Origin: a virus | Taxonomy: Duplodnaviria > Caudoviricetes | DNA: 63,295 bases | IMG/VR virus record: IMGVR_UViG_3300032050_008197 | Location: 1-63,295 of that record | Reading direction: 5' to 3' (one strand) | Part shown: positions 1-63,295 of the stretch, one piece after another | Layout of the letters: every line of letters starts with the position of its first letter | Numbering within the stretch: position 1 is the stretch's first letter | Position numbers and translations under genes: made by a program | The notes under the pieces: generated by a model | Told to the model about the DNA's origin: nothing | Database searches by the model: none | The model's input: only the letters and a program-made list of their open reading frames with translations

Positions 1-199
1 GAGATGCAGAGGTACGATATATCGCCTACAACCACTTCCTGCAGGGGTCCATGTTCCAAAGCGAAAGACACACAGTAGATGCTAATCCTTTCGTAGGAGA
101 AGCTAATCTAGGCTTTAGAGTAGGCTATGATAAGTTTAAGTTCTCCTATAACTATACAATGATTACGGATGAATGGAGCGATCAAGGTGGCCCATTCAT
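1..199. repeat. Terminal direct repeat, left copy (circular overlap)
   Basis: Matches 63097-63295. The first 127 nt are identical; mismatches at 128 (T/C), 173 (A/G) and 191 (C/T). Confidence 0.97.
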
Positions 200-227
200 G
201 TTTGGAGGGATTGATATCTCTTGGTAA
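1..227 (+). CDS. lpxR: 3' end of the LpxR-family gene wrapping the contig junction
   Basis: Reads ...DAEVRYIAYNHFLQGSMF...DQGGPFMFGGIDISW then TAA at 225-227. All 3 mismatches between the repeat copies are synonymous in this frame (TAT/TAC, GAA/GAG, GGC/GGT). Confidence 0.85.
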   Translation, partial: DAEVRYIAYNHFLQGSMFQSERHTVDANPFVGEANLGFRVGYDKFKFSYNYTMITDEWSDQGGPFMFGGIDISW

Positions 228-228
228 T

Positions 229-633
229 ATGCTAGCAATACAACCGGCTAAAGAAACAGTAGAAGAAACAGAATCCTTTATAAATGATTCAACATCTGAT
301 GAGGTAGGTATGAGATTTACTACAGAAATGAATAGCGTTTTTGATGACGTGCAATTTGAAGCAGTAGCTCCGGAGAGAGCGCTTCACCTAGCGATATTCA
401 TGAGATCCTTTCAAGACCTTTTAAGTACAGATAGGAATGAACGTAAGCTAGCTGTAGAATGGTTCTCTTACACCGGCCCTAAAGTAAATGAATTTATTAC
501 CTATCAAGAATGTAAGCAGATGTTTTCTTTAGGAGCTGCAAGGCTCAAAATAATAGAAGAATGTATAAAAGACCCTAATGCTATATACAGGGTAAGAGAG
601 TCTAAAGAATGCCGAGGTATGAGAAGGAGGTAA
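229..633 (+). CDS. Hypothetical phage protein (probable start ATG 229, MLAIQP..., not 169)
   Basis: ATG 1 nt after the lpxR stop; the stop abuts the convergent stop of the 1822-aa gene. Confidence 0.65.
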   Translation: MLAIQPAKETVEETESFINDSTSDEVGMRFTTEMNSVFDDVQFEAVAPERALHLAIFMRSFQDLLSTDRNERKLAVEWFSYTGPKVNEFITYQECKQMFSLGAARLKIIEECIKDPNAIYRVRESKECRGMRRR

Positions 634-3600
634 CTACTTAGCCTTCTTAGCTTCTGATTCTTTCCTAGCTTGCAACTTAGCTGCTGATCTAATCTTAGAC
701 ACCTCTCTGTGAATTAATTTCTGCCTCTCTTCATTGAATACACTATACTCAGGAGTCTGTCTTATACTATCTAGCATTGCTTTTATCGGAGGACCGGATA
801 GCTCCAGTACTCTCCGAGACTCTTCTGGAGTTAGTATGTTGGTGTAACCTCCCAACTCTTCTGATTCTGTTTTGTTTAACTTTATAGCATGTCCTGGTCT
901 TGTTATCTCATAGCCAGTCTCTGTCATCCAGAGAGCTACAGGATCTGTAGAAGAGTCTGCTAAGAACCTCCCTAAGCCGGCTTTGTTCATTACATCATAC
1001 TCTATAGGCTCTCCGAAGATATTTAGTTTGTACTCAGCTCCGGTTACCTCAGGACCAAAGGGGAGATTGCCTATCATCTTAGCTCTGAAGTTATTGTAAG
1101 TTTCTACAGGAGAACCGTTAATCCACTTCCCTAAGTTTCTAAGGAACCCTACTGAAGGAATGAAACCGGATGCTACGTTAGCTCCTTGCTGCCATCCCTG
1201 ATTCTCTAGACTAGCTGATACAGAAATACCTTCATCTGTTATTCCTCTTCCTACATCTTTGAAAAGATCTGCTAGGTCAGAGATGGACTTGATGAAGCTC
1301 AGATCTGTCATAGCTCCCATACTTCCCATGACAGCATTAGCTATAATCATATCTGTATCTTTACCTTGTTTATATCCATCTACAACTGCAGAAGCTATTA
1401 CAGGTAGAATAGCTAAAGGAGTGTTACCTAATTTTATGTATGACCCTCCAGATCCACCGACTCTTATTGAGTACTCTTTGTCATCATCAGTATCTCCGAA
1501 GAAGGTTATCCAAGGGTCCTCATCATCTGCTACAGCCATTCCCCAAGCGGTAAACAGTCCGGTTAGAGTGGTACCTACAATAGCTTTTCCTAAGAGCTGT
1601 CTGGCCTCTATGGAGTTGTCTACTGGAGCATCTGAGCTAGTGAGGAACTGTTCTTTTGTAGATCCCTGTCTTTTGCCTCCTTCTAAAGGAATATTAGGAT
1701 CTTTAAATTTAGTATAAGCAGCTCTGCCGGCTCCTACTATAGTATAGTTGAGCATATCATTAGCGACGTTTGCTCCAGTTCTTATGAAAGGAAGTACCAT
1801 CTTAAGAGGCTTAACTCTTCCACCAGCAAAGTTAAAACTAAGTTCTTCGATAGCATAGTTTAGTATGTCGTAACCTTTACCTAGCGCCCACTCAGGATCG
1901 TTTAGGTAAGTAGAAACTACGCTATGTCTATCTGCTACAGCTCTAAGAACTTCATCCTGCTTTATCTGCATCTGTTCATAGATCATTAGCTCTCTTTCAC
2001 TAGGACTGGTTTTAATGCCGGCTGTAGCTAGAGCTGCTATCTGAGCGTCTGTATCAGCAGTGATCTCTTCTAGATTCTTTTCAGTTCTATATAATTTGTT
2101 GTCTGCCCAGGCTAGTCTTTTATCTTTAGGAACACCGGCTTTCTTGGCGAGTACTGTAGATGCAAACTCTAGCTGTGCTTCACGGTTAGTTCTCACTGAG
2201 ATACTATCTGCAGCAGAGAGAAATCTGCTAGCCATTTCATTGATTATGTTGAAAGGATTCCAAGGTACATCAACCCCTCCTACTTTAACTTTTTGCAGAG
2301 ATTCAGGTTTAAAGTTACCGTCTTCTCCAAGAGATAACCTGCCGGCTCTTTCTCCTCTCACAATTAAGCCGGCTTCTTTCCATCCTAATCCTAACCCTCT
2401 AGCTCCTCCTCTTAGGAAAGGCATAGGATTCTGTCCTGTAGCTGCGATACCTGCTGCAGTACCGGCAAAGGAAGCTATATTGCCTATGGCATTATTAAGC
2501 TGAGTAGCCCATCCTGAGAGAGTATTCCTTCTCCAGAAGTTAAACAGATAATCTATCTTAGTATCATCACCGTCTTGGATGTACTTAGATTCTAAACCTA
2601 CTAAAGCTTGTGCAAGTTTCTGATAGTTAGTAGTTCCTTTTTCTGCTTGAGCTATGAGGTTACTCCAATTCTTCAGGTTAGCCTGATCCTCCGGAGTAAA
2701 GGCAGCATTAACTTCCTCTAGTTTTTTTATTATCTTAGTTAATTTATCTTTTTTATTAGTGCGATTTTCTTTAGCTTTTGTAAGCTGTGCATCTAACTCC
2801 GGAGGCACTGGAATGGATTCCTCTGCAGCTTCTCCTTCTTTAGCCTTACCTCTAGGTTTTCTAGGCTTAGTTACCTTCTCTATCTCAGCTTCTATCTCTG
2901 CAACTTGGTTATCAGCAGCTTCTACTTCTCTAGAAACATCATATATAGTTGTGTCTTCTCCGGTTTCTTTTTTAAACTCCTCATAAGCTTTCTGCTCCAG
3001 TTTAGTTTTTACTTGCCTGACACGAGTATCACCTACTGTTCTGCCGGCTGCTGCTTCTATGGCAGCTTCTGTTCTGAGCTGAAGACCTCCTCCGAATACA
3101 TTTCCTGGCTTTTCATTAATATCATAAGCTTCACTAAGCATATCTGTAGCAGCTACTCTATTTTTGAAATCCTCTAAAGGTATAGCTTCTTCTGTTGCTT
3201 TCCAGTGCTCTATTATAGCATTAGCTAGAGCCTGGTCTTCTTGGTTGAATCTATCTAGATTAGCAAGATAATCCATTACTTCATATGGACCTTTCTCTTG
3301 TATAGTTTGTCTAGCTACACTAGCCCCTTCTCTTACATCTTTAGGATAATAAGTTCTGAGAGGTATGATCTTACTTGTTCTAGTATTATCAGGATTATCT
3401 TCAAACTGTTCAGTGACTAGCTTTAATTCTAATGCTCTATCGGGGCCAGCTTTCTCTATTAGTTTTTGAACATACTTACTAACTTTCTGTCCTTCTCCAA
3501 TCTTCATAGCGCCGGCTGAGTCTGATACTTTACCTGGAGCAACGAAGAAAGGATCTTGATTAACCTTCCCTTGAGTAGTTCTTTCACTTACAAATACAGC

Positions 3601-6102
3601 TCCGTTTCCGTCAGAGGTTTCTTCTGTTTTTATTACTCTCTGACTAGGCTGCTTTTGATTAGGGTCAACAGTCAGGTCTTCTCTTATGGCGTTTAAGGAG
3701 TTGATTACAAGCTCTCCTTTCTTATTCACAGATAAGGTAATAGCTGCACCATCCGGAGAGCTACTTTCATTGTTAGTCAGCTTTGCTAACTGTGCCTGAA
3801 CTTCTGGAGTTACAAACTTTAGTGCTTTGAATGTCTGTAAAACTTTACCATCTTTAGTCTGGTAATGGAGATCTCCTTCTGATGATCTTACAATAGAGCC
3901 TCCATCGTCAAAGCTCATCATAGGAGCACTTGGACCTGCAAGCTCAACGCTCATCCTAGGTGCTGGAATAGATTCTTTAGCAGGGGGAGGAGAGCCTTCT
4001 AGTTGAGTGATTGAAGCTTGAAGGTTCTCAATGGAGTCAGGATTGAAGGCTATGTAGGTAGTAGCTAAAGGGCCTTCATCGTTCCATGCGGAATCTCTTA
4101 TATTATTTATTACTACACCGTCATGCCCATTATCTTTTGCAGTCTGTATTATCTGCATAACTCTATCAGGATCATAACTTCCTTTAGGCAGTAAAGCTCC
4201 TCCTTTACCGAAAGATTCCTCTGCACTAAAATCCTTAACTATATAAGGATTAGACATAGTGACTTTATACTTTTTAGCTCCGACTACTCTTCGAGATTCT
4301 GCTTTATTGAATAAATCGTCTCTTTCTTTTCCTTTAGCTTCTATCTCGCTAGCAACATCTTCTCCTTTGTTTGCCCTACGTGAAAGCTCCATATACTGAT
4401 CAGTTAATTTCTTATTTAGAATACTTTCTTCGTCGGTGAACATTGACCCATAAGACTCAGCATAGGAGTCTGCTATCTCTTTGTCGCTAGAGAAAAAGAA
4501 CCCTTCTTTAGCATTAGCAGATACAGAGTTACTGCCTTTTTTACTTTCATCAAATTTCTCGAACTCACTCTTACTCCCATGCCAGACTTCGTAAGTGAAC
4601 CCTTGCTTATCCTTGATAATCTCAGGAGCCGGTATATCTCCTCCCATGTTAGAGGCAGGTGTAGTATCTCCATTTAATTTTACGTATTCAGGCTTTCCGT
4701 TATGCGCTTCAAATACAATCCCGTCATAACCTTTCTCAGTAGCTGCAGTTATAAGCTGCTCCATAGATGCGCTACTATCTAAGCCTATATCTTTTTTAGC
4801 TTCTGCCCAATTCTTAGCCTTAAGAGGCTTACTGAATGTAAGGTCTTCTTGTATTACGCTTCCCCCTTCTCCGGCGTATGCTTGCGCTACGTCTTTATCT
4901 GGTGAGAAGAATTGTCCTCCTCCCATTCCTGGAGCACCAGGATCGCCTCCTCCTCTGAAAGCTGTGACTGTAAAAGGCTCCCCTCCTTGACTAGGAGCTG
5001 GTCCCTCTGGTGCCTTACTCCCAAACACCTCACCTACTCCAGAAGCAGCACCACCAACTACAAACCCTGCTACTAAAGATTGCCCGAATCCTTGAAAAAT
5101 GCTCTCATCTTTATCCTGCCCTATGTTCTCAGCTACGTTAGAAACTACCTGACCTACAGCTTCTGTGCTTCCTTCTAATGCAGCATTCCCTACAATCCTA
5201 GGAATCATTCTAGTGCCGAGTGTAGTGGTAGTTCTACCTGCTAGTTTAGCTGCAACACTGCCGAAGACTTTTGTACCTACTCCAGCTTGAACTGCTTGGT
5301 TTGCAGCTTCTATACTGCCGGCTGCTAGGGCCTCTCCTAAAGTACCTTCGTTCTCTAAGGAGTTCTCAACCTGCTTTCTAACAGCTCCAGCTCCTGAAGC
5401 TGCTAAATAAGCTCCAGTACCCCATCCTCCCGTAGCTACTCCAGCACCTATAGCTCCCACAGCAGAGCCGGCTCCAGAGGCTATAGCTGACCAGTAAGAA
5501 TCATCTGTAGCTGGATTAGTAGTTTCTAGGAAAAAGTCATTGACTGAATCAGCTCCTACTAAACTAGCTACTGGACCTACTAATCCTTGAGCAGCCCTCA
5601 GAGATAAATCCCTACCCCATTCTATGTAGCTATCTGGGTCTATGTAGTTCTCTTTTCCAAAAACTTCCCTTCTCTGGAGAGTTGCAGCATCTTTAATTCC
5701 TCTCGTTAACTGAGAGCCGGCTTGTAGGTAATTAAGGTCATTAGTCTCACTCAGTAACTTTATGTTCTCTTCTTCCCACTTGTTAATTCTTTCAATCTTT
5801 TGATCATAAGGATCGATAGCCTCTACAGTAATATCGTCCAGGTCTATCGGAGCATAAGTTAAAGCTTCATCAGGTTTATACGGCTGCGTATCCCCGAACT
5901 TTTTTCTTACGCTGTCACTTGTTTCTATGAATAAATTTCTTGCAGCAGGATTATTATCAAATCCGTAGTCATTATATAAATCCCGCAGTGCAGACAAGCC
6001 GGCGTCTTGAGTCTCAGCCATGCCTACTATCTCAGCAGCTACTCCTCCAAACTCTGCAGTTTCAGGACTGAGTTCTTCTTCATCAGAATCGAAAGGCCAC
6101 AT
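634..6102 (-). CDS. Large internal virion/ejection (polyvalent) protein with two tandem ADP-ribosyltransferase-like (ART-PolyVal-type) domains
   Basis: 1822 aa at the end of the virion operon. Gly/Ala-rich hydrophobic segment; domains AFRG...GQFFSPDKDVAQAYA...KPL...GYDGIVF and VWHGS...FD...GFFFSSDKEIADSYA...SNPY...GHDGVVINNIRD...YIAFNPDSI; helical C-terminal region typical of ejection proteins. Confidence 0.75.
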   Translation of the reverse strand: MWPFDSDEEELSPETAEFGGVAAEIVGMAETQDAGLSALRDLYNDYGFDNNPAARNLFIETSDSVRKKFGDTQPYKPDEALTYAPIDLDDITVEAIDPYDQKIERINKWEEENIKLLSETNDLNYLQAGSQLTRGIKDAATLQRREVFGKENYIDPDSYIEWGRDLSLRAAQGLVGPVASLVGADSVNDFFLETTNPATDDSYWSAIASGAGSAVGAIGAGVATGGWGTGAYLAASGAGAVRKQVENSLENEGTLGEALAAGSIEAANQAVQAGVGTKVFGSVAAKLAGRTTTTLGTRMIPRIVGNAALEGSTEAVGQVVSNVAENIGQDKDESIFQGFGQSLVAGFVVGGAASGVGEVFGSKAPEGPAPSQGGEPFTVTAFRGGGDPGAPGMGGGQFFSPDKDVAQAYAGEGGSVIQEDLTFSKPLKAKNWAEAKKDIGLDSSASMEQLITAATEKGYDGIVFEAHNGKPEYVKLNGDTTPASNMGGDIPAPEIIKDKQGFTYEVWHGSKSEFEKFDESKKGSNSVSANAKEGFFFSSDKEIADSYAESYGSMFTDEESILNKKLTDQYMELSRRANKGEDVASEIEAKGKERDDLFNKAESRRVVGAKKYKVTMSNPYIVKDFSAEESFGKGGALLPKGSYDPDRVMQIIQTAKDNGHDGVVINNIRDSAWNDEGPLATTYIAFNPDSIENLQASITQLEGSPPPAKESIPAPRMSVELAGPSAPMMSFDDGGSIVRSSEGDLHYQTKDGKVLQTFKALKFVTPEVQAQLAKLTNNESSSPDGAAITLSVNKKGELVINSLNAIREDLTVDPNQKQPSQRVIKTEETSDGNGAVFVSERTTQGKVNQDPFFVAPGKVSDSAGAMKIGEGQKVSKYVQKLIEKAGPDRALELKLVTEQFEDNPDNTRTSKIIPLRTYYPKDVREGASVARQTIQEKGPYEVMDYLANLDRFNQEDQALANAIIEHWKATEEAIPLEDFKNRVAATDMLSEAYDINEKPGNVFGGGLQLRTEAAIEAAAGRTVGDTRVRQVKTKLEQKAYEEFKKETGEDTTIYDVSREVEAADNQVAEIEAEIEKVTKPRKPRGKAKEGEAAEESIPVPPELDAQLTKAKENRTNKKDKLTKIIKKLEEVNAAFTPEDQANLKNWSNLIAQAEKGTTNYQKLAQALVGLESKYIQDGDDTKIDYLFNFWRRNTLSGWATQLNNAIGNIASFAGTAAGIAATGQNPMPFLRGGARGLGLGWKEAGLIVRGERAGRLSLGEDGNFKPESLQKVKVGGVDVPWNPFNIINEMASRFLSAADSISVRTNREAQLEFASTVLAKKAGVPKDKRLAWADNKLYRTEKNLEEITADTDAQIAALATAGIKTSPSERELMIYEQMQIKQDEVLRAVADRHSVVSTYLNDPEWALGKGYDILNYAIEELSFNFAGGRVKPLKMVLPFIRTGANVANDMLNYTIVGAGRAAYTKFKDPNIPLEGGKRQGSTKEQFLTSSDAPVDNSIEARQLLGKAIVGTTLTGLFTAWGMAVADDEDPWITFFGDTDDDKEYSIRVGGSGGSYIKLGNTPLAILPVIASAVVDGYKQGKDTDMIIANAVMGSMGAMTDLSFIKSISDLADLFKDVGRGITDEGISVSASLENQGWQQGANVASGFIPSVGFLRNLGKWINGSPVETYNNFRAKMIGNLPFGPEVTGAEYKLNIFGEPIEYDVMNKAGLGRFLADSSTDPVALWMTETGYEITRPGHAIKLNKTESEELGGYTNILTPEESRRVLELSGPPIKAMLDSIRQTPEYSVFNEERQKLIHREVSKIRSAAKLQARKESEAKKAK

Positions 6103-6104
6103 GT

Positions 6105-8237
6105 TTAAGCCTCACTTAGTTGTGCGTTATTAAATCCCCTAATAGGATTGCTAGGTACTCCGGTGTTACCGAAGCCTAAAACTCCTTGCTGCTTTAGTCT
6201 ATTAGCTATATCCATGTCTCCTTTGGTGTAAGCAAAAGCAGGGAAGTTAGCGATAACTTTTTCTGCATACTCTCTAGACTCTTTAGCTTTTCTCACAGGA
6301 TCTACTTTATCTCCCCACTTAATAGATAGCACAGCTGGCTCTATGAATTCTTTGACTACATTCCAGTCTGTTGTGCCGGCTAATTGTATAGCTCTAGCTA
6401 CTGTTCCTGGTCCTGCGTTGTACGCTGTTATAGCTAGCATAGGATTACCTTTGAAAGCTGGCACAGCCATCATCTTCTCTAAGTATATAGCTCCAGCAAC
6501 AGTAGAATCTATAGGATTACTTCTGTCTAACTTTCTTCCTGCATCCTTGGATACTTCTTTAGCTGTTGCCTCAGTAACCTGCATGAGCCCTCTCACTCCT
6601 GTAGGGCTTACTGCATTCTCTCTTCCTGCTGATTCTTGAACCATAACAGCTTTAGCTACAGCAGATAATCCTTCAGCATAAGGACTCTCAGCTACTCTAC
6701 GTATACCTTCTGTGTTTGGTTGCCATGCAACATTCACTGTAAATTCAGGAGGTATAAATGCACTTGTTACCTGCCTAGCTTGGTTAACAGGAGAGGGCAC
6801 AGAATCCGGATTAAAGGCTATGTTGGTCTTAGTTGCACCATCCATAGATTGATGTACTTTAAGTTTCTCTACTGCTTTGCTCTTCAGCATGTTCTGTTTT
6901 AACTGAGAAGCCTGTTGTTGAGGATTAGGAGTTAATACAGGAGCCGGTGTTGCGGGGCTGCTAAGAGGTTTCATAGTCGCTAGAGGAGAAGCTGTACCTG
7001 GAGCAGCAGTCCATCCTGGAGCTGCAGGTAATTGCGTTTCAGGTGCTTTTAGTAAGTTAGCTGGTGCTGGAGTAGCCACAGGTTCACGGTTCAAGTTAAC
7101 TGTGAAGTCATTAGACTTAGGAGTTTCTGTGTTTCCGGTAGCTAGTCTATCTCGGACAGGAGCTTTAGCTGCTTTAGGAATGACAGGAGATTCTGCCATC
7201 TTAGCTCCAGCATTAAATGCTTCTTGCTTAGTCTGGTATTCTGCTGCGTCTGTTTTATACTTCTCTGCTGCAGCAGCATCGTTTTTAGCTTTTATATCAG
7301 CTTCGTCTTGTCTTTGTTTCTGCAGAGTTCCTATACCATCAGAATCCTGATCTATTTTATTTACACTGATATAGTCTGCTTTTGTTTTATTAAATATGTT
7401 AACAGCTTCAGAAGACATCCCTCCAATACTTTGAGGTTGGTTATCATAATAAAGAACTTTTTTACGTTCTAGCTTTCCCAAAGCAGCCGGATTCTTAGCT
7501 GCTTCTTCTGGAGTTACTTCTATTCCCATGCCGTTTACAAGAACAGATCTTATCTCTCCTTTATCCAGTAACTGAGCAGAGCTTATGTTACCACCGATTT
7601 TACTTTTGATAATCCCTATCTCCGGATCATTATCCAAAGCTTTTAGATTCTCAGGGTAAGTTGTTAGAGCTGACTGCCTTCTTATCTCGCTAGCTTTTCT
7701 GTTTCTCTCTATTGTCTGCTGCTCTACGTAAAGATCAAAAGTCTGCTGATCCCAACTCTTAGCAGTATTCTGTATATAAAATTCCTTCTGCTGCGGAGTG
7801 AGGATACTATCATATTGGCCGGACATGAGAGCTTGTCCTTTAGCTACTCCGTCATCTCCGTCCATTATGGATATTAGTTCAGTCTTCTTTTTATTAACTA
7901 TAGCTTCCTGCTCTCTCTTAGCAGTCTCAGCTTTCATAGCTCCTAAGATAGAGTCTTGATACTCCTGTGGATTAGCTTGAATAACAGCAGCTTCTGCTTC
8001 AGCTTTTATGGCTTGAGCTTCTTTAACCCTAGTTTCGATAGGAGCTTGCTCTAGCGCTATCTCATTAGCCTCAATCTTTTGCTCGTTTAATTGGTACTGC
8101 TGAGAATCATCTAATCCTTGCGTGAATCCTCCAACGAAGGCAGCAAAAGGAGAAGGTACCTTAGCTCCGTCTTGAAAGCCTCTGCTTGCAGCATTCACAA
8201 ATAAATCTAGATCAATCGCTCTTGGAGTATACGCCAT
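6105..8237 (-). CDS. Internal virion protein with C-terminal lytic transglycosylase (SLT) domain
   Basis: SLT motifs AVMVQESAG, GVRGLMQV and AYNAGPG, joined by a Pro/Ala linker to a coiled-coil N-terminus. Confidence 0.85.
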   Translation of the reverse strand: MAYTPRAIDLDLFVNAASRGFQDGAKVPSPFAAFVGGFTQGLDDSQQYQLNEQKIEANEIALEQAPIETRVKEAQAIKAEAEAAVIQANPQEYQDSILGAMKAETAKREQEAIVNKKKTELISIMDGDDGVAKGQALMSGQYDSILTPQQKEFYIQNTAKSWDQQTFDLYVEQQTIERNRKASEIRRQSALTTYPENLKALDNDPEIGIIKSKIGGNISSAQLLDKGEIRSVLVNGMGIEVTPEEAAKNPAALGKLERKKVLYYDNQPQSIGGMSSEAVNIFNKTKADYISVNKIDQDSDGIGTLQKQRQDEADIKAKNDAAAAEKYKTDAAEYQTKQEAFNAGAKMAESPVIPKAAKAPVRDRLATGNTETPKSNDFTVNLNREPVATPAPANLLKAPETQLPAAPGWTAAPGTASPLATMKPLSSPATPAPVLTPNPQQQASQLKQNMLKSKAVEKLKVHQSMDGATKTNIAFNPDSVPSPVNQARQVTSAFIPPEFTVNVAWQPNTEGIRRVAESPYAEGLSAVAKAVMVQESAGRENAVSPTGVRGLMQVTEATAKEVSKDAGRKLDRSNPIDSTVAGAIYLEKMMAVPAFKGNPMLAITAYNAGPGTVARAIQLAGTTDWNVVKEFIEPAVLSIKWGDKVDPVRKAKESREYAEKVIANFPAFAYTKGDMDIANRLKQQGVLGFGNTGVPSNPIRGFNNAQLSEA

Positions 8238-8239
8238 GA

Positions 8240-10894
8240 TTACATAGTCCTTCTGTTTTGATCTTGATACCGGATTATTGACTTACTAAATATATCAGTA
8301 TTTTTATTTCCTCCATAAGTACCGGCATTAAACTGGAACTCGAAGTCAACAGAAGTTAATTCTTTCTGCTCTGCTGCTTCTTGCTCTAAAGGAGAATCCA
8401 TAGGAGTAGACTCTACAGGAAGAGGAGTTCTTCTCTTAATATCAAAATTAGGGCCAGGAGCTTTAGGTAATTCTCCGGCTACCTCTAATCCTTTCTGTCT
8501 GCCGGCCATAAGAATGTTAGCTGTGTCGAAAGCTCCTTCATCAAAAGCCATGTTAATCCCTTGCTGCATAGCTATCTGATCTACTTCTGATATACGGCCT
8601 GTAGCGAATTGCTGATTCATAAGAGCGTAAGCATCTTCTTTAGTTTGGATACCTTTCTTGAAAAAGAATCCTCTTACGTTATCTCTTACATAAGCAAAAT
8701 TCTCTTCTGTCATGTCTTGGCCGAATCCTACTTTACCTAGAGAAGCGTTAGCTAATTGGCCGGCTACTTGGTCAATAGAAGTTCCTTTTCCTCCAGCTAC
8801 TAATCGAGTTAGAGCCGAAGTCATCATACTTGCAGAGAAGTCCAGATCATTTGTGTAGTCTACATCATAAGCACTAAGAGGTCTTCCTACGTTATTAGGG
8901 TCTTTATCAGGGAACCTGAATTCATGCTGACCTCCCTTACCGTCAGTTCCTATATCAGCTAAAGAACCGTCACTCAGAGTAACCTTCCAGTTTCCATCAG
9001 TAATATCTTCGAATAATTTTCTTCCTTGATCTCTTCCTTGCTGTTCTTCTGATTTGCCTCCAGAGAATGTGTTGTAGACTCCTACTCCTGCACCTATTGC
9101 TCCTCCTATAGCTGTGCCGTAAGGACCAAAATAAGACCCTGCTGCTGCTCCAGATGCTCCTCCTTGAATTATACCTCTAGCTCCTTTACGGTCGTTTTTA
9201 ATGACATCGGCTAGTCCTATTACTCCAGCTATAGGTAGCGCAGCCCCTGCCCCGCCAGGAAGAGGAGCAGACCCTACAGCAGTAGCTCCTTCAGGTATTG
9301 CAGCCCCTTCCGCTATTATAGAGCCATCTGAAAGAAGAACTCCTGGTCCTCCGCCAGAACCCCCTAACATAGAACCTATCTGTCTTCCTGCAGATATAGC
9401 TTGACCTGGCTTTATCCCTTCTTCCTGCTTTGCCTGTTTCCTAGTCGTGTTACCAAACACAGATGCAGTCACCATTGAACTTAGTAAGTAAGGATCTTGC
9501 ATCACGCCCGACTGACCTAGCCCTGAAGCAAAGGAAGTTCCTCTGGAGTTAAGGGTATTACTGTTAGTAGGTAGCCATCCGTTAGCTACCTTAAAAGCTC
9601 CTGAGCCGGCTTTCCTGACTCCATCTGCAGCATTAAGACTTCTTATCTCGTTAGCTCCGTTAATCGTAGCAGAGGAGTAAGAGAGCCCTTTAGGTACCGC
9701 TATAACTTGTCCAGGCTTCTGTCCGGCTCCTATAACCTCGTATCCTTGAGGTAGCGCCTGTCCATCTCCAGTGATAGCTCCTATGCCGGCTGACGGAACT
9801 GCAGTGAATCCGGCTTGACCTAACTCAGCATCTGTTAGAGCTACAGAAGCTCCTCCTAATGCAGGATTACCTAGTAACCCTATCCTTTGTCCAGTTGCTG
9901 CCATCTGACTAGCAGTACCTTTTCCGTAAGTGAGTCTCTGTACTAGATCAATCTGATCCCAGTTCTTCTGCAGTCCAAATACATCTATTCCAGAGCCGGC
10001 TAAAGCTGTTGCGTCTCCCACAGAGAAAGCAGTTTTTCCGTTCTCATCTTTTATCAAAGCCCTAGAAGCTAAGTCACTTCCATCTTTAAATTTATAGCTA
10101 CTGAGAGCCATAGTAGAGAGTGCAAGACTCTTTTGAGAAGGAGATAATTTTTCTGAATTAGCTGCGTAGTTATAAGCTGCAAAAGCTAATCCGTATGCAC
10201 GTTTAGGATCAGAAGCTTCTCCTATGTTATCTAGAGCTGGTTGTCCTAGTTCTGTTAAAATTGTATTGACTGCGCCTTTCGTGTCTCCTTGAAGTTGAAG
10301 TCCTTCAATACGTCCCATGAAATTAGGGTCACTAGATATGTTAGTGAACTTAGCTAGCCTATCTGCATCTTCATCGTCATCTACTGCTCCTAGCTGCTGT
10401 AAGATACTTCCAAAATTATAGAGCCTATTCTTCCCTAATTCAAAATCATTAGAGTTTCGCATGTCATCGAAAGTGTATAGTGGCTTACCATCTACATCTG
10501 CTCCAAAGTCAGATATGCCTTGCTGTGGTTCTCTGAAGACACCGGCTGATCCTTTGATTGTGTTATCAAAATCAAATAAGAAATTCTGTACTTCAGGATC
10601 GTCTATCTTGTCTTTAAGTCCAGGAACACTGAACAGATTCTGGAAGTTTTGTATAATAGGATGATTAGGGGATTCGTCCCAATCAGCCATAAAATTAGTC
10701 TGCACTCCTGTATTTAAATCTAAACTTTGAGAAGGTCCTTGTGTTCCGTCTGGTCTAACAGCTAAGTCAGCAGTGACTAACGTATTTCCGTTATTCTTCA
10801 TGTACTCACTGTAGCTGGACAGGACACTTCTATTAGAAGGATCTTTAGACCCTAAAGGACTGATTTGTAAAAACGGTTTCTTTATAGCTTGCAT
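8240..10894 (-). CDS. Putative ejected/internal virion protein with glycine-zipper membrane segment
   Basis: 884 aa; GAAAGSYFGPYGTAIGGAIGAGVG; position within the ejection-protein cluster. Confidence 0.6.
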   Translation of the reverse strand: MQAIKKPFLQISPLGSKDPSNRSVLSSYSEYMKNNGNTLVTADLAVRPDGTQGPSQSLDLNTGVQTNFMADWDESPNHPIIQNFQNLFSVPGLKDKIDDPEVQNFLFDFDNTIKGSAGVFREPQQGISDFGADVDGKPLYTFDDMRNSNDFELGKNRLYNFGSILQQLGAVDDDEDADRLAKFTNISSDPNFMGRIEGLQLQGDTKGAVNTILTELGQPALDNIGEASDPKRAYGLAFAAYNYAANSEKLSPSQKSLALSTMALSSYKFKDGSDLASRALIKDENGKTAFSVGDATALAGSGIDVFGLQKNWDQIDLVQRLTYGKGTASQMAATGQRIGLLGNPALGGASVALTDAELGQAGFTAVPSAGIGAITGDGQALPQGYEVIGAGQKPGQVIAVPKGLSYSSATINGANEIRSLNAADGVRKAGSGAFKVANGWLPTNSNTLNSRGTSFASGLGQSGVMQDPYLLSSMVTASVFGNTTRKQAKQEEGIKPGQAISAGRQIGSMLGGSGGGPGVLLSDGSIIAEGAAIPEGATAVGSAPLPGGAGAALPIAGVIGLADVIKNDRKGARGIIQGGASGAAAGSYFGPYGTAIGGAIGAGVGVYNTFSGGKSEEQQGRDQGRKLFEDITDGNWKVTLSDGSLADIGTDGKGGQHEFRFPDKDPNNVGRPLSAYDVDYTNDLDFSASMMTSALTRLVAGGKGTSIDQVAGQLANASLGKVGFGQDMTEENFAYVRDNVRGFFFKKGIQTKEDAYALMNQQFATGRISEVDQIAMQQGINMAFDEGAFDTANILMAGRQKGLEVAGELPKAPGPNFDIKRRTPLPVESTPMDSPLEQEAAEQKELTSVDFEFQFNAGTYGGNKNTDIFSKSIIRYQDQNRRTM

Positions 10895-10904
10895 AATTCA
10901 GTAC

Positions 10905-12656
10905 TTAAAATAGATCTATTACACTAGATACAGTATTCACTATATTACCTATCCCGCTAATAATATCCGGTGCTCTGGATATTATATTACCTACTGCTGC
11001 ATAGTTTCCAGATTCTTGAGCTGTAGCTCTTTCTTCTCTGTATAATTCTAAAGCTGTCTGTTGCTGCTGAAGTTGGAATTGTCTGTCAGCAGCAGCTTCT
11101 GCTTTTTGCGCTTCTAATGCAGCAGCCTGAGCCTGTGCAGACATAGCAGCTCTTGCGTTAGCTGCAGCATTAGATGCAGCCGATTGAGCTGCTGAAGCTG
11201 CTCTAGATTTAGCATTCTCTCTAGCTGCAGCATCTTCTGCTTTTTGTCTCTGCTGATCTTGAAAGACTAAAGTTTTATTAGTCTTCTCAACTTCTAATTT
11301 AACAGCTCTATTAGTAGTTGCTACTTCTAAAGATCTGCCGGCGTTAGCGTTAGCAGCTTGAAAAGACCTATCAGCATTAGCAGTAGCTGTGTTTGTTTTT
11401 AACTCAGCATTAAATCTCCTCTCAGCAGATAAGATCTCTTTACTCGCCATCTGAGTTCTAATGGAGTTATCTGCATTAGTGCTAGATGCCTGAAGTTTGT
11501 TAGCTGCATTAATTGTATCTGCTTGCAATCTATTGCTTACGTTTGTAGTTTGAGCTTGCAGATCATTAGCTACGTTTGTTGTACTTGCATCTAAATTAAG
11601 TTTCGCTTGATTAAGATCTCTTTCTGATTGAGTAAGAAGGTTAGTTTTATTTGTATCCTGCTGAAGCTCTGCTTTAAACTGACCCTGCTGAGTCTTAGAA
11701 GCTAGAGCATCCTTAGCTGTGATCATCCCTTGATTAGCTTCTGAAGCTATCGCCATTGCAGCTTGGCCGGCTGATTGGCTAGGCATTACAGATATCTCTG
11801 AGCCGGCTGTTGAGTACTGAGTTGGAGCTACTAAGGTTTCTGTTCTATTAGCTATGTTGGAACTGAGAAGCTGATCACCATACTGGGATAAACCTATTCT
11901 CTGTTCAGCGGACATTAACTGTCCAGCTTTTGCTGCAGCAGAAGACCCTGCTCCGAATCCTCCGGTAGCTGCTCTATCTGCTGCTGCTGATTGAATACCT
12001 AATTCAAGTTGTCTGTCAGTAATAGAATCAGGAACTCTCCCTTCTGCATAGGCTCTTGCTCTGCCGGCTTGTCCTTCTAAGTCTCCCCTTATAGAAGGAT
12101 CTATAGATTCTAACTGTCTTAATCTTTCAGCAGTATTGAAAGTGTTATCTTTAGCAAGCTCTTGTCTCTTAAGGGTAGCAGCAGTAGGTGCATAATTCTG
12201 CAGTCCTTTAAGTTCAGTATCTAGAGCATCTAAAGCCAACTGAGAAGAGAGCTTGGCATTCTTGTCCATCTCAGATCTTGTGATATCTCCGTACTCTGCC
12301 TGTACGTCAGCAGGGTCTAACAGCTCATAATCGGCAGCCGTCATGAAGCGATTAGCTAGTGTGTCAGCACTTACATCTCTAGAAGTAACGGTACCTGTTC
12401 CTATCTGATCCGCTACTACTTGCTCAAAATCAAAATTAGGATCAGTAAAGTCTACCTGTGCAGGATCTACTTGATCTGCATTGATCATGAAATCAGATGC
12501 ATTAATGTCCTGTGGATCATTAATAAGAGGAATATCAGTCTTGATGGTAGGCTTAGACGAAACTAACGTAGTACTAGACGTAGGTTCCGGCTTAGGCGTC
12601 CTACCTGGTTTCTTAGGCTTCCCTGGTTTTTTATCTTGCTGTTTCTTAGTTGCCAT
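10905..12656 (-). CDS. Putative ejection/pilot protein (Ala/Gln/Asn-rich coiled coil with ~11-aa LQAxxxNxxN repeats)
   Basis: Repeats LDASTTNVAND, LQAQTTNVSNR, LQADTINAANK, LQASSTNADNS; position. Confidence 0.55.
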   Translation of the reverse strand: MATKKQQDKKPGKPKKPGRTPKPEPTSSTTLVSSKPTIKTDIPLINDPQDINASDFMINADQVDPAQVDFTDPNFDFEQVVADQIGTGTVTSRDVSADTLANRFMTAADYELLDPADVQAEYGDITRSEMDKNAKLSSQLALDALDTELKGLQNYAPTAATLKRQELAKDNTFNTAERLRQLESIDPSIRGDLEGQAGRARAYAEGRVPDSITDRQLELGIQSAAADRAATGGFGAGSSAAAKAGQLMSAEQRIGLSQYGDQLLSSNIANRTETLVAPTQYSTAGSEISVMPSQSAGQAAMAIASEANQGMITAKDALASKTQQGQFKAELQQDTNKTNLLTQSERDLNQAKLNLDASTTNVANDLQAQTTNVSNRLQADTINAANKLQASSTNADNSIRTQMASKEILSAERRFNAELKTNTATANADRSFQAANANAGRSLEVATTNRAVKLEVEKTNKTLVFQDQQRQKAEDAAARENAKSRAASAAQSAASNAAANARAAMSAQAQAAALEAQKAEAAADRQFQLQQQQTALELYREERATAQESGNYAAVGNIISRAPDIISGIGNIVNTVSSVIDLF

Positions 12657-13113
12657 CTTTAACTTCTTCTATAATCTCTTTCTTTGCAGCTTGCAGAGCT
12701 TCTGCCTGATTCTTTCCTGCTTCAAAGGAAGTAAGGCTAGCTTTTACTGAAGTGTTTGTAATCCATATCACTCCTAAAATAATAACTGCACAAAGAGTTC
12801 CGGTTACTAGAAAAAATACATTAGGTGTTATCCCTTTGTCTTTGTATAAGAATTGATTTGTTTGCTCTAGAGTAGTTTGACGTTCTTCGTATTTAACTTG
12901 ATGCTCTTCAAATTTAGATTGGCGTTCTTCTGATCTTGCGAATGTTTCAGCCATAGATCTAGCTGCTTCAGCTAGCATGTGATGTGATGCTGACATATCT
13001 AGCTGGCTAGTCTTAATGTCTTGCACATCCTTACTAATAGCAGAAATCTCTTTGCTGATAACTCCAGTTAGCATTTCTCTAACTAGCTCTGCTTCTGCTT
13101 CTCTCATCACCAC
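12646..13113 (-). CDS. Coiled-coil protein with one transmembrane helix (holin-like or membrane protein)
   Basis: TM segment VFFLVTGTLCAVIILGVIWI. Confidence 0.45.
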   Translation of the reverse strand: MVMREAEAELVREMLTGVISKEISAISKDVQDIKTSQLDMSASHHMLAEAARSMAETFARSEERQSKFEEHQVKYEERQTTLEQTNQFLYKDKGITPNVFFLVTGTLCAVIILGVIWITNTSVKASLTSFEAGKNQAEALQAAKKEIIEEVKDGN

Positions 13114-14099
13114 CTTCTCCCTCTTAATGCGTTCTTTGGAACAATTCCTCTGATAGTACCTCCAGAAGTATGATAAAAAACTTCAATAGCTTTTCCATTA
13201 TTTAAATTCTTATGGGTAGCTCCTCTCTCTACTAGCTTCTGTAAAAATATGTCATTAGCTTGCGCCAACTCTGGCTGGCTAGTTGCTTGAGCTTTTGCCT
13301 GTTGACCGGCCACTTCCACAGTATAAAGAGTGTCAAAAGGAATACGATCATTTTCTGCGTACTTTTCTTTTAAACGAGTTCTACCTATGATTGATATTTT
13401 AGCGTATTCAGGACAGTTAGGGATATTTAATTTAAATCGTCTGTAGCTAGGAGCTTCTTCTACCGGAGAATAATCAGATAAGAATCCTTGCATACCAGAT
13501 CGATCTCTCCAGTATGCAGTTACGTATCCATTAGTAGGTGTCTTCTTAAAGCCTGATAGCTTACTGAAAAATACATTGCTCCAAGTTATAGTGTTGCATT
13601 TAATATCCAGATATTCTCCAGATATAGGACTCCCCTGGTGCTGTGTGTATATCTCTCTTCCTGTAATATCTGAGCCGGAGAATATTGCGTGAGCATCTAC
13701 ATCCTCTTTCAGATTTCCTTTCACTCCTATCTGAAACTCTGAAGGTCCATCATACACAGTGAAAAAAGTATTAGGGTTTTCTATTAAAAGATTAGCGCAC
13801 TCTAAGTAATTGTCGCAGTTATCCGGCCTGGAACGGAAGTCAAACCATCTGTCCATTACTCCACCTACACTGCCATTAATCATGACCTTCAGAGGGACTT
13901 CTAGTTCATAAGGAAGAGTGAGCTGCCCTTTATGAGCACAGAGATCAAAAAGCATTTCAGCTCCAGGGGATCCGGTGATTAAAACGTATTGAAGTATTTT
14001 CCAGGTGAATTCATCTAGCTCTTTTGAATTAAAAGCTTTACCACTGGCTCCGCAGTAGGGCTGTAATATGCGCTTGGCTTTGCCAAATGTAATACTCAT
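13107..14099 (-). CDS. Putative head-tail adaptor / tail tubular protein A-like
   Basis: 330 aa in the virion operon; called from size and position only. Confidence 0.4.
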   Translation of the reverse strand: MSITFGKAKRILQPYCGASGKAFNSKELDEFTWKILQYVLITGSPGAEMLFDLCAHKGQLTLPYELEVPLKVMINGSVGGVMDRWFDFRSRPDNCDNYLECANLLIENPNTFFTVYDGPSEFQIGVKGNLKEDVDAHAIFSGSDITGREIYTQHQGSPISGEYLDIKCNTITWSNVFFSKLSGFKKTPTNGYVTAYWRDRSGMQGFLSDYSPVEEAPSYRRFKLNIPNCPEYAKISIIGRTRLKEKYAENDRIPFDTLYTVEVAGQQAKAQATSQPELAQANDIFLQKLVERGATHKNLNNGKAIEVFYHTSGGTIRGIVPKNALRGRRW

Positions 14100-14159
14100 G
14101 GTGTAGCTAACAAAAATAAAACTTATTTTTGCCAGCCCTGCTTTCCTGGCTACAGGGAT

Positions 14160-14435
14160 TTATTTGGACTGTTCCTTCTTCTCTCTAGCTAATCTCTTCT
14201 TAGATTTAATTATGCCAGAAGCAGGAATATCATCAGATAGTTCTTTATTCTTTTCAGCTATCTTTTTAATTGCAGCAGATGTTTTGCTTACTTTAAGTTC
14301 TTGACCTTGGGCTTCACGAGCTAATCTTTTTTCAGATTTAGTTACACCTGCTGAGGTACCTCGTGACATTCGAACACCTTTATTGCGAAGGGATGCGAAA
14401 GATTTATGACCACCGCCACAACTTCCGCATCCCAT
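14160..14435 (-). CDS. Small basic protein with N-terminal CGSCGG and duplicated KS[EK]KRLARE
   Basis: AGGA upstream; internal 9-aa repeat. Confidence 0.6.
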   Translation of the reverse strand: MGCGSCGGGHKSFASLRNKGVRMSRGTSAGVTKSEKRLAREAQGQELKVSKTSAAIKKIAEKNKELSDDIPASGIIKSKKRLAREKKEQSK

Positions 14436-14446
14436 CTTTTATCCTA

Positions 14447-14698
14447 TTAAACAGCAGCCGAGAAAGGGCCGTTACAGCTTGAAGCATCTTTACGGAATAC
14501 GTTCGGCATTGGGATACCGTTGTATGGAGTAGAGCGCTTCTGAACAATCTCAGAGTTAGTGAAGATCTGTTGAAGTCCGTTAGCATACCAGTGTCCGTAC
14601 TGGTAAAACGGAAGGGCAAAACCTGCATTAGGGCCAGCATCTCCTTCTGGAGTCTGAGGTTGATAAATGAGATTAGGGTTATAGATTGATAAAGACAT
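14447..14698 (-). CDS. Hypothetical protein
   Basis: AAAGGA SD upstream of the ATG; operon-consistent. Confidence 0.55.
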   Translation of the reverse strand: MSLSIYNPNLIYQPQTPEGDAGPNAGFALPFYQYGHWYANGLQQIFTNSEIVQKRSTPYNGIPMPNVFRKDASSCNGPFSAAV

Positions 14699-14729
14699 AT
14701 ATTTCCTTTAGTAAGTTATAGCCTTAAAT

Positions 14730-14921
14730 TTATTTACGTCCACCATGAGGATCAGTTGGAGTCGGATGCGATACTTTTGGACCGTAACCAAACTCACCAA
14801 TCATTGCTCCTGCTCTCACAGTTACGATTTTAAAAGGGCTAGGCTTACTGAACGTCTTAGTTACAGTGCCTTTAAAAGCGCTTTTATACTTAGAGATATT
14901 TGCTGATTCGTTAGCTGCCAT
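14730..14921 (-). CDS. Hypothetical protein (start MAANES)
   Basis: AAAGGA SD before the ATG at 14921. Confidence 0.5.
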   Translation of the reverse strand: MAANESANISKYKSAFKGTVTKTFSKPSPFKIVTVRAGAMIGEFGYGPKVSHPTPTDPHGGRK

Positions 14922-14969
14922 AAAGTAATCCTTTATTAGAGTCAAGATACGTATTACTTATAATTAACA

Positions 14970-15404
14970 TTAAAGTCCTACGTATACAACATCAAAAATA
15001 ACGTAGAAGCTGAGAGTAGGATCTTGTAACCATTGACCTTGTAAGTGCGTCACCATAGCTGCTGTGAAGCCTGGAGTGGTATTAGTTATCAAAGCATAAC
15101 CGGCTGGTATATCAGTAGAATCTCCGTACATTCTATATACTCCATTAGGCACTGGAAACATCTGTCTCCATGCAGATTGGATGTATATGAACACTCCTAC
15201 GAAGTTTCCTGAAGGAGAGAGTTTAAACCAGATAGTTGTTGTATCTGCAGGTTGATCTACCGATACAGATACGTTAGTCACCTGAGAAGCATTGAATTCT
15301 ATCTTGCCGGTCTTCTGTATAAACTTGATAAGATCGGTAATATTACTGATGCAAAAATCGTTAGGAACATCAACAAACTTGATAGCTCCAGTTATGGTTG
15401 TCAT
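14970..15404 (-). CDS. Putative tail structural protein
   Basis: ATGA-coupled to the upstream gene; beta-rich composition. Confidence 0.55.
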   Translation of the reverse strand: MTTITGAIKFVDVPNDFCISNITDLIKFIQKTGKIEFNASQVTNVSVSVDQPADTTTIWFKLSPSGNFVGVFIYIQSAWRQMFPVPNGVYRMYGDSTDIPAGYALITNTTPGFTAAMVTHLQGQWLQDPTLSFYVIFDVVYVGL

Positions 15405-17245
15405 AGTCCAAACTCCTTATATTCCCAGTCTCCGGTGAGTTCTTTAAAGGCTTCTACTTCGGTAGGTTGTTCCTGCGTAGCTCCTTTATTTAGCTCTGGA
15501 TCTTCTAAGCTACCAAAAACAGCGTACTCGTTTAACTGCCAAGAATCTCCCTCTAACTCTATCCTAAACTGTACCCTTCTTATAGTTTCGTAAAGGTCTT
15601 GATTTACAGGATTACTGCTGTCCCTGATATCCGGTCTAGGTAAATTCAGCTCTTTTAAAGCTACTGAAGTGCGCTGTCTTACATCCTGGTCACACCACTG
15701 CTCATACCCTAACAAAGCATCTAACTGGTAATTTCCCCAAGGAATAAAGTTAGGGGCATCTGAAGGTTTATACTTGACATCAAGTTTAAACTTACCACTA
15801 ATATCTGTGACGTTTGATTCTAAGCGAGTAAGTTGCTTATCCTGAAACAAGTTCTTAACAAAGTAGTCTCTAGAGTAGATGACACTCTTAATAGGTCTAC
15901 GGTACCCTTCATCTGTTCTGTCTATAGAGGAGTCAGGAGTGACTTCGTATATCTGATTAGTGCTAGAATCTTTTGAGATAATGAACATCCGGTTATCATT
16001 TACTATCATGTCCATTGGCTTAACACCGGTCCATAAGCCGTCCCATCCAGGAGGAAACTCAGAGGATAACCCCTGACCTCTCGATACGTTAGACATATCT
16101 AGAACTACTAATCCAGAATGATAGACATCTAGTATGTCAGATCCGTCTAATCTAGACGCTACTGATCTTGTAGGTCTTACAGTCCAGAATATTTTATTAT
16201 TAAAATAACACAGGCGAGTAAACTGAATAAGTTCTTTATCATAGTACTGTACCCAATTCTCTACAGGTAAAGACATTGGAGTTCTTGCCCATTTTCTTTG
16301 CTCATCTCTAGCTGCGGATAATCCTCTAAGTGCTCCGTCTTTTGATATAAAAAACAAATCAGAGTTGACATTAACTTGAGCACGTTGATCTACTATGCCG
16401 GCTTCATAGGATAAGCAGGTTCCGAATTGTCCTATATCTTTCCAGTCAGACCTAGGTTTCGTGGTATCAAAACTATAAATCTGCTCCTGAGTAGCAGCTA
16501 TAAAAACACCTATACCGGTGGAAGTGTCTACAGCTTGTAAGGTTGTTAATGCTGTAATTGGATCATCATAGTTAGAAGGAACTTTATATATTTCTCCAAC
16601 GAACGGACCACCGGCTGATATCTCATCAATAGTTATAGGAGCTAATGGAGCTGTTAAACTGCCGGCTGGATCTCCTCCTGTCCACTCGTTAGATGTGTTA
16701 GAAAACAGTGCTCTGTTTTGATTGTATGTACCTAAGTTAAGAACTGGAAGCTCATTAAGAGCTGCACTGGACCGTCTAGCTACTCCATTTTCTATAATCA
16801 CTGGCCGGTTAGGAAAGTCTGCAAAGACTACGTACTTAGCTGCAACGAAAGCGTTGATTCTTTTAGCGTACTGATTAAGTTGAGTATCTAGGTTTAATGT
16901 GAGGACTCGGACACTAAAGTCACTCTGGTCTATCATGAAGATGGTACCGTTAATCACTACTAGCTGGTAGTACCGGCTCCCTATTCTGTACGGTACGTAT
17001 GCTTGAAAAAGCCCTCCATAGAATATGTCACTAAAGTTAGCTAGCTTATTAAATGCGTAAGAGTATCCACCTCTTTGCATTGTGAGCTTCTTTCTACACA
17101 GTCCGTATCTTGGCCTTATGACTCCTTTAGAGGTTGATACGTTTATTCCAGCTACAAATTTATTAGGCTCAAGACGTGTAGAAGGAAGAGATACATCTTG
17201 CCCTCCTTCAAAAGAAACCTGAATGTCGTAATCAAAGGCTGGCAT
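15401..17245 (-). CDS. Tail tubular protein B / DNA stabilisation (nozzle) protein
   Basis: 614 aa, beta-propeller-like, N-terminal F-x-GG-x-D...NV...G...RYG pattern typical of podovirus nozzle proteins; position. Confidence 0.6.
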   Translation of the reverse strand: MPAFDYDIQVSFEGGQDVSLPSTRLEPNKFVAGINVSTSKGVIRPRYGLCRKKLTMQRGGYSYAFNKLANFSDIFYGGLFQAYVPYRIGSRYYQLVVINGTIFMIDQSDFSVRVLTLNLDTQLNQYAKRINAFVAAKYVVFADFPNRPVIIENGVARRSSAALNELPVLNLGTYNQNRALFSNTSNEWTGGDPAGSLTAPLAPITIDEISAGGPFVGEIYKVPSNYDDPITALTTLQAVDTSTGIGVFIAATQEQIYSFDTTKPRSDWKDIGQFGTCLSYEAGIVDQRAQVNVNSDLFFISKDGALRGLSAARDEQRKWARTPMSLPVENWVQYYDKELIQFTRLCYFNNKIFWTVRPTRSVASRLDGSDILDVYHSGLVVLDMSNVSRGQGLSSEFPPGWDGLWTGVKPMDMIVNDNRMFIISKDSSTNQIYEVTPDSSIDRTDEGYRRPIKSVIYSRDYFVKNLFQDKQLTRLESNVTDISGKFKLDVKYKPSDAPNFIPWGNYQLDALLGYEQWCDQDVRQRTSVALKELNLPRPDIRDSSNPVNQDLYETIRRVQFRIELEGDSWQLNEYAVFGSLEDPELNKGATQEQPTEVEAFKELTGDWEYKEFGL

Positions 17246-17246
17246 C

Positions 17247-18974
17247 CTAGTTTATAAAGTAATCGTATTTATATCTGCACTGCTTACTACCTGAATTAGT
17301 CCAATTAGCTACTGCTGCATCTCCATCCTTAAATAAAGACATATAATGCAGTCCTGAAGTAGCAATCACCATTCCTACAGTATCTAAGTCTACTCCGTTA
17401 TCTACGTTAATTCCTGTTGTTCCTACTAATCCAGCAGATGCTGCAGCTACTCTGGTAGGGGCATCAAGAGTAATAAAAGTAGCATTACTTGTACCTACTA
17501 AACGGCCCTGAACATGTACTTTACCTTCACAACAAGTATAGACCGCAGTGTTAGTTGTTACAGCAGAAAACCCTAATACATTGAGAGGAGTATAATTAAA
17601 GTAATCAGGAAAGTCTGGAGGAGTTTCGTAAGATATCTGAATATCCGTGATAGCTAAATTAGCTATCGTATAATCTGTGTTAACTATTACGTTGATGCTA
17701 GTGAATCCTGGATTAGTTACGTTGTAATCGAAGTAGCTTATATTTCCGTAAAATTCTCCTGGATTAAAGAACTTTAGTTTCTGCCCTAATCTTAAATAAC
17801 TACTTACATCTCCAGCTATTTGAAAACTACTGACAGAAACATATGTCCCTGAGTCTGCTAAGTCTATCCATCCGGTATCAACTTCTATTCTAAGCTGTGT
17901 TACATCGGTCTGAAGCTCAATTACTGTATCAGAAGTTAGCTGTAAACATACTGCACTTCCGCTAGCATAGTTTACGTTTACTCCTGGATTACCGATAGTA
18001 CATGTAACATCTAATTCTCCAGGAGTTGTGTTATCTGTTACTTCCCATCTTAACGCAGTGAAATTGATTTGAAGTATATCCCCTATATTAAATACAGATT
18101 CGTCATCTACATCTATAGTATATGTAGGATCAGCAGATGTAATAGTCATCTGAGCTGTTAATGCTGTGCATGTCCTGATCCCAACATCCATTAACTGAAA
18201 AGCTACTTCGTCTGTAGTAGCGTCTTGCAGTACAAGCATTGAACCGGCATAAACTCCTTCCAGGATATGCTCATCTGCTCCATCACAAACTACTATTCTG
18301 CCTTCTGTTACAGTTGTAGCTGAACAAGCAGTGATAATGATAGTAGTGATTAAGTATTGGAAATCTCCGTTAGCGTCTTTTGCTTCTACTGTAGTTCCAG
18401 GTGTAACGCCGGCTCCTTCGTTAGTGATTACTATCTCAAGAGAGGAGTTGATCTGATCTAGATAATATACTCCTGTACCTATTCTTATGTTAGTATCTGC
18501 AACTAATCCGAAAGTACTAGTTACTTGAATAGTCCTGGAACCGCTTACAGCAGGAGCTTCAAAGTTCTCTGCAAGAAAAGGAAATAAAGAAAAGTTATCC
18601 TGATCAGCACAGCAAGGTCTAGATGATGGAACAAAAGCTGTACACTCTGGGACAACTGTGCCGGCTGCTGCGGTCCCGTCTAATCCTTCATTTAACAGTC
18701 CTGCCTTTTTAGAGCATCCATCCCAATAAACTATTTTTAAAGACCCGTAAGCCGGATGCCAGAGATAAGAATTAACAACTACGTCTGTTACATTTTTAAG
18801 GTATACTTGAATATCAGAACCAACAGCAGGAATTAAGAATTCTTCCTTCACCACTACGCCGGCTGCGTATCTGGTGTCATTGAATATGGATGCGTGATCT
18901 TGTACAGTCTCATCACTTACGCTTTCGTAGTAAGGAGTTTGACCAGAGTTACCGCAAGTGATGCACTTTTTCAT
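17247..18974 (-). CDS. Tail fibre/spike protein (modular, Cys-containing)
   Basis: Thr/Val/Asp-rich; repeated F-x-x-PAV domains; C-terminal receptor-binding-like domain. Confidence 0.65.
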   Translation of the reverse strand: MKKCITCGNSGQTPYYESVSDETVQDHASIFNDTRYAAGVVVKEEFLIPAVGSDIQVYLKNVTDVVVNSYLWHPAYGSLKIVYWDGCSKKAGLLNEGLDGTAAAGTVVPECTAFVPSSRPCCADQDNFSLFPFLAENFEAPAVSGSRTIQVTSTFGLVADTNIRIGTGVYYLDQINSSLEIVITNEGAGVTPGTTVEAKDANGDFQYLITTIIITACSATTVTEGRIVVCDGADEHILEGVYAGSMLVLQDATTDEVAFQLMDVGIRTCTALTAQMTITSADPTYTIDVDDESVFNIGDILQINFTALRWEVTDNTTPGELDVTCTIGNPGVNVNYASGSAVCLQLTSDTVIELQTDVTQLRIEVDTGWIDLADSGTYVSVSSFQIAGDVSSYLRLGQKLKFFNPGEFYGNISYFDYNVTNPGFTSINVIVNTDYTIANLAITDIQISYETPPDFPDYFNYTPLNVLGFSAVTTNTAVYTCCEGKVHVQGRLVGTSNATFITLDAPTRVAAASAGLVGTTGINVDNGVDLDTVGMVIATSGLHYMSLFKDGDAAVANWTNSGSKQCRYKYDYFIN

Positions 18975-19727
18975 TTATGTGCCTTTCTTATAGAAGAAGT
19001 TCTGTTGAATAGTCCAAATACCTATAGCAAACGAGACGCCATCAGTCCTAAATACTAAAGCTGCATTACTGCTAGCAGGTAAAAATATTGTCCCTGGAAT
19101 CATTCCTAAACTATCATGAAGCAGAGTACATGCTATTCTTTGTCCAGCCCCTCCAAAAGCAGAGCCTTGAAAAGGTAAGTCTATCTGCAGTGCGCCTATA
19201 GTGGCTCCAGTTATCTCAATAATACTATTAAGTGCTGTATCTACTCTGTCACCATCAACACTATAGAGATTATTTTCAGTGATGTCTGTGATAGCTCCTG
19301 CCCCGCTAGCTGCTCTCCAATCACATACAAAGGAAGCCCAGTCAGAAGACAGAGCTGTAGGAGGTAAGGTAGTCATGAACTTAGTGCAGGAAGGAATAGG
19401 AGTACCTACTGCAGTTGTATTATCTTCTGTTTTAGTTATCTTGATCTGCTCATCTGCAGGTATAGCTACAACTAAATAAGAACCATAATCAGGATTCCAT
19501 ATAGCCGAACCTATTATGATGTCTGTTAACCCTGGCACATTCAGAGTGACTATTTCATCCTGGAGAGGAACAGCCCACTCACCTTGAACCTTTAAAATAG
19601 TACTGTAATTACATACGTAGATCTTTTCACCGCATTCAGGTTGTTGCTGACATACGTCTGTAAAGTAAGGCTTTTGCGTAATGAATCCACACCTACACGA
19701 AGAATATCCACAATTACAGAATCCCAT
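18975..19727 (-). CDS. Tail fibre-like protein, paralogue of 17247-18974
   Basis: W[NH]PxYGS and GTxxPxCTxF motifs shared with the 575-aa protein. Confidence 0.6.
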   Translation of the reverse strand: MGFCNCGYSSCRCGFITQKPYFTDVCQQQPECGEKIYVCNYSTILKVQGEWAVPLQDEIVTLNVPGLTDIIIGSAIWNPDYGSYLVVAIPADEQIKITKTEDNTTAVGTPIPSCTKFMTTLPPTALSSDWASFVCDWRAASGAGAITDITENNLYSVDGDRVDTALNSIIEITGATIGALQIDLPFQGSAFGGAGQRIACTLLHDSLGMIPGTIFLPASSNAALVFRTDGVSFAIGIWTIQQNFFYKKGT

Positions 19728-19733
19728 AACACC

Positions 19734-20444
19734 TTACGCTATCTGATAACTTGTTTGGAACCTAGCTAGTTTTTGTCCAGATGCAGTCCATCCACTTCCT
19801 GCTGCATCCGGATGTAGAGTTGCTACTAGCCCTCCGGTGCTTATATTTACTAAACCAGGAGTAGTTAAACTAACGCTATTATCTATCGCTTGACTGATAG
19901 TACCATGCCAAGCCATGTTTGTTATAGTAGCGGCTGCAATAGGAAGGGATATAGTAGTAGACGTAGAATTGCTTACTGATGCTCCTGATTGCGTTACAGA
20001 GATAGTACATCTTTTACCATTTACAGAATACCTATATGCAGCAGTTGGAGGTACTGTAGACCATCCTACTAGAGTAGGTGTCCAATTTAGAGGTACGTCT
20101 CCTACGAAAGTAATAGGATACTGATAGCATCCGTAAGTAGGATGAATAGCGGTTATCTGAAGACCTGCAGTTGCAGTTCCACTGTGAGCTATAGAGATGT
20201 TATTAGCGTCATCTATGGCTACTATCTGAAAATAGCCGGTTCCTATCTGTATGCCTTGCCATAGCATTAAACGAGAAGAGTCTGTAACCTCTATCTCAAG
20301 AACAACATCTACAGCCGGTGTGACAAAGTTTGCTTTTACGTAGCAAAGAGGCTCTTTACAGAAGTATATTCCTGACGATTGTTTCGTGCAGGACTTATTA
20401 TATCCGTAAGCAATGTTACTGTTACAACCACAACCACAAGCCAT
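19734..20444 (-). CDS. Tail fibre-like protein, paralogue of 17247-18974
   Basis: NFxxPAV...IGTG...FQY/YQY and C-terminal SN[AS]T...WTxSG motifs shared with the 575-aa protein. Confidence 0.6.
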   Translation of the reverse strand: MACGCGCNSNIAYGYNKSCTKQSSGIYFCKEPLCYVKANFVTPAVDVVLEIEVTDSSRLMLWQGIQIGTGYFQIVAIDDANNISIAHSGTATAGLQITAIHPTYGCYQYPITFVGDVPLNWTPTLVGWSTVPPTAAYRYSVNGKRCTISVTQSGASVSNSTSTTISLPIAAATITNMAWHGTISQAIDNSVSLTTPGLVNISTGGLVATLHPDAAGSGWTASGQKLARFQTSYQIA

Positions 20445-20455
20445 ACTAACTCCCT

Positions 20456-20770
20456 TTACTTAGGATCAAATTCTGCGTGAAAGTGCTCCTGTTCTTCACC
20501 TTCACCCTCTAATATAAAATCAAAATCACTACCTAAAGCTGTTTTACCTTCCTCTAAAATCCTTCTTTTCTGCTCAGTACTTAGATGCTTAGATCTAAGA
20601 TCTACTGCCTGTCCTACATAATGTTTACTTTTAGTCATATGGGTACCTCCCGTAACTTCAGTAACTATCATCTCCGCTTGGTACTTCTCCATTACTTCAT
20701 AAACAATCATTAGTCCTAATAGTATCTCCGGTTGCAGTCCTTTTATTTTAGCTCCAGCTTTAAGTCTCAT
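20456..20770 (-). CDS. Peptidase M15-like endolysin
   Basis: Zn-peptidase motifs SKHYVGQAVDLR and EHFHAEFD. Confidence 0.75.
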   Translation of the reverse strand: MRLKAGAKIKGLQPEILLGLMIVYEVMEKYQAEMIVTEVTGGTHMTKSKHYVGQAVDLRSKHLSTEQKRRILEEGKTALGSDFDFILEGEGEEQEHFHAEFDPK

Positions 20771-20771
20771 C

Positions 20772-21602
20772 TTATGTATTAGCTTGTTCGTATACTGCTG
20801 TTATGTAGATAGAGCTGACCGAAGTGCATGTAGCTGTCCAGTTCCATGCTGCTACCCCCTGAGCTAAAGCCGACCCCGCTACGCTTACAGGATACACTGT
20901 AGAGTTAGATGGAACCCATACGTTAAAAATAACGCTTCCACCCCCACCGTTTTTATCTTGAATCAAGCAAAGCGCTCCTGTTGTCAGAGAGGAGTTGGAG
21001 ATAGTTAGAGATACTAGATCGTTAAAAACTCCTACTGCTCCGGCAGTTATGATTATCGTTTCAGCGGCACTAGAGGTAATCGTAGTCCCTTGAACTTTCC
21101 TTTGATCTCTGAGATTCGTTTGAACTATCTGCTTTCCAAAAACGTCAGCAATAGCATCAACCCTATCAGCCGAAGCTACGGCAGCAGGTAATGTAGTTCT
21201 AGCTTTAAATCCTATCTTAACCGGATTACCAGAATCAGCAGAATCGTGCGCTACGTCTCCAGCAACAGGAATACTGGATTGATTAGAAGCTATAACTACC
21301 GGAGAGGAAGAAGCCATTACTGCTTGACCTAACGCCGGTGTTTTAGTGTCTATAGAAGATAAGGAAGTATTACCTGTAGCTTGCAAGGCAGAAGTAGCTA
21401 AAGCAGAAGTGTTTAAATTAGTGCCGGCGTTACAAGTAACTGTACCACTAATAGGCTGAGTAGACGCAGAACCATCTACTAGTAAAGCCTTACCAGGAGA
21501 TACTAGTGCAATATCGGTACCGTCCCATATACGGGTAGTCTGTGCTTCTGCTGCACTAAGAGATAAAAGAATTGCTAATATTAAATATTTAAGTTGCTTC
21601 AT
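20772..21602 (-). CDS. Structural-like protein with N-terminal Sec signal peptide (probable start MKQLKYL)
   Basis: MKQLKYLILAILLSLSAAEA|QTT; Ser/Thr/Ala-rich; shares a motif with 22002-22616. Confidence 0.6.
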   Translation of the reverse strand: MKQLKYLILAILLSLSAAEAQTTRIWDGTDIALVSPGKALLVDGSASTQPISGTVTCNAGTNLNTSALATSALQATGNTSLSSIDTKTPALGQAVMASSSPVVIASNQSSIPVAGDVAHDSADSGNPVKIGFKARTTLPAAVASADRVDAIADVFGKQIVQTNLRDQRKVQGTTITSSAAETIIITAGAVGVFNDLVSLTISNSSLTTGALCLIQDKNGGGGSVIFNVWVPSNSTVYPVSVAGSALAQGVAAWNWTATCTSVSSIYITAVYEQANT

Positions 21603-21990
21603 ATACATCCAAAAATGCAGTACCGGCATTGGTAAAAATTGCTTGAACTTGTTGCTTTGTATCGACCGTGTAGCTTGTATGCGGAGCTAACGGAATACCT
21701 TGATCAATTATAGCTGCTGCTCCAATCTGCAGGAAAAAAGATTCATCAGTGTTATTAACTATAAGAGCACTCGGTACACGAGAAGCATTAGCAGGTAATA
21801 CCTCTATAGATGCTCCACTAGTGACCTCCACTCTGTCAGGAGTTAACGTAGGCATTACTACTGCACTTGTCTGCTGCACCTGAGCACAGAGAAGCTGAAG
21901 AACTACTGATTTAAAATCCTCATTAGTAAATCTGCTTTGTCCTCCGCAAATCAGATTACAGAGGCGGGTTGCATCACATTCACAAGCCAT
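21589..21990 (-). CDS. Putative virion decoration protein
   Basis: Cys-rich N-terminus plus small beta domain; operon position. Confidence 0.5.
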   Translation of the reverse strand: MACECDATRLCNLICGGQSRFTNEDFKSVVLQLLCAQVQQTSAVVMPTLTPDRVEVTSGASIEVLPANASRVPSALIVNNTDESFFLQIGAAAIIDQGIPLAPHTSYTVDTKQQVQAIFTNAGTAFLDVYEAT

Positions 21991-22001
21991 AAATTAAATC
22001 C

Positions 22002-22616
22002 TTATACGTCAGCAATATACCAAGTTAAATTCACATACACTGTAGAATTAGCAACTACAGGACTTAACGCCCCAAGCGCTTCATTCTCCGGACATATAAT
22101 CGCACCGAAAGGAACCGTACTTCCTGCAGGTAACGCTGATAGATTTACTCTAGTGCCTGACGGACTTTGCAACTCTGCATAGTTAGCTGCAATTCCTACG
22201 TTACTGATAGTACCTGGAAGTATTACAAGTCTTTTACCTACTCCTGGCGCAGACAGTAAAACACCATAAGTAGCGCCGGCTATAAGAGCTACGCCACTCT
22301 CTCTTTCTGCATCTCCTCCTAGTCCAGCTACTACTCTTCTGCCATTTAAGTCATTCCAGTCTCTAGCTACTTGTCCTTCCTCAACTGCAGTAGGAGCAGT
22401 AGAAGCTGCATAGCCGGCTCCTAGTACAGGAGCACCTGAAACGGCCTCACCTTGATCTGCCGGTCCTACAACAACAGTAGGTAAATCTAATTTAGCTGCT
22501 AGGTATTCTGAAATGTAACAGAGAGTTTTTAGTACATGCCAGCGAAAGCTTTTTTCGTTGCAAGATGCGTTCTGTAGTAGAGCTGCGTCTTCGCATACTG
22601 AACAATCTTCTGACAT
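22002..22616 (-). CDS. Putative virion protein
   Basis: AGGAG SD; Cys-rich N-terminus resembling that of 21589-21990. Confidence 0.55.
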   Translation of the reverse strand: MSEDCSVCEDAALLQNASCNEKSFRWHVLKTLCYISEYLAAKLDLPTVVVGPADQGEAVSGAPVLGAGYAASTAPTAVEEGQVARDWNDLNGRRVVAGLGGDAERESGVALIAGATYGVLLSAPGVGKRLVILPGTISNVGIAANYAELQSPSGTRVNLSALPAGSTVPFGAIICPENEALGALSPVVANSTVYVNLTWYIADV

Positions 22617-22644
22617 AGCTCCTGCATACTAACTAATAAGCATG

Positions 22645-22959
22645 TTACGTTGTAGATTTAGATATAGACCATCCTACTACCCTAACATCTGATGCATTAG
22701 AAGACCTAATAACAAATGATGTTCCTGCAGTAATAGTTTGAATATCTAAAGAGCCGGCGTTTGTGTTGCCTCTTGGGGTAAGAGTAATAACGCTATCAGC
22801 CTCTACTGCTGAAGTACTTACTGTGACAGTACCTGCAACTAAAGTAGCGAGTCCTGTCACTACATTCTTATCTAAGAATTTCTTAAAGAGTCTTCCGAAT
22901 GCAGCATTACCTTCTAAGTCATCAAAAGGTCCTTCTCCATCCATCTGTAAAATTTTCAT
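22645..22959 (-). CDS. Putative head fibre/decoration protein
   Basis: GLATLVAGTVTVSTSAV...ITAGTSFVIRSS...VGW motif seen in phage fibre C-termini; AAAGGAG SD. Confidence 0.55.
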   Translation of the reverse strand: MKILQMDGEGPFDDLEGNAAFGRLFKKFLDKNVVTGLATLVAGTVTVSTSAVEADSVITLTPRGNTNAGSLDIQTITAGTSFVIRSSNASDVRVVGWSISKSTT

Positions 22960-22982
22960 TACATCTCCTTTGAAAATTCTTA

Positions 22983-23011
22983 AGGGGTAGCCTCGGAAGA
23001 AGCTACCCCTG
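22983..23011 (-). terminator. GC-rich hairpin after the capsid gene
   Basis: AGGGGTAGC...GCTACCCCT inverted repeat immediately downstream of the capsid stop. Confidence 0.6.
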
Positions 23012-23016
23012 TTTAG

Positions 23017-24885
23017 TTATGTCGTACACTGTTGCTCAGTAGGTCCAGAGCATCCAGGACATCTAGATACAGTCGCAGTTGGAACACATATCTCAACTAC
23101 TCCGTATACATCATCCGAGAAGTCCGTAGCTCCGATGTCTACTCGCCATACGTTTGTCATCATATTCACACCAGCAGACACTATTGTAGCTGATTGAGTA
23201 TCGCCATTTCCGTATTTGAGAGTCACTGTCTGACCATTCGTGTAAGAAACAATCGGGTTTCTTAGTAAGAGATTTAGCTGAGTAGCATCGCCACTTACAG
23301 TCTCGTACTTAAGAACCTGAGATGAACATTGTAGGTCAGCAGCGTTAAACACTCTGAAGAACCTATCACATGTTGGTACATCTCCAGAGATGGTAACCAT
23401 GAAGGTCTTACCGTCTGCACTCACACCATCGTCTAGGACTGTAGCATTTACAAATCCATGAGTAGTGCTCTCTAGAGCTATAACATCATCAGCTTCAGCA
23501 TCAATCGGTACAGTAAATGTAACGAAGTATGTATCATCCAAAGTTGGATGAGCCATGAAGCTTGCGATAGTTGAAGACGCACATCCTGGATCTGCCAAAA
23601 TATTCTCACATTCAGTTGTTTCAGGAGGGCGTGTTAAGCTCTCGTTGTAGAACATAGTCATAGAAGCAAGAGGTTTCCTTGGAACCATGATAGCGTAGAC
23701 ATCTCCCCTAGCGATAAGAGCTAACTGTGCTCTTGTCCAGTAGAAACCCATCAAACGACCTGGATCGTCTCTTGTCTCAGGATTAGACCACTGGAAGTTA
23801 TCCCAGAATCCGTTTCCTGGTTGAGGTCCGAATGAGGAACCTTCACCAAGAGTGTTAGGATCTTGCCGAGTGTATAGCCCGATAGGATCTAAACCATGGA
23901 TGATTACTTCTTCATGTGTAGCATAAGAAGGGTCCATATACTGCGGATTTACATCTGTATATGTTCCGACTGTGCCTTTAACACCTTTAACCCAAGGAAG
24001 GATTCGTACCCATCCTAAGCTATCACTCCACTTGAATCGTCGTGGAGTCAGGTAATTAACAGGAATAAACATATCCCTGATAGTGTAGTTGAAAGAGTAG
24101 CGCTGAATTAGGTCATTACCGTACTCAGAGCTTCCTGCAGCAGCAGCCCTAAGATCTGCACGAATCTTAGGATCGTCCCTGTACATACCTTCGAAGAACT
24201 CAGGAGATGCCACCATTGCATATTGCGGCATAGCATTTGAGTACATGAGAGGTTGGATTCTTGGAAGCATTCTTAACTGTTGATAGAAGAACGATGCTCC
24301 ATCAATAGTCAGAGTAGAAAGCTGAGTGCTTCCTTTCGGTAAGAACGAATAAGGGTCACCGCTATTAACCTTATACCCTGCAGAATCAATCAGATACTTT
24401 TTAGAGATCTGAGAGATGAAATTCTGTCCTACGTTTACTTCCTTGTGGAAAGCGATTTGATTGTAGAACCCTTGAATCATTGCAGCGAATACTTGATCGT
24501 ATTGTCTGGTAGATGAAATAGAGGTTACGCAGAAATCATCAGTTCTAAAGTCTTTTCGCATTACACGGAAAGTCTTAGAATTGAATGCGTTTCCTTCTAG
24601 GTTATGGAAGTTATATCCACAGTTAGGAGTACATATTGTACCGCAACCAGAAGGGTCATCTAGAAGTTCCCAAGAATCGAAGCCTTCCTCTACTTGAGGA
24701 AGTTCGCCGTGGTACTCTAGCTCTTGCATAGAGAGGCCGGCGTCTTCAGGCCAAGGCTGAGGTTTAAGAAGATCTCGGTACCAGTTAGGAGCTTGTAGCT
24801 CCATATTTCTGATTGTTTCACCGATAAGAGGAGCGTTTGCAATAAACGCCTGAGTGACTGATCCTGGGGAAATACACTGAACCAT
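23017..24885 (-). CDS. Major capsid protein with C-terminal extension
   Basis: 622 aa after portal and scaffold, with its own promoter and a downstream hairpin; the C-terminal ~190 aa look like two beta domains. Confidence 0.7.
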   Translation of the reverse strand: MVQCISPGSVTQAFIANAPLIGETIRNMELQAPNWYRDLLKPQPWPEDAGLSMQELEYHGELPQVEEGFDSWELLDDPSGCGTICTPNCGYNFHNLEGNAFNSKTFRVMRKDFRTDDFCVTSISSTRQYDQVFAAMIQGFYNQIAFHKEVNVGQNFISQISKKYLIDSAGYKVNSGDPYSFLPKGSTQLSTLTIDGASFFYQQLRMLPRIQPLMYSNAMPQYAMVASPEFFEGMYRDDPKIRADLRAAAAGSSEYGNDLIQRYSFNYTIRDMFIPVNYLTPRRFKWSDSLGWVRILPWVKGVKGTVGTYTDVNPQYMDPSYATHEEVIIHGLDPIGLYTRQDPNTLGEGSSFGPQPGNGFWDNFQWSNPETRDDPGRLMGFYWTRAQLALIARGDVYAIMVPRKPLASMTMFYNESLTRPPETTECENILADPGCASSTIASFMAHPTLDDTYFVTFTVPIDAEADDVIALESTTHGFVNATVLDDGVSADGKTFMVTISGDVPTCDRFFRVFNAADLQCSSQVLKYETVSGDATQLNLLLRNPIVSYTNGQTVTLKYGNGDTQSATIVSAGVNMMTNVWRVDIGATDFSDDVYGVVEICVPTATVSRCPGCSGPTEQQCTT

Positions 24886-25044
24886 GGTAATTGCCTTTAA
24901 TAGAAAAGTAGTGTGTTCGATATAGTAGAAAGCATTAAGCTTTCGAACTTGTTTTCACTTTTTCTACAAGCGGCAATTAAACGTAAGCCAACGAAGTTTG
25001 CTTGTATGCTCAAAGATAACGGATTAGAGCTTTACCGATACTTT

Positions 25045-25074
25045 ATTATCGACAGAGCCTATAAGCTTTGTCAA
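25045..25074 (-). promoter_or_regulatory. Sigma70-like promoter for the capsid gene
   Basis: Minus strand TTGACA (25074-25069), 18-nt spacer, GATAAT (25050-25045). Confidence 0.5.
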
Positions 25075-26394
25075 CTACCTTTTTCCGTTCATGGCGTTTA
25101 GACTAGCAGATGCTAATTTGCCGGCCTCCTGTGGAGTTTTAGGACTATTAGCAGGAGCTGCTGGTATATGTACTCCTCCACCATTACCGTTAGAGCTAGG
25201 CCGGAAGTAAGTAGTTTGAACACTTGAAGATCTTTTAATATCAGCAAGTTCTTGAGAAAGTCTCTGAACCTCCTTATGCGCTCCTACGCTTCCCATTGCA
25301 AGAAGTATAGAACGTGCCATCCCTTGAGCTACTTTATCAGGGATATTTTTCATTCCACCGGCTTTAAGTTCTTTCATGAGAGCGCCGAACTGAATAGCAG
25401 CTCTGTGCTGGTTTCTCTCTACGATTTTATTATGCTCTGGATTAGTAGGGTCCATAATAAGTTGAGGATAGATCCCTTCCTGAGCTGTTTTCTCTAAAGC
25501 TGCGCTCCATGCATTTTTACTTACGTGCTCAAACACTTCAGTGCGTTTTACATCTTCTACTTTTAGTTTCTCTGCGTACTGAGCCTGAAGAGTCTGATGA
25601 GTCTCTAGAGGTTTTTTCTCCATATCAATCGCTATTTGACCTAGCTCATGAGCTTTAAGTACAAGCTCTTTTACTTTGGTTGCTCCTATTGCATCTGGAA
25701 AGTATTTAGTAATAAGTGCGTTTCTCTCTTTCTCATTCTCAGTACTGACAATCTTATTAACTAAAGCCTGTCTGCTTTCTGGAGCTATGCCGTAGTCTTC
25801 AGCTAACTTTGTAAACTCTGCTGTATTAGAAGCTAAAGGTTTGACAACTAATTCCTGATACTCTTCTGAAAGCCGGCCATTCACTTGAGCTTCATACTTC
25901 TGAAGTTCTTGAATCTTAGCGTCCTTAGCAGTTAATACTTCAGGAATCTTTTTCCCTTCAGCCCACGCATCTCTTTCTTCCTGTGCAGCTCTTAATTCTT
26001 TCTCTAGTTTCTTCTTAGCTATTCTTTCTTCTTTTAAAGCTGCTCTAGCTTTTTTCCAGTTTGCTGCTACCGGCTGGTCTGTGTCTGGAACATCAGACAT
26101 ATCCGGTTCTTCGTCTGCTACTGTCTCTAGTGGTTGCTCTACATGAACTTCAGCTTCTTCCTCTGTGAAGAAATTAGTTTCTACATAATCAGGTTGAGGT
26201 TGAGCTGGAGGTTCTGGGGCACTAACAGGAGGAAGTGGAGCCGGCTGTGTTACAGGAGGTGTAACTTGCACAGGAGCCGGTGTTCCGTTAGATACAGGAA
26301 CTGCTCCTACAGCATCAGGCTTAACAGCTTTAGCTAGCATAGCGTTCATTATATTCTCTGTATTAGGGGGCTGTGCTGCTGGCGTGATACTCAT
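25075..26394 (-). CDS. Capsid scaffolding protein
   Basis: Pro-rich acidic N-terminus plus long coiled coil, between portal and capsid; AAGGAG SD. Confidence 0.65.
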   Translation of the reverse strand: MSITPAAQPPNTENIMNAMLAKAVKPDAVGAVPVSNGTPAPVQVTPPVTQPAPLPPVSAPEPPAQPQPDYVETNFFTEEEAEVHVEQPLETVADEEPDMSDVPDTDQPVAANWKKARAALKEERIAKKKLEKELRAAQEERDAWAEGKKIPEVLTAKDAKIQELQKYEAQVNGRLSEEYQELVVKPLASNTAEFTKLAEDYGIAPESRQALVNKIVSTENEKERNALITKYFPDAIGATKVKELVLKAHELGQIAIDMEKKPLETHQTLQAQYAEKLKVEDVKRTEVFEHVSKNAWSAALEKTAQEGIYPQLIMDPTNPEHNKIVERNQHRAAIQFGALMKELKAGGMKNIPDKVAQGMARSILLAMGSVGAHKEVQRLSQELADIKRSSSVQTTYFRPSSNGNGGGVHIPAAPANSPKTPQEAGKLASASLNAMNGKR

Positions 26395-26406
26395 AATCTA
26401 ATCTCC

Positions 26407-26748
26407 TTACTTAAACTTCTTCAGTTCATCTTCTGTTAGGTAGCCTTCGCTCTTAGCTATTTTAGCTGCACCAAAAGTAGGTGTAACTCTAGCTGCATTA
26501 GGATCAGTCTTATTAGCATAAAATTCCTCTAAATATTCTAATTGGTTTACTGCAGTTTGATATCCGTTTGACCATGACCCCTCATGAGCCATTGCTGCTA
26601 AGTTAGCTCCATTCTCTGTAATATTAGGGAACCCCCCTCTTCTTAATATATCTAGAAGTCCGGTTCTTCTGAGAAGCTGCAGCGCCTGTCTATAGTCAGA
26701 TACATTCACGTCTTTAGAAAGATAATTCTCTACTAGGTTTTTATACAT
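26407..26748 (-). CDS. Hypothetical protein between portal and scaffold
   Basis: Start overlaps the portal stop. Confidence 0.6.
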   Translation of the reverse strand: MYKNLVENYLSKDVNVSDYRQALQLLRRTGLLDILRRGGFPNITENGANLAAMAHEGSWSNGYQTAVNQLEYLEEFYANKTDPNAARVTPTFGAAKIAKSEGYLTEDELKKFK

Positions 26749-29237
26749 TAGATGAAATCCGCAGGGTTAGGTGTAGTACCTACACTATTTCTTAAATCAG
26801 CTTGAATCTGTTCTGTAGTTTGTGAAGCAAAGATTTCTTTAGGCTGCTGAATCCTATTCTTCTCTGCTTCATTATCAGCTTTTAATCTCACAGCTAATCT
26901 CTCATTTTCAGCCTTAGCCTCCACACTTCTTTTCATAATATCAGCACGAGTCTGATTAGCTTCCTTAGCACGTTCGACTTGAGAGCCGGTCTTGAAGTCT
27001 TTTCTCTGCTCCTCTCTCTGAGCTTGCATATCTTTTCTATTCTGCTCCATCTCCATAGCAGTAGCAGCTTCCTCTTCCTGCGCTCTTCTTCTAAGCTCTG
27101 CTTGCTGCATCTTCTGCGCTCTCACACGATTTAACTGAGCAAACTTCTGAAGCTGTCTTATGCTAGGAGTTAACTCCTCTATGTACTGAGCATTCAAACT
27201 ATCCTCTTCTATATACTTAATATGTTCTCCAATGTGAGGAAGCATGAGACTGAAGTATCCGTCAGCCTGAGCAGGGTCCATCTCCTGAGCTTGGATAGCT
27301 TTAACTACTCCCATAGCGTCAGCCATATGTGAACCGATATGAGCTTTATGCTGATTATCTTTCTCAGCTTGAGGCATCTCTCCTTGCTTGACTATCACAT
27401 TCTCTAGTCTCGCTAAAGATGCTCCTCCTAACGCTTCATCCGGTACTGTAGCGTCTCCTAAGTATCTCTGAACGTAGTCAGCACCTAATCCGCTATTAAT
27501 GATATCTGCTCTGTAATTATACTGACCTTTAGCAGAGAAGCCTCCTGCAATGCCGGCTACTGATCTGAGTCCCATCTGAAGTCCAAGAGAGCTTCCATCT
27601 CCTGCTACTCTCGCAGCTTTCACTCTTAAGTGTTTCGGAAGCTCTCCTTTCTTTGCTCCGTTTTTCATGAACATTTCTTCAGGAACACCTTCGTCCATGC
27701 ACTCTTCTTTCCATCTTTCGAACACAGGATAATCCGGATGGTCTTTGGGGCAGTGATACATTTTAATTACCATCTGCTTTAGAGTGATATCCATGAACTT
27801 ATAGAAGTGCATTACAGTTTGCTTACCTACTGCAAACTCTTTTACGTTTTGAATCTTAACTTCGTCTGGGCTCTTAGATCCTTTGTCCTGATCAGGGATA
27901 GTAGTATCGTCTCCTGACATCTGAGCATTACGAGCAATCTTTCTCTCAAAGTGCTGCGCTATCTGTATTACTTGGCCGGTGTTACTTCCAAGATTATTCT
28001 GAGCTAATTTAGCTGACCCTATATTAGTAGCTACTCCTGGAATGAACTTCACAGGGTCCATGCTTTGACCTAAAGCAGATGGCGACTCTATCACCGGAGT
28101 AGCAGCCATCTTCCCCATATCTACTGTGCTGCAATCTAACTGCATCACAGCCTGACATGCCGGATAAATCTTCTGCCCTACTCCTCTGTTCCCGTGTATG
28201 TACCTCTCTCCTGCAGAGTAAGTAAATGCAACTACTGCTTCTTGGAACGACTCATACTGTCCCGTTACTTTATATAAGAACTCATCTCCAGTAGTTCCTA
28301 TGGTAGGGTCAAAAATGTATTTAGATATCTTACGGTCATACTCTCTGTACAGTAATCCAGACAAAGGAACTGTATCGGAAAATACCATAGCACTATTTAA
28401 GTTTCCGTTCTGGAAACCGGTTTGAAGGTCAACTAGATTTCCAAAAGGATATCCACTCCATCCGTTAGTTTTAGCTATGTTATTAGCTCTTAGTAAAAGA
28501 AATCTCTCTAGAGCATCTATATTCCAAGGTGCCTTGTCTTGCTCCTCTTTAGATTTCTGAGAAAGAACATTATACACTCCCCACAGATATGACATCTGGT
28601 ACGGGGTATCCATTGCTACGTAATCCCATTTACCTGCATTACTTAAAGTGTTATTCGGAACATAGAATCTTGCGTAATCTACAGACTCCCACTTAAAAGA
28701 ATTCTCATCATCAAACACAATAGGAGATAGCCCTAACATTACTAATTGCAGAGCCATAGTAGCGTACTCTGTAGAGAAGTCCGGCCATTCTTCTAAAATT
28801 ACCTCTGTCCACTTCCGGCTCATTGTTTCTGCCCAGGTAGTGTAATCCTGGTCTTGCTGACTTTGATAAGGGCGAATTTCAAATTTAATTAAGTAAGAGT
28901 TATTGTTAATTAGGTTCCAAAGCGTAAGAGCCGATCTCTCTATTAAGGCTTTAGCATCTAGAAAATTAGCATTAGTAACATGGTCAAGGCCGGCCTTTGC
29001 TAGCTCTTCTTGGTCAAAAGGAGGGTTACCTCCCACTAGTCCTATGATTTGAGAAGCTAGGTAAATTCGGTCTAGATGATCCATTCTAGCTTGGTTCCAG
29101 TAAGTTCTTGCTGCACTTACTGTCATGATTATGTTATCTGGAGCTTTTAGTTTTCCAGACGGCTCTGGAACAATTAATCCTCTGCCTGATAATCCACCAG
29201 GTGAATCTATGTATCTATTTCCTGTTGCTGTATCCAC
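26748..29237 (-). CDS. Portal protein
   Basis: 829 aa with C-terminal Q/E/R coiled-coil barrel typical of P22-like portals; leads the head cluster. Confidence 0.7.
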   Translation of the reverse strand: MDTATGNRYIDSPGGLSGRGLIVPEPSGKLKAPDNIIMTVSAARTYWNQARMDHLDRIYLASQIIGLVGGNPPFDQEELAKAGLDHVTNANFLDAKALIERSALTLWNLINNNSYLIKFEIRPYQSQQDQDYTTWAETMSRKWTEVILEEWPDFSTEYATMALQLVMLGLSPIVFDDENSFKWESVDYARFYVPNNTLSNAGKWDYVAMDTPYQMSYLWGVYNVLSQKSKEEQDKAPWNIDALERFLLLRANNIAKTNGWSGYPFGNLVDLQTGFQNGNLNSAMVFSDTVPLSGLLYREYDRKISKYIFDPTIGTTGDEFLYKVTGQYESFQEAVVAFTYSAGERYIHGNRGVGQKIYPACQAVMQLDCSTVDMGKMAATPVIESPSALGQSMDPVKFIPGVATNIGSAKLAQNNLGSNTGQVIQIAQHFERKIARNAQMSGDDTTIPDQDKGSKSPDEVKIQNVKEFAVGKQTVMHFYKFMDITLKQMVIKMYHCPKDHPDYPVFERWKEECMDEGVPEEMFMKNGAKKGELPKHLRVKAARVAGDGSSLGLQMGLRSVAGIAGGFSAKGQYNYRADIINSGLGADYVQRYLGDATVPDEALGGASLARLENVIVKQGEMPQAEKDNQHKAHIGSHMADAMGVVKAIQAQEMDPAQADGYFSLMLPHIGEHIKYIEEDSLNAQYIEELTPSIRQLQKFAQLNRVRAQKMQQAELRRRAQEEEAATAMEMEQNRKDMQAQREEQRKDFKTGSQVERAKEANQTRADIMKRSVEAKAENERLAVRLKADNEAEKNRIQQPKEIFASQTTEQIQADLRNSVGTTPNPADFI

Positions 29238-29738
29238 TTAGGTTATCTCCACGCTACGCATATCTTCAGATAATTTAATGTTGCCCCATCTCTTTCCTGA
29301 CTTAACCCGACTTATAAAACCTGAGCTAAGTCCAGTTAAGGATGTTATGCATTTAGGAGCATACCCTATTCCTATTAAAAGCTTAAGATGAATTACATCA
29401 TCTATAGTCAACTTACTGTTTGTCCTTTTTTGAGAATTAGTTTGATGCGTCACCCATCTACAATTTTCAGGACAATAGTTTCCATCATTGTTTATTCTAT
29501 CTATCTGTAATTTAGAATCATATCCGTTACTTAATGCCCATTCCTTAAAGGTAATGAAATCTTTCCACTCTTCGCAAACTCTTATGCCTCTGTCATAGTA
29601 ATTCTTTCTTATAGCTCCTACAGCTTTTTCACTGCAACGAGATATCATTCCATACCATATATAGTACACTCGTCTCTTTATGTGTGATTGCCTCTGAAGA
29701 CGTTTTCTTCTATTTTCTGAGCTTTCTTGCATCGTCAT
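29238..29738 (-). CDS. HNH homing endonuclease
   Basis: WYGMISRC...YYDRGIRVCEEW...IDRINNDGNYCPENCRW. Confidence 0.85.
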   Translation of the reverse strand: MTMQESSENRRKRLQRQSHIKRRVYYIWYGMISRCSEKAVGAIRKNYYDRGIRVCEEWKDFITFKEWALSNGYDSKLQIDRINNDGNYCPENCRWVTHQTNSQKRTNSKLTIDDVIHLKLLIGIGYAPKCITSLTGLSSGFISRVKSGKRWGNIKLSEDMRSVEIT

Positions 29739-30297
29739 CCAAAATATTTAACTGCCAACAATTTATTTCCTCATATTTTTGTAGCTGCTCCTCAGTGGCA
29801 GGAACTTTACCGGACCAAAAAACCTTACCATTAAGAGCGCAAAGACAAACATCACATCTTCCTAACCTATCATACTGTGCTGTTCTCTTACCTCCTACTG
29901 AGTTAATAGCAATAACATCTACCCAACTCTTCTCAAGCAATCCGTTATACTTACAGCCGGCGCATTGCTTAGCTCTCTTCTCTGCAGTCTCTTGAGAAGC
30001 AAATGAACTGTACATATAATTCTTAATTACAGCTACTCCTCCTCTGATATAATCCATCAACCCTAATGGTAATTCTTTAGGTTCGCACTTACCGATATTT
30101 TCGGGAAGTACACACCAGTAGTTTTCCAAAACATCTGACAAATAATCTATTGGCTCTAAACCGTTTTGTTCCCGATATAAAATAATCCTGTCCATCAAGG
30201 TTTTCTTAGAAACTTCCGGTCCATAAGTCATTCCATTATCCGGATCTTTAAAGATAAATTGCTGTGGACCTAGAAATGATTTAAACTTTAAAATCAT
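29710..30297 (-). CDS. Hypothetical Cys-rich protein
   Basis: CAGC, CDVCLC and CW motifs; probable start MILKFK. Confidence 0.6.
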   Translation of the reverse strand: MILKFKSFLGPQQFIFKDPDNGMTYGPEVSKKTLMDRIILYREQNGLEPIDYLSDVLENYWCVLPENIGKCEPKELPLGLMDYIRGGVAVIKNYMYSSFASQETAEKRAKQCAGCKYNGLLEKSWVDVIAINSVGGKRTAQYDRLGRCDVCLCALNGKVFWSGKVPATEEQLQKYEEINCWQLNILDDDARKLRK

Positions 30298-32263
30298 GAG
30301 TGGCACCGAATTGATACGAAAAGAAGGTTGGGAACTAGTATCGAAAGAGGAAAAAGGCCAGACAGCATACTATGTAAGAACCCCTTACGAAAATGAATTA
30401 GGACTATTGAAAGCTAGGCATCCGGCTTGGCTGCACTTGGAAATCTACGCCAAGCATACTTCACCTGAAGTCCGTTATCAACATATGAAAAAAGCTCACG
30501 ATATCCTGTGGCCTAAAGAGATATGGCATGAGTGGACAGAAAGGAGATTCAAAGCGCATTGCGGTATTAATGCCCCTACTCCTGCAGGGTATAACTATAT
30601 AGTACAAGCAGGGGGAGGGTCTAAAGCTAAGTCCTACGACTGGGGTAAGATAGCAGTATTATTCTATTTTGCTAATCCAGAAGAGAGGACTGTAACGGTA
30701 GCTTCTACAACTTTAGCTTCCTTGAAAGGACGGGTCTGGGGATACTTAACTGAGTTCGTAAGAACAATGACTATTAAGCCTAGATACAATTATACAAAAT
30801 CCCCTAATCCGGCTTTTCTTCCTGTAGTTACTGATCCTACTAAAAAGAAAAGACGTGGAGATGTAGAAGAATCCACTCTTCACGGAATGTTCGCAGTCAC
30901 TGCAAAGCTAGGAGATGACGACCAAGCAATAGCAAACTGGATTGGTAAGCATCCTAAAGATAAAATGCTTTTAATTCTTGACGAAGGTAACTACATGCCT
31001 ATGTCAATTGTTAACGCATTTCCTAACTTAAACTCTCATCCGGAAAAGTTTCAGCTATGCATCATAGCTAACTCTAAATCAGTTTCTGACCTTCATGGTT
31101 GTTTAGCTACTCCTAAGAACGGATGGGATTCAGTATCCATAGAGTTAGATGAGTGGGTGACAGTTTATACAAACGGAATATGCCAGTACTTTAATCCTTA
31201 CAAGTGTCCGGCCATTACTCATCCAGATCCCCTCATTAGAGAGAAACTAGGAAAGTTCCTTATCTCTGAAGACAACCTTAAAGCTAAAGAAGCTCAATAC
31301 GGAGTAGACTCAGAAGACTTTTACCGGATGGTGTTAGGGTTCTGGAAGAACCGATCAACAGAGATGGTTACTGTATCAGAGAAGTTCCTAAAGGAGCGCT
31401 CACCTGTTTTACCTATGCAGTGGTCCGGCTACTACCAGATTCAACGTGTAGCCGGCTTTGACTTCGCTATCTCTACAGACGGGGATAATGCAGTCCTCAG
31501 ACTAGCTAATGTAGGTCACGCTATAGATGGTGGCGTTAAGATAGACTTTAACGGCTTATCTACGATATTCAAGCTTAAGTTATCAGCTATAGCCGATAAG
31601 TCCTATGAGAAGCAGATAGCGGAGCAGCTAGTAACTATCCTTACTACCTACGGAGTCAAGATAAACAACCTTGCAGTTGACGTCACCGGCCAGGGGAGGG
31701 CCATAGCAGAGTGTATAGTGTACGAGAATAAAGAAAAAGGGTACCCACTCGGTATAGGTTATCCTCTCAAAGTTTATTCTATGTCAGCGCATAATAAGAC
31801 TAAGAGAAAAGAATCAGCTCCGGATCTATTAGTAGTCAGCACAAATGATTTATATAACGACTTCCGGCTCTATATAGAAAATGATTCTGTCAGGGGATTA
31901 GATGAAATAGTTGTTAGACAGCTAACTAATAGGCACATCATTAGAAACGGAGATAAAGTATTTTTAGAATCTAAGAAAGATTACAAGCGTAGAATGAGTG
32001 CAATCGGTAATCCTCATTCTCCTGATGAAGCTGATGCTTCTGCATTAATAGTTCAAGCTGTTAAAGTCCGTTTAGGTATTGAGCCAGGACTAAAATGGCC
32101 CTTCCCTCAGTACGAGCAAGCCCAAGCACACTTGGATAAACTTTACGCTATGAGTAGAGCCTCTGTCTCTGAAGTAGCTGCTGCACAAAATAAGATGCCG
32201 GCTGCTTTACCTAAGACTAACTTTGCTGCAGGGGTTGAGAAGTATGCGAAGTTTAGAAGATAA
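30296..32263 (+). CDS. terL: Terminase large subunit
   Basis: Walker A variant AGGGSKAKS, Walker B LLILDEG, RNase H-like GFDFA and AVD, C-terminal SPDEADA. Confidence 0.85.
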   Translation: MSGTELIRKEGWELVSKEEKGQTAYYVRTPYENELGLLKARHPAWLHLEIYAKHTSPEVRYQHMKKAHDILWPKEIWHEWTERRFKAHCGINAPTPAGYNYIVQAGGGSKAKSYDWGKIAVLFYFANPEERTVTVASTTLASLKGRVWGYLTEFVRTMTIKPRYNYTKSPNPAFLPVVTDPTKKKRRGDVEESTLHGMFAVTAKLGDDDQAIANWIGKHPKDKMLLILDEGNYMPMSIVNAFPNLNSHPEKFQLCIIANSKSVSDLHGCLATPKNGWDSVSIELDEWVTVYTNGICQYFNPYKCPAITHPDPLIREKLGKFLISEDNLKAKEAQYGVDSEDFYRMVLGFWKNRSTEMVTVSEKFLKERSPVLPMQWSGYYQIQRVAGFDFAISTDGDNAVLRLANVGHAIDGGVKIDFNGLSTIFKLKLSAIADKSYEKQIAEQLVTILTTYGVKINNLAVDVTGQGRAIAECIVYENKEKGYPLGIGYPLKVYSMSAHNKTKRKESAPDLLVVSTNDLYNDFRLYIENDSVRGLDEIVVRQLTNRHIIRNGDKVFLESKKDYKRRMSAIGNPHSPDEADASALIVQAVKVRLGIEPGLKWPFPQYEQAQAHLDKLYAMSRASVSEVAAAQNKMPAALPKTNFAAGVEKYAKFRR

Positions 32264-32265
32264 GT

Positions 32266-32341
32266 TGGCTGCATAGGCAAGGATCAAACTTGCGACCACT
32301 GACTTAACAGGTCAGCGCTCTACCGGCTGAGCTACTATGCA
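32266..32341 (-). tRNA. tRNA-Asn(GUU) with encoded CCA
   Basis: 76 nt; acceptor stem TGCATAG/CTATGCA, then G, CCA; D arm GCTC...GAGC; anticodon arm CTGAC-CTGTTAA-GTCAG; T arm GCAAG-TTTGATC-CTTGC. Confidence 0.93.
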
Positions 32342-32794
32342 TTAACTAACATTCCCGTTATCATCAAACTCTAAGTCTTTCTTCCCTACGGCTTTAAGGT
32401 CTTTTAACACTTGACGCCTGTGTCTGTGGACCCCGATGCCGGCCATTACTAACTTGATTAATGAGTTAGTGGAACCGACATGACCGAATCCCTTGTGTAT
32501 ATTATTTAGATACATGTCACAAGAGGATAGTTCATCTATCAGAACTTTCTTCTCTAAGCTCGGTAAGTTGTATATATCGAAGTCTGCCTCCGTAACTCTC
32601 TGCTCATCAGTGTCGATCTTTATGGGGAGGGGTGATGAGGTACGGAATTCTGTGTGGGCATCTTCGTATCTGTCTCCTCCATCGTAATCAGTTAAGTTTA
32701 TTTTCTCTGGTATGGATGGGAAGTTTATATCGTCTTTCATTATTGTAACTCTTTTAATTACAGAGGTTTTAGGAGTCCTGGGGATTTTTTTCAT
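32342..32794 (-). CDS. Hypothetical protein (possible terminase small subunit by position)
   Basis: Adjacent to terL and the G-rich boundary; no diagnostic motif. Confidence 0.5.
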   Translation of the reverse strand: MKKIPRTPKTSVIKRVTIMKDDINFPSIPEKINLTDYDGGDRYEDAHTEFRTSSPLPIKIDTDEQRVTEADFDIYNLPSLEKKVLIDELSSCDMYLNNIHKGFGHVGSTNSLIKLVMAGIGVHRHRRQVLKDLKAVGKKDLEFDDNGNVS

Positions 32795-33198
32795 TATACA
32801 CCAAAAGAATGTTTTAACAGTAGACTAGCGTGGGGGGTGGGGGCGGGGTCGTCAAAATTTTCCGGCTCAATCCGCTAACTAATTTAAAAGATTACTTATT
32901 TTATGATATGTCTATCCCCTGCATATCTCATCTTATGTGCATGTGCTTGCTCGAATCCCTCAGTATTTCGATAGCCTACGTTATTTTGTACCCCTGGAAA
33001 TTTTGCTGTGTTGCTTATGTATATAGAGCGCATTGCTCTTGATGCACTGTGCATGTTGGTTAGTTGGTCATGTTCGATGCATTCGTAGTGATGATGCCTA
33101 ATAAAACGGGCTTACTTCACTAGAACGTTAAAACTAGTGAACTAAGAATGTGAAACTAATCAGAGAGTAGGCGCATCTTAGAGAATATAGAAAATAAA

Positions 33199-33240
33199 TG
33201 TAAATAATTTATTTACAGTAGACGATAGATCAGATACGAT
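33199..33240 (+). promoter_or_regulatory. Early sigma70 promoter with a palindrome overlapping the -35
   Basis: TTTACA (33212-17), 17-nt spacer, TACGAT (33235-40); A-rich UP element; perfect inverted repeat TGTAAATAA-T-TTATTTACA at 33199-33217. Confidence 0.7.
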
Positions 33241-33294
33241 AGACAAAATTGCATCTTAACGATGCAACGTGAATCAACTAATAGGAGATAAAAA

Positions 33295-33645
33295 ATGGAA
33301 TTAAATATAACTGATATAATAAATAATATCGACTCTTTTTCTGGCTGCTATGGTTCAATTGCACAATTTGGAAATAATGCAGCATCATATACTTGGAATA
33401 ACGCTTGCGATTGGGCAATGAATCAACCTTTAAAAGATCAAGAACATTACAATACGCTTAGAAATTACTTTCAATCATTTGGCGCATGGTCAAAGGATGA
33501 ATTAATTAAAATGGATGCCGTTGAATTAGGTGCTTTACTGCTTCAATACATTCTAGCTTGTCATCAAGAAGAGTCACCTGACTTTGATACAGGCCATATA
33601 TTTAAAACAGATGAAGGACATTTTTATATCTCTTTATGTGAGTAA
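33295..33645 (+). CDS. Early hypothetical protein
   Basis: AGGAG SD; first gene after the promoter. Confidence 0.75.
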   Translation: MELNITDIINNIDSFSGCYGSIAQFGNNAASYTWNNACDWAMNQPLKDQEHYNTLRNYFQSFGAWSKDELIKMDAVELGALLLQYILACHQEESPDFDTGHIFKTDEGHFYISLCE

Positions 33646-33705
33646 TTAATTCCCGCAGTGCATTGATCACAGTGCATTGCATGAATCGATTATGATTCTA
33701 GTCAA
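33643..33705 (+). promoter_or_regulatory. Early intergenic hairpin element (RNase III-like site) with GATTCTAGTCAA tail
   Basis: ATTC-cc-GCAGTGCATTG-atca-CAGTGCATTGC-at-GAAT. Confidence 0.7.
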
Positions 33706-33719
33706 CAAAGGATAATAAA

Positions 33720-34619
33720 ATGGACAACGAACAACTAATCCATATCTGGGCAAACAAAGGACACGATAGAAGGTCCGGTAATCTTTCAATAAGATCCGGT
33801 GATTTATACAGCTATGAAAAACTAATCGGTAAACATTTTGAGGGGTTCACGCTGATTCAATCATCAGAGGGTTTTAGTGTTACTACATCAAGACATATCA
33901 GTTTAGCTTATAGATCTGTATCGCATCTTGCTGTTTATTTTGCTGATAACTTAAGATTTATTGAACGCTTAAGCATTGAAGGTATCGGTAAACAACTATT
34001 CAATGAATACTCCGATAAAATTGATAATGACTTAAAAAGTTTATCAAGAGCAAGATCGCATATAGTTAATTCGTTTAACCGTATTAGAGAATTGGCACAT
34101 GATGCGTGTAAACTTTTCGTTATGTCTAATCAGGATCGTATACCGGCATATGAATGGCTATTAGTTCTAGCTAACTCGAATAATGCTAGTTATTCAATAT
34201 CATCAGCCGACACATATTTACTTGAGCAACTACAAGCAAGATACAATCTTGATTTACTAAAAAAACTCAATAACGAAAAATTAGCTGATTCACGCAAGGA
34301 AGAACAACGTAAACTACAGGCATTAAAACGCATTGAAGATCAGAAGCAAAATGCTATCAAATGGAGGGCTCATAAGTTCCCTGGGAATCTGTTTGACCTT
34401 CCTGTAATGTTGAGAATTATAGGAGATGAGATCCAAACTTCCCATGGTGCAACAGTGCCATTAAAAGAGGCATACGCTTTATATCAAGCTCATTTATCAG
34501 GTAACTCTATAACCAATTACAGAATAGGGCATTTCACAGTTACTCACGTAAATGATGAATACATCAAGATAGGTTGTCACACTATCCCAATGCAGGAAGT
34601 TAAGGATTTATTGGGTTAG
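33720..34619 (+). CDS. Early hypothetical protein
   Basis: 299 aa; AAAGGA SD; TSHGA and IGCHxI motifs. Confidence 0.8.
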   Translation: MDNEQLIHIWANKGHDRRSGNLSIRSGDLYSYEKLIGKHFEGFTLIQSSEGFSVTTSRHISLAYRSVSHLAVYFADNLRFIERLSIEGIGKQLFNEYSDKIDNDLKSLSRARSHIVNSFNRIRELAHDACKLFVMSNQDRIPAYEWLLVLANSNNASYSISSADTYLLEQLQARYNLDLLKKLNNEKLADSRKEEQRKLQALKRIEDQKQNAIKWRAHKFPGNLFDLPVMLRIIGDEIQTSHGATVPLKEAYALYQAHLSGNSITNYRIGHFTVTHVNDEYIKIGCHTIPMQEVKDLLG

Positions 34620-34683
34620 TTATTCACAGGATACTTCTAAGGAAGTATCCGATGAATCACTCAATCAAGAGGATTCTAGTCAA
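34617..34683 (+). promoter_or_regulatory. Early intergenic hairpin element with GATTCTAGTCAA tail
   Basis: ATTCA-ca-GGATACTTC-taag-GAAGTATCC-ga-TGAAT. Confidence 0.7.
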
Positions 34684-34694
34684 AAGGTAAAAAC

Positions 34695-35276
34695 ATGAGA
34701 GAAAAAACAATAAAATTATATACGTTTGATGAATTAACAGATCAAGCTAAACAGAAGGCTATCGAATGGTATCGTAGCATTAACGATGAAATATTCTGGC
34801 AATCCGAGACGTTCGATTCATTAAAAGCCGTATTTGAAAGGGTAGGTATAAGGATACGTGATTATGACCTAGGAATTGATGGTTATAGTTATATCCGGTT
34901 TGACTTAAACGATTCGATAGCAGAATTAAAAGGAGTAAGAGCATTCACATGGTTAGAAAATAATTTATTCTCTAAACTAAGACTAACTAGGAATGCCTAC
35001 TTAAAGAATAGAAAAAATAACCTTAAGTATGGCTATAAAGTAAATGCTATTCCTAGTTGTCCCTTAACAGGGTATTACGCCGATGAAACTTTTCTAGAAT
35101 CCCTTAAAAAAGATGCTTTAAATGGTAATACGCTTAAAGAATGCTTCCAACATTTAGCGCTTGTATATGTAAATGTATTGCAATCCGAATATGACTATCA
35201 AAACAGTGCGGAGTACATAACTGAAACAATACAATGCAATCAGTATGAATTTTTAGAAGATGGTACTAGAGCATAG
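34695..35276 (+). CDS. Early protein of a common mobile-element family (often labelled antitoxin of a toxin-antitoxin stability system)
   Basis: YTFDEL...AKQKA at the N-terminus and EYDY..S.E...ETI..NQYEFLEDG at the C-terminus. Confidence 0.6.
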   Translation: MREKTIKLYTFDELTDQAKQKAIEWYRSINDEIFWQSETFDSLKAVFERVGIRIRDYDLGIDGYSYIRFDLNDSIAELKGVRAFTWLENNLFSKLRLTRNAYLKNRKNNLKYGYKVNAIPSCPLTGYYADETFLESLKKDALNGNTLKECFQHLALVYVNVLQSEYDYQNSAEYITETIQCNQYEFLEDGTRA

Positions 35277-35334
35277 TGCTTCACAAGGTACCGGTTTATC
35301 CGGTACCTGATGAATCAATGCTGATTCTAGTCAA
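35277..35334 (+). promoter_or_regulatory. Early intergenic hairpin element with GATTCTAGTCAA tail
   Basis: TTCA-ca-AGGTACCGG-tttat-CCGGTACCT-ga-TGAA. Confidence 0.7.
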
Positions 35335-35342
35335 GGAGATAT

Positions 35343-35615
35343 ATGAAAAGAGAATTAAGAAACTTAGTAAATTACTTTGAATTGCCTGCAGAATGGCAGA
35401 TTGAAGCACAATCAAATAATGATGAGACATACGAAGATGAGATTTATATTGAACCATTAAAGCATCATATACCTAAACAACATATCCTATTTGATTTAGC
35501 TGAGTGTATGAGATGCGATAACTCTCAATACGACGGCGTTATAGGTATCAGTAACACAATGGCAATAGGAGTTAAATTGATCTCAGATACAGAATGCGAA
35601 TTATTTTATTTATAA
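35343..35615 (+). CDS. Early hypothetical protein
   Basis: AAGGAG SD. Confidence 0.7.
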   Translation: MKRELRNLVNYFELPAEWQIEAQSNNDETYEDEIYIEPLKHHIPKQHILFDLAECMRCDNSQYDGVIGISNTMAIGVKLISDTECELFYL

Positions 35616-35763
35616 ACAAAGAGAAAAATATGAGTTCAAGAATTGAATTATTACTATCAGATCATAGAAGAGATCAATCATAAGCTAGGACAAGAGAATG
35701 ATCCGATGTACTTAGCTTATGCATGCGAGTATGTGTTAACCCAACTAAATAAAGGTAATTAAA

Positions 35764-35982
35764 ATGACTAAAACAGTTCCACTAATGAAAGATCTAGGTG
35801 TATCAGTACCCAACGGTGAATTAAAGATTAAACAATCCGGTGGTGGTTACTTTGTCGAGTACCATAACCCGATATATGTTAACTCCCCTTTCATTATGCC
35901 GACTACGTTTAACAGTAAATTCACTATCGAGGAAATATTAAATAGCCGTGAGTTACAAAAGTTTATAGCCCGATTCAGTTAA
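35764..35982 (+). CDS. Early hypothetical protein
   Basis: AAAGGT SD-like sequence. Confidence 0.6.
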   Translation: MTKTVPLMKDLGVSVPNGELKIKQSGGGYFVEYHNPIYVNSPFIMPTTFNSKFTIEEILNSRELQKFIARFS

Positions 35983-35991
35983 CCTATTGAG

Positions 35992-36031
35992 TATTTCCCT
36001 GACTCCTCTTGATTGAGGAGTCTATGAAATA
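35992..36031 (+). promoter_or_regulatory. Early intergenic hairpin element
   Basis: TATTTC-cct-GACTCCTC-ttgatt-GAGGAGTC-tat-GAAATA. Confidence 0.65.
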
Positions 36032-36119
36032 ATCAGCCGTACCTATGCTAGGCATGGTTAGTTATATCTCAACCTAATCGAGCCACTAGGATCGATTATT
36101 AATAAAACGGTAGGAACTT

Positions 36120-36245
36120 ATGTTAACAGTATATCAAGTGAAAGGTTTATTACCTGTAGATCAATACGATACTACAGATATTTATGACCATTATATTTAC
36201 GCTAATTATTTGGAGGCACTCGGTAGAATGAAACTACTTCAGTAG
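36120..36245 (+). CDS. Small early protein (41 aa, MLTVYQVKG...), not in the ORF track
   Basis: Preceded by AAACGGTAGGA. Confidence 0.4.
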   Translation: MLTVYQVKGLLPVDQYDTTDIYDHYIYANYLEALGRMKLLQ

Positions 36246-36640
36246 GAAAATACTAGTATGACATACATAGTCGTTAGTCATGCGGTAAAAAACTCCCTCT
36301 CGATTCCCGCAACCATATTAAAAGGAGATTAATTTTATGGATATTCAGTTAGAAAAAGAGATCTGCAACATACTAATAGAGGTTTTGGTATTTGGATTTA
36401 TTTTAATGTGTCTAATTGGTTTTTTACCTAAAGTATTTAATCGTAATGACCGTTAAACAGTCATTCGAGTTTAAAGGAGGGAAAGGTTATGAATCAAGAA
36501 AGGTTAACAGGAAAGTTATTAGTGTTAGTACATACAGGCTACCAGTACTCACTAAAGACAGAAAATAATTGCAGAATAAAACGGTTCGATAGAGTTCGTA
36601 CATATTTACTTAAACGGTATATTAGAAAAGGAAAATAAAA

Positions 36641-36823
36641 ATGGAAAAGAAAAAACGATATGACCCTGAGAGAAAAGCTAATGTTGCCGAATTAACTGAT
36701 TTACTAAATCAGCTAATAGAAGCTAATGAGTCAGATATGGATATTATAAACAAACTAATAGAAACCTATAAATCTGAATACCTATTCACAGTGATAGCAT
36801 TCGCAGAAGATTACATTTATTAG
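36641..36823 (+). CDS. Early hypothetical protein
   Basis: AAAGGA SD. Confidence 0.6.
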   Translation: MEKKKRYDPERKANVAELTDLLNQLIEANESDMDIINKLIETYKSEYLFTVIAFAEDYIY

Positions 36824-37105
36824 TTATTTCTAAGGTGCTCATTAACAGTAGTGAGCATCTTAGAACTAACAAATAGTCTTACAGAATTATTTACTGATAG
36901 TTATGTAAGGCTAAGTTCGATTCTTAGTGGCTCACTAACGACTGGTGTGAAGGGGTTCAGGTTCAATTCCTGATGATTGTTCTAACTATGAGAGTAGTTA
37001 GATAACCTTGGTAGGACAAATAGTGCGGATTCGGAGTTATTCGTTAACAGTAGTAAGAAATTACTGCTTAGAACTCCACTTTACTTAGGCATAATGAAGT
37101 GCCGG
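36821..37105 (+). ncRNA. Structured non-coding tract with two tRNA T-arm-like hairpins, flanked by RNase III-like hairpins
   Basis: CTAAG-TTCGATT-CTTAG (36911-27), TCAGG-TTCAATT-CCTGA (36957-73), TAGTCTTACA/TGTAAGGCTA, TCTAACTA/TAGTTAGA. Confidence 0.45.
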
Positions 37106-37125
37106 TTTTATAAAAGGTTAAATAT

Positions 37126-37338
37126 ATGAAAGTAGGATTAATAGGAGGCTTAGTATTGTGGGGATTACTTTTCACACTAACCGGCTGTAACGGTGCTGTA
37201 ATGAAACTAAGTGCGGGAATAGAAAGAGTTGATACCTCTTCTACGTCTTCACAGATGTTTGCTAAGCCTCCATTCCCTCCAATCTGTTATGTATGGAATT
37301 TTGCCTCATGTAACCCAATACAAGGAGAAGAAAAATGA
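37126..37338 (+). CDS. Small lipoprotein
   Basis: Hydrophobic leader plus LTGC lipobox. Confidence 0.6.
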   Translation: MKVGLIGGLVLWGLLFTLTGCNGAVMKLSAGIERVDTSSTSSQMFAKPPFPPICYVWNFASCNPIQGEEK

Positions 37339-37571
37339 ATCCAGAATTAATAAGACCGCTAATCTGGTTAGTGATAGGTGGAGGTTTAGCCTATTACGGA
37401 TATAAGAAAGGGAAGATAGTAATGGTTGAGGTTAAGCAACAACTATTCACTCTCCCCTCAGTAATAATCTTTATAATATATGCAGCTATGTTAGGAGGAA
37501 TAGCTATCCCTTACATATGGAGCACATACCACATAGAGATTTATTCCAAGCCGGATTTTAATAAGAAGTGA
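37335..37571 (+). CDS. Two-TM membrane protein
   Basis: Two hydrophobic helices; ATGA-coupled to the upstream gene. Confidence 0.65.
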   Translation: MNPELIRPLIWLVIGGGLAYYGYKKGKIVMVEVKQQLFTLPSVIIFIIYAAMLGGIAIPYIWSTYHIEIYSKPDFNKK

Positions 37572-37643
37572 AATTGATTCCCGCAGTGCACTTAAGGGTG
37601 CATTGCATGAAGCAATAATGCTGAACTAAACGGTAAGATTATG
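37572..37643 (+). repeat. ~72-bp direct repeat (hairpin + leader + ATG), copy 1
   Basis: Identical to 38209-38282 except in the hairpin loop. Confidence 0.9.
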
Positions 37644-38210
37644 TATATAAATACTTATGGTCCAAGAAACATAGAAGAGATTGAGACTAGCCTTGAATCA
37701 TTCAGAGCAAGTCTAAGCATGCTCACATCTCTACAAGAAAAAGGATTTAAAACTATAAATGATGCATGGCGAACAGTCTGCAAAACTCAAGTAACTAAAA
37801 GAGACCTTGAGAAGTTTGCAGCTTTATTAGGTGACGAAGTTGAAGCTGATAAAGACAGCCGTTCTTGGGAATGGTTTAGTAAGTACGGAGGGACTAGAAC
37901 CGTAACTTTTTATACCTCTGGTAACTCCTGGAAAGCTAATAAAAAGATCTTAACTATGGCTATCAAGGAAGATCTCAATATCGAGCGTCATTACTGCGGA
38001 GGTAGCTACAATATAGAAGAACATACGATTGATAGTTTGATCTCTGCATGTAAGGAATCTATCAAAGATTATGAGAAGGCCTTAACTCTCAAAGACTCGA
38101 TAGACCAGAGAATAAAAGACTATGAAGCTGCTTTAAAGAAAGCAGTTGAGGAGGCTTTCGACACTCACATAAAGCCGGTCTATGTCTTGGTTAATTCTAG
38201 ATCTGTGTAA
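37641..38210 (+). CDS. Early hypothetical protein flanked by the direct repeats
   Basis: 189-aa ORF starting at the ATG of the repeat. Confidence 0.75.
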   Translation: MYINTYGPRNIEEIETSLESFRASLSMLTSLQEKGFKTINDAWRTVCKTQVTKRDLEKFAALLGDEVEADKDSRSWEWFSKYGGTRTVTFYTSGNSWKANKKILTMAIKEDLNIERHYCGGSYNIEEHTIDSLISACKESIKDYEKALTLKDSIDQRIKDYEAALKKAVEEAFDTHIKPVYVLVNSRSV

Positions 38211-38282
38211 TTGATTCCCGCAGTGCACTTTAAGTAGTGCATTGCATGAAGCAATAATGCTGAACTAAACGGTAAGATTATG
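38209..38282 (+). repeat. ~74-bp direct repeat (hairpin + leader + ATG), copy 2
   Basis: AATTGATTCCCGCAGTGCACTT...TGCATTGCATGAAGCAATAATGCTGAACTAAACGGTAAGATTATG. Confidence 0.9.
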
Positions 38283-38504
38283 AAAACGAAACAATTAGCG
38301 CCTATTCCTAATCAACAGAAAAGAGATAGAGCATTAAATGCTTTATATGCTTATGGACATGAAGGGACTTTAGAAGAGGATATCACTGATCTAATAACCG
38401 ATCTTTTACACCTCCATGCAGCTACAGGTATAGCCAACAGTACTATTGAACAGCTTCTTGAGAAATCAGTAATGCATTTTGAAGCAGAAAAACAAGGAGA
38501 ATAA
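38280..38504 (+). CDS. Early hypothetical protein
   Basis: N...RA..AL...DLITDLLH motif; starts at the ATG of the repeat. Confidence 0.7.
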   Translation: MKTKQLAPIPNQQKRDRALNALYAYGHEGTLEEDITDLITDLLHLHAATGIANSTIEQLLEKSVMHFEAEKQGE

Positions 38505-38505
38505 T

Positions 38506-38673
38506 ATGAAACTAGACTTTAACCCTTATTCTATAGAAGACCATAATATTCTTTATGCGTTTATTAAAAATAAAACCTATGAGTATTTACTAGACGCTCT
38601 ACCTAAAAAGTATAAACCAGAATGTTTAGTTACTGTAATGATGATAACTCGATCATACTTTAAAGGAGAATAA
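38506..38673 (+). CDS. Early hypothetical protein (start MKLDF)
   Basis: AAGGAG SD. Confidence 0.55.
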   Translation: MKLDFNPYSIEDHNILYAFIKNKTYEYLLDALPKKYKPECLVTVMMITRSYFKGE

Positions 38674-38675
38674 AA

Positions 38676-38918
38676 ATGAGCACATATAAAACCGTCAACC
38701 TAATTTCAGTTCAGGATAAAATAATAAAATCCTGTGACGCTTGGACATCAGGTATCAATCGATCCCCGCTGATAGGTTCTCCTATTAGGGATGCTATCAA
38801 GCAACTGAACCCAAGGAAGCTATCTGATAAGTCTGTTAGGGTCCAAGCTTACAGCAACAACCCTAACAGACTTATCGTAAGTGGACCACAAGGTTATTTT
38901 GAATGTGAGGTAAATTAA
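38676..38918 (+). CDS. Early hypothetical protein
   Basis: AAAGGAG SD. Confidence 0.65.
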   Translation: MSTYKTVNLISVQDKIIKSCDAWTSGINRSPLIGSPIRDAIKQLNPRKLSDKSVRVQAYSNNPNRLIVSGPQGYFECEVN

Positions 38919-38919
38919 T

Positions 38920-39096
38920 ATGAACGTAGATATAAAACTAATACTTATGAATCAAACTTTAATTATGAGCGCACTCGCCGAGTTGCTTTCATCTCATTCA
39001 GAAAAGGATAAGAGACACTTAAAAGATCTTCTCTTAAAACAAGTAGAGATTATTCAAGAGCAGCATCTGCTAATTAGTTCGCAGTCCTCTGATTAA
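38920..39096 (+). CDS. Small hypothetical protein (58 aa), not in the ORF track
   Basis: GAGGT SD; MNVDIKLILMNQ... Confidence 0.5.
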   Translation: MNVDIKLILMNQTLIMSALAELLSSHSEKDKRHLKDLLLKQVEIIQEQHLLISSQSSD

Positions 39097-39105
39097 CTCT
39101 CTTAA

Positions 39106-39162
39106 CCTGTATATTATTTAGCTTTGTATACTCCCACTATACACTTCAAAATAATATACAGG
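39106..39162. terminator. Long hairpin between convergent genes
   Basis: 14-bp inverted repeat CCTGTATATTATTT/AAATAATATACAGG enclosing TGTATA/TATACA. Confidence 0.55.
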
Positions 39163-39486
39163 CTAACCTAGTCTCTTCCCTATCTTAATCATTACTTTCC
39201 CGAAACTCTCAGGGTGCACGAACAATACATCATTAGTCATTATGGCTAGTAACCTCTTATCCTTATCCAGAAGCTCCACAATGCGCTCTGTTAAGACATT
39301 AGGTTCAACCTTTAGGGCGATACTCAAAGGACCGATTACGTCCCTATAATTCATCCTGAGAGCTGTCTCTACTAATTCAATAACAATCCAGCGTCCCTTT
39401 GGGACTTTAGTTAGCCGGCCTTTGGTTAGTTCCCTGAATATAGAACTAGGTATGAAAGGAGAGAATAGGTTTATCTTGTAAATCAT
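39163..39486 (-). CDS. Hypothetical protein (probable start MIYKIN)
   Basis: The upstream extension in the ORF track runs through the origin repeats. Confidence 0.45.
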   Translation of the reverse strand: MIYKINLFSPFIPSSIFRELTKGRLTKVPKGRWIVIELVETALRMNYRDVIGPLSIALKVEPNVLTERIVELLDKDKRLLAIMTNDVLFVHPESFGKVMIKIGKRLG

Positions 39487-39488
39487 CG

Positions 39489-39786
39489 ACTGTACCAACT
39501 GGACCATTAACTGTACCAAGCCGGTACAGTTAACTTAGCCCTTATTAAGGGTAGCTAAGTAGTAGATAGTAATAAGAATATAATTATTATTATTATTATT
39601 TATCTATCAACTGTACCGCTGTACTTTATAATTTTCATTTTTACTTCATAGCTTAAAAATAAATATATCTACTAGTAATCCGGTCCAGTAGTACAGTTTA
39701 AGGAAAAAAGTAGGTAAGCTTATGGATTTATTAGCTTCTACCACTGTACCCTTAAAGGTCCAGTTCTAGTACAGTAGTAGTACAGT
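39489..39786. other. Putative replication origin: 12 CTG[T/G]AC iterons around an AT-rich core
   Basis: Copies at about 39489, 39498, 39510, 39523(-), 39610, 39618, 39682(-), 39690(-), 39743, 39757(-), 39768(-), 39779(-); (ATT)n tract at 39583-39600; downstream of the primase. Confidence 0.65.
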
Positions 39787-40228
39787 TGAAGAAATCCTTT
39801 CTTAGTTGTTCTATTTTAATATCAAATTGGTTAATTTTCTTATAGTACCAAAGCAGTTCTTGAGCGTGGATAAAAGGCTTTCTATAAAACCTATAGTCAT
39901 CAATAGCCTTCTCATGCTCTATTCTGAAGGGTTCGTAACGATTCCAGTAAAAATGGTGACGCTCTGAAGTTAGCGCTTTATATTCTGGCAGCGTACTGAG
40001 CCTTAACTCTAATAAAGATTGATGATGTCTTTCGTGACATACCCTACAAAGAGCGATGCAATCAGTTAGTACTTCTTTTCCTAAGCTCCTGTAATGCCTA
40101 TGGTGAACTTCTTTCGCTAAACAAGGACACAATGCACACTGGTTACTCCAAAAGTCTAAAACACGCTGCCTGAACTCTCTCCAGTGGTTACTTTTAAGGT
40201 ATTCTTTATACTTAGTTTTATAGTCCAT
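39752..40228 (-). CDS. HNH endonuclease (McrA-like)
   Basis: YLKSNHW...CALC...EVHHRHY...LCRVCHERHH. Confidence 0.8.
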   Translation of the reverse strand: MDYKTKYKEYLKSNHWREFRQRVLDFWSNQCALCPCLAKEVHHRHYRSLGKEVLTDCIALCRVCHERHHQSLLELRLSTLPEYKALTSERHHFYWNRYEPFRIEHEKAIDDYRFYRKPFIHAQELLWYYKKINQFDIKIEQLRKDFFNCTTTVLELDL

Positions 40229-42704
40229 CTATATCGTCCTCCTTTACAGGCAAGTAATGAGCAATATTATGCCCTGGGGTTTTAACATTAGGCAGCATCT
40301 GAAGTATTACTTGTCCACGCTTCACTAATTCTTGTAGCACATAACTCAGGTTCTTAGGTCGTTTAGTGCTTTTAATAGCAGTAGCAACTTGTCCGGCCTT
40401 AACAGCTTTCTGTCCGTTATCCATATAAGCTTTCTTAAGACCTTTCATGACTACATCCAAGTCCCTCTCACCCGAACCTTTAGAGATTTCAGCCAACTCA
40501 TTCTTAAAGAACCTTCCAGTTTGGAATCTATGGAATTCTATACAAGCTTGCGCTAATTGTTTATCCACTATTGCTGTACCTTGAGCATGATTATAAGAAA
40601 CCGCATTGCACATCAATCTGAGAAGCATCTCTTCTATACGAATATACATACCTAAAGAAGGTGCATCTGAGTCCTTACCTTGGGCTATATTAGCAATATC
40701 CTCTTGCTCTTTAAGATAATCTTTTACGTAATTGTGAGCTTCTTCAGTAATCTCTACATCTATACGTGACACACCAGACTTTCTAGCCTCACTACGAGCA
40801 ACATATACGGCCTCACGTTTATGAGCAGCTATCTGGTCTGCCTTGGCTTTTGGCATTAATTCCTTAAGCTCAGCTTCAGCATTTACGGTAATTTGAGAAG
40901 CATCTATATGCGCCATTTTAGATACCAAAGACTCTAAATAAACTTTTAAATCTAAAGAAGGAGAAAAGGATCTGTAATCAGTATTCTCATCGAAAGTTCT
41001 GGTTAGCTTTATTTTAGCCTTACCATTGAATATAAAGAATCTTGGGATAAATCCGTCTGCCATATCAGCTAAGTCTAGAGAGCTTGTAAACTTGTCTGGC
41101 TGGATAAGCATCCAAAGAGATAGCATTCCACCCTTAATAGGAGGAACTGTATAAGACAAAGAACCTCCAGGGTGAAGCCATGTTCCTTGATCCTTACCTG
41201 TAGTAGCTTCCTTGAAATACTTCTTAAGGGCTTTAGCATACGCAGGGGCGTTCTTACCTGTGATAGTCTGGAGATAGTCTCCGGATTCATCTATTATCAC
41301 CGTTCCTGCCCCACCGGCTGCGTAGAGGGAGGTGTGAAGGTCTTGAACGGAATTAGAGAAGCCTAGTACTTGAGGGTACTTTCCCCTAAGACCGGCTGCT
41401 TCGAGAGTTCTTTCTACAATATCTTTAATTGCGGATTTACCTACCCCAGTACCGGCTATAATTAAGCCGTTAACGAAAGGCCATGCACCTTTAAATCTAA
41501 AAGTCTCAGCTTTAAGAGCACCAGAGATAGCTAGAGCACCGGCAAAGCATATCTCAAGAGGAAGGTTAGATGTATATGCATGAATCTCCCTGACTAACAT
41601 TCCTAAATCCCCAGGGAAGTTAAGATAGAACTCATCAGGTAGTTTTTGATTCTCTATGTTTTCGGTAGTACTGAAAACCTGTTTAGCTAATTCAGTTTCT
41701 TTTTCATATTTTAGTTTAACTCTTCTCGCACGTTGCTGAGTAAAATAAGTAAGGAGATTCTGTCTACGCTCCCCTCCTTCTAAGAAAGCACTCCAATCAG
41801 AGGGCTTGAGATTCCTTACTATAAACCCATCCATAGAGCATAGATAATCCTCTTCAGGAGCATTCAGGTCTATCACATTCTCAATAACATGCTCTAAATA
41901 ACGTGTTATGTGGGTTCTTCTACTACCTTCAGTAAGCTTAGTAGAAGGGAACTCGAATTTATTGTAGGGCAGAGAGTGGCCGTTGTGGGTACCATTCAAG
42001 GATAATTCAAATTCGTTATATTTGTGAGCACCTAATCTAGCATAAAGGGGCGCAAGCTCATAAAGAGGGTGGTCTCCTATTCCTTTATGCTTAACTCTAA
42101 AAGGAGTTTGCAGGTCTGTTTTATTGTTATAGAACCCTGGGATACGAAGAACTTGATTGATATCAGTCATAGATTGGTCTAGTTTAGGAACTAAATCATC
42201 TAACAGCTTTTGAAGGGACTGCCATTGAATAACGTTATTCCCTTCTGCTGGTTCAGGTTTAATCAGGAAATAATAATGGAACTTATTAGGTGAGGACTCT
42301 ACGATATGATGAGGAGCTAGCCTAAGTTTTCTTAACTCTATATTTAAAGCTGCTGAATCGGCTGTATCAGTATCAATAACTAAAGCTTTAAGGAGTTTAA
42401 TGTTCGTGCGTTTGGCGCAATTCAGGTTATCATTCCCTTCTTCGGGCAATCCATCCCCTTCGTTAACAGTAAAGTAAATAGCACAGCCGGCAGTATTGGC
42501 TATTTGAAGTTCTATCTGAACTGCATCCGTGAAAAATTCCTCATAAGGTATGGCTCTTACCCAGTTTTTTGCACTGAACCATTTCCCAAAAGGGACTTTA
42601 ACTCCTTTAGGAGGGATAATAGAAACGGTAATTAATTTAAACCCAAAAGATGAGAAGAATTTTTTGAGAGGATTGATAGGAGTTGAGACTTCGATAGTCT
42701 GCAT
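40218..42704 (-). CDS. Primase (RepB-like N-terminus) fused to a DUF3987-type helicase
   Basis: YFTVN, VIDTD, VESSPNKFHYYF, VLRIPG; Walker A AGTGVGKS, Walker B IIDE, DGFIPRF. Confidence 0.85.
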   Translation of the reverse strand: MQTIEVSTPINPLKKFFSSFGFKLITVSIIPPKGVKVPFGKWFSAKNWVRAIPYEEFFTDAVQIELQIANTAGCAIYFTVNEGDGLPEEGNDNLNCAKRTNIKLLKALVIDTDTADSAALNIELRKLRLAPHHIVESSPNKFHYYFLIKPEPAEGNNVIQWQSLQKLLDDLVPKLDQSMTDINQVLRIPGFYNNKTDLQTPFRVKHKGIGDHPLYELAPLYARLGAHKYNEFELSLNGTHNGHSLPYNKFEFPSTKLTEGSRRTHITRYLEHVIENVIDLNAPEEDYLCSMDGFIVRNLKPSDWSAFLEGGERRQNLLTYFTQQRARRVKLKYEKETELAKQVFSTTENIENQKLPDEFYLNFPGDLGMLVREIHAYTSNLPLEICFAGALAISGALKAETFRFKGAWPFVNGLIIAGTGVGKSAIKDIVERTLEAAGLRGKYPQVLGFSNSVQDLHTSLYAAGGAGTVIIDESGDYLQTITGKNAPAYAKALKKYFKEATTGKDQGTWLHPGGSLSYTVPPIKGGMLSLWMLIQPDKFTSSLDLADMADGFIPRFFIFNGKAKIKLTRTFDENTDYRSFSPSLDLKVYLESLVSKMAHIDASQITVNAEAELKELMPKAKADQIAAHKREAVYVARSEARKSGVSRIDVEITEEAHNYVKDYLKEQEDIANIAQGKDSDAPSLGMYIRIEEMLLRLMCNAVSYNHAQGTAIVDKQLAQACIEFHRFQTGRFFKNELAEISKGSGERDLDVVMKGLKKAYMDNGQKAVKAGQVATAIKSTKRPKNLSYVLQELVKRGQVILQMLPNVKTPGHNIAHYLPVKEDDIDGL

Positions 42705-42742
42705 AACAAGGTTCCTTTTAAAAATCTAAGTAACTAAAAACC

Positions 42743-42931
42743 TTAAGAGCGCTTTTCTCTAGCTGTGCAAGCTTCATCTAAGAGAGTATTGATGAGCGCA
42801 TTCATACTAAAGAACGGAGTTTTCTTATGCTGCTTTTCAATACGCTTGAGTATGGACTCGTAAATGCCTAGTCCTCGTCTAAGCATCTTGCCTCTGGAAG
42901 CATCTTTAGGTGGTATTTTATATTTTTTCAT
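42743..42931 (-). CDS. Small Arc/ribbon-helix-helix-like DNA-binding protein
   Basis: Basic 62 aa with an SMNALINTLLDEA helix; divergent from the helicase. Confidence 0.5.
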   Translation of the reverse strand: MKKYKIPPKDASRGKMLRRGLGIYESILKRIEKQHKKTPFFSMNALINTLLDEACTAREKRS

Positions 42932-42950
42932 AGATTGGATAATTAATAGG

Positions 42951-42980
42951 TTGACACGTTAGGACACCCTAGTATACCTT
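42951..42980 (+). promoter_or_regulatory. Sigma70-like promoter of the helicase operon
   Basis: Perfect TTGACA at 42951-56; weak -10 (TATACC or TACCTT). Confidence 0.45.
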
Positions 42981-43014
42981 GACCTTCATTGGCAACAGTA
43001 AAACGGTAAGTAAC

Positions 43015-44367
43015 GTGATAATTGATAACGAGTTCATATTAAAAAACTGCGTACCTGCAGTACTGAGAGATGCAGGGATATCTCCTTTCGATTATCAGTA
43101 TGAGGGGATAAAAGCTCTGTTTCAGAAGAATAGGTTTCTTCTTTCGGATGACCCTGGCCTAGGTAAAAGTATGCAGTCTATTGTAGCTGTGAATCTTGTG
43201 CAGAGGTTTAACACTCATCACCTTTATCAGGATGAATGGCTACTTAAGCCTCTAAAAGTCCTAGTAATAGGGACTAAATCTATAGTTCTGAACTGGAAGA
43301 GGGAGATCAGTAACTGGAGTAATCCTGTAACAGAATGGACTGTCATTAATCACGATAAGTTAATCGGCAAGGATCATGAGAAGTACCTAAAGAATTGGGA
43401 CATAGTGATAGCCGATGAATCGGCACTCTATATAAAGAATCAGAATACTCTTAGGTGTAAGATGTTCATGCAGATAATCTCCACAAGCGAGAGAGTGTGG
43501 TTAATGACTGCAACGCCGGCTAGTAAGTGTGCATCAGATTACTATGTTACTTTAAAAGTTCTACTTCCTGATATCTTTAATAAGATAAGCCTAACTAAAT
43601 TCAAGATGAGATATTGCCAAGCCATAAAAGACCCATACACATACTCAGGTGTAACTTATGCAGGGTTTCACAAGAAAAACATAGCTGAACTGAATAAAGT
43701 ATTTAGAGCTTGTGCATTAGGAAGGAAACAAGACGAAGTTAAAAAAGATTTACCACCACTGACATTCTCTGAATATTTTGTAGATGTTGATAATGTAGAA
43801 AACTTTTCTAAAGAAGAGATTGAAGAGATAAAGAAAAGAATATGGGAAGGAGTGGAGCTGAGTTCTCAGTATCAAGCTGTATTAAGAACTAATGCGATAC
43901 ATAAAATCCCTTCTATCCTGGAGCTTCTGAGTACATATCCTTTGGATAAGAAAGTAGTCCTATTCATCTGGCATACAGATGTTGCTGATAAGCTGGTGTC
44001 TGAGATCTCTAAGACAGATAGAAAGGTAGATAAGATAACAGGGCAGATTACTTCTGAACTAAAGAGGCAAGACATCATTGATAGATTTCAAACTGGAGAT
44101 CTTAATACCTTGGTCCTAAACATGCAGTCCGGAGGTGTGGGGATAAACCTAACGGCTGCAACAGTAGGCATATATGTACAGTTTCCAAGCGTTGCTTCTA
44201 TGTGGATACAGAGTCTGAAGCGTATCCATAGAATAGGTTCCAAAGAGCCGGTGCAGATCATCAAGGTAATGATTGAAGGAAGTATAGATGAGGAGATTTT
44301 CTCAGTGTTAGAGCAGAGACTGGAGTATATAGAGCAAGTTGGTTTGCAATCTAGGAGGGAATTATGA
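43015..44367 (+). CDS. SNF2-family DEAD/H-like helicase (probable GTG start at 43015)
   Basis: DDPGLGKS, IADES, MTATPA, GGVGINL, RIHRIG. Confidence 0.9.
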   Translation: MIIDNEFILKNCVPAVLRDAGISPFDYQYEGIKALFQKNRFLLSDDPGLGKSMQSIVAVNLVQRFNTHHLYQDEWLLKPLKVLVIGTKSIVLNWKREISNWSNPVTEWTVINHDKLIGKDHEKYLKNWDIVIADESALYIKNQNTLRCKMFMQIISTSERVWLMTATPASKCASDYYVTLKVLLPDIFNKISLTKFKMRYCQAIKDPYTYSGVTYAGFHKKNIAELNKVFRACALGRKQDEVKKDLPPLTFSEYFVDVDNVENFSKEEIEEIKKRIWEGVELSSQYQAVLRTNAIHKIPSILELLSTYPLDKKVVLFIWHTDVADKLVSEISKTDRKVDKITGQITSELKRQDIIDRFQTGDLNTLVLNMQSGGVGINLTAATVGIYVQFPSVASMWIQSLKRIHRIGSKEPVQIIKVMIEGSIDEEIFSVLEQRLEYIEQVGLQSRREL

Positions 44368-44780
44368 GTTATCAAGAAGCAATGGAAGCAGCAGGAGCAG
44401 AAGTCCACGAGTATAAAGAGTTCGGAAGCTATCAAGGAACCTGGATAGCAGATGTTACTTACCGTGGAGAAAGAGGCTATGTAGAAGGATCATACGGATC
44501 TTGTTCCGGTTGTGACGCTTTTCAGGGAGAGTTTGATTATTCCTGGGATCATGAGCATGACAACAGAAAGTATTATAATCCTAGCTACGAGGAGCCATTA
44601 GCCGGCTGTCCTAAGTGCGAAGAATATAAGACTAAGTTAAAAGAGTTCGGTGAAGGATACCTTCATTCGATAGTTCCTAAAGAGCAGCTTGTCTCTATCT
44701 ATAGAAAGAAAGTTGCAGATGATTATTCCTGGGAAGATGATAAGGAAATCTTAGAGTGGTTAAAGGCGAGAGGAATATGA
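44364..44780 (+). CDS. Hypothetical protein
   Basis: GSYQG and YGSCSGCD motifs; ATGA-coupled. Confidence 0.7.
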   Translation: MSYQEAMEAAGAEVHEYKEFGSYQGTWIADVTYRGERGYVEGSYGSCSGCDAFQGEFDYSWDHEHDNRKYYNPSYEEPLAGCPKCEEYKTKLKEFGEGYLHSIVPKEQLVSIYRKKVADDYSWEDDKEILEWLKARGI

Positions 44781-45280
44781 GCGAGCAGTGGACGCCGGAT
44801 ATAGTTAAAAGGCTACTTGATGCTTGTAACGGCCATCCGGATGCTAAGATCCCATGGCCACATAAGCTCCTACACGATGCTGTGGAGGAGATTCGGGGAT
44901 TGATAGTAGAGCGAGCAGTGCTGAAGGGGTTTGTTGAAAGGAAGAACACTCTTATCCAAGACTTGCAAGCCCAGATCGCCGAGTTGTATGCGAATAAAGA
45001 TACTACAGACAAATTATTGGAAAGGGCGCTCCTACTCATAAACAGTAGGTTTATTTTTGAGAAAGAACCCGCAATAGACGTTCTTCAGAAACTTGTCGAT
45101 CATAACAAGCTCGAATCTGAACTCTCCACCCTCAAGGCCAGCACTAGAGAGAAGCTGCTTAAGGAGGCACTAGATATCCTGAATAATATGTACCAGGAGT
45201 TTTTGGAAGACCCAATCTGCCCTTCCCTAACTCTCCCTACGACTAAGGTTAGGGACTTACTAGAGAGGGCTTATGAATGA
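44777..45280 (+). CDS. Hypothetical coiled-coil protein (start MSEQW)
   Basis: GAGG SD; ATGA-coupled. Confidence 0.6.
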   Translation: MSEQWTPDIVKRLLDACNGHPDAKIPWPHKLLHDAVEEIRGLIVERAVLKGFVERKNTLIQDLQAQIAELYANKDTTDKLLERALLLINSRFIFEKEPAIDVLQKLVDHNKLESELSTLKASTREKLLKEALDILNNMYQEFLEDPICPSLTLPTTKVRDLLERAYE

Positions 45281-45473
45281 CGAAACATGGTCTGAGATAA
45301 CCACCGGATTAGTAAGTTCTGCGCTACGTAAAAGAGATCAGTTCATAGAAGCTTACATAGCAGAATACTTGCTTAGAACTGGGCTTTCTATTCAGGAGGT
45401 GCAGGTTGTAGAAAGGCGAGATGACAACGGTTACAAATTGTACTTAGAGAAGAGAGAGAGGGCTTATGAGTAA
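45273..45473 (+). CDS. Hypothetical protein
   Basis: Overlapping start; ends in ERAYE like the preceding gene. Confidence 0.55.
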   Translation: MNDETWSEITTGLVSSALRKRDQFIEAYIAEYLLRTGLSIQEVQVVERRDDNGYKLYLEKRERAYE

Positions 45474-45557
45474 AAGAGACAAGATTCATATCGGGGATAT
45501 GGTTAAAATCTCTCGTAATATTGAGCTGCTTAAGAAGAATGTTGAGGTGGAGGAAGT

Positions 45558-45773
45558 ATGAACTATTCAGAGGCAACTCAAATTAAACAACTAAGCGAAA
45601 CTATACTAAGTCTGCGGGTCACACTTATCCAGCTTAAGCTGGAGCTGCACGATGCTCAAGAAGAGTTGAAGAAAGCAAAAGCAGAGAGATTACTCTATAC
45701 TATAGTTCTTAGTGTTTTTGCGACTGCGATTAGTATAGGTCTTGCAATTTTAAGTGGGAGTATAATGAAATGA
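45558..45773 (+). CDS. Small coiled-coil membrane protein
   Basis: GGAGG SD; C-terminal TM helix. Confidence 0.6.
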   Translation: MNYSEATQIKQLSETILSLRVTLIQLKLELHDAQEELKKAKAERLLYTIVLSVFATAISIGLAILSGSIMK

Positions 45774-46492
45774 AACTGTTAATAGATGTCAATCAAATAT
45801 CTCAAGAAGAAGCAGAGCAAGGTGAAAGATTCAAAGACGCTCACGGGGTGTGGTTCCTTAAAAACAATAGTCAGGTAAGGGACGACACCTGGAAAGCGTT
45901 CATAAAGAAAGTTGGTGTTCCTGTGATAACAGAAGACGGAGCCTTCGATAGAGCAGAGCTAGCATCTACAGGCAGAGTAGGAGAAGCTAGGAGGCAATTA
46001 CTAGATCTAGGTTTAGACTGTAAGTTCTGTATGGTGTACGTAGAGAGACCTGATATTAGATTCTATGACGCTGACCTTAACATATATAAACCAGAAGCCG
46101 GCAAACCTATAATAGTTCTCTGCAGGAATTATGCAGGAGAGAATAAGGCAGCTATTAAACAGAACCTAAAGAACAAAAACTGCGGCGGCGTAGTATTTGA
46201 GCTAAAAGCCACAGGTGCTTGGGTCAATCAAATAGACTTAAGAAGAGGAATTAGAGACGTCATAACAGCCGGCAAGAGGTGCTTTGTACTACTAACTCCT
46301 CAACATCCCTCTATTAACTACAGAAAAGATATAGCCGGAGCTATTAGGCAGATTAAAAGATCTCCTCATTGGGGGAGCGATAAGCTCTATATAGTTCTCT
46401 GTGCTTATGAATTAGAGAACACCGGCATTACTTTCTTAGGTGGACCTAATTCTGTGGAAGGTGCTTATCAATATATAAGGGATATGAAATGA
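45770..46492 (+). CDS. Hypothetical protein
   Basis: 240-aa ORF, ATGA-coupled. Confidence 0.7.
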   Translation: MKLLIDVNQISQEEAEQGERFKDAHGVWFLKNNSQVRDDTWKAFIKKVGVPVITEDGAFDRAELASTGRVGEARRQLLDLGLDCKFCMVYVERPDIRFYDADLNIYKPEAGKPIIVLCRNYAGENKAAIKQNLKNKNCGGVVFELKATGAWVNQIDLRRGIRDVITAGKRCFVLLTPQHPSINYRKDIAGAIRQIKRSPHWGSDKLYIVLCAYELENTGITFLGGPNSVEGAYQYIRDMK

Positions 46493-46827
46493 TTAAAGAA
46501 TTCATTAAATGCTCTGTATGTGGATCAGAAACACCTAACGGGCCTTTTGGTACTATTGGAGATACATGGTTCTGCTCTGTAGAGTGCTTCGGTATCCTAG
46601 AAAATGAGAAGGATGTGCAAGCTGCGAATGAAACCCAAGTAGGAGGGAATCACTATAAAGATCAAACAATACAGCCTTGGGATTACATCATCAGTAACAA
46701 GCTTGGGTTCTTAGAAGGTAACATCGTTAAGTATGTTAGTAGATGGAGAAATAAGGGAGGAGTTGAGGACTTAAAGAAAGCTGAACACTATTTAAAGAAG
46801 TTAATAGAAACGGAGGAGAAATGTTAG
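46489..46827 (+). CDS. DUF3310 (nucleotide kinase-like, T7 gp1.7-related) protein with N-terminal Zn finger
   Basis: QVGGNHY...GFLEGNIVKYVSRW..KGGVEDLKKAEHYL. Confidence 0.85.
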   Translation: MIKEFIKCSVCGSETPNGPFGTIGDTWFCSVECFGILENEKDVQAANETQVGGNHYKDQTIQPWDYIISNKLGFLEGNIVKYVSRWRNKGGVEDLKKAEHYLKKLIETEEKC

Positions 46828-47051
46828 ACGAGAAATATAGAATAGGGACTAAGATATATTTAGTTACGAAGAGAAGGGATGAAGAAGCCATCAGTTTATA
46901 TGGACCTATCTCAGTAGAAAAAATACAAATATCCTCTGAGGGAGTTCTGTATTACTTATCTACAGGTGAGTGGAAGCATAAAACTTACGATATGTTTATT
47001 GATTTAGATGACGCAGTAGAAGCATTTAAAGGAAGGCTAGAGAAGAAATGA
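46821..47051 (+). CDS. Hypothetical protein
   Basis: GGAG SD. Confidence 0.55.
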   Translation: MLDEKYRIGTKIYLVTKRRDEEAISLYGPISVEKIQISSEGVLYYLSTGEWKHKTYDMFIDLDDAVEAFKGRLEKK

Positions 47052-49180
47052 TCAGCATAATTATCCCCACATTCGGCGACAATGAAAGAGTAACTAAGTT
47101 AAAAGACTCTGTACGAAAACACGAGGCACCTTTCCATGAAGCGCCTATATCTCATATGTATGAGTTTATTGTCGTAAACGATAACCCTAAGAAGGAGATG
47201 ATGTCAGTTATTAATAACGAAAAGAACCTCGGCTTTGCTGCGTCTGTTAATAAAGGAATGGCTGCAGCTAAAGGGGATATTATTCTGTTATTAAATGACG
47301 ACATCACAATCACAGCTCCATTCATCGACACCTTAAATGAGGCTTTTAAAGATCCAGATCTAGGTATAGCCGGCGCTTTGCTTGTATATCCTAACGGCTC
47401 TATTCAGCATGGAGGCATGGCATACAACGAAAAGTTAGGAAGCTTTTTGCATATTAAAAGCTTCAACAGACTACAAAGCAGGTACTGTATTGCTGTGACC
47501 GGAGCTTTCTTTGCTATAAGAAGAGAGCTTTATAACAAGATAGGCGGGTTGGATGAGAGATTCTTTCTAGCCTGTGAGGATACTAAGTACTGTCTAGATG
47601 CTTGGGATGCTGGATATACAGTAAAGTTTTTCAAAGAGCTAACAGCTATTCACGAGGAAGGGGCTACTAGAGGTAACACCCCTAAGAAGAAAAAAGATAA
47701 GCCTGAGTGGACGGAAGCTGAAGCTAAAGGAATAAAGGAATTCAAAGCACAGCTAGACCTCTCTAAGATAAGAGAGATAGAAAAGAAAGTTAAGAAACTA
47801 AATGCTAAGAACCTAAAGATTGAAGTAGGCTCAGGGTATAATCCCCAGCCTGGGTATTTACATCTAGATATAAGAGGAGGATTACCTCAACTAGATTATA
47901 TCTGTGACTTCGTTAAACAGAGACTGCCTTTTAATGACGGGGAAGTTTCTGAGATTCTAGCCAATCATGTAATAGAGCATATTCCTTTCAGGAAACTTCC
48001 TTTTGTAATCAGTGAGTGGGCTAGGGTGCTAACTCCTGGAGGCCGGCTAGTGCTAAGGACTCCTAATCTAAGGTTCATCTGTGAGCAATACTTAAAAGGT
48101 GAGACAACTCCTGAGTGGCCTGGAGATGAAAAGTTTATAAAGGAAAACTTATCTGACTCTGTAACGCCGGCTTGGTGGGCGAATCTTAAATTATTCTCTG
48201 GTCAAGACTACGATGCTAATTTTCATCATGTGTGTTTTGATGCAGAGATGCTTAGAGATCTATTAGGTAGGTACGGGTTTACAGATGGAAGAGTCACTGA
48301 TCTAGGAAAAGAGTATTCTCCTGGTGAGCTGCAGTTTGAATCTTTTAAAGCCGAGCCTAGAGAAATCTGCTTGCTTAAAAGACTAGGAGCTTTAGGAGAT
48401 GTAATACTAACTACACCTATTGTAGAGCGTCTGCATAAGGAAGGATATGATGTTTATATAGACACAATGTGTCCTCAAGTATTTACTAATAATCCTTACG
48501 TTAAAGGAACCTATTTAAATCTGGATAAAAAACCTAAGCCAGTAATCGCTAGGAGGGTAGACCTGGATTTAGCTTACGAGAAGAATCCTAAGATGCATAT
48601 CATAGATGCTTATTCTCTGGAGGCTTTTGGAGATACTAAGACTCCTCATGAGACCAATCTCTACGTACCTAATTATTTAGTAAGTAAAAACAATTTTATT
48701 CCATACATAGTTCTCCATATGGGAAATAGTTGGGAGAACAGAACTTGGTCTAAAGAGTACTGGAAAGAGCTACTAAAGAAACTTCTGTACAGTGGAGAAA
48801 AGATAATCATAGTCGGTTCAAAAGACGACTTCCGATCTGAAAGCTCTAGCATCACTAACTTAGTAGGTAAGCAAACTTTCCATGAGTTAGCAGAGACAAT
48901 TAGAAACGCTAAGCTTTTCATCGGGATAGACTCAGCTCCTTTTCACATAGCTGAAGCTGTGGACACACCGGCTATAGGAATATTCACTTGTGCTAATCCT
49001 GAGTTTAGATCTACTAAGAAAAGCACGTTGCCAGTTGTGCCTGATATTGATTGTAAGTTCTGTCTGCACGAAGAGAAGCCTCCAGTTACATGGTGTGGCT
49101 GTAAGCGTGGAGACTTCAAGTGCCTGGAGATAATTACACCGGATATGATTTATGAGAAGTATTTGGAGATGAAGGTATGA
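47048..49180 (+). CDS. Triple fusion: GT2 glycosyltransferase + SAM methyltransferase + GT9 (heptosyltransferase-like)
   Basis: ISIIIPT, NLGFAASVN, LLNDD, GGLDERF (GT2); IEVGSG, HVIEH, RVLTPGG (MTase); RLGALGDVILTTP, FIGIDSAPFHIAEA (GT9). Confidence 0.85.
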   Translation: MISIIIPTFGDNERVTKLKDSVRKHEAPFHEAPISHMYEFIVVNDNPKKEMMSVINNEKNLGFAASVNKGMAAAKGDIILLLNDDITITAPFIDTLNEAFKDPDLGIAGALLVYPNGSIQHGGMAYNEKLGSFLHIKSFNRLQSRYCIAVTGAFFAIRRELYNKIGGLDERFFLACEDTKYCLDAWDAGYTVKFFKELTAIHEEGATRGNTPKKKKDKPEWTEAEAKGIKEFKAQLDLSKIREIEKKVKKLNAKNLKIEVGSGYNPQPGYLHLDIRGGLPQLDYICDFVKQRLPFNDGEVSEILANHVIEHIPFRKLPFVISEWARVLTPGGRLVLRTPNLRFICEQYLKGETTPEWPGDEKFIKENLSDSVTPAWWANLKLFSGQDYDANFHHVCFDAEMLRDLLGRYGFTDGRVTDLGKEYSPGELQFESFKAEPREICLLKRLGALGDVILTTPIVERLHKEGYDVYIDTMCPQVFTNNPYVKGTYLNLDKKPKPVIARRVDLDLAYEKNPKMHIIDAYSLEAFGDTKTPHETNLYVPNYLVSKNNFIPYIVLHMGNSWENRTWSKEYWKELLKKLLYSGEKIIIVGSKDDFRSESSSITNLVGKQTFHELAETIRNAKLFIGIDSAPFHIAEAVDTPAIGIFTCANPEFRSTKKSTLPVVPDIDCKFCLHEEKPPVTWCGCKRGDFKCLEIITPDMIYEKYLEMKV

Positions 49181-49452
49181 CGGACGAGCGTAGGTGGGAA
49201 AAAGCTAGACTGCTTCATAGCTATTACGGGCTATCCAGCGTAGGAGTATATGGAAAGGATTTAGAAATAGCCTTACAGCACCATGATTTAGTAAGTGATT
49301 ATTTGATCAGACATCCTGAGATAGAACAGAAGTGGTGGGAAGAGGATGAGGCATGGAAAAAATACGATGCTAAAGTCGGTCCATGTCCTGAAGTAAATTA
49401 CGGATATTATCAAATATTAAATAGAGCAGAAAAGGAGAGAGATGCTGGTTAG
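49177..49452 (+). CDS. Hypothetical protein
   Basis: ATGA-coupled. Confidence 0.55.
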   Translation: MTDERRWEKARLLHSYYGLSSVGVYGKDLEIALQHHDLVSDYLIRHPEIEQKWWEEDEAWKKYDAKVGPCPEVNYGYYQILNRAEKERDAG

Positions 49453-50137
49453 CTTAATCACCCCTACGGGAAGCCGGCCTGAAGCTTTTGCTCTCTGCGA
49501 AAAGTGGATGAGTCAGCAGACTTATAAAGGTAAGATGCAGTGGTTAGTTGTGGATGACCATCCGGTCAACCCTGCTAAACTGACTCTAGGACAAGAGTTA
49601 GTCAAAGCTCCTATGTGGTGGAATCCTGAAGTAAATACGCAAAGACCGAACATGTCGGCACTCTTAGAAAAAGTTAAAGGGGATGTATGCTTAGTGATCG
49701 AAGATGACGAATTTTACGCTCCTGACTACATTGCTTCCATGCTGAAACTTTTAGAAGTCTCCCAGGTAGCCGGCCTTTCAAGTTCAAAATATTATCATCT
49801 CCACGCTCCAGGCTTTAAAACATTAGACAATACTAAACATGCTCCTCTCTGCCACACAGCTCTAAGGAAAGAAGCTCTGCCTCTCCTATATGAAGCTGTG
49901 CATAGCGGTCACTATTACTTTGACATAGAGCTTTGGAAGAAAGCGCAAGCAAGGGAGATCCCTTGTGCGTTACTGTCCAATACTACTCTGTCAATAGGTA
50001 TAAAAGGGATGCCTGGGAGAGCCGGCTTAGGCACCGGCCATGAGCTAGTAGGTTATCAGGGAGATAGAGATCTAACTATGCTTAAGAAGTGGTTAGGAGA
50101 GGATCATAAATATTATCTTCCTTTTATTAAAAAATGA
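49442..50137 (+). CDS. GT-A fold (GT2-like) glycosyltransferase
   Basis: VSLITPT..R, WLVVDD, IEDDEFY. Confidence 0.8.
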   Translation: MLVSLITPTGSRPEAFALCEKWMSQQTYKGKMQWLVVDDHPVNPAKLTLGQELVKAPMWWNPEVNTQRPNMSALLEKVKGDVCLVIEDDEFYAPDYIASMLKLLEVSQVAGLSSSKYYHLHAPGFKTLDNTKHAPLCHTALRKEALPLLYEAVHSGHYYFDIELWKKAQAREIPCALLSNTTLSIGIKGMPGRAGLGTGHELVGYQGDRDLTMLKKWLGEDHKYYLPFIKK

Positions 50138-50142
50138 AAAAG

Positions 50143-50186
50143 CAGGAACTTTTCCTGTTGACGTAAAAGAAATACTTACATAGACT
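50143..50186 (+). promoter_or_regulatory. Sigma70 promoter with an upstream inverted repeat
   Basis: TTGACG (50158-63), 17-nt spacer, TAGACT (50181-86); CAGGAA-ctt-TTCCTG abuts the -35. Confidence 0.65.
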
Positions 50187-50215
50187 GCGACAGTCATATT
50201 AAAACGGTAAGAACA

Positions 50216-50719
50216 ATGGCAAAAAACGATAATTGGACAACTCCTCAACCTCTTTATGACTGGCTACATGAACGATGTAACTTTAACGTAGATGCAGCAG
50301 CTTCTAAGAAAAACACTAAATGTAAGAGATTTTATTCTAAAGAGAATTCTTTTTTAGATATTCCTATAGATAAGCTAGGCAATCATTTAGTTAAGATAAA
50401 GGCTAGGATTTTTTGTAACCCTCCTTACAGCCTTGACATGGAATTTGCACAACGTCTTAGGTATTTAGCAGCAACGTACAGTATACCTTCTTATATTCTG
50501 CTGCCACAACGCTGTGATAGAATATGGTTCCAACAATTTAGAAACAGCAAGATTGTTAAAGAAGAACCTTTTACAGGCAGAATTCATTTTGGTAACGCCG
50601 GTAAAGGTGCCTTTATGTACAGTGTTGGAATGTTCGTAGGTTTTAAGGATGTTAAGGTCAGGAAATGGATAGACGCCGGCCAGTTCAATGAAGGCGGTAA
50701 AGGTGGAGCTACGTTTTAA
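50216..50719 (+). CDS. Phage DNA N6-adenine methyltransferase (Dam-like)
   Basis: DNWTTP, FNVDAAAS..N.KC..FY, FCNPPYS, GRIHF. Confidence 0.85.
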   Translation: MAKNDNWTTPQPLYDWLHERCNFNVDAAASKKNTKCKRFYSKENSFLDIPIDKLGNHLVKIKARIFCNPPYSLDMEFAQRLRYLAATYSIPSYILLPQRCDRIWFQQFRNSKIVKEEPFTGRIHFGNAGKGAFMYSVGMFVGFKDVKVRKWIDAGQFNEGGKGGATF

Positions 50720-50987
50720 TATGACATGTAATTGTTTGAAATGCAGAACCTCTGCCTCTACTCTTCCAGTAGGAGACGGAAGACATGTAGCAGATTGGAA
50801 TGGTAAAGCTGCTACTAGTTTAGTTATCGGTGGTCCAGATGGACTACCTATGATCATAGCTACTTTCCATGCAGACTCTACTTCTCTGTTAGTTGAGCCT
50901 TGGATGGTCAATAAAGCATTAAGAGTAGCTACAAAAGTTCTCGCTAAGTGTGTTGCTAACTATAGTAAAGATGAGCCGGTGAATTAA
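50688..50987 (+). CDS. Hypothetical protein
   Basis: ORF fills the operon gap; start uncertain. Confidence 0.45.
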   Translation: MKAVKVELRFNMTCNCLKCRTSASTLPVGDGRHVADWNGKAATSLVIGGPDGLPMIIATFHADSTSLLVEPWMVNKALRVATKVLAKCVANYSKDEPVN

Positions 50988-50988
50988 T

Positions 50989-51195
50989 ATGAACAATCCA
51001 TTTGAAGTGAAAAAGAATAAAGAGCTAGACGATGCTGAGAAGAAGCTTTTAGCTGAGCTTAAGAAAGTCTCAGGCCGGCAGAGGTTAACTGTGTATGACA
51101 TCTTAGAATGGTCTGCACAGAAGCTAGAGGCATTTGAGGGAGAGGTAACTTACTTTCTTCCTGAGTTAAAGATTTATGTGAAGGTAGAGGTATGA
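50989..51195 (+). CDS. Hypothetical protein
   Basis: Operon-consistent ORF. Confidence 0.55.
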   Translation: MNNPFEVKKNKELDDAEKKLLAELKKVSGRQRLTVYDILEWSAQKLEAFEGEVTYFLPELKIYVKVEV

Positions 51196-51196
51196 T

Positions 51197-51409
51197 ATGG
51201 ATTCAGAATTCAAAGAAAAAGTAACAGCAGCTTGCACTGAAATAGAGAAAACATTATTAAGGCAAAAACTTGAAACAGCATTTCGGTTGGGATTACGTAG
51301 AGGTATATTCGAATCAGTCAGACTAGATTTAGCTTATGTTCTTGATTTAGGTAATCCTCCTCTTTCTGAGGCTCAGGCTATTGAAAAATTAATGAAGGGG
51401 GAAGCATGA
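51197..51409 (+). CDS. Hypothetical protein
   Basis: GAGGT SD. Confidence 0.55.
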   Translation: MDSEFKEKVTAACTEIEKTLLRQKLETAFRLGLRRGIFESVRLDLAYVLDLGNPPLSEAQAIEKLMKGEA

Positions 51410-52647
51410 GCGAGAATGTAACAGATAAAGAACATCACCTCTACGGAGGCAGCTCGGCCAAGTACTGGTCTAACTGCTTCGGTTGGGCATCAATAGTTAA
51501 AGACATACCCCAGGAGCCGGCAGGAGAGGCAGCTCTTAGAGGCACAGCTCTACATACCGGAGTACTGGAGGTAAAAGTAAGAGGAGAGATTCAAAAACTC
51601 ACAGACGGTACTCCTGTTCTCCCTGACTACTCTATAATCCCTAACTGGCCGGAAGAGGGAGAAGCTTTAGCAGAGGAGTTCTGGACCTTACTATTTGAAA
51701 AAGAACTAGAAGGATTTATTACAGGTAAGCAGATATACATAGAGAGAAAGTTAATGCTCTCTCAGGAACTAGATGCCGGAGGAACGGCAGACATAGTAAT
51801 TCTTTACCATAACGATAAAGGAAAATTAGTAGCAGTTGTAGGCGACTGTAAGTTCGGACGCATCTCAGTAGACGCCGGAGATGAGCAGCTTAAATTCTAC
51901 CTCACTACTTTAAATAAATTAGCAAGAGAGAAAGGAAAGCAGATAGACGTATTCAAGTCTTTCATATATCAGCCGGAAACATTCCCTAACTGGAAAGAAC
52001 ATACTTTTACTAAGTCAGAGATTGAGAAAGCTGAAGCTAAATATAATAAGGCTATAGCCGAGAGCAAGAAAGAAAAACCTAAATTTAAAGTAGGTGACTG
52101 GTGTGAATGGTGCAAAGCTAGAGGAAGATGTGATGCCTATACTAAGCACTTAGATAAAGAGATGGAGCTGACAGTAATAAGAAACCAAGACCTTAATACA
52201 GTCCAGTTTATAAACGTAGCTGAGACTCCTACTGATACTTTAGTTAAGATCCATAGAAACAAAGCTAAGATTAAAAACTTATTCACTGCAGTAGATAAGG
52301 AACTTATCATCCGGCTAGCTAATGGTGAGAAGAATGATGAGATAAAAATAGTAGAAGGAGTTACTAAGAGAAAGTTTAAGGACACTGAGGAAGTAGTTGA
52401 TACAATGAAAGCTCATGGCGTTAATCCGTTTAAAGCAGCTCCTATTATGGGGATAGGAGACATGACTAAAGCTCTTATGCTTGCTAAAGACATCCCTAAG
52501 AAAGAGGCAGACTTAATTATTAATCCTCTTACAGTTAAGCCAGAAGGCCGGCCCAAAATCACTAGCATAGATGACCCTGCTCCAGCATTTAGCTTCTCAG
52601 ACCCTGCGAAGTTACTGGAGGGGTTAGACGATGATAGTGAATTTTAA
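51406..52647 (+). CDS. DUF2800 Cas4-like PD-(D/E)xK exonuclease
   Basis: GSSAKYWSNC, GTALH, GGTAD, DCKFG, QLKFY, WCEWCKARGRC. Confidence 0.85.
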   Translation: MSENVTDKEHHLYGGSSAKYWSNCFGWASIVKDIPQEPAGEAALRGTALHTGVLEVKVRGEIQKLTDGTPVLPDYSIIPNWPEEGEALAEEFWTLLFEKELEGFITGKQIYIERKLMLSQELDAGGTADIVILYHNDKGKLVAVVGDCKFGRISVDAGDEQLKFYLTTLNKLAREKGKQIDVFKSFIYQPETFPNWKEHTFTKSEIEKAEAKYNKAIAESKKEKPKFKVGDWCEWCKARGRCDAYTKHLDKEMELTVIRNQDLNTVQFINVAETPTDTLVKIHRNKAKIKNLFTAVDKELIIRLANGEKNDEIKIVEGVTKRKFKDTEEVVDTMKAHGVNPFKAAPIMGIGDMTKALMLAKDIPKKEADLIINPLTVKPEGRPKITSIDDPAPAFSFSDPAKLLEGLDDDSEF

Positions 52648-52681
52648 ATTGTATAAATAAAATAAGTTGATAAGGATTGAT

Positions 52682-53356
52682 ATGGCAAAGGATAATAAAA
52701 CAGTTAACGGGTTCACCTTACTAGTTCCCACAAAGGATAGACCTTTTAGCGGTATATACGGAAACGATATTGCGTCTCCGTTAGGTAGAATAGCATTCGT
52801 TAATTTAGCTACTCCTGCTGGAAGACCAGGAGATAAGCCTAAATACGGAGTTTCACTTCTTGTTCCTAAGAATGAAGGACTTAATGATAAGACACTTGAA
52901 CAGCAAGTATTTCATCTTAAAGAGATTCAAACTATGTGCAAACTTATGGCTCAGGATCTATGGGGAGCTAATGCAGAGGAGAATCTTAAAAAGATTAAGC
53001 GTGGATACTTTGGAGACGGAGATAGTCCATCTACAACTGGCAAGGTGTATGACGGATATGCCGGCACAAGGGTAATCAATGCTAGGAACGGAAAACCTCG
53101 TGGTCATAACCAAGGATGGAGAATACTGAATGAGGGTATGGAGCCTGAGCAGTTTGAGGCAGGAATGATATGTAGATTGACTCTTCAACCTTTCTTAAAC
53201 TCTGATGGGTATTCTTATTCCTTACGGGCTATCAAGTTCATCAAGGATGACGGAGTTAGATTCGGTGGAGCACCGGACCCTGCTTCAGTTATGGATCACT
53301 TGGATAATGCAGTAGCTGCTGTTAGTGCTAATCTAGGTGATATGACGGTTGCTTAA
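52682..53356 (+). CDS. DUF2815-type ssDNA-binding protein (probable start MAKDN)
   Basis: RIAFVNL..P...KYGVSLLVPK, GDGD, GYAG, LRAIKFIKDDG.RFGG; usual DUF2800-DUF2815-PolA synteny. Confidence 0.8.
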   Translation: MAKDNKTVNGFTLLVPTKDRPFSGIYGNDIASPLGRIAFVNLATPAGRPGDKPKYGVSLLVPKNEGLNDKTLEQQVFHLKEIQTMCKLMAQDLWGANAEENLKKIKRGYFGDGDSPSTTGKVYDGYAGTRVINARNGKPRGHNQGWRILNEGMEPEQFEAGMICRLTLQPFLNSDGYSYSLRAIKFIKDDGVRFGGAPDPASVMDHLDNAVAAVSANLGDMTVA

Positions 53357-53365
53357 TATCTGACA

Positions 53366-53402
53366 CCTGGAAAGACAGGATGCATGAGGATTCCTTGTGC
53401 AT
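53366..53402 (+). ncRNA. Two short hairpins opening the ncRNA array
   Basis: CCTG-GAAAGA-CAGG and ATGCATGAGG-att-CCTTGTGCAT. Confidence 0.45.
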
Positions 53403-53493
53403 GAAAAGCTCGGTACTGGACAACCCCCAGCAGTCAGTCTCATAGAGTAGATAGACTGTGACAAAGCGAGGGAAAATACCTTCGGAGCTTTTC
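53403..53493 (+). ncRNA. Unidentified multistem RNA, possible pseudoknot
   Basis: GAAAAGCTC/GAGCTTTTC closing GGTA/TACC, CTGG-acaaccc-CCAG, AGTCT/AGACT; loop CCC can pair with GAGGG. Confidence 0.5.
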
Positions 53494-53494
53494 G

Positions 53495-53587
53495 TGGACA
53501 AGGGAACATAGTTGCTACAGAGTTATCTTACCGTTATCTTTGTAATGCGTCAGGTTGTTTACTGACTCGTTCGTGTTTCCTTGTCCA
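53495..53587 (+). ncRNA. C4-like three-way-junction antisense RNA candidate
   Basis: 14-bp outer stem TGGACAAGGGAACA/TGTTTCCTTGTCCA; TACAGAG-[TTATCTTACCGTTAT]-CTTTGTA; GTCAG-[GTTGTTTA]-CTGAC. Confidence 0.6.
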
Positions 53588-53593
53588 GTTTAA

Positions 53594-53641
53594 TCTCCTG
53601 ATGAGCTGGCGAGATTCCAGCGAAACACTTAGGTGTCGAGA
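53594..53641 (+). ncRNA. Type I hammerhead ribozyme
   Basis: TCTC-CTGATGA-GCTGG-cgagatt-CCAGC-GAA-ACAC-ttag-GTGT-C-GAGA: complete catalytic core with a GUC cleavage triplet (cut after 53637). Confidence 0.88.
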
Positions 53642-53667
53642 AGCGCTACTCATATACAGCTGTTATG

Positions 53668-53777
53668 GCTTTGCCGAGCGAAAGTAGATAGCGAGGTTCC
53701 CAAGTGCTACGGAATCTGGGGTAAACCGCAAACGAGAGAGCACTAGCGGTGACAGGGAGGAGAGCACTCCCATTTTT
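53668..53777 (+). ncRNA. Unidentified structured RNA with possible kissing loops, ending in a terminator-like hairpin
   Basis: GGTTCC-[caAGTGCTac]-GGAATC and ACCGC-[..AGCACTa]-GCGGT have complementary loops; GGGAG-gagagca-CTCCC-ATTTTT. Confidence 0.45.
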
Positions 53778-53789
53778 AAAAAGGACTCT

Positions 53790-54092
53790 ATGAATATAAA
53801 TCCAGCAAGTGACGTACTAATAGTAAAAGAAATAACCCCTTCTGAATCCACACCCGCCGGCATATTCCTTCCTCCTAGCCACACAGAAAAAGATACCTTG
53901 ATGAAAGCTGTTATCGTAGCAGCCGGTCCAGGGAAGATTAATGCTAAAGGAGATATAATCCCTCACGATTTTGTAGTGGATGAGATAATTGTTTTCGAGA
54001 AAAGGAGAGCACTGCCGGTTACTTATGAAGGGGAGAAGTATATTTTCATAAATGCTTCTGAAGTTTTTGGGACTGTGGAGAAGGTTAACTAA
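53790..54092 (+). CDS. groES: Co-chaperonin GroES
   Basis: INPASDVLIV...TPAGIFLP...IVAAGPG...EGEKYIFINASEVFG. Confidence 0.9.
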   Translation: MNINPASDVLIVKEITPSESTPAGIFLPPSHTEKDTLMKAVIVAAGPGKINAKGDIIPHDFVVDEIIVFEKRRALPVTYEGEKYIFINASEVFGTVEKVN

Positions 54093-54317
54093 GTGAAGAA
54101 AGAATACACAGACGTAGATTTTGAAATGTTCGTAATGCCTTTCGGTAAGCATCAAGGCAAGACTATTTCAGAACTGCCGGCTACGTATCTTCTCTGGTTA
54201 GTAGATGAGAGTTTCTGTCCTCCGGTACTGAAAGCTTATATAGAACTTAATGAAGAGGATTTGAGGGAGCAAGCAGATGAAGGTGACTATCATTATGATG
54301 ATCCAAGTTGGAAGTGA
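54093..54317 (+). CDS. DUF3820-like (MPFGK[HY]xG motif) small protein
   Basis: MPFGKHQGKTISELPATYLLWL. Confidence 0.75.
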   Translation: MKKEYTDVDFEMFVMPFGKHQGKTISELPATYLLWLVDESFCPPVLKAYIELNEEDLREQADEGDYHYDDPSWK

Positions 54318-54319
54318 AG

Positions 54320-54751
54320 ATGAAGAAAACTAAAAATACTAAAGGCCGGCGTAAACTTTTATATGATCCGTCTACCAGGTTTTATTGGTTTTTTCAACTA
54401 GGAGGCTCAGAGGAAGACGCATGTAAATGGTTCTGTAAAGAGATGCGTTTTTCTCTTCCGGAACTAGATTCAGGAAACGCAGGAATCTTTGTAAAGAATA
54501 ATTCTTTTAATAGGACAGGTCTAATATGGGTAGGGGATAAAGATTCTCAGGATATTTCTGTAGTAAGTCACGAAGCTAGTCACGCAGTTACGCATCTATG
54601 CAGAGTAATGAAAATAGATCCTTTAGCTTCAGAAGAATTTGTAGCTACTTATCACGGTTATCTAATAGGAGAGTTCCTTACTTTAGTTAATGAAAGCAGC
54701 TCTCTTTATAAGAATAAATTTAGGCTTCCATTTAAATACAAACTAAAGTAA
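54320..54751 (+). CDS. HExxH zincin-like protein
   Basis: VSHEASHAV...EEFVA. Confidence 0.55.
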   Translation: MKKTKNTKGRRKLLYDPSTRFYWFFQLGGSEEDACKWFCKEMRFSLPELDSGNAGIFVKNNSFNRTGLIWVGDKDSQDISVVSHEASHAVTHLCRVMKIDPLASEEFVATYHGYLIGEFLTLVNESSSLYKNKFRLPFKYKLK

Positions 54752-54802
54752 GGTAACTAAAATTATTACCTGAAAAGGTTAAATTATAAAAAGGAAAATA
54801 AA

Positions 54803-55135
54803 ATGAGTGAATGTATTATTGAATTAAGTGAGCGATCTAAGGCTAAGTTAGATACGCTTAAATACGTATCGGGTCTATCTGCTGAAAGCCTAGAAAAAAT
54901 GAAAGATATCAGAGCCGGATTCTTTAAACTAGCTGCAGAGGTTTTAGCTTTAGGAGATAGCAGAGAAACTTCTGAAGCTTTTACTTGTCTTGAAACAGGT
55001 CTTATGTTTGCCATTAAGCATGTATGTTTAGTAGATGCTGGAGCACTTAAAGAAGGGATTAAAGGATGCTGTGAAGGCACCGAATGTGAATCTTCTTTTA
55101 ATCCAGACTTACCTGAAGGCGAAGTAGAAGGATAA
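54803..55135 (+). CDS. Acb2/Tad1-like helical hairpin protein (putative cyclic-nucleotide sponge)
   Basis: LSAESLEKMKDIR..F..LA.....DSRETSEAFTCLETGLMFAIKHV resembles the RExSxAxTxLE/QTxxMxA pattern. Confidence 0.55.
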   Translation: MSECIIELSERSKAKLDTLKYVSGLSAESLEKMKDIRAGFFKLAAEVLALGDSRETSEAFTCLETGLMFAIKHVCLVDAGALKEGIKGCCEGTECESSFNPDLPEGEVEG

Positions 55136-55140
55136 CAAAA

Positions 55141-55893
55141 ATGAAACGAAGATCTTTAGGTTGGCGCAGAGATAGCTTAGATAAAAGAGATAACATCTTC
55201 TCAAGTTCTAGACTAAAAGAATATATTAAAGTATTGCCGGCTCATGTGGACCTAAGATCTTCGTTTCCTCCTTGCTATGATCAAGGAGAGTTAGGTTCCT
55301 GTACAGCTCAAGCAGTAGGATCAATCTGCGATTATAAGTATGGTTTAGATAATACATTCTTCCCTTCTAGGCTTTTCCTTTACTACATGACAAGGAAACT
55401 AGAAGGAACTACTTTCATAGATAACGGCGCTACTTTAAGAAACACCATCAAAGCAATCAACAAGTTCGGTGTCTGTGATGAATCAGTATGGAATTACATT
55501 ATTGCTAACTTTAATATAGAGCCTCCTTCTTGGGTAAAGGTTCTAGCGGAAAAGCATCAGGCAGTATCTTACAGAAGAGTAAAGCAGAGACTAGATGATT
55601 TAAGAGCTGCTATTGCTGATAGTCATCCGGTTGCTTTTGGGTTCTCTGTTTATGAGAATCTTTACAGCCTTAACAAAGATAAATACCTATTAGAGTTTCC
55701 TGATCCTAACGATGCTCCAGAAGGAGGACACGCTGTAACAGCCGTAGGGTACGATGATACCTTACAGTATTTTATCATTAGAAATTCTTGGGGAGAGGAG
55801 TGGGGAAGTAATGGATACTTTCTCATGCCTTATAATTTTATCTTAGATAAGACTTTGTGTTCTGATTTTTGGACTATTGAGTTAATGGAGTAG
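55141..55893 (+). CDS. C1 (papain-like) cysteine peptidase
   Basis: DQGELGSCTA, GGHAVTAVGYD, IRNSWGEEWG. Confidence 0.92.
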   Translation: MKRRSLGWRRDSLDKRDNIFSSSRLKEYIKVLPAHVDLRSSFPPCYDQGELGSCTAQAVGSICDYKYGLDNTFFPSRLFLYYMTRKLEGTTFIDNGATLRNTIKAINKFGVCDESVWNYIIANFNIEPPSWVKVLAEKHQAVSYRRVKQRLDDLRAAIADSHPVAFGFSVYENLYSLNKDKYLLEFPDPNDAPEGGHAVTAVGYDDTLQYFIIRNSWGEEWGSNGYFLMPYNFILDKTLCSDFWTIELME

Positions 55894-55895
55894 GT

Positions 55896-56216
55896 ATGAG
55901 TGATAAGTTTTTAAAAGAAGTAGGTGGGATAGCAGAAGAAGCTTTAGAGGAGACTATAAGAGAGCTAGCTGAAGAGGATGCAAAGAAAAAACCTAAAGCT
56001 GTCTTTGAGAAAGCTGATCCAGGGTCTGCGTTTTGGTACGTACTTCTCGGTGCTCTTATTAAATCTAGATCTGATTTCTATGAGTTCACTAATAGCGTTC
56101 CTACAGCTTTAATATCTATGGAAGATATTGAGTCTCTTAAAGATCACGTAGTCGTAGTTAAAGATGATCCACACGCTCGTGGGGGTTTTATTGTTACAGT
56201 AGAAAAACAAAAATGA
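55896..56216 (+). CDS. Hypothetical protein
   Basis: GGAG SD; operon-consistent. Confidence 0.6.
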   Translation: MSDKFLKEVGGIAEEALEETIRELAEEDAKKKPKAVFEKADPGSAFWYVLLGALIKSRSDFYEFTNSVPTALISMEDIESLKDHVVVVKDDPHARGGFIVTVEKQK

Positions 56217-58063
56217 TTAAGAACTTTACAGTAGACTTTGCCGGCTCATCTTATCCGGCTATCTATATAGACACTAAAGATAAGGCTGAAGCTGCTATTC
56301 AAAGGATGCTGGAATCCAAAGAGATCTTAGTAGCTGATATAGAGACAGCAGCTCTACCTCAATATAAACATATTCCTGAAGCTGCTCTTTCTCCTCATCT
56401 TGCCAGACCTAGACTCATTCAAATGTTCACTGGAAAAGCTGCGGTGGTTATTGACCTATTTAAGACGGGAGAGTTACCAAGCTTGAAGACTCTGTTCGAA
56501 ACTAGGAGTAGCTGCTTTCACAATCTTAACTTTGATCTGAAGATGATGATGAAGTGGTTTAAGGTTGAATCGGGAGACTTTCACTGCTCTGCTATTATGA
56601 GCCGGTTGGTTTGGCAAGCTCTATACCCTACATTCAAATCCGCAAGCTTAAAGGATGTAGCCAAGGCTTTACTCAATGTTGAGGTAAATAAAGCTGGAGG
56701 TAAAAGTGACTGGAATATTACGGAACTCACCTGGGAACAGGTCAATTACGCTGCAGCTGATACTATAATGCTTTACCTTATTCATGCAAAATTAAAAGAC
56801 TGGATACAAAAGCTTAACCTAGAGAAGTGCTATGAGGTTTACAGAAAAGCCCAGATACCTATATCTATGATGGAGTTGAACGGAATAAATTTTGATGTCG
56901 AACACCACAAGAAAAACATAGTTAACTGGAGATCAGAGTTAGCTGATGCTCGTGATGAGCTACAGAGAATGACAGGTATTCAGGTAGTAACACCTGCCAA
57001 GGTAGGTAAGTGGTTGAAAGAAAACTTACCTCCGGAAGTGGCTGCTATATGGCCTAGAACAGATTCTACAAAAGACGAAGCTGAATGGGAAGATGTTCAG
57101 CTAGCTACTAATGCAGACGCTTTTATAAACTTTTCTCATATCGAGATAGTTAAACCCTTTGCTAAGTACCAGAAAATGTCCAAGCTTTGCACTAGCTTTG
57201 GAATGAACCTTATTGAAATGATTAATCCTGCTACTAAAAGAATTCATGCCGGCTATACAGTTTGTGGCGCAAGAACAGGCAGAGTTAGCGGGTCCAATCC
57301 TAACTTCCAGCAATCCCCTAGAGATAAAGAATTTAGAAAAAGTTTTATTCCCACTGCAGGGTATGAATTAGTTGACGCAGATTTTTCTCAGATAGAGGTA
57401 CGTTATATAGCAGAACTAGCTCAAGAGGAGAGAATGCTAGAAGCTTTCGAGAACGGAATAGATATTTATTCAGCTACTATAGCCGGCATGTTAGGAAAAA
57501 ACATAAAAGATATCACTAAAGATGAGAGGCAGCAAGGTAAGGGAATAGTTCTCGGTAGATCATATGGTTTGGGTAGATTAAAACAATCTAGTTACTGTAA
57601 GAAAAACTACGGCATAACTTTTACTACAGAAGAAAATGATAGACTCTTTTATGCTTACAGAGATTTATATCCGGCATTATATAAATGGCAACTCAGACAG
57701 ACAGACCTCTGCCAAGCTAATAGATATACAGCGTTTGCTGCTTTAGGTAAGTCTAATAAACTATCAGAAGATAAGTATTGGGGTGCATCTATGAATCACC
57801 CTGTTCAGAGTGGCTGTGCTAGCATTATGTATATAGCTTTAATACTAATTGCTGAAGCTTTTAAAGGAAAAGATGTTAATCTTATCGCTAACGTGCATGA
57901 TGAAATTATTCTAGAATGCCGCCCTACAGAAACGGGAGAAGTAAAGAAGAAGGTAGTGGAGTGCATGGAGAAAGCTTATTGTACGATACTACCTGTAAAT
58001 AGAACCTTAAGGAACTTGGTTGACCCTGGAAGTGGAGTAAACTGGAGCGAGGCAAAAGGATGA
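56213..58063 (+). CDS. polA: DNA polymerase family A with 3'-5' exonuclease
   Basis: ADIET, HNLNFD, YAAAD (exonuclease); TGRVS..NPNFQQ, ADFSQIEVR, RQQGKGIVLGRSYG, NHPVQS, VHDEI. Confidence 0.93.
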   Translation: MIKNFTVDFAGSSYPAIYIDTKDKAEAAIQRMLESKEILVADIETAALPQYKHIPEAALSPHLARPRLIQMFTGKAAVVIDLFKTGELPSLKTLFETRSSCFHNLNFDLKMMMKWFKVESGDFHCSAIMSRLVWQALYPTFKSASLKDVAKALLNVEVNKAGGKSDWNITELTWEQVNYAAADTIMLYLIHAKLKDWIQKLNLEKCYEVYRKAQIPISMMELNGINFDVEHHKKNIVNWRSELADARDELQRMTGIQVVTPAKVGKWLKENLPPEVAAIWPRTDSTKDEAEWEDVQLATNADAFINFSHIEIVKPFAKYQKMSKLCTSFGMNLIEMINPATKRIHAGYTVCGARTGRVSGSNPNFQQSPRDKEFRKSFIPTAGYELVDADFSQIEVRYIAELAQEERMLEAFENGIDIYSATIAGMLGKNIKDITKDERQQGKGIVLGRSYGLGRLKQSSYCKKNYGITFTTEENDRLFYAYRDLYPALYKWQLRQTDLCQANRYTAFAALGKSNKLSEDKYWGASMNHPVQSGCASIMYIALILIAEAFKGKDVNLIANVHDEIILECRPTETGEVKKKVVECMEKAYCTILPVNRTLRNLVDPGSGVNWSEAKG

Positions 58064-58500
58064 GTACTCATAGGCATTCTACTCGTACAGGATATACATC
58101 TACTTATAGTGCTTGGAAGGCGCTTAAATTACGTTGTCTGTGTAAAACAAGTAAAAGTTATCCTCGCTATGGAGGCAGAGGAATTACTGTGTGTAAAAGA
58201 TGGATGAAATTTGAAAACTTTCTAAAAGATATGGGAGAGAGGCCAACAGGTTTAACGCTTGAAAGAATTAACAATAAAAAAGGATACTATAAGAGTAACT
58301 GTCGATGGGCGACAGCTTTAGATCAGGCTAATAACAAAAGAAATAATATATTCGTTAAATACAAAGGACGCTCTTTAACTATAGCTCAATGGGCTAGAGA
58401 ACTTAACATAAGAGTGCGTACTTTATACAACAGAAGGTATAGAGGTAAAACTGGAAAAGAACTATTAGCTCCTTCTGTAAATAAAAGATTGACAAGATAA
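58060..58500 (+). CDS. HNH homing endonuclease
   Basis: WKALKLRC...YGGRGITVC..W..FENFLKDMGERP...LERINN...NCRWAT. Confidence 0.88.
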   Translation: MSTHRHSTRTGYTSTYSAWKALKLRCLCKTSKSYPRYGGRGITVCKRWMKFENFLKDMGERPTGLTLERINNKKGYYKSNCRWATALDQANNKRNNIFVKYKGRSLTIAQWARELNIRVRTLYNRRYRGKTGKELLAPSVNKRLTR

Positions 58501-58520
58501 AAATAGTAAGGCAAACTAAA

Positions 58521-58853
58521 ATGAGTAGCCCCACCCAACGAGCCTTAAAAGAATTAAGAAAGAGAGGTTGGAAAGTATACATCACTGAGAAGTTTAATGC
58601 TTTCGCTAGAATCAGGCAGGACGCTTTTGGGTTTGGAGACTTATTAGGAATTGATATAGAGAGTAAAAAAATAGTACTTGTGCAGGTAACATCAGGAGCT
58701 AATCACGCAGCTAGAATAACCAAGATAAAAGGTATTCAAGAAGCGTATGATTGGATAGATAGCGGAGGGCTAATCCTGGTAATGAGCTTTAGAAAAAACT
58801 CTAAAGGTAGATATGACATGAGAGAGGAATATCTAGATTTAGTAAACAATTAA
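58521..58853 (+). CDS. PD-(D/E)xK nuclease / Holliday junction resolvase-like
   Basis: SPTQR...LR..G...V...DAFGFGDL......LVQVTS. Confidence 0.7.
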   Translation: MSSPTQRALKELRKRGWKVYITEKFNAFARIRQDAFGFGDLLGIDIESKKIVLVQVTSGANHAARITKIKGIQEAYDWIDSGGLILVMSFRKNSKGRYDMREEYLDLVNN

Positions 58854-58863
58854 TGGAGACTAT

Positions 58864-59469
58864 ATGAAAAAGAAAAAAACGGTAAAGAAAGAAGCACCTA
58901 AGAAAGTAGTAGCTAAGAAAGCTCCTGCTAAAGTTAAGGCACCTAAACAAGCAAAGGCATCTTTTCAAGATGCTATATCCGGTGCTTTAGATCGTCTGCT
59001 TGATCTTGCTAAAGCTCAAGTCTATGACATGTTTAAGATGTACGTGCAGACTAATCTGCATGTTAACATGCCGGCTACTTTAGAGGACTTCATTGCTTCC
59101 TGGAGTAACACCTTAAAGACTCACGGTATTACTGACGAAGAGTTAGTAGCTGCTCTTGCTCCGCATCAAAGAGATTATCTTCTAGCTTCTACTAAGAAAG
59201 CAGAAGGTAAAGTAGTTCCTGCTCAGGAGAAATTAATAGCTAACCGAATAGCTGAAGCTAATCGACTGGCTGAAGTGAAATTATGTCAGGAGCCTCCTGA
59301 GGCTGCTTTAATAGGAGCACCTGTCGCAACTAAGCCTTCTGGTGTAGTTGTACAGCAGGATCAAGCAGTCAAGATAAATGTAGATGAGTTCGGGCTAGAC
59401 CTTACTCCTCCTACTAAGGCTGCTCCTGCAGCAGCTAACTCAGTGTTTGCTGATCTGGATGTACTTTAA
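58864..59469 (+). CDS. Hypothetical protein with Lys/Ala/Pro-rich (H1-like) N-terminus
   Basis: GGAG SD; KKVVAKKAPAKVKAPK. Confidence 0.7.
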   Translation: MKKKKTVKKEAPKKVVAKKAPAKVKAPKQAKASFQDAISGALDRLLDLAKAQVYDMFKMYVQTNLHVNMPATLEDFIASWSNTLKTHGITDEELVAALAPHQRDYLLASTKKAEGKVVPAQEKLIANRIAEANRLAEVKLCQEPPEAALIGAPVATKPSGVVVQQDQAVKINVDEFGLDLTPPTKAAPAAANSVFADLDVL

Positions 59470-59492
59470 TATTTAACAGGAGGTATAACGTA

Positions 59493-60596
59493 ATGAGAAA
59501 GATACTAGCTATTTTAGTTTTACTAGCCGGATGTAGTTTTCAGAAAGATATACCTCCTGTTGTTCGTGAAGTTCCGCAGATTAAGGCCACTCGCACACCT
59601 ATCCCTGCTATAGCTAATCTCGGTATGGCTAGGTATGCGAAGGTTGCTAGGGACGCACACCCTAAAGGATTCGGTAACGTAACATTTACTAATACCTTTG
59701 GGGATGCGTACCCTGCTTTAGATGCTTTGCTAGCAACCGGCAAAGTTTCAGTTCAAGAATATAATCTTCTTTGGAAAGATGATCACAGATTCAGTCGTAG
59801 AGATTTTCCTTTTATAGTCGAGGAGGCTAAAAAATATGTATCACTTGTTAATAGGTATCCTGATGTTGGTTGTATTTTCTCTGGAGCTACGGAACATAAT
59901 CTCAGTAAAGACGATGCTACTGCTCTTGCTACCGCTGTACTTGCTGTGGTTCCTGCTAGATGCACCTATTCTAATAATCCCTGGGTAGGTAAAGGCGCAT
60001 TCATTGCAGCCGGCCCTAGAATATGTAACGAAATTCACGGATGGCCGGCTAAGAAGCCTAATGTTCCAGGTTGCTATATACACAACCTAGACGGCACAGA
60101 TGCTTTCGATGTTCCTTACACAGATGTAAAGAAGGCTTTTCCTGATGCCTACATGCTTGCCGTATGGACTTCGCAGAATAATGGTAAGAGCAATAGAAAC
60201 GATACGACTCCAAGACCTAAGAGAAAGTTCTGGCCTACTACAGAGCTTATAGACATGCTCGCTTTCTTGTTCACGAAACAAGGAGCTGTCAGCTTACCTA
60301 AGAATTATACAGTCAAACCTAAAGCTGATCAGCATATGGTTCCTCCTGAGCCGAGAGCTTTAAAACCTGTTTTTATTTTACCTTACGCCGGCAATGTAAT
60401 TGAGTTATGGGCTGCAGGTAAAAGAATCGTAACCAGTGAGCCGGCTCAGAAGTTTGCTGATGGAAGATGGAGATATTATTTCAGAGACTACGGTTACAAG
60501 ATTGTAGAGAAAGCTAGAACTTCTGTACTAGGACTATGGGTTCGAGGTAAAAGAGTAGGTAAAACTAATCCTGGGTTTAGACAATTTGGAGAATAA
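59493..60596 (+). CDS. Predicted lipoprotein, 367 aa
   Basis: AGGAGG SD; MRKILAILVLLAGC lipobox. Confidence 0.75.
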   Translation: MRKILAILVLLAGCSFQKDIPPVVREVPQIKATRTPIPAIANLGMARYAKVARDAHPKGFGNVTFTNTFGDAYPALDALLATGKVSVQEYNLLWKDDHRFSRRDFPFIVEEAKKYVSLVNRYPDVGCIFSGATEHNLSKDDATALATAVLAVVPARCTYSNNPWVGKGAFIAAGPRICNEIHGWPAKKPNVPGCYIHNLDGTDAFDVPYTDVKKAFPDAYMLAVWTSQNNGKSNRNDTTPRPKRKFWPTTELIDMLAFLFTKQGAVSLPKNYTVKPKADQHMVPPEPRALKPVFILPYAGNVIELWAAGKRIVTSEPAQKFADGRWRYYFRDYGYKIVEKARTSVLGLWVRGKRVGKTNPGFRQFGE

Positions 60597-60597
60597 T

Positions 60598-60885
60598 ATG
60601 CCAGTAGAATTGAACTTAGTTCCTAGTGATAACCTTTTAAAAGACCTGCAAGGCCCTTGCTCTATCAAGTATATAAAAGAAAAAGAGCCGGCCTTATCTA
60701 CTTCTCTCAAAGAGGATGTAATGGGGATACTAGAAAACGGTAAGCCTTTAGAGGTACAGTGCATAGAAATCATTCGTTACTTTAAAGACAATCAATACTC
60801 TACTCAGATGATAGATTTTCTGCGAGGTGAAGGAATGTCTCATGCTTTAAATGCGAATGCAGATTTTAATGGGCATGAGGATTAA
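60598..60885 (+). CDS. Hypothetical protein (start MPVEL)
   Basis: GGAG SD. Confidence 0.55.
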   Translation: MPVELNLVPSDNLLKDLQGPCSIKYIKEKEPALSTSLKEDVMGILENGKPLEVQCIEIIRYFKDNQYSTQMIDFLRGEGMSHALNANADFNGHED

Positions 60886-60905
60886 CATAAACTAGGAGAA
60901 TGTAT

Positions 60906-60977
60906 ATGGATAAGAAAGCAAAGAAGGTAGTTAAGAAAGAAGTAAAGAAAGCAGTTAAAAAGAAAGCTAAGAAATAA
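60906..60977 (+). CDS. 23-aa Lys-rich peptide MDKKAKKVVKKEVKKAVKKKAKK, not in the ORF track
   Basis: AGGAG SD upstream; followed directly by a terminator. Confidence 0.55.
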   Translation: MDKKAKKVVKKEVKKAVKKKAKK

Positions 60978-60982
60978 GGTTT

Positions 60983-61011
60983 AGGGGTGCCTTTACGGAG
61001 GTACCCCTTTT
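60983..61011 (+). terminator. Rho-independent terminator
   Basis: AGGGGTGCCTT-tacg-GAGGTACCCCT followed by TTT. Confidence 0.7.
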
Positions 61012-61021
61012 AAAAGGCACT

Positions 61022-61345
61022 ATGGAAGAACAAACGGACGAACAGACATTCGAGCAGACCTTCAAAGAAGAGATAGAGGAGATTCAAAAGAGAGCAGCAG
61101 ATAACGATCAGTTAGCTGTGTTCCTTGCTGCAACTAAAGAGAGGTTCGATAAGCACTTTGATCATCTAGGTTACGTTTGTTTTGTTTTTGATAAGAGTAA
61201 TCCGGAGAATGCTTACATAGCTAACATCTCTAATGTGCCGGTTAAGGGGTACCTGAGAAAGCTACTTCCTTTCCTAGCTAAATACAGACAGGCGTTTAGG
61301 AAGTTAAATAAGAATAGAAGCAGGAATTTTAGGAGAGTGAAATAA
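61022..61345 (+). CDS. Hypothetical protein
   Basis: 107-aa ORF. Confidence 0.6.
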   Translation: MEEQTDEQTFEQTFKEEIEEIQKRAADNDQLAVFLAATKERFDKHFDHLGYVCFVFDKSNPENAYIANISNVPVKGYLRKLLPFLAKYRQAFRKLNKNRSRNFRRVK

Positions 61346-61551
61346 TGCAAGACGATGTAGGTTTAGATAATTACAATAACTCTAAAAGATATATCGAAGA
61401 AGCCCTTACTGCCGAGCGAGAACGAATATTTAATGAAATTAGAAAGGTGGCTGAAAATGTTTATAGACCTAGTAAGCCTCCTTATGCACTTATTTATGTA
61501 CATACTCTAGCTGAAATTTGTAAGGTGGTTAAGTGGGGGAGAGTGAAGTGA
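61345..61551 (+). CDS. Hypothetical protein
   Basis: AGGAG SD; TAATG coupling. Confidence 0.55.
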   Translation: MQDDVGLDNYNNSKRYIEEALTAERERIFNEIRKVAENVYRPSKPPYALIYVHTLAEICKVVKWGRVK

Positions 61552-61781
61552 GGAAGCCGGTGCAGTACTTTTATGAATATGAAGTACAGAACATTTATGA
61601 TGAGCATGATGCTTATAGGTTTCACGGGATAGAATTACATAAGACTTTAATGTGTTTGTGTGATGATGGTACTTTATGGAGATTTATGAATGAAAAAGAT
61701 AAGGAGACTTGGGCATTAGTAGTTATGCCTGGAATCCCTCAGACAGTACTTAACTGTAACACGCCTAGGGTAACTTTATGA
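61548..61781 (+). CDS. Hypothetical protein
   Basis: LCDDGTLW...W...PGIPQ motif; probable GTG start coupled to the upstream stop. Confidence 0.55.
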   Translation: MRKPVQYFYEYEVQNIYDEHDAYRFHGIELHKTLMCLCDDGTLWRFMNEKDKETWALVVMPGIPQTVLNCNTPRVTL

Positions 61782-61915
61782 AAAAACTTTTAATCGTATT
61801 AATCTTTGCATGTGGAATCAGACCTATAACACAGCCATTCGGTTGTGATGGTAACTGGGTCTGTGTGTGCGATTCGGATAGAAACTGTGAATGGGTATTA
61901 ATTTGTAAAGGGTAA
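61778..61915 (+). CDS. 45-aa exported Cys-rich peptide, not in the ORF track
   Basis: MKKLLIVLIFACGIRPITQPFGCDGNWVCVCDSDRNCEWVLICKG; ATGA-coupled and fills the gap exactly. Confidence 0.6.
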   Translation: MKKLLIVLIFACGIRPITQPFGCDGNWVCVCDSDRNCEWVLICKG

Positions 61916-61916
61916 A

Positions 61917-62249
61917 ATGAGGTTCAAAGTAAGTTCAAGTATAGAGAATGCTTCTAAGCTTCTCCTCCGGACAATCATAGAGAGATTGGAAGGTACTACT
62001 AATGTCGGGAACATGGTGGGACTTCTCAGGCAAGACATTCATAAGTTTAAGACAGAGGGCTATGTGCCTTTGAAGCAAGTCTATTCTATAGCTAAGGATT
62101 TGAAGGTCAAAGTTTGGCATCTCTCTTACTATAAGCTAATGGAGGTACATGGCAATGATAGTCCTCATATGAGTACCTTAGTCAAGGAGCTTCCGTTTTT
62201 AACTAAAGAAGATAAGGCAAAGATATTAAAGGTTTATGGAAGCAAATAA
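61917..62249 (+). CDS. Hypothetical protein (possible HTH)
   Basis: 110-aa ORF, operon-consistent. Confidence 0.55.
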   Translation: MRFKVSSSIENASKLLLRTIIERLEGTTNVGNMVGLLRQDIHKFKTEGYVPLKQVYSIAKDLKVKVWHLSYYKLMEVHGNDSPHMSTLVKELPFLTKEDKAKILKVYGSK

Positions 62250-62448
62250 AACACCTATTGAATGGAAGTGGCATATTAGTAAAAGACACCCAGACAGAGG
62301 GTTCTTTTTCGCTGATCAACCTAACGGTATTCCTATAAACACAGGAGAAGTAGATACAGCGCAAAAAGATCATTATCTAGGAACACTACCTAAGTATCAT
62401 GAAGATTTAGCGGAGTATCCTAGGACCAGTAAAACAATCCAGTTATGA
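62236..62448 (+). CDS. Hypothetical protein
   Basis: Stop overlaps the lpxR start. Confidence 0.5.
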   Translation: MEANKTPIEWKWHISKRHPDRGFFFADQPNGIPINTGEVDTAQKDHYLGTLPKYHEDLAEYPRTSKTIQL

Positions 62449-63295
62449 AAAAATTCCTGATAACTTTACTATTAGCCGGCTGCTCCTCCGGACAGGTGCA
62501 TGTAGAGAACGATATACTGGCTCAGGGGATTACTAATAACGATAGATATTATACGCATGGAACGAAGTTCTCTTACTATGAAGATGAACCTAATGAGAGA
62601 AAAACCTACTCTCTAGGTCAATCGATTTACACCCCCTCTAAGAAACGTGCAGATGCTTTACCAGAAGACCTTAAGAAAAGCCGGCCATATACGGGTTGGC
62701 TTTATGCTGAATACCGAAACACAATCCTACAAGAAGACAACAACAGTAGAACAGTCTGGGGCCTACAGTTAGGATGCACTGGAAGGTGCTCCCTAGCTAA
62801 AGAAACCCAACAAGGTGTTCATAAGCTACTGGATCAAAGTATTCCAACTTGGGATAAAAACTATTCGTTAAAATCAGAGCCTGGATTTATTTTAGAAAGG
62901 GAGAAATATTATGATCTTTATCAAGCTGTTAATTTTTATTCTGATTATTTTACTCTTCTTAAGACCGGAAACATTATTAATTCTGTCAGCTCTGGCCTTT
63001 CTTTTAAGTATGGAATTAATTTTTCTAGGTTTGAGCCAGAAGACATTACGTTTAAACAGGCTAAAGAAGAGAGCCCGTGGAGCTATTACCTCTTTGGAGA
63101 TGCAGAGGTACGATATATCGCCTACAACCACTTCCTGCAGGGGTCCATGTTCCAAAGCGAAAGACACACAGTAGATGCTAATCCTTTCGTAGGAGAAGCT
63201 AATCTAGGCTTTAGAGTAGGCTACGATAAGTTTAAGTTCTCCTATAACTATACAATGATTACGGATGAGTGGAGCGATCAAGGTGGTCCATTCAT
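62445..63295 (+). CDS. lpxR: Lipid A 3'-O-deacylase LpxR-family outer-membrane beta-barrel, 5' part; continues across the junction to a stop at 225-227; 292 aa in total
   Basis: Manual translation: MKKFLITLLLAGC...VENDIL...NNDRYYTHG...LGQSIYTP...RPYTGWLY...LGCTGRCSLAKETQQGVH...YNHFLQGS...FGGIDISW*. The END, DRYYTxG, GQxIYTP, RPYxGWLY and QxxxH motifs and the aromatic C-terminus are typical of LpxR/DUF2219. The ATG overlaps the upstream TGA (ATGA). Confidence 0.85.
   Translation, partial: MKKFLITLLLAGCSSGQVHVENDILAQGITNNDRYYTHGTKFSYYEDEPNERKTYSLGQSIYTPSKKRADALPEDLKKSRPYTGWLYAEYRNTILQEDNNSRTVWGLQLGCTGRCSLAKETQQGVHKLLDQSIPTWDKNYSLKSEPGFILEREKYYDLYQAVNFYSDYFTLLKTGNIINSVSSGLSFKYGINFSRFEPEDITFKQAKEESPWSYYLFGDAEVRYIAYNHFLQGSMFQSERHTVDANPFVGEANLGFRVGYDKFKFSYNYTMITDEWSDQGGPF
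63097..63295. repeat. Terminal direct repeat, right copy (circular overlap)
   Basis: Matches 1-199 except at 63224, 63269 and 63287. Confidence 0.97.

Follow-up and report, generated by a model that had tools for sequence, protein, structure and literature searches.

A conserved structured RNA followed by a hammerhead ribozyme downstream of a phage SSB gene, and its possible role as a trans-acting regulator

Downstream of its single-stranded DNA-binding protein (SSB) gene, this phage very probably encodes a genuine, conserved structured RNA and, next to it, a true hammerhead ribozyme. The window, the whole stretch of 63,295 nt that was analysed, contains a structured RNA of about 230 nt (53366-53587), and the three-way junction reported in a preliminary description (domain B) is part of it. 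The RNA is absent from Rfam 15 and its helices are backed by compensatory changes in a relative, which on this sequence comparison makes it a candidate new RNA family, whichever mechanism is right. One of its loops matches the ribosome-binding regions of five phage genes, and therefore the RNA may be regulatory.

The structured RNA between the SSB and GroES genes

The structured RNA sits in a 433-nt gap free of open reading frames on the 3' side of the SSB gene and begins 10 nt past the SSB stop codon. The features of the gap and its flanking genes are:

52667-53356, + strand: gene for a Gp2.5/Enc34-type ssDNA-binding protein (SSB) (PHROG 112, E 1e-12; Pfam PF10991)
53366-53379, + strand: hp1, a small hairpin, CCUG-GAAAGA-CAGG (MFE)
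53380-53402, + strand: hp2 (strands 1:2), AUGCAUGAGGA/UCCUUGUGCAU (fold; stem comparison with the relative G001)
53399-53497, + strand: domain A, a four-way junction resembling a cloverleaf, closed by a 12-bp stem (MFE; G001 stem)
53495-53587, + strand: domain B, the reported three-way junction (fold energy; G001 homolog)
53524-53535, + strand: apical loop core (U)AUCUUACCGUU, a candidate antisense seed (conservation in G001; P(unpaired))
53588-53641, + strand: complete type I hammerhead (descriptor, covariance model R1, MFE)
53755-53771, + strand: terminator-like hairpin with a short U run, 19 nt 5' of the GroES start (terminator scan)
53790-54092, + strand: gene for a GroES-like co-chaperonin, the first gene past the ribozyme cut (Pfam Cpn10, E 5e-16; PHROG 3188)

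Domains A and B are each more stable than all of their shuffles. Domain A folds with -37.4 kcal/mol (z -4.98, 0 of 200 shuffles as stable), and domain B has an MFE of -35.3 kcal/mol, compared with -18.4 +/- 3.4 in its shuffles (z -5.06, none of 200 as stable). The minus strand of domain B gives a weaker fold (-24.0, z -3.63). The architecture reported for domain B, a 93-nt three-way junction on the plus strand with two arms and a closing stem of 14-15 bp, was recovered. Arm 1 bears a 15-nt loop, UUAUCUUACCGUUAU, which is mostly open; the mean P(unpaired) of the apical loop is 0.57-0.76, and its predicted opening energy is 1.3-1.6 kcal/mol. The CUUA within the loop core conforms to the YUNR pattern of U-turns. 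No internal duplication was found among the RNA domains. Apart from the terminator-like hairpin, the structure of 53638-53780 is unremarkable (z -0.3).

The same chain of helices, built from different sequences, is found 3' of the SSB gene in a distant relative. In this relative (G001) the SSB is 60% identical and the helicase 65.5% identical to those of the window. MAFFT and RNAalifold misaligned the two whole elements, and the helices were compared by hand instead; the 3' half of the domain B alignment between the two phages is not structural. The counterpart of hp1 (CUCCG-GAGAGA-CGGAG) is in the same place, with its stem altered and pairing kept. The hp2 counterpart is AUGCACAG/CUGUGCAU, and the closing stem of domain A is retained with a different sequence (CAUGAAAGCGUGAG/CUCACGCUUUCAUG). 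The domain B homolog (L076:8538-8621) has the same architecture at -36.2 kcal/mol, and its closing stem shows an inserted G-C pair and changed pairs. The loop 9-mer UCUUACCGU is identical in the two phages, and the arm 2 loop is not alignable. The compensatory stem changes, along with the presence of the hammerhead on the same strand, support the reading of 53495-53587 as an RNA element on the plus strand. A pairing of the second arm with a site at 58841 had also been put forward; it involves a single 9-mer occurrence and is weak. Multi-loop logic was rejected because the second loop has neither conservation nor a convincing target.

The RNA probably forms the SSB 3' UTR and would be transcribed as part of the replication operon. 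Sequence scans found no promoter-like site in the gap and no terminator directly after the junction. The RNA is unlikely to come from a free-standing sRNA gene: neither a promoter nor a terminator nor a defined 5' end delimits it, it is located in the SSB 3' UTR, and a ribozyme follows it. Other explanations of the gap were rejected. It does not appear to be a decayed gene: the small ORFs beside SSB in relatives match 54066-54664 and GroES, not the gap. A replication origin with iterons was also discarded, there being one 8-nt repeat pair only, absent from G001, and no composition signal at 2-kb resolution. The minus-strand ORFs at 53333-53509 and 53663-53884 have no PHROG match, and the former would encode an implausible Cys/Pro/Ser-rich product.

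DNA searches of GenBank phages with the gap and with 45-63 kb gave no match. Rfam scans of 53200-53900 and 53480-53700 at E <= 10 returned only a weak hammerhead match, snoR1, and nqrA-Marinomonas, and the scan at the gathering threshold found a tRNA alone. SSB and polymerase as single-protein queries returned nothing from IMG/VR, and the 98 pattern matches to SSB in JGI metagenomes include no relative. Closer SSB relatives (P0001, P0002, P0004-P0006, P0008, and P0009), 61-80% identical, are represented at the protein level in assemblies of public runs. The domain A stem pattern finds the G001 contig only in IMG/VR. The domain B pattern finds the G001 contig and six chance matches there, and in 185,579 species genomes it has seven chance matches, none with the hairpin or closing stem. 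Contigs covering the RNA in X7, X8, X10, and X11 have no differences from the window and therefore offer no microdiversity for analysis; in X10, and in the corresponding piece of X8, coverage of GroES is limited to 37 nt. No RNA run is among the sequencing runs listed as holding the sequence.

The hammerhead ribozyme and the alternative folds

A complete type I hammerhead adjoins domain B directly on its 3' side and was missed in the preliminary description. Stem I pairs 53594-97 with 53638-41 (4 bp) and contains the ends of the ribozyme, as in type I; stem II spans 53605-21 (5 bp) and stem III 53625-36 (4 bp). The core consists of CUGAUGA at 53598-604 and GAAA at 53622-25, with the pair A53625-U53636 and with C53637 as C17. 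It agrees in full with the conserved consensus (C3-U4-G5-A6-N7-G8-A9, G12-A13-A14, A15.1-U16.1, H17 not G), and cleavage is predicted between 53637 and 53638. The hammerhead descriptor matches once in the window and in none of 500 shuffles. Covariance model R1, built from 10 other IMG/VR phage hammerheads with the window left out, matches 53586-53649 over its full length with 51.5 bits (E 1.1e-15, a rough value), and this is the sole match in 63 kb. At its MFE, the segment 53495-53641 folds into the junction and a canonical hammerhead with all three helices.

The ribozyme belongs to a family of phage hammerheads that the Rfam 15 models miss. Hammerhead_3 gives the window copy 18.6 bits against 48.5 needed, RF00163 has no match, and seven of seven sibling loci tested are missed likewise. 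A pattern of core plus stem II finds 52 IMG/VR loci with 40 distinct sequences, 36 of which can be read as full type I hammerheads. The window and these loci have nearly the same stem II and loop II (GCUGG-YGARAUU-CCAGC). Stems I and III covary across the family, with 99.3% of cells paired; the covariation score is equalled by none of 500 shuffles, and slid controls have only 27-40% of cells paired. The exact 32-nt hammerhead string has no match in IMG/VR. A pattern of loop plus hammerhead has one match in IMG/VR and three in metagenomes, all due to chance and without similarity. In blastn and nhmmer comparisons of the gap with the collected loci, the hammerhead segment alone matches. The regions upstream of 14 other hammerhead loci were folded and showed no similar junction; three of the 14 have tRNAs upstream. 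Many hammerheads of the family are separated by about 5 nt from the preceding stop codon and by about 40 nt from the following start. G001 has no hammerhead, and ribozyme maturation is therefore outside the conserved element.

The structured RNA is predicted to be bistable. Strand 53495-53503 would pair either with 53579-53587, with the junction formed and the hammerhead able to fold, or with 53393-53400, with the junction open. Strand 2 of hp2 has 53497-53503 as its alternative partner. The two folds are nearly isoenergetic in the window (-86.4 vs -83.2, or -104.0 vs -103.3 with the ribozyme included) and in G001 (-84.4 vs -83.8), and the two alternative helices are preserved in both phages. 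One inserted base is common to all three interacting strands (CCUU-C-UGUG, GGACA-G-AAGG, CCUU-C-UGUCC), and therefore both alternative helices survive. The open state would leave GUGUUUC free for pairing with GAAACAC of the ribozyme, and in its predicted structure the ribozyme is mispaired. Because the open state lets these segments mispair, the fold may gate hammerhead self-cleavage. A transcription attenuator was rejected, as the last helix is followed by GUUUAAUCUC and not by a U tract, although the alternative helices are conserved.

The element could act in cis only, and this is possible without being probable. It would then serve the SSB 3' UTR, or the leader of the gene that follows, as a conserved folding switch or as a module for processing or stability. 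It might protect the end of the upstream mRNA, provide RNase III with cleavage sites in its long stems, or act as a gate for the hammerhead and for downstream expression. The loop 9-mer would owe its conservation to a protein or to a tertiary contact, and the match with the motif at ribosome-binding sites would be coincidental. The conserved bistability, the coordinated triple indel, the near-equal energies, and the mispaired ribozyme of the open state all fit a cis function. So does the position of the element, which is 3' of SSB in both phages with a different gene downstream, and hammerheads of this family normally just separate cistrons. The loop also has possible intramolecular partners, CGGUA at 53411-15 and GGUAAG in domain A of G001, but these are short and at non-homologous positions. 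A further argument against a purely cis-acting role is that arm 1 and its loop are present and open in both folds, and therefore the loop is not needed for the switch itself.

Loop complementarity to gene starts

Five start regions in the window carry a motif complementary to the arm 1 loop:

36106-36116, + strand: AACGGTAGGAA, 3 nt before the ATG at 36120 of a 41-aa ORF (hybrid -14.2 kcal/mol)
37629-37639, + strand: AACGGTAAGAT, 1 nt before the ATG at 37641 of a gene of 189 aa without family match (exact match)
38268-38278, + strand: AACGGTAAGAT, 1 nt before the ATG at 38280 of a gene of 74 aa (exact match)
43002-43014, + strand: AACGGTAAGTAAC, abutting the GTG at 43015 of an SNF2-type helicase gene (best hybrid, -16.2 kcal/mol)
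50203-50212, + strand: AACGGTAAGA, 3 nt before the ATG at 50216 of a Dam methyltransferase gene (near-match to the 11-mer)

The five matches had been reported before and were confirmed, and they are in the Shine-Dalgarno register, with GGT at -9..-7. The exact loop complement AACGGTAAGAT is present at 37629 and 38268, and also on the minus strand at 53525-35. The small ORF has AACGGTAgG at 36106, and the methyltransferase gene has AACGGTAAGAa at 50203. At the helicase gene AACGGTAAG is exact at 43002, with the GTG at 43015 rather than at 43017, the position previously assigned; the same 9-mer is also exact at 60736, within a gene. The five sites are not independent of one another. Segments 37568-37643 and 38205-38282 form one direct repeat, a cassette of 76-78 nt, and the two sites that share it reduce the number of independent targets to four.

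The motif is more frequent than expected and is found at gene starts. With up to one mismatch, there are 23 copies of the 9-mer where 10.0 +/- 2.9 are expected (no shuffle out of 100 has as many), and five copies of the 11-mer where 0.9 is expected (one shuffle out of 100 has as many). AACGGTAAG tops the 9-mer counts across the start regions of 86 ORFs. There are nine copies of AAACGGTA on the plus strand and none on the minus strand, and five of the nine precede a start codon by 5-7 nt. Each of the five window sites and the two G001 sites has its ACGGTA ending 6-8 nt upstream of the start. Many genes here use AAAGGTAA, a local SD variant with GGT in the same register.

The proposed check of start-region hybrids against controls singles out the claimed targets with the 17-nt loop and fails with the 30-nt arm. 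For the loop alone, the five targets outrank all others of the 83 start regions, with hybrids of -16.2 to -14.2 kcal/mol. Altogether, seven start regions score -13 or lower; at least as many are obtained with 41 of 1500 random genomic 17-mers and with 2 of 1500 shuffled loops. The whole arm is non-discriminating, with 30 of the 83 regions at -12 or lower and an average of 19 for random 30-mers. The predicted hybrids have 10-13 bp and span -12..-2 of the five starts; opening the targets costs 0.9-4.9 kcal/mol, and the duplexes have -14 to -16. In about 4.6 kb of noncoding plus strand, the expected number of reverse complements is 0.018 for a 9-mer, 0.0055 for a 10-mer, and 0.0016 for an 11-mer. 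The finding itself was selected post hoc out of a very large scan. Exact complementarity of 9-11 nt to the top start-region motif, expected only 0.002-0.02 times in noncoding DNA, argues against a function in cis alone, while the weak loop complementarity in G001 argues for it.

The motif core is also found at the helicase and dam starts of G001, where it takes the form AAAACGGTA. The helicase ortholog has AAAACGGTAAAAT before its ATG, and the dam ortholog has ACGGTAAAGAAAAACGGTATAAATTG. Complementarity to the loop extends over 7 nt at the helicase site, 6 nt at the dam-proximal site, and 7+3 nt with a bulge at the dam-distal site. Among 17 start regions of G001 the dam hybrid ranks third and the helicase hybrid sixth, and other matches of 7-8 nt exist, and the complementarity in G001 is thus not statistically outstanding. 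The RNA and the motif core at these two starts co-occur in the window and G001, and two further phages with helicases about 51% identical (G002 and G003) have neither the RNA nor the motif. The window and G001 are the only two homologs of the RNA and are each other's closest relatives, and therefore the co-occurrence may be due to shared ancestry. The conserved part of the mRNA motif (UAAAACGGUA) reaches 5' beyond the pairing range of the loop, suggesting that something else may read the motif.

The mRNA motif might be a translational operator for an RNA-binding protein, for which T4 RegA is the model, or a lineage-specific RBS variant spread by cassette recombination. The loop match would then be due to chance, and this account is improbable. 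It fits the presence within the motif of the local SD variant with GGT in the same register, the lack of loop complementarity in the conserved 5' part UAAAA, and the cassette duplication, which shows that gene starts do spread. However, it needs a coincidence of 0.002-0.02 and leaves the conservation of the loop 9-mer in G001 unexplained, and no RegA-like or other RNA-binding regulator is among the 26 proteins scanned.

It is distinctly improbable that the motif acts at the DNA level. In that case a DNA-binding regulator of the phage would recognise ACGGTAAGA as its operator. The operator would be located just 3' of several promoters, an additional, inverted copy would follow the SSB gene, and the RNA fold would have no connection with it. 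A double-stranded site can function in either orientation, and the sites are in intergenic regions of at least 69 nt that possibly bear promoters (a promoter-like site at 50158-50186 before dam, and TTGACA-N16-TATACC before the helicase gene). In addition, the copy inside the RNA is flanked by the direct repeat GTTATCTT x2 with 11-bp spacing. However, this repeat is missing from G001, where the loop core alone survives, inside the conserved hairpin. Promoter-like sites are not enriched in the window (36 found vs 53 expected), the motif is not palindromic, and protein-family scans identified no regulator. The register of the motif to the start codon is fixed at the window and G001 sites, which indicates translation and not promoter geometry.

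Proposed mechanism and comparison with known systems

Pairing of the loop with start regions in trans, as an antisense regulon, is a tentative reading of the sequence matches that falls somewhat short of probable. Cleavage by the hammerhead at 53637/38 would leave an upstream fragment that ends, on its 3' side, with the structured RNA plus the ribozyme core, and it would free the GroES mRNA with a 5'-OH. The arm 1 loop would pair with (A)AACGGUAAGA, overlapping the Shine-Dalgarno GGU at -9..-7, in at least four independent start regions (the 41-aa ORF, the 37641/38280 cassette genes, helicase, and Dam). This pairing would block ribosome entry, and early and replication genes would be turned down after transcription of the replication operon. 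The complete model is a conserved bistable RNA in the SSB 3' UTR that represses an early and replication regulon through its loop, as a hammerhead-released, fold-gated, trans-acting sRNA of a new riboregulator class. It is unlikely to be correct in all its parts.

The antisense RNA c4 of phages P1 and P7 is cut from a longer transcript by a process with an RNase P step rather than made as a unit, and it has two loops complementary to two sites in one target mRNA. In contrast, the window RNA has one conserved loop and no C4-type match in Rfam, several unlinked genes, not a single downstream mRNA, are its candidate targets, and its 3' end would come from a hammerhead rather than RNase P. Also, the phage shows no sign of an immunity region. 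The likeness is that the window RNA is phage-encoded and structured, with a loop complementary to a ribosome-binding region; PMC12197685 describes a c4 loop complementary to the ribosome-binding region of a phage mRNA, which blocks translation. This is a functional analogy only. The RNA is almost certainly not a member of the C4 family, a kinship raised in the preliminary description: no C4-type covariance model matched at E <= 10 or at the gathering threshold, and one loop only is conserved.

The ribozyme resembles the intergenic type I hammerheads of phages and prophages described by Perreault et al. 2011 (PMC3088659) in its consensus core, three helices, and GUC triplet, and in its position on the sense strand between two phage genes. 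It differs in being preceded by about 230 nt of conserved structured RNA rather than by a stop codon, and the alternative fold of this RNA can mispair with the ribozyme core. The same paper proposes that hammerheads process long phage transcripts and calls their precise functions in phages unclear. Among the trans-acting sRNAs derived from 3' UTRs of bacteria and phages, CisR is reported to act on the cep mRNA of CTXphi (PMC13250501). The window RNA is likewise in the 3' UTR of a protein gene, would be processed free, and would use short seed pairing at ribosome-binding sites. However, it has no Rho-independent terminator at its end, its seed is in a hairpin loop of a three-way junction, and its release would be by a ribozyme. 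As in attenuators with 1:2, 2:3, and 3:4 switches, it has mutually exclusive helices with compensating changes. Unlike them, it uses the stem that closes a three-way junction as its 3:4 helix, with no U tract following, and it has no evident leader peptide or ligand pocket.

A hammerhead next to a conserved, switch-like RNA leads to a testable hypothesis of regulated cleavage. To our knowledge, control of their own genes by trans-acting RNAs has rarely been shown in lytic-type phages. The loop matches five ribosome-binding sites and is conserved in a relative with 60% identity, which makes it a clear candidate for such control. A full-text literature search, at the level of titles and abstract openings, returned no description of a hammerhead-matured sRNA in a phage. 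If the proposed mechanism is true, a ribozyme-matured, fold-gated sRNA would be a concrete biological job for a phage hammerhead.

A structured RNA downstream of the SSB gene

The record is complete (63,295 bp), and from about 33 kb to its end the genes are on the + strand and make up the early and replication block. A single tRNA-Asn (GTT) at 32266-32341 (-) is found where the structural and early gene blocks meet. The replication block also encodes a 710-aa protein (47048-49180) with glycosyltransferase family 2, methyltransferase, and glycosyltransferase family 9 domains.

Genes of the early and replication block
43015 (start), +, SNF2-type helicase
50216 (start), +, Dam methyltransferase
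52667-53356, +, Gp2.5/Enc34-type ssDNA-binding protein (SSB)
53790-54092, +, GroES-like co-chaperonin, in the replication module
55141-55893, +, papain-like peptidase, papain family (Peptidase_C1), in the replication module
within the block, +, DUF2800/PD-(D/E)XK nuclease
within the block, +, family A DNA polymerase

The structured RNA sits in an ORF-free gap of 433 nt (53357-53789) with the SSB and GroES genes on either side. The 93-nt three-way junction proposed in the preliminary description (domain B, 53495-53587) is borne out, with an MFE of -35.3 kcal/mol, a z-score of -5.06, and none of 200 shuffles as stable. The gap 5' of the ribozyme described below is strongly structured (53357-53497, z -4.75) and includes a cloverleaf-like four-way junction, domain A (53399-53497, z -4.98), while the gap 3' of the cut has no unusual structure (z -0.3). 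Membership in the C4 antisense RNA family is rejected, as the cmscan comparison with Rfam C4 models suggested in that description gave no match in the window or the RNA region.

The helices of this RNA are conserved in a related phage. Relatives of the SSB were obtained by protein search and an alignment-based scan. Of the three contigs with an SSB 56-57% identical, one stops at the SSB gene, and in the other two neither RNA nor motif nor hammerhead is present. The closest relative compared at the DNA level, G001, has an SSB 60% and a helicase 65.5% identical to those of the window; SSB proteins 61-80% identical belong to still closer relatives. Its approximately 230 nt 3' of the SSB gene form the same chain of helices: hp1, hp2, a domain A closed by a long stem, and domain B as a three-way junction. 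No hammerhead was found 3' of the G001 RNA. The similarity of the two RNAs is beyond detection by blastn and nhmmer and MAFFT cannot align them; they were compared helix by helix.

Helices of the structured RNA
hp1: window CCUG/CAGG; G001 CUCCG/CGGAG
hp2: window AUGCAUGAGGA/UCCUUGUGCAU; G001 AUGCACAG/CUGUGCAU
Domain A closing stem: window CAUGAAAAGCUC/GAGCUUUUCGUG; G001 CAUGAAAGCGUGAG/CUCACGCUUUCAUG
Domain B closing stem: window UGGACAAGGGAACA/UGUUUCCUUGUCCA; G001 UGGACAGAAGGAG/CUCCUUCUGUCCA

That the helices are retained with different bases argues strongly for a functional RNA, though the comparison covers two sequences only. Pattern scans for further homologs returned G001 or chance matches only. 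Among the sequencing runs listed, no RNA run contains this phage, and the DNA runs that contain it carry a sequence identical to the window.

In L004, the relative at 57% identity, the 99-nt gap 3' of the SSB gene (L004:3631-3729) folds into a single long 16-bp hairpin (z -2.5) that bears no similarity to the window RNA; phages of this group may generally carry structured RNA at this position. Compared with the window, L004 has the GroES gene and the 54093 ORF in swapped order. Immediately 3' of the RNA element in G001 (contig L076, about 8609-8690), 34 nt that span the domain B stem end, the RBS, and the opening codons of the following gene (TCTGTCCATCTTGGAAAATGTTATGGCAAAGAAA) occur in two tandem copies, either genuinely or through misassembly.

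A type I hammerhead ribozyme

A complete type I hammerhead, missed in the preliminary description, is present 10 bases 3' of the three-way junction. Its orientation shows that the + strand is transcribed, and its cut is predicted at 53637/38.

Elements of the hammerhead
Stem I: UCUC/GAGA
Core: CUGAUGA, and GAAA between stem II and stem III
Stem II: GCUGG-CGAGAUU-CCAGC
Stem III: ACAC-UUAG-GUGU
C17: 53637

The hammerhead descriptor matches the window once and finds nothing in 500 dinucleotide shuffles, of which 20 contain a match when the descriptor is relaxed. The core and stem II pattern is found in 52 IMG/VR loci representing 40 distinct sequences, and 36 of these can be read as complete type I hammerheads carrying GUC, GUA, or GUU. 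In a gap-free alignment of 10 hammerheads, stems I and III covary, with 99.3% of cells paired versus 27-40% with slid partners and a covariation score reached by none of 500 shuffles. A covariance model built from these 10, with the window sequence left out, has a single match in the window (53586-53649, 51.5 bits, E about 1e-15). Rfam is insensitive to this subfamily: Hammerhead_3 gives just 18.6 bits and RF00163 no match for the window hammerhead, and Rfam 15 detects no hammerhead in any of seven sibling loci tested. It is well supported, and very probable, that this + strand structured RNA is real and conserved and that the hammerhead after it is genuine.

The subfamily is widespread in phages (IMG/VR loci L020-L071), with stem II and loop II almost unchanged (GCUGG-YGARAUU-CCAGC) and often a UAAAC-like sequence 5' of stem I. 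Its members are often 5 nt past a stop codon, with about 40 nt to the next start, and some are in long gaps or after tRNAs (tRNA genes precede in L024, L047, and L050). Such ribozymes have been described in the intergenic regions of phages, where they are proposed to split long transcripts into shorter mRNAs (PMC3088659).

The start-region motif and its match to the loop

The arm 1 loop of domain B is complementary to a motif before the starts at 36120, 37641, 38280, 43015 (helicase), and 50216 (dam), which had been proposed as five antisense targets. The motif coordinates are all correct, but the helicase GTG had been misplaced, the true start being 43015. All five sites are present, but two are within one direct repeat of 76-78 nt, leaving four independent sites. 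The repeat (37568-37643 and 38205-38282; two mismatches, two one-base indels) is the entire intergenic leader of two consecutive genes, contains imperfect inverted repeats (AGTGCAC..GTGCATT, GCATT..AATGC), and has the RBS motif and ATG at its 3' end. Duplication of a promoter/leader cassette may account for it.

The motif is overrepresented in this genome. With up to one mismatch, the 9-mer has 23 copies versus 10.0 +/- 2.9 expected, a number equalled by none of 100 shuffles, and AACGGTAAG is the commonest 9-mer across the start regions of 86 ORFs. The octamer AAACGGTA occurs nine times on the + strand, five of them 5-7 nt upstream of a start codon, and never on the - strand. It contains a local Shine-Dalgarno variant, AAAGGTAA, used by many genes with GGT at -9..-7, and the GGT of the motif is in the identical register. 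A second start-region motif, GATTCTAGTCAA, is found at 33694, 34672, and 35323 (+), 15-20 nt before the starts of three consecutive early genes, with no copies on the opposite strand of the window. An early promoter or a processing signal is a possible identity for it.

Predicted hybridization with the 17-nt loop alone places the five proposed sites as the top five of 83 start regions. Seven regions reach -13 kcal/mol or below, and 41 of 1500 random genomic 17-mers do as well on this count, as do 2 of 1500 shuffled loops. The looser query with the entire 30-nt arm was uninformative. The loop is predicted to be mostly unpaired, and predicted net loop-target energies are comparable to those of working sRNA-mRNA pairs. 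The expected number of reverse complements of the motif in about 4.6 kb of noncoding + strand is 0.018 (9-mer) to 0.0016 (11-mer), to be read with the match having been chosen after the fact.

Both loop and motif have counterparts in G001. The conserved block of the B-domain alignment is the arm 1 stem and loop core, with CAGAG and the 9-mer UCUUACCGU identical, while the arm 2 loops are unrelated. The motif precedes the helicase ortholog (AAAACGGTAAAAT-ATG) and dam (ACGGTAAAGAAAAACGGTATAAATTG-ATG), so its core and register are conserved where a neutral leader should have decayed. Complementarity to the G001 loop is shorter (helicase 7 nt; dam-proximal 6 nt; dam-distal 7+3 nt with a bulge), and these sites are not outstanding: among 17 start regions dam ranks third and helicase sixth, and matches of 7-8 nt occur elsewhere too. 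The loop flank offers no complement to UAAAA, the 5' segment of the motif that is conserved.

Alternative folds and possible mode of action

The 5' strand of the domain B stem, GGACAAGG, has a second partner, the upstream copy of UCCUUGUG in hp2. In G001 the same one-base insertion is found in all three strands (CCUU-C-UGUG, GGACA-G-AAGG, CCUU-C-UGUCC), and therefore both alternative helices are still possible. In both phages the two folds differ by just 0.6-3.2 kcal/mol, and to judge from these predictions they likely act as a switch. In the predicted open fold of the window, GUGUUUC is freed and pairs with GAAACAC of the ribozyme, which is misfolded. The switch may thus gate hammerhead cleavage. 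The main rival to action in trans, a real but lesser possibility, is that the RNA works in cis alone, as a switch or processing module, and that the loop-motif match is coincidental. That the motif is a protein operator or an RBS variant is unlikely, and a DNA operator is slightly less likely still.

The proposal that the loop acts in trans on start regions is weakened by the low complementarity in G001, the confounding effect of phylogeny, and the absence of signals for a discrete transcript. It is favored because the exact complement is improbable, the loop is accessible and conserved, and the motif is in Shine-Dalgarno register, and because RNA and motif occur together in two phages and are both absent from two others. 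Overall, trans action is the best single mechanism, though somewhat less likely than not, and the RNA is tentatively regarded as a candidate regulator of these phage genes.

Follow-up and report, generated by a model that had tools for sequence, protein, structure and literature searches.

Hammerhead ribozymes have been known between phage genes since 2010-2011. The main text of one study describes hammerheads that flank prophage genes and proposes that they cut long phage transcripts (PMC3088659, Perreault et al. 2011), and passages of a review place type I and type III hammerheads in bacterial intergenic regions, with a persistent link to phages and a role described there as an open question (PMC6155905). 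The same passages treat the type I hammerhead Sm-alpha of Schistosoma, whose full-length structure is solved and whose fast cleavage needs a contact between loop II and stem I. We analysed a single window of DNA, a complete virus record of 63,295 bp, in which the original prediction, made from the letters alone, had placed a canonical type I hammerhead at 53594-53641.

As far as these sources describe their hammerheads, the motif in the window matches theirs in its core, in a three-helix junction whose stem I is open, and in its kind of site, between genes on the coding strand of a phage. PMC3088659 and PMC6155905 give prominence to pseudoknot contacts and to clusters in which several ribozymes flank small genes, whereas a search with the family covariance model described below found a single hammerhead copy in this genome. 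Schistosoma Sm-alpha, as it appears in the review passages, shares the type I topology of the window, but makes its contact through an internal loop in a long stem I, whereas stem I in the window's family is 4-5 bp and open. Conservation points to the 7-nt loop II and an unpaired A 5' of stem I as the candidate contact in this family.

A described phage that carries a member of the same family is Pseudomonas phage phita81A (PQ738200.1, locus L184, 1494-1548), which scores 53.9 bits with the covariance model R1. Together with the near-identical loci L022, L036 and L060, it has the GCUGG/CCAGC stem II, the 4-bp stem I and a short stem III like those of the window. Its hammerhead has a clear terminator after it and stands in ~430 nt of unannotated, non-coding sequence, an arrangement that resembles the gap in the window. 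The two differ in their cut sites (GUU in phita81A, GUC in the window) and in their neighbours: the phita81A gap has a small CDS and tRNA-Thr at its two ends in place of the SSB and GroES genes, and its flanking non-coding sequence is unrelated to that of the window.

The hammerhead motif and its gene setting

A type I descriptor scan of the whole window, on both strands, returned one match, 53594-53641 on the plus strand. Read 5' to 3', with its immediate flanks, the motif consists of the following elements.

53590-53593, plus strand: 5' flank UUAA, in which A53592 is the family's conserved A at -6 from C3 in the covariance model alignment
53593 and 53642, plus strand: A53593 opposite A53642, an A-A mismatch at the place of the fifth stem I pair found in most members
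53594-53597, plus strand: stem I 5' strand UCUC, pairing with 53638-53641
53598-53604, plus strand: catalytic core C3-A9, CUGAUGA
53605-53609 and 53617-53621, plus strand: stem II, GCUGG/CCAGC, 5 bp
53610-53616, plus strand: loop II, CGAGAUU, 7 nt, fitting the family consensus UGARAYY
53622-53624, plus strand: core G12 A13 A14
53625-53628 and 53633-53636, plus strand: stem III hairpin ACAC-UUAG-GUGU, including the pair A15.1-U16.1
53637/53638, plus strand: C17 and the predicted scissile bond of a GUC site
53638-53641, plus strand: stem I 3' strand GAGA

Every core nucleotide and all three stems that the original prediction had listed were thus found on the plus strand. The conserved core is present as CUGAUGA (53598-53604), GAA (53622-53624) and C17 (H17) at 53637. 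Stems I, II and III are 4, 5 and 4 bp long, loop II has 7 nt and loop III is a tetraloop. The pairs next to the core are C53597-G53638 (N1.1-N2.1), G53605-C53621 (G10.1-C11.1) and A53625-U53636 (A15.1-U16.1). Stems II and III are capped by loops and the 5' and 3' ends leave through stem I, which is the type I topology. These observations confirm that 53594-53641 is a complete type I hammerhead motif. Taken with the comparisons below, they make it probable that the motif is a functional, self-cleaving type I hammerhead ribozyme on the plus strand of this complete 63.3-kb phage genome.

The genes around the motif, and those that characterize the genome, are as follows.

51406-52647, plus strand: DUF2800 / PD-(D/E)XK nuclease
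52667-53356, plus strand: Enc34-type ssDNA-binding protein, SSB (Pfam PF10991, E 8.8e-10)
53790-54092, plus strand: Cpn10/GroES co-chaperonin (Pfam PF00166, E 5.3e-16)
after groES, plus strand: QSregVF_b-like protein
55141-55893, plus strand: papain-family (C1) cysteine peptidase (Pfam PF00112, E 1e-16)
56213-58063, plus strand: family A DNA polymerase
62445-63293, plus strand: LpxR-like outer-membrane protein, running off the end (PF09982, E 1.8e-48)
32266-32341, minus strand: tRNA-Asn (GUU), the single tRNA

The two genes between which the ribozyme had been placed were both identified by Pfam, as an Enc34-type SSB gene and a Cpn10/GroES gene. The ribozyme stands mid-way in the 433-nt gap that separates them, with the SSB stop codon 244 nt upstream and the groES AUG 152 nt downstream. 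The LpxR-like protein suggests a Gram-negative host and possibly a remodelling of the host envelope. Other RNA families in an Rfam scan of the window were limited to the tRNA and to look-alikes below threshold. One such stretch of ~68 nt, 38818-38885, matched the mir-50 precursor model below threshold on both strands (32.2 and 26 bits, against 43), a match that probably reflects a long symmetric hairpin.

We looked for relatives of the gap by several routes. A blastn search of 53340-53800 against cultured phages gave no match, a locus search with the SSB as a single protein found nothing, and BLAST of the gap against all fetched loci aligned the hammerhead alone. No repeat of the gap was found elsewhere in the window. 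SSB relatives at 57-60% identity, taken from an alignment-based search, have neither the long gap nor a hammerhead; closer SSB relatives, at 65-80% identity at the protein level, exist. The idea that the gap is a decayed small gene was rejected: tblastn with the small proteins encoded next to SSB in relatives gave significant matches only for the window's GroES and its L004 homologue, both on the groES start within the searched stretch, and the best other match had an E value of 0.075. A short string, GAGGAGAGCAC, near the 3' end was seen by eye to be common to the window, L013 and L022.

The sample distribution of the stretch points to a freshwater phage. Contigs from four other DNA runs match the window without a difference wherever they cover it, none of them spanning the whole stretch, and so offer no variation within the lineage; five of the best holder runs may be the source sample. 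The interval 53200-54000 recurs unchanged in contigs of public runs from several studies, whose labels are lake water, freshwater and 'fungus metagenome'. RNA runs among the listed runs that hold the stretch numbered 0.

A hammerhead sub-family in viral and cellular genomes

We collected relatives of the motif from IMG/VR viral contigs by two complementary scans. In the first, the core and the window's stem II were fixed and the loop was left free, and 77 stretches were returned. Fifty-two of 61 unique instances closed as full type I hammerheads. With the loop free, 57 of 60 unique loops were nevertheless 7 nt long, with the consensus UGARAYY, and an A stood at -6 in 53 of 60; a C at the first position of loop II, as in the window, occurred in 4 of 57. 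In the second scan the core and loop II were fixed and stem II was free, which gave at least 119 stretches, against 0 matches in IMG/VR when the same pattern was read backwards. The matches listed comprise 120 unique instances, of which 117 have all 5 stem II pairs, built from 24 different stem II sequences, and 115 close as type I hammerheads. The loop CGAGAUU of the window is present in 3 of the 120 unique instances among the matches listed, and stem II and loop together are identical to the window's in locus L078.

The 115 members that close, among the matches listed, define the proportions of the family. Stem I is 5 bp long in 86 of them, 4 bp in 18, 6 bp in 7, 3 bp in 3 and 7 bp in 1; the cut site is GUC in 93, GUA in 17, GUU in 4 and GGA in 1; stem III is a 4-bp stem in 28 and a 12-nt hairpin in 5; and the A at -6 from C3 is present in 112. 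The window shares these details, with A53592 at -6, U at -7 and -8, the loop CGAGAUU, a 4-bp stem I and a GUC site. It has the 5-bp stem II with the 7-nt loop, and a short open stem I bounded by the unpaired A53592. Doubt had been raised in the original prediction over whether a 4-bp stem I would suffice; that doubt is eased by the same length in 18 of 115 viral members (among the matches listed) and in 16 of 72 cellular ones.

Pairing in the family is supported by covariation. In an alignment of 84 sequences drawn from the matches listed, 98.3% of the cells in paired positions were paired, as against 68.3% in shuffles and 20-35% when the partners were slid, and 12 of the 14 pairs showed changes on both sides. 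The idea of a pseudoknot between loop II and the flanks was rejected on low mutual information (at most 0.20 bits) and the absence of any Watson-Crick pattern of covariation. From the 84 members, with the window left out, we built the covariance model R1. R1 aligned all 61 of its positions to 53590-53645 and gave that stretch 58.5 bits (rough E 5.8e-17); over the 126 kb scanned, its next best match in the window scored 12.6 bits. The R1 score is circular in part, since the scan patterns that gathered the family were derived from the core and loop of the window itself; left free by these patterns were the helices, the A at -6 and, in the loop-free scan, the loop consensus. Descriptor and model together back the reading of a canonical type I hammerhead with a predicted cut after 53637.

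These results also bear on whether the motif could be a chance fit to the hammerhead consensus within an unrelated structured leader. A loose descriptor, in which all stems had at least 4 bp, G-U pairs were allowed and long loops were allowed, gave 20 matches in 1500 synthetic windows, or ~1.3% per window; chance motifs are thus to be expected over many windows, and the bare motif alone is not decisive in a large scan. The Rfam scores of the window, which lie below threshold, point the same way. Yet the window fits the family beyond the core, in the 7-nt loop II consensus, the A at -6, the G10.1-C11.1 and A15.1-U16.1 pairs and the compact stem III. With the gap between the first and second R1 scores and the empty reversed-pattern control set against at least 119 forward matches, we regard a chance fit as scarcely credible.

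The Rfam check proposed with the original prediction failed. At gathering thresholds the whole window yielded the tRNA alone and no hammerhead, and a permissive scan of 53340-53800 gave a single weak match, to RF00008 (type III), whose 18.6 bits fall short of the threshold, 48.5. That alignment carries 10 non-standard pairs, and the type III register was therefore dropped in favour of type I. RF00008 and RF02275 (HH9), of clan CL00010, have the core consensus in common with the window, but give no gathering-score match to it or to the sub-family loci tested. The Rfam 15 hammerhead models at gathering thresholds returned 0 matches in 13 loci that each contain a clear member (L009, L013, L014, L015, L022, L032, L034, L051, L060, L061, L068, L075 and L078). 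In permissive scans of family loci, L068 reached 24.5 bits, and L022 and L184 reached 18 bits with RF02275. Since clear members of the same sub-family fail too, the failure of Rfam on the window says nothing about it, and routine annotation with Rfam will in effect pass over this phage and prokaryote sub-family. The Drum RNA motif is often found downstream of hammerheads. Its Rfam model had no match at E<=10 in 53340-53800 and none at E<=1 across the window.

The pattern anchored on loop II also occurs in cellular genomes, where it returned 75 stretches, and 72 of 77 unique instances closed as type I hammerheads. Many of the cellular records (L185-L259) are titled Legionella, several are thaumarchaeal, Nitrosotalea or bathyarchaeal, and Propionicimonas, Acinetobacter and Clostridia also appear. 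This host span is very wide for one loop II design. Judged by sequence, the window ribozyme is a member of a large family in phages, bacteria and archaea, whose 5-bp stem II carries a 7-nt UGARAYY loop and whose open stem I is short, mostly 5 bp, with a conserved unpaired A just 5' of it. Within the collection, five matches to the pattern crowd into 4.3 kb of a single strand of locus L021 (1892-6179), which resembles the gene-flanking hammerhead clusters described in 2011; L086, L142 and L146 have two matches each. Another member, in locus L015 (2282-2310, minus strand), has a 55-nt stem III and lies inside a large tRNA array, with tRNAs on the same strand ~160 nt downstream and ~210 nt upstream.

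Of the 115 viral members among the matches listed, 57 have an upstream ORF of at least 50 codons whose stop codon falls at -8 or -7 from C3, and 8 more use the UGA within CUGAUGA as a stop codon; the next gene starts a median of 31 nt past the cut in the same 115. The stop-codon overlap takes in the conserved A at -6 (IMG/VR loci L009-L183). In these members a ribosome that terminates there would sit over stem I and the core, and the overlap, with the gene spacing of ~31 nt, points to a tight coupling with translation and message processing. Our literature search found no description of hammerheads overlapping stop codons, and the term 'stop codon' is absent from the main text of PMC3088659. 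The window departs from this setting. So do 32 of 115 members among the matches listed, which have no ORF of at least 50 codons ending within 60 nt, and the stop-codon setting is thus common and not defining. The setting of the window ribozyme is thus atypical for the family, and as a find the ribozyme is unusual only in that it lies within a long and strongly folded stretch of non-coding sequence.

The upstream domain and competing folds

Upstream of the ribozyme we distinguish three structural features.

53357-53593, plus strand: strongly folded non-coding domain of 237 nt, directly upstream of the ribozyme
53495-53509 with ~53575-53590, plus strand: long helix, inverted repeat I1, present in the minimum free energy (MFE) fold of 53357-53593
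53580-53613, plus strand: competing local hairpin, incompatible with the hammerhead fold, the MFE fold of 53580-53660

The domain 53357-53593 has an MFE of -86.4 kcal/mol on the plus strand, against a shuffle mean of -61.7 (z -5.16); the minus strand gives -66.0 kcal/mol (z -2.52). No homologue of it was found by blastn against cultured phages, by BLAST against the fetched loci or within the window. In the original prediction, cleavage was expected to release an antisense RNA encoded upstream. The domain folds much better on the plus strand than on the minus strand, and a plus-strand ribozyme cannot free a minus-strand RNA, so the release of an antisense RNA is unsupported. On its modelled energies the domain is a sense-strand structure, not an antisense RNA.

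The end of this domain has two possible partners. The helix 53495-53509/~53575-53590 ends 3 nt before stem I and ties up a strand that is able to mispair with the 5' half of the ribozyme; alternatively, 53580-53590 can pair with that 5' half. The hammerhead fold is the MFE fold of the 56-nt motif alone. In short contexts it is penalized relative to the competitor, by 8.3 kcal/mol in 53580-53660 and by 10.5 kcal/mol in a -60/+40 context, and an equal disfavour was found in only 1 of 115 family members among the matches listed. With longer upstream context the hammerhead fold lies 3.1-7.3 kcal/mol above the MFE, depending on the chosen ends, and the MFE of the full intergenic region excludes it by 3.7 kcal/mol; all of these are model values that leave out tertiary contacts and shift with context. 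When 53484-53510 was shuffled the median penalty was 10.8 kcal/mol, and only 4 of 100 shuffles had a penalty no higher than the native one. Sequential folding should favour the active ribozyme, since the competitor strand is no longer free in the MFE fold of the transcript that ends at 53593. According to these models, the strong competitor hairpin could reduce the activity of the ribozyme or gate it.

The competitor raises the question of whether the motif is a true hammerhead descendant that is silent here, either as a relic or as a copy held inactive by the hairpin 53580-53613, its transcript being uncut to any useful extent. The deficit of 8.3-10.5 kcal/mol in short contexts, with its single match among the 115 members listed, and the exclusion of the hammerhead fold from the full intergenic MFE would suit such a copy, as would the short stem I with its A-A mismatch at the fifth position, the atypical position distant from both genes, and the 57-60% SSB relatives that have neither gap nor hammerhead. 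Against this, the core is complete, the two closing pairs are kept, and so are the loop II consensus and the A at -6; these features speak against a relic, because decay should have cost some of them. A 4-bp stem I is an ordinary variant (18 of 115 members among the matches listed), sequential folding favours the active form, and the energy model behind the deficit ignores tertiary contacts and gives results that depend on context. We therefore consider a silent copy distinctly unlikely and retain the functional ribozyme as the preferred reading.

The surroundings of the ribozyme hold more than the original account had described: the placement stood, and to it are added the competing hairpin 53580-53613 and a terminator-like hairpin at 53755-53771. 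Within the upstream domain, a direct repeat, UUCCUUGU, is present at 53391-53398 and 53577-53584, and both copies can pair with ACAAGGGAA at 53498-53506, which makes two mutually exclusive helices upstream. Such helices would allow the hammerhead to act as the output module of a conformationally gated RNA of ~280 nt, that is, a natural allosteric hammerhead responsive to a signal. In one state, 53575-53590 would be locked in the long helix and the ribozyme would be free to fold and cut. In the other, the other copy of UUCCUUGU would be paired, and 53575-53590 would invade the 5' half of the ribozyme and shut cleavage off. Since the penalty shifts between 3.1 and 10.5 kcal/mol with the chosen ends, we do not treat this switch as shown, and on the folding models we hold it to be rather improbable.

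The downstream hairpin and the predicted cleavage products

Downstream of the ribozyme a further element precedes groES.

53755-53778, plus strand: terminator-like hairpin GGGAG-GAGAGCA-CUCCC (hairpin 53755-53771) followed by AUUUUUAA

When the nuclease-SSB-GroES-PolA block is transcribed, the motif would fold and cut its own backbone. From its fit to the hammerhead consensus we infer cleavage between C53637 and G53638, along with the chemistry of the ends and the consequence for expression; a cut 3' of C17 that leaves cyclic phosphate and 5'-OH ends is the established chemistry of hammerheads. The upstream product would carry the SSB message, the 237-nt folded domain and the body of the ribozyme, with a 2',3'-cyclic phosphate end. 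The downstream product would begin with a 5'-OH at G53638 and either run into groES or stop at the terminator-like hairpin after ~139 nt. The groES-polA transcript with a 5'-OH end that had been proposed is a reasonable expectation, given the family A polymerase gene downstream on the same strand. 5'-OH ends protect bacterial RNAs from 5'-end-dependent decay. The likely effect of the cut would be to uncouple the fates of the upstream and downstream messages, whose two halves would differ in stability or translation.

The terminator-like hairpin occupies the stretch 117-134 nt past the cut, which leaves 13 nt to the ribosome-binding site of groES. Its position allows a different emphasis, in which the main role of the ribozyme is to form the 5' end of a small RNA of ~139 nt (53638-~53776) and not to process mRNA, the hammerhead, the RNA and the terminator making up a cassette. 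Family members provide parallels: by a home-made rule, and with related loci included in the first count, terminator-like sites within 300 nt were found in 15 of 25 long-gap members but in 17 of 82 short-gap members among the matches listed. The clearest terminators stand 56-95 nt past the cut, in the P. aeruginosa phage group (L022, L036, L060 and L184), in the L103/L113/L126 group and in L063. However, the putative RNA has no excess structure (z -0.17 for 53638-53778), no homologue of it was detected by BLAST against the fetched loci or by Rfam, and the terminator is weak, with a 5-bp stem. Because the hairpin stands so close before the groES ribosome-binding site, expression of groES would need read-through, barring an unseen promoter. 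Promoter scans, which found none in 53000-54200 and fewer than in shuffles over 44000-63295, carry no weight either way. We judge a small RNA as the main role to be unlikely, if slightly less so than the gated switch. Both the small-RNA and the gated readings are refinements compatible with the main one, a functional hammerhead that would cut between the SSB and groES messages.

The window ribozyme is, in itself, a fairly ordinary find of a widespread phage intergenic type, and a single instance adds little to the field, because such hammerheads were already known from 2010-2011. A reading made from sequence nonetheless picked out what is probably a real ribozyme that standard Rfam models miss, and its by-product is a covariance model and a census of a sub-family undetected at Rfam thresholds in any of 13 loci. 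If gating were true, the element would set the ratio of the SSB message to the GroES-PolA message, or release the 139-nt RNA with its 5'-OH end. A hammerhead beside a folded domain with mutually exclusive helices would then bear on what the hammerheads of prokaryotes and their phages do.
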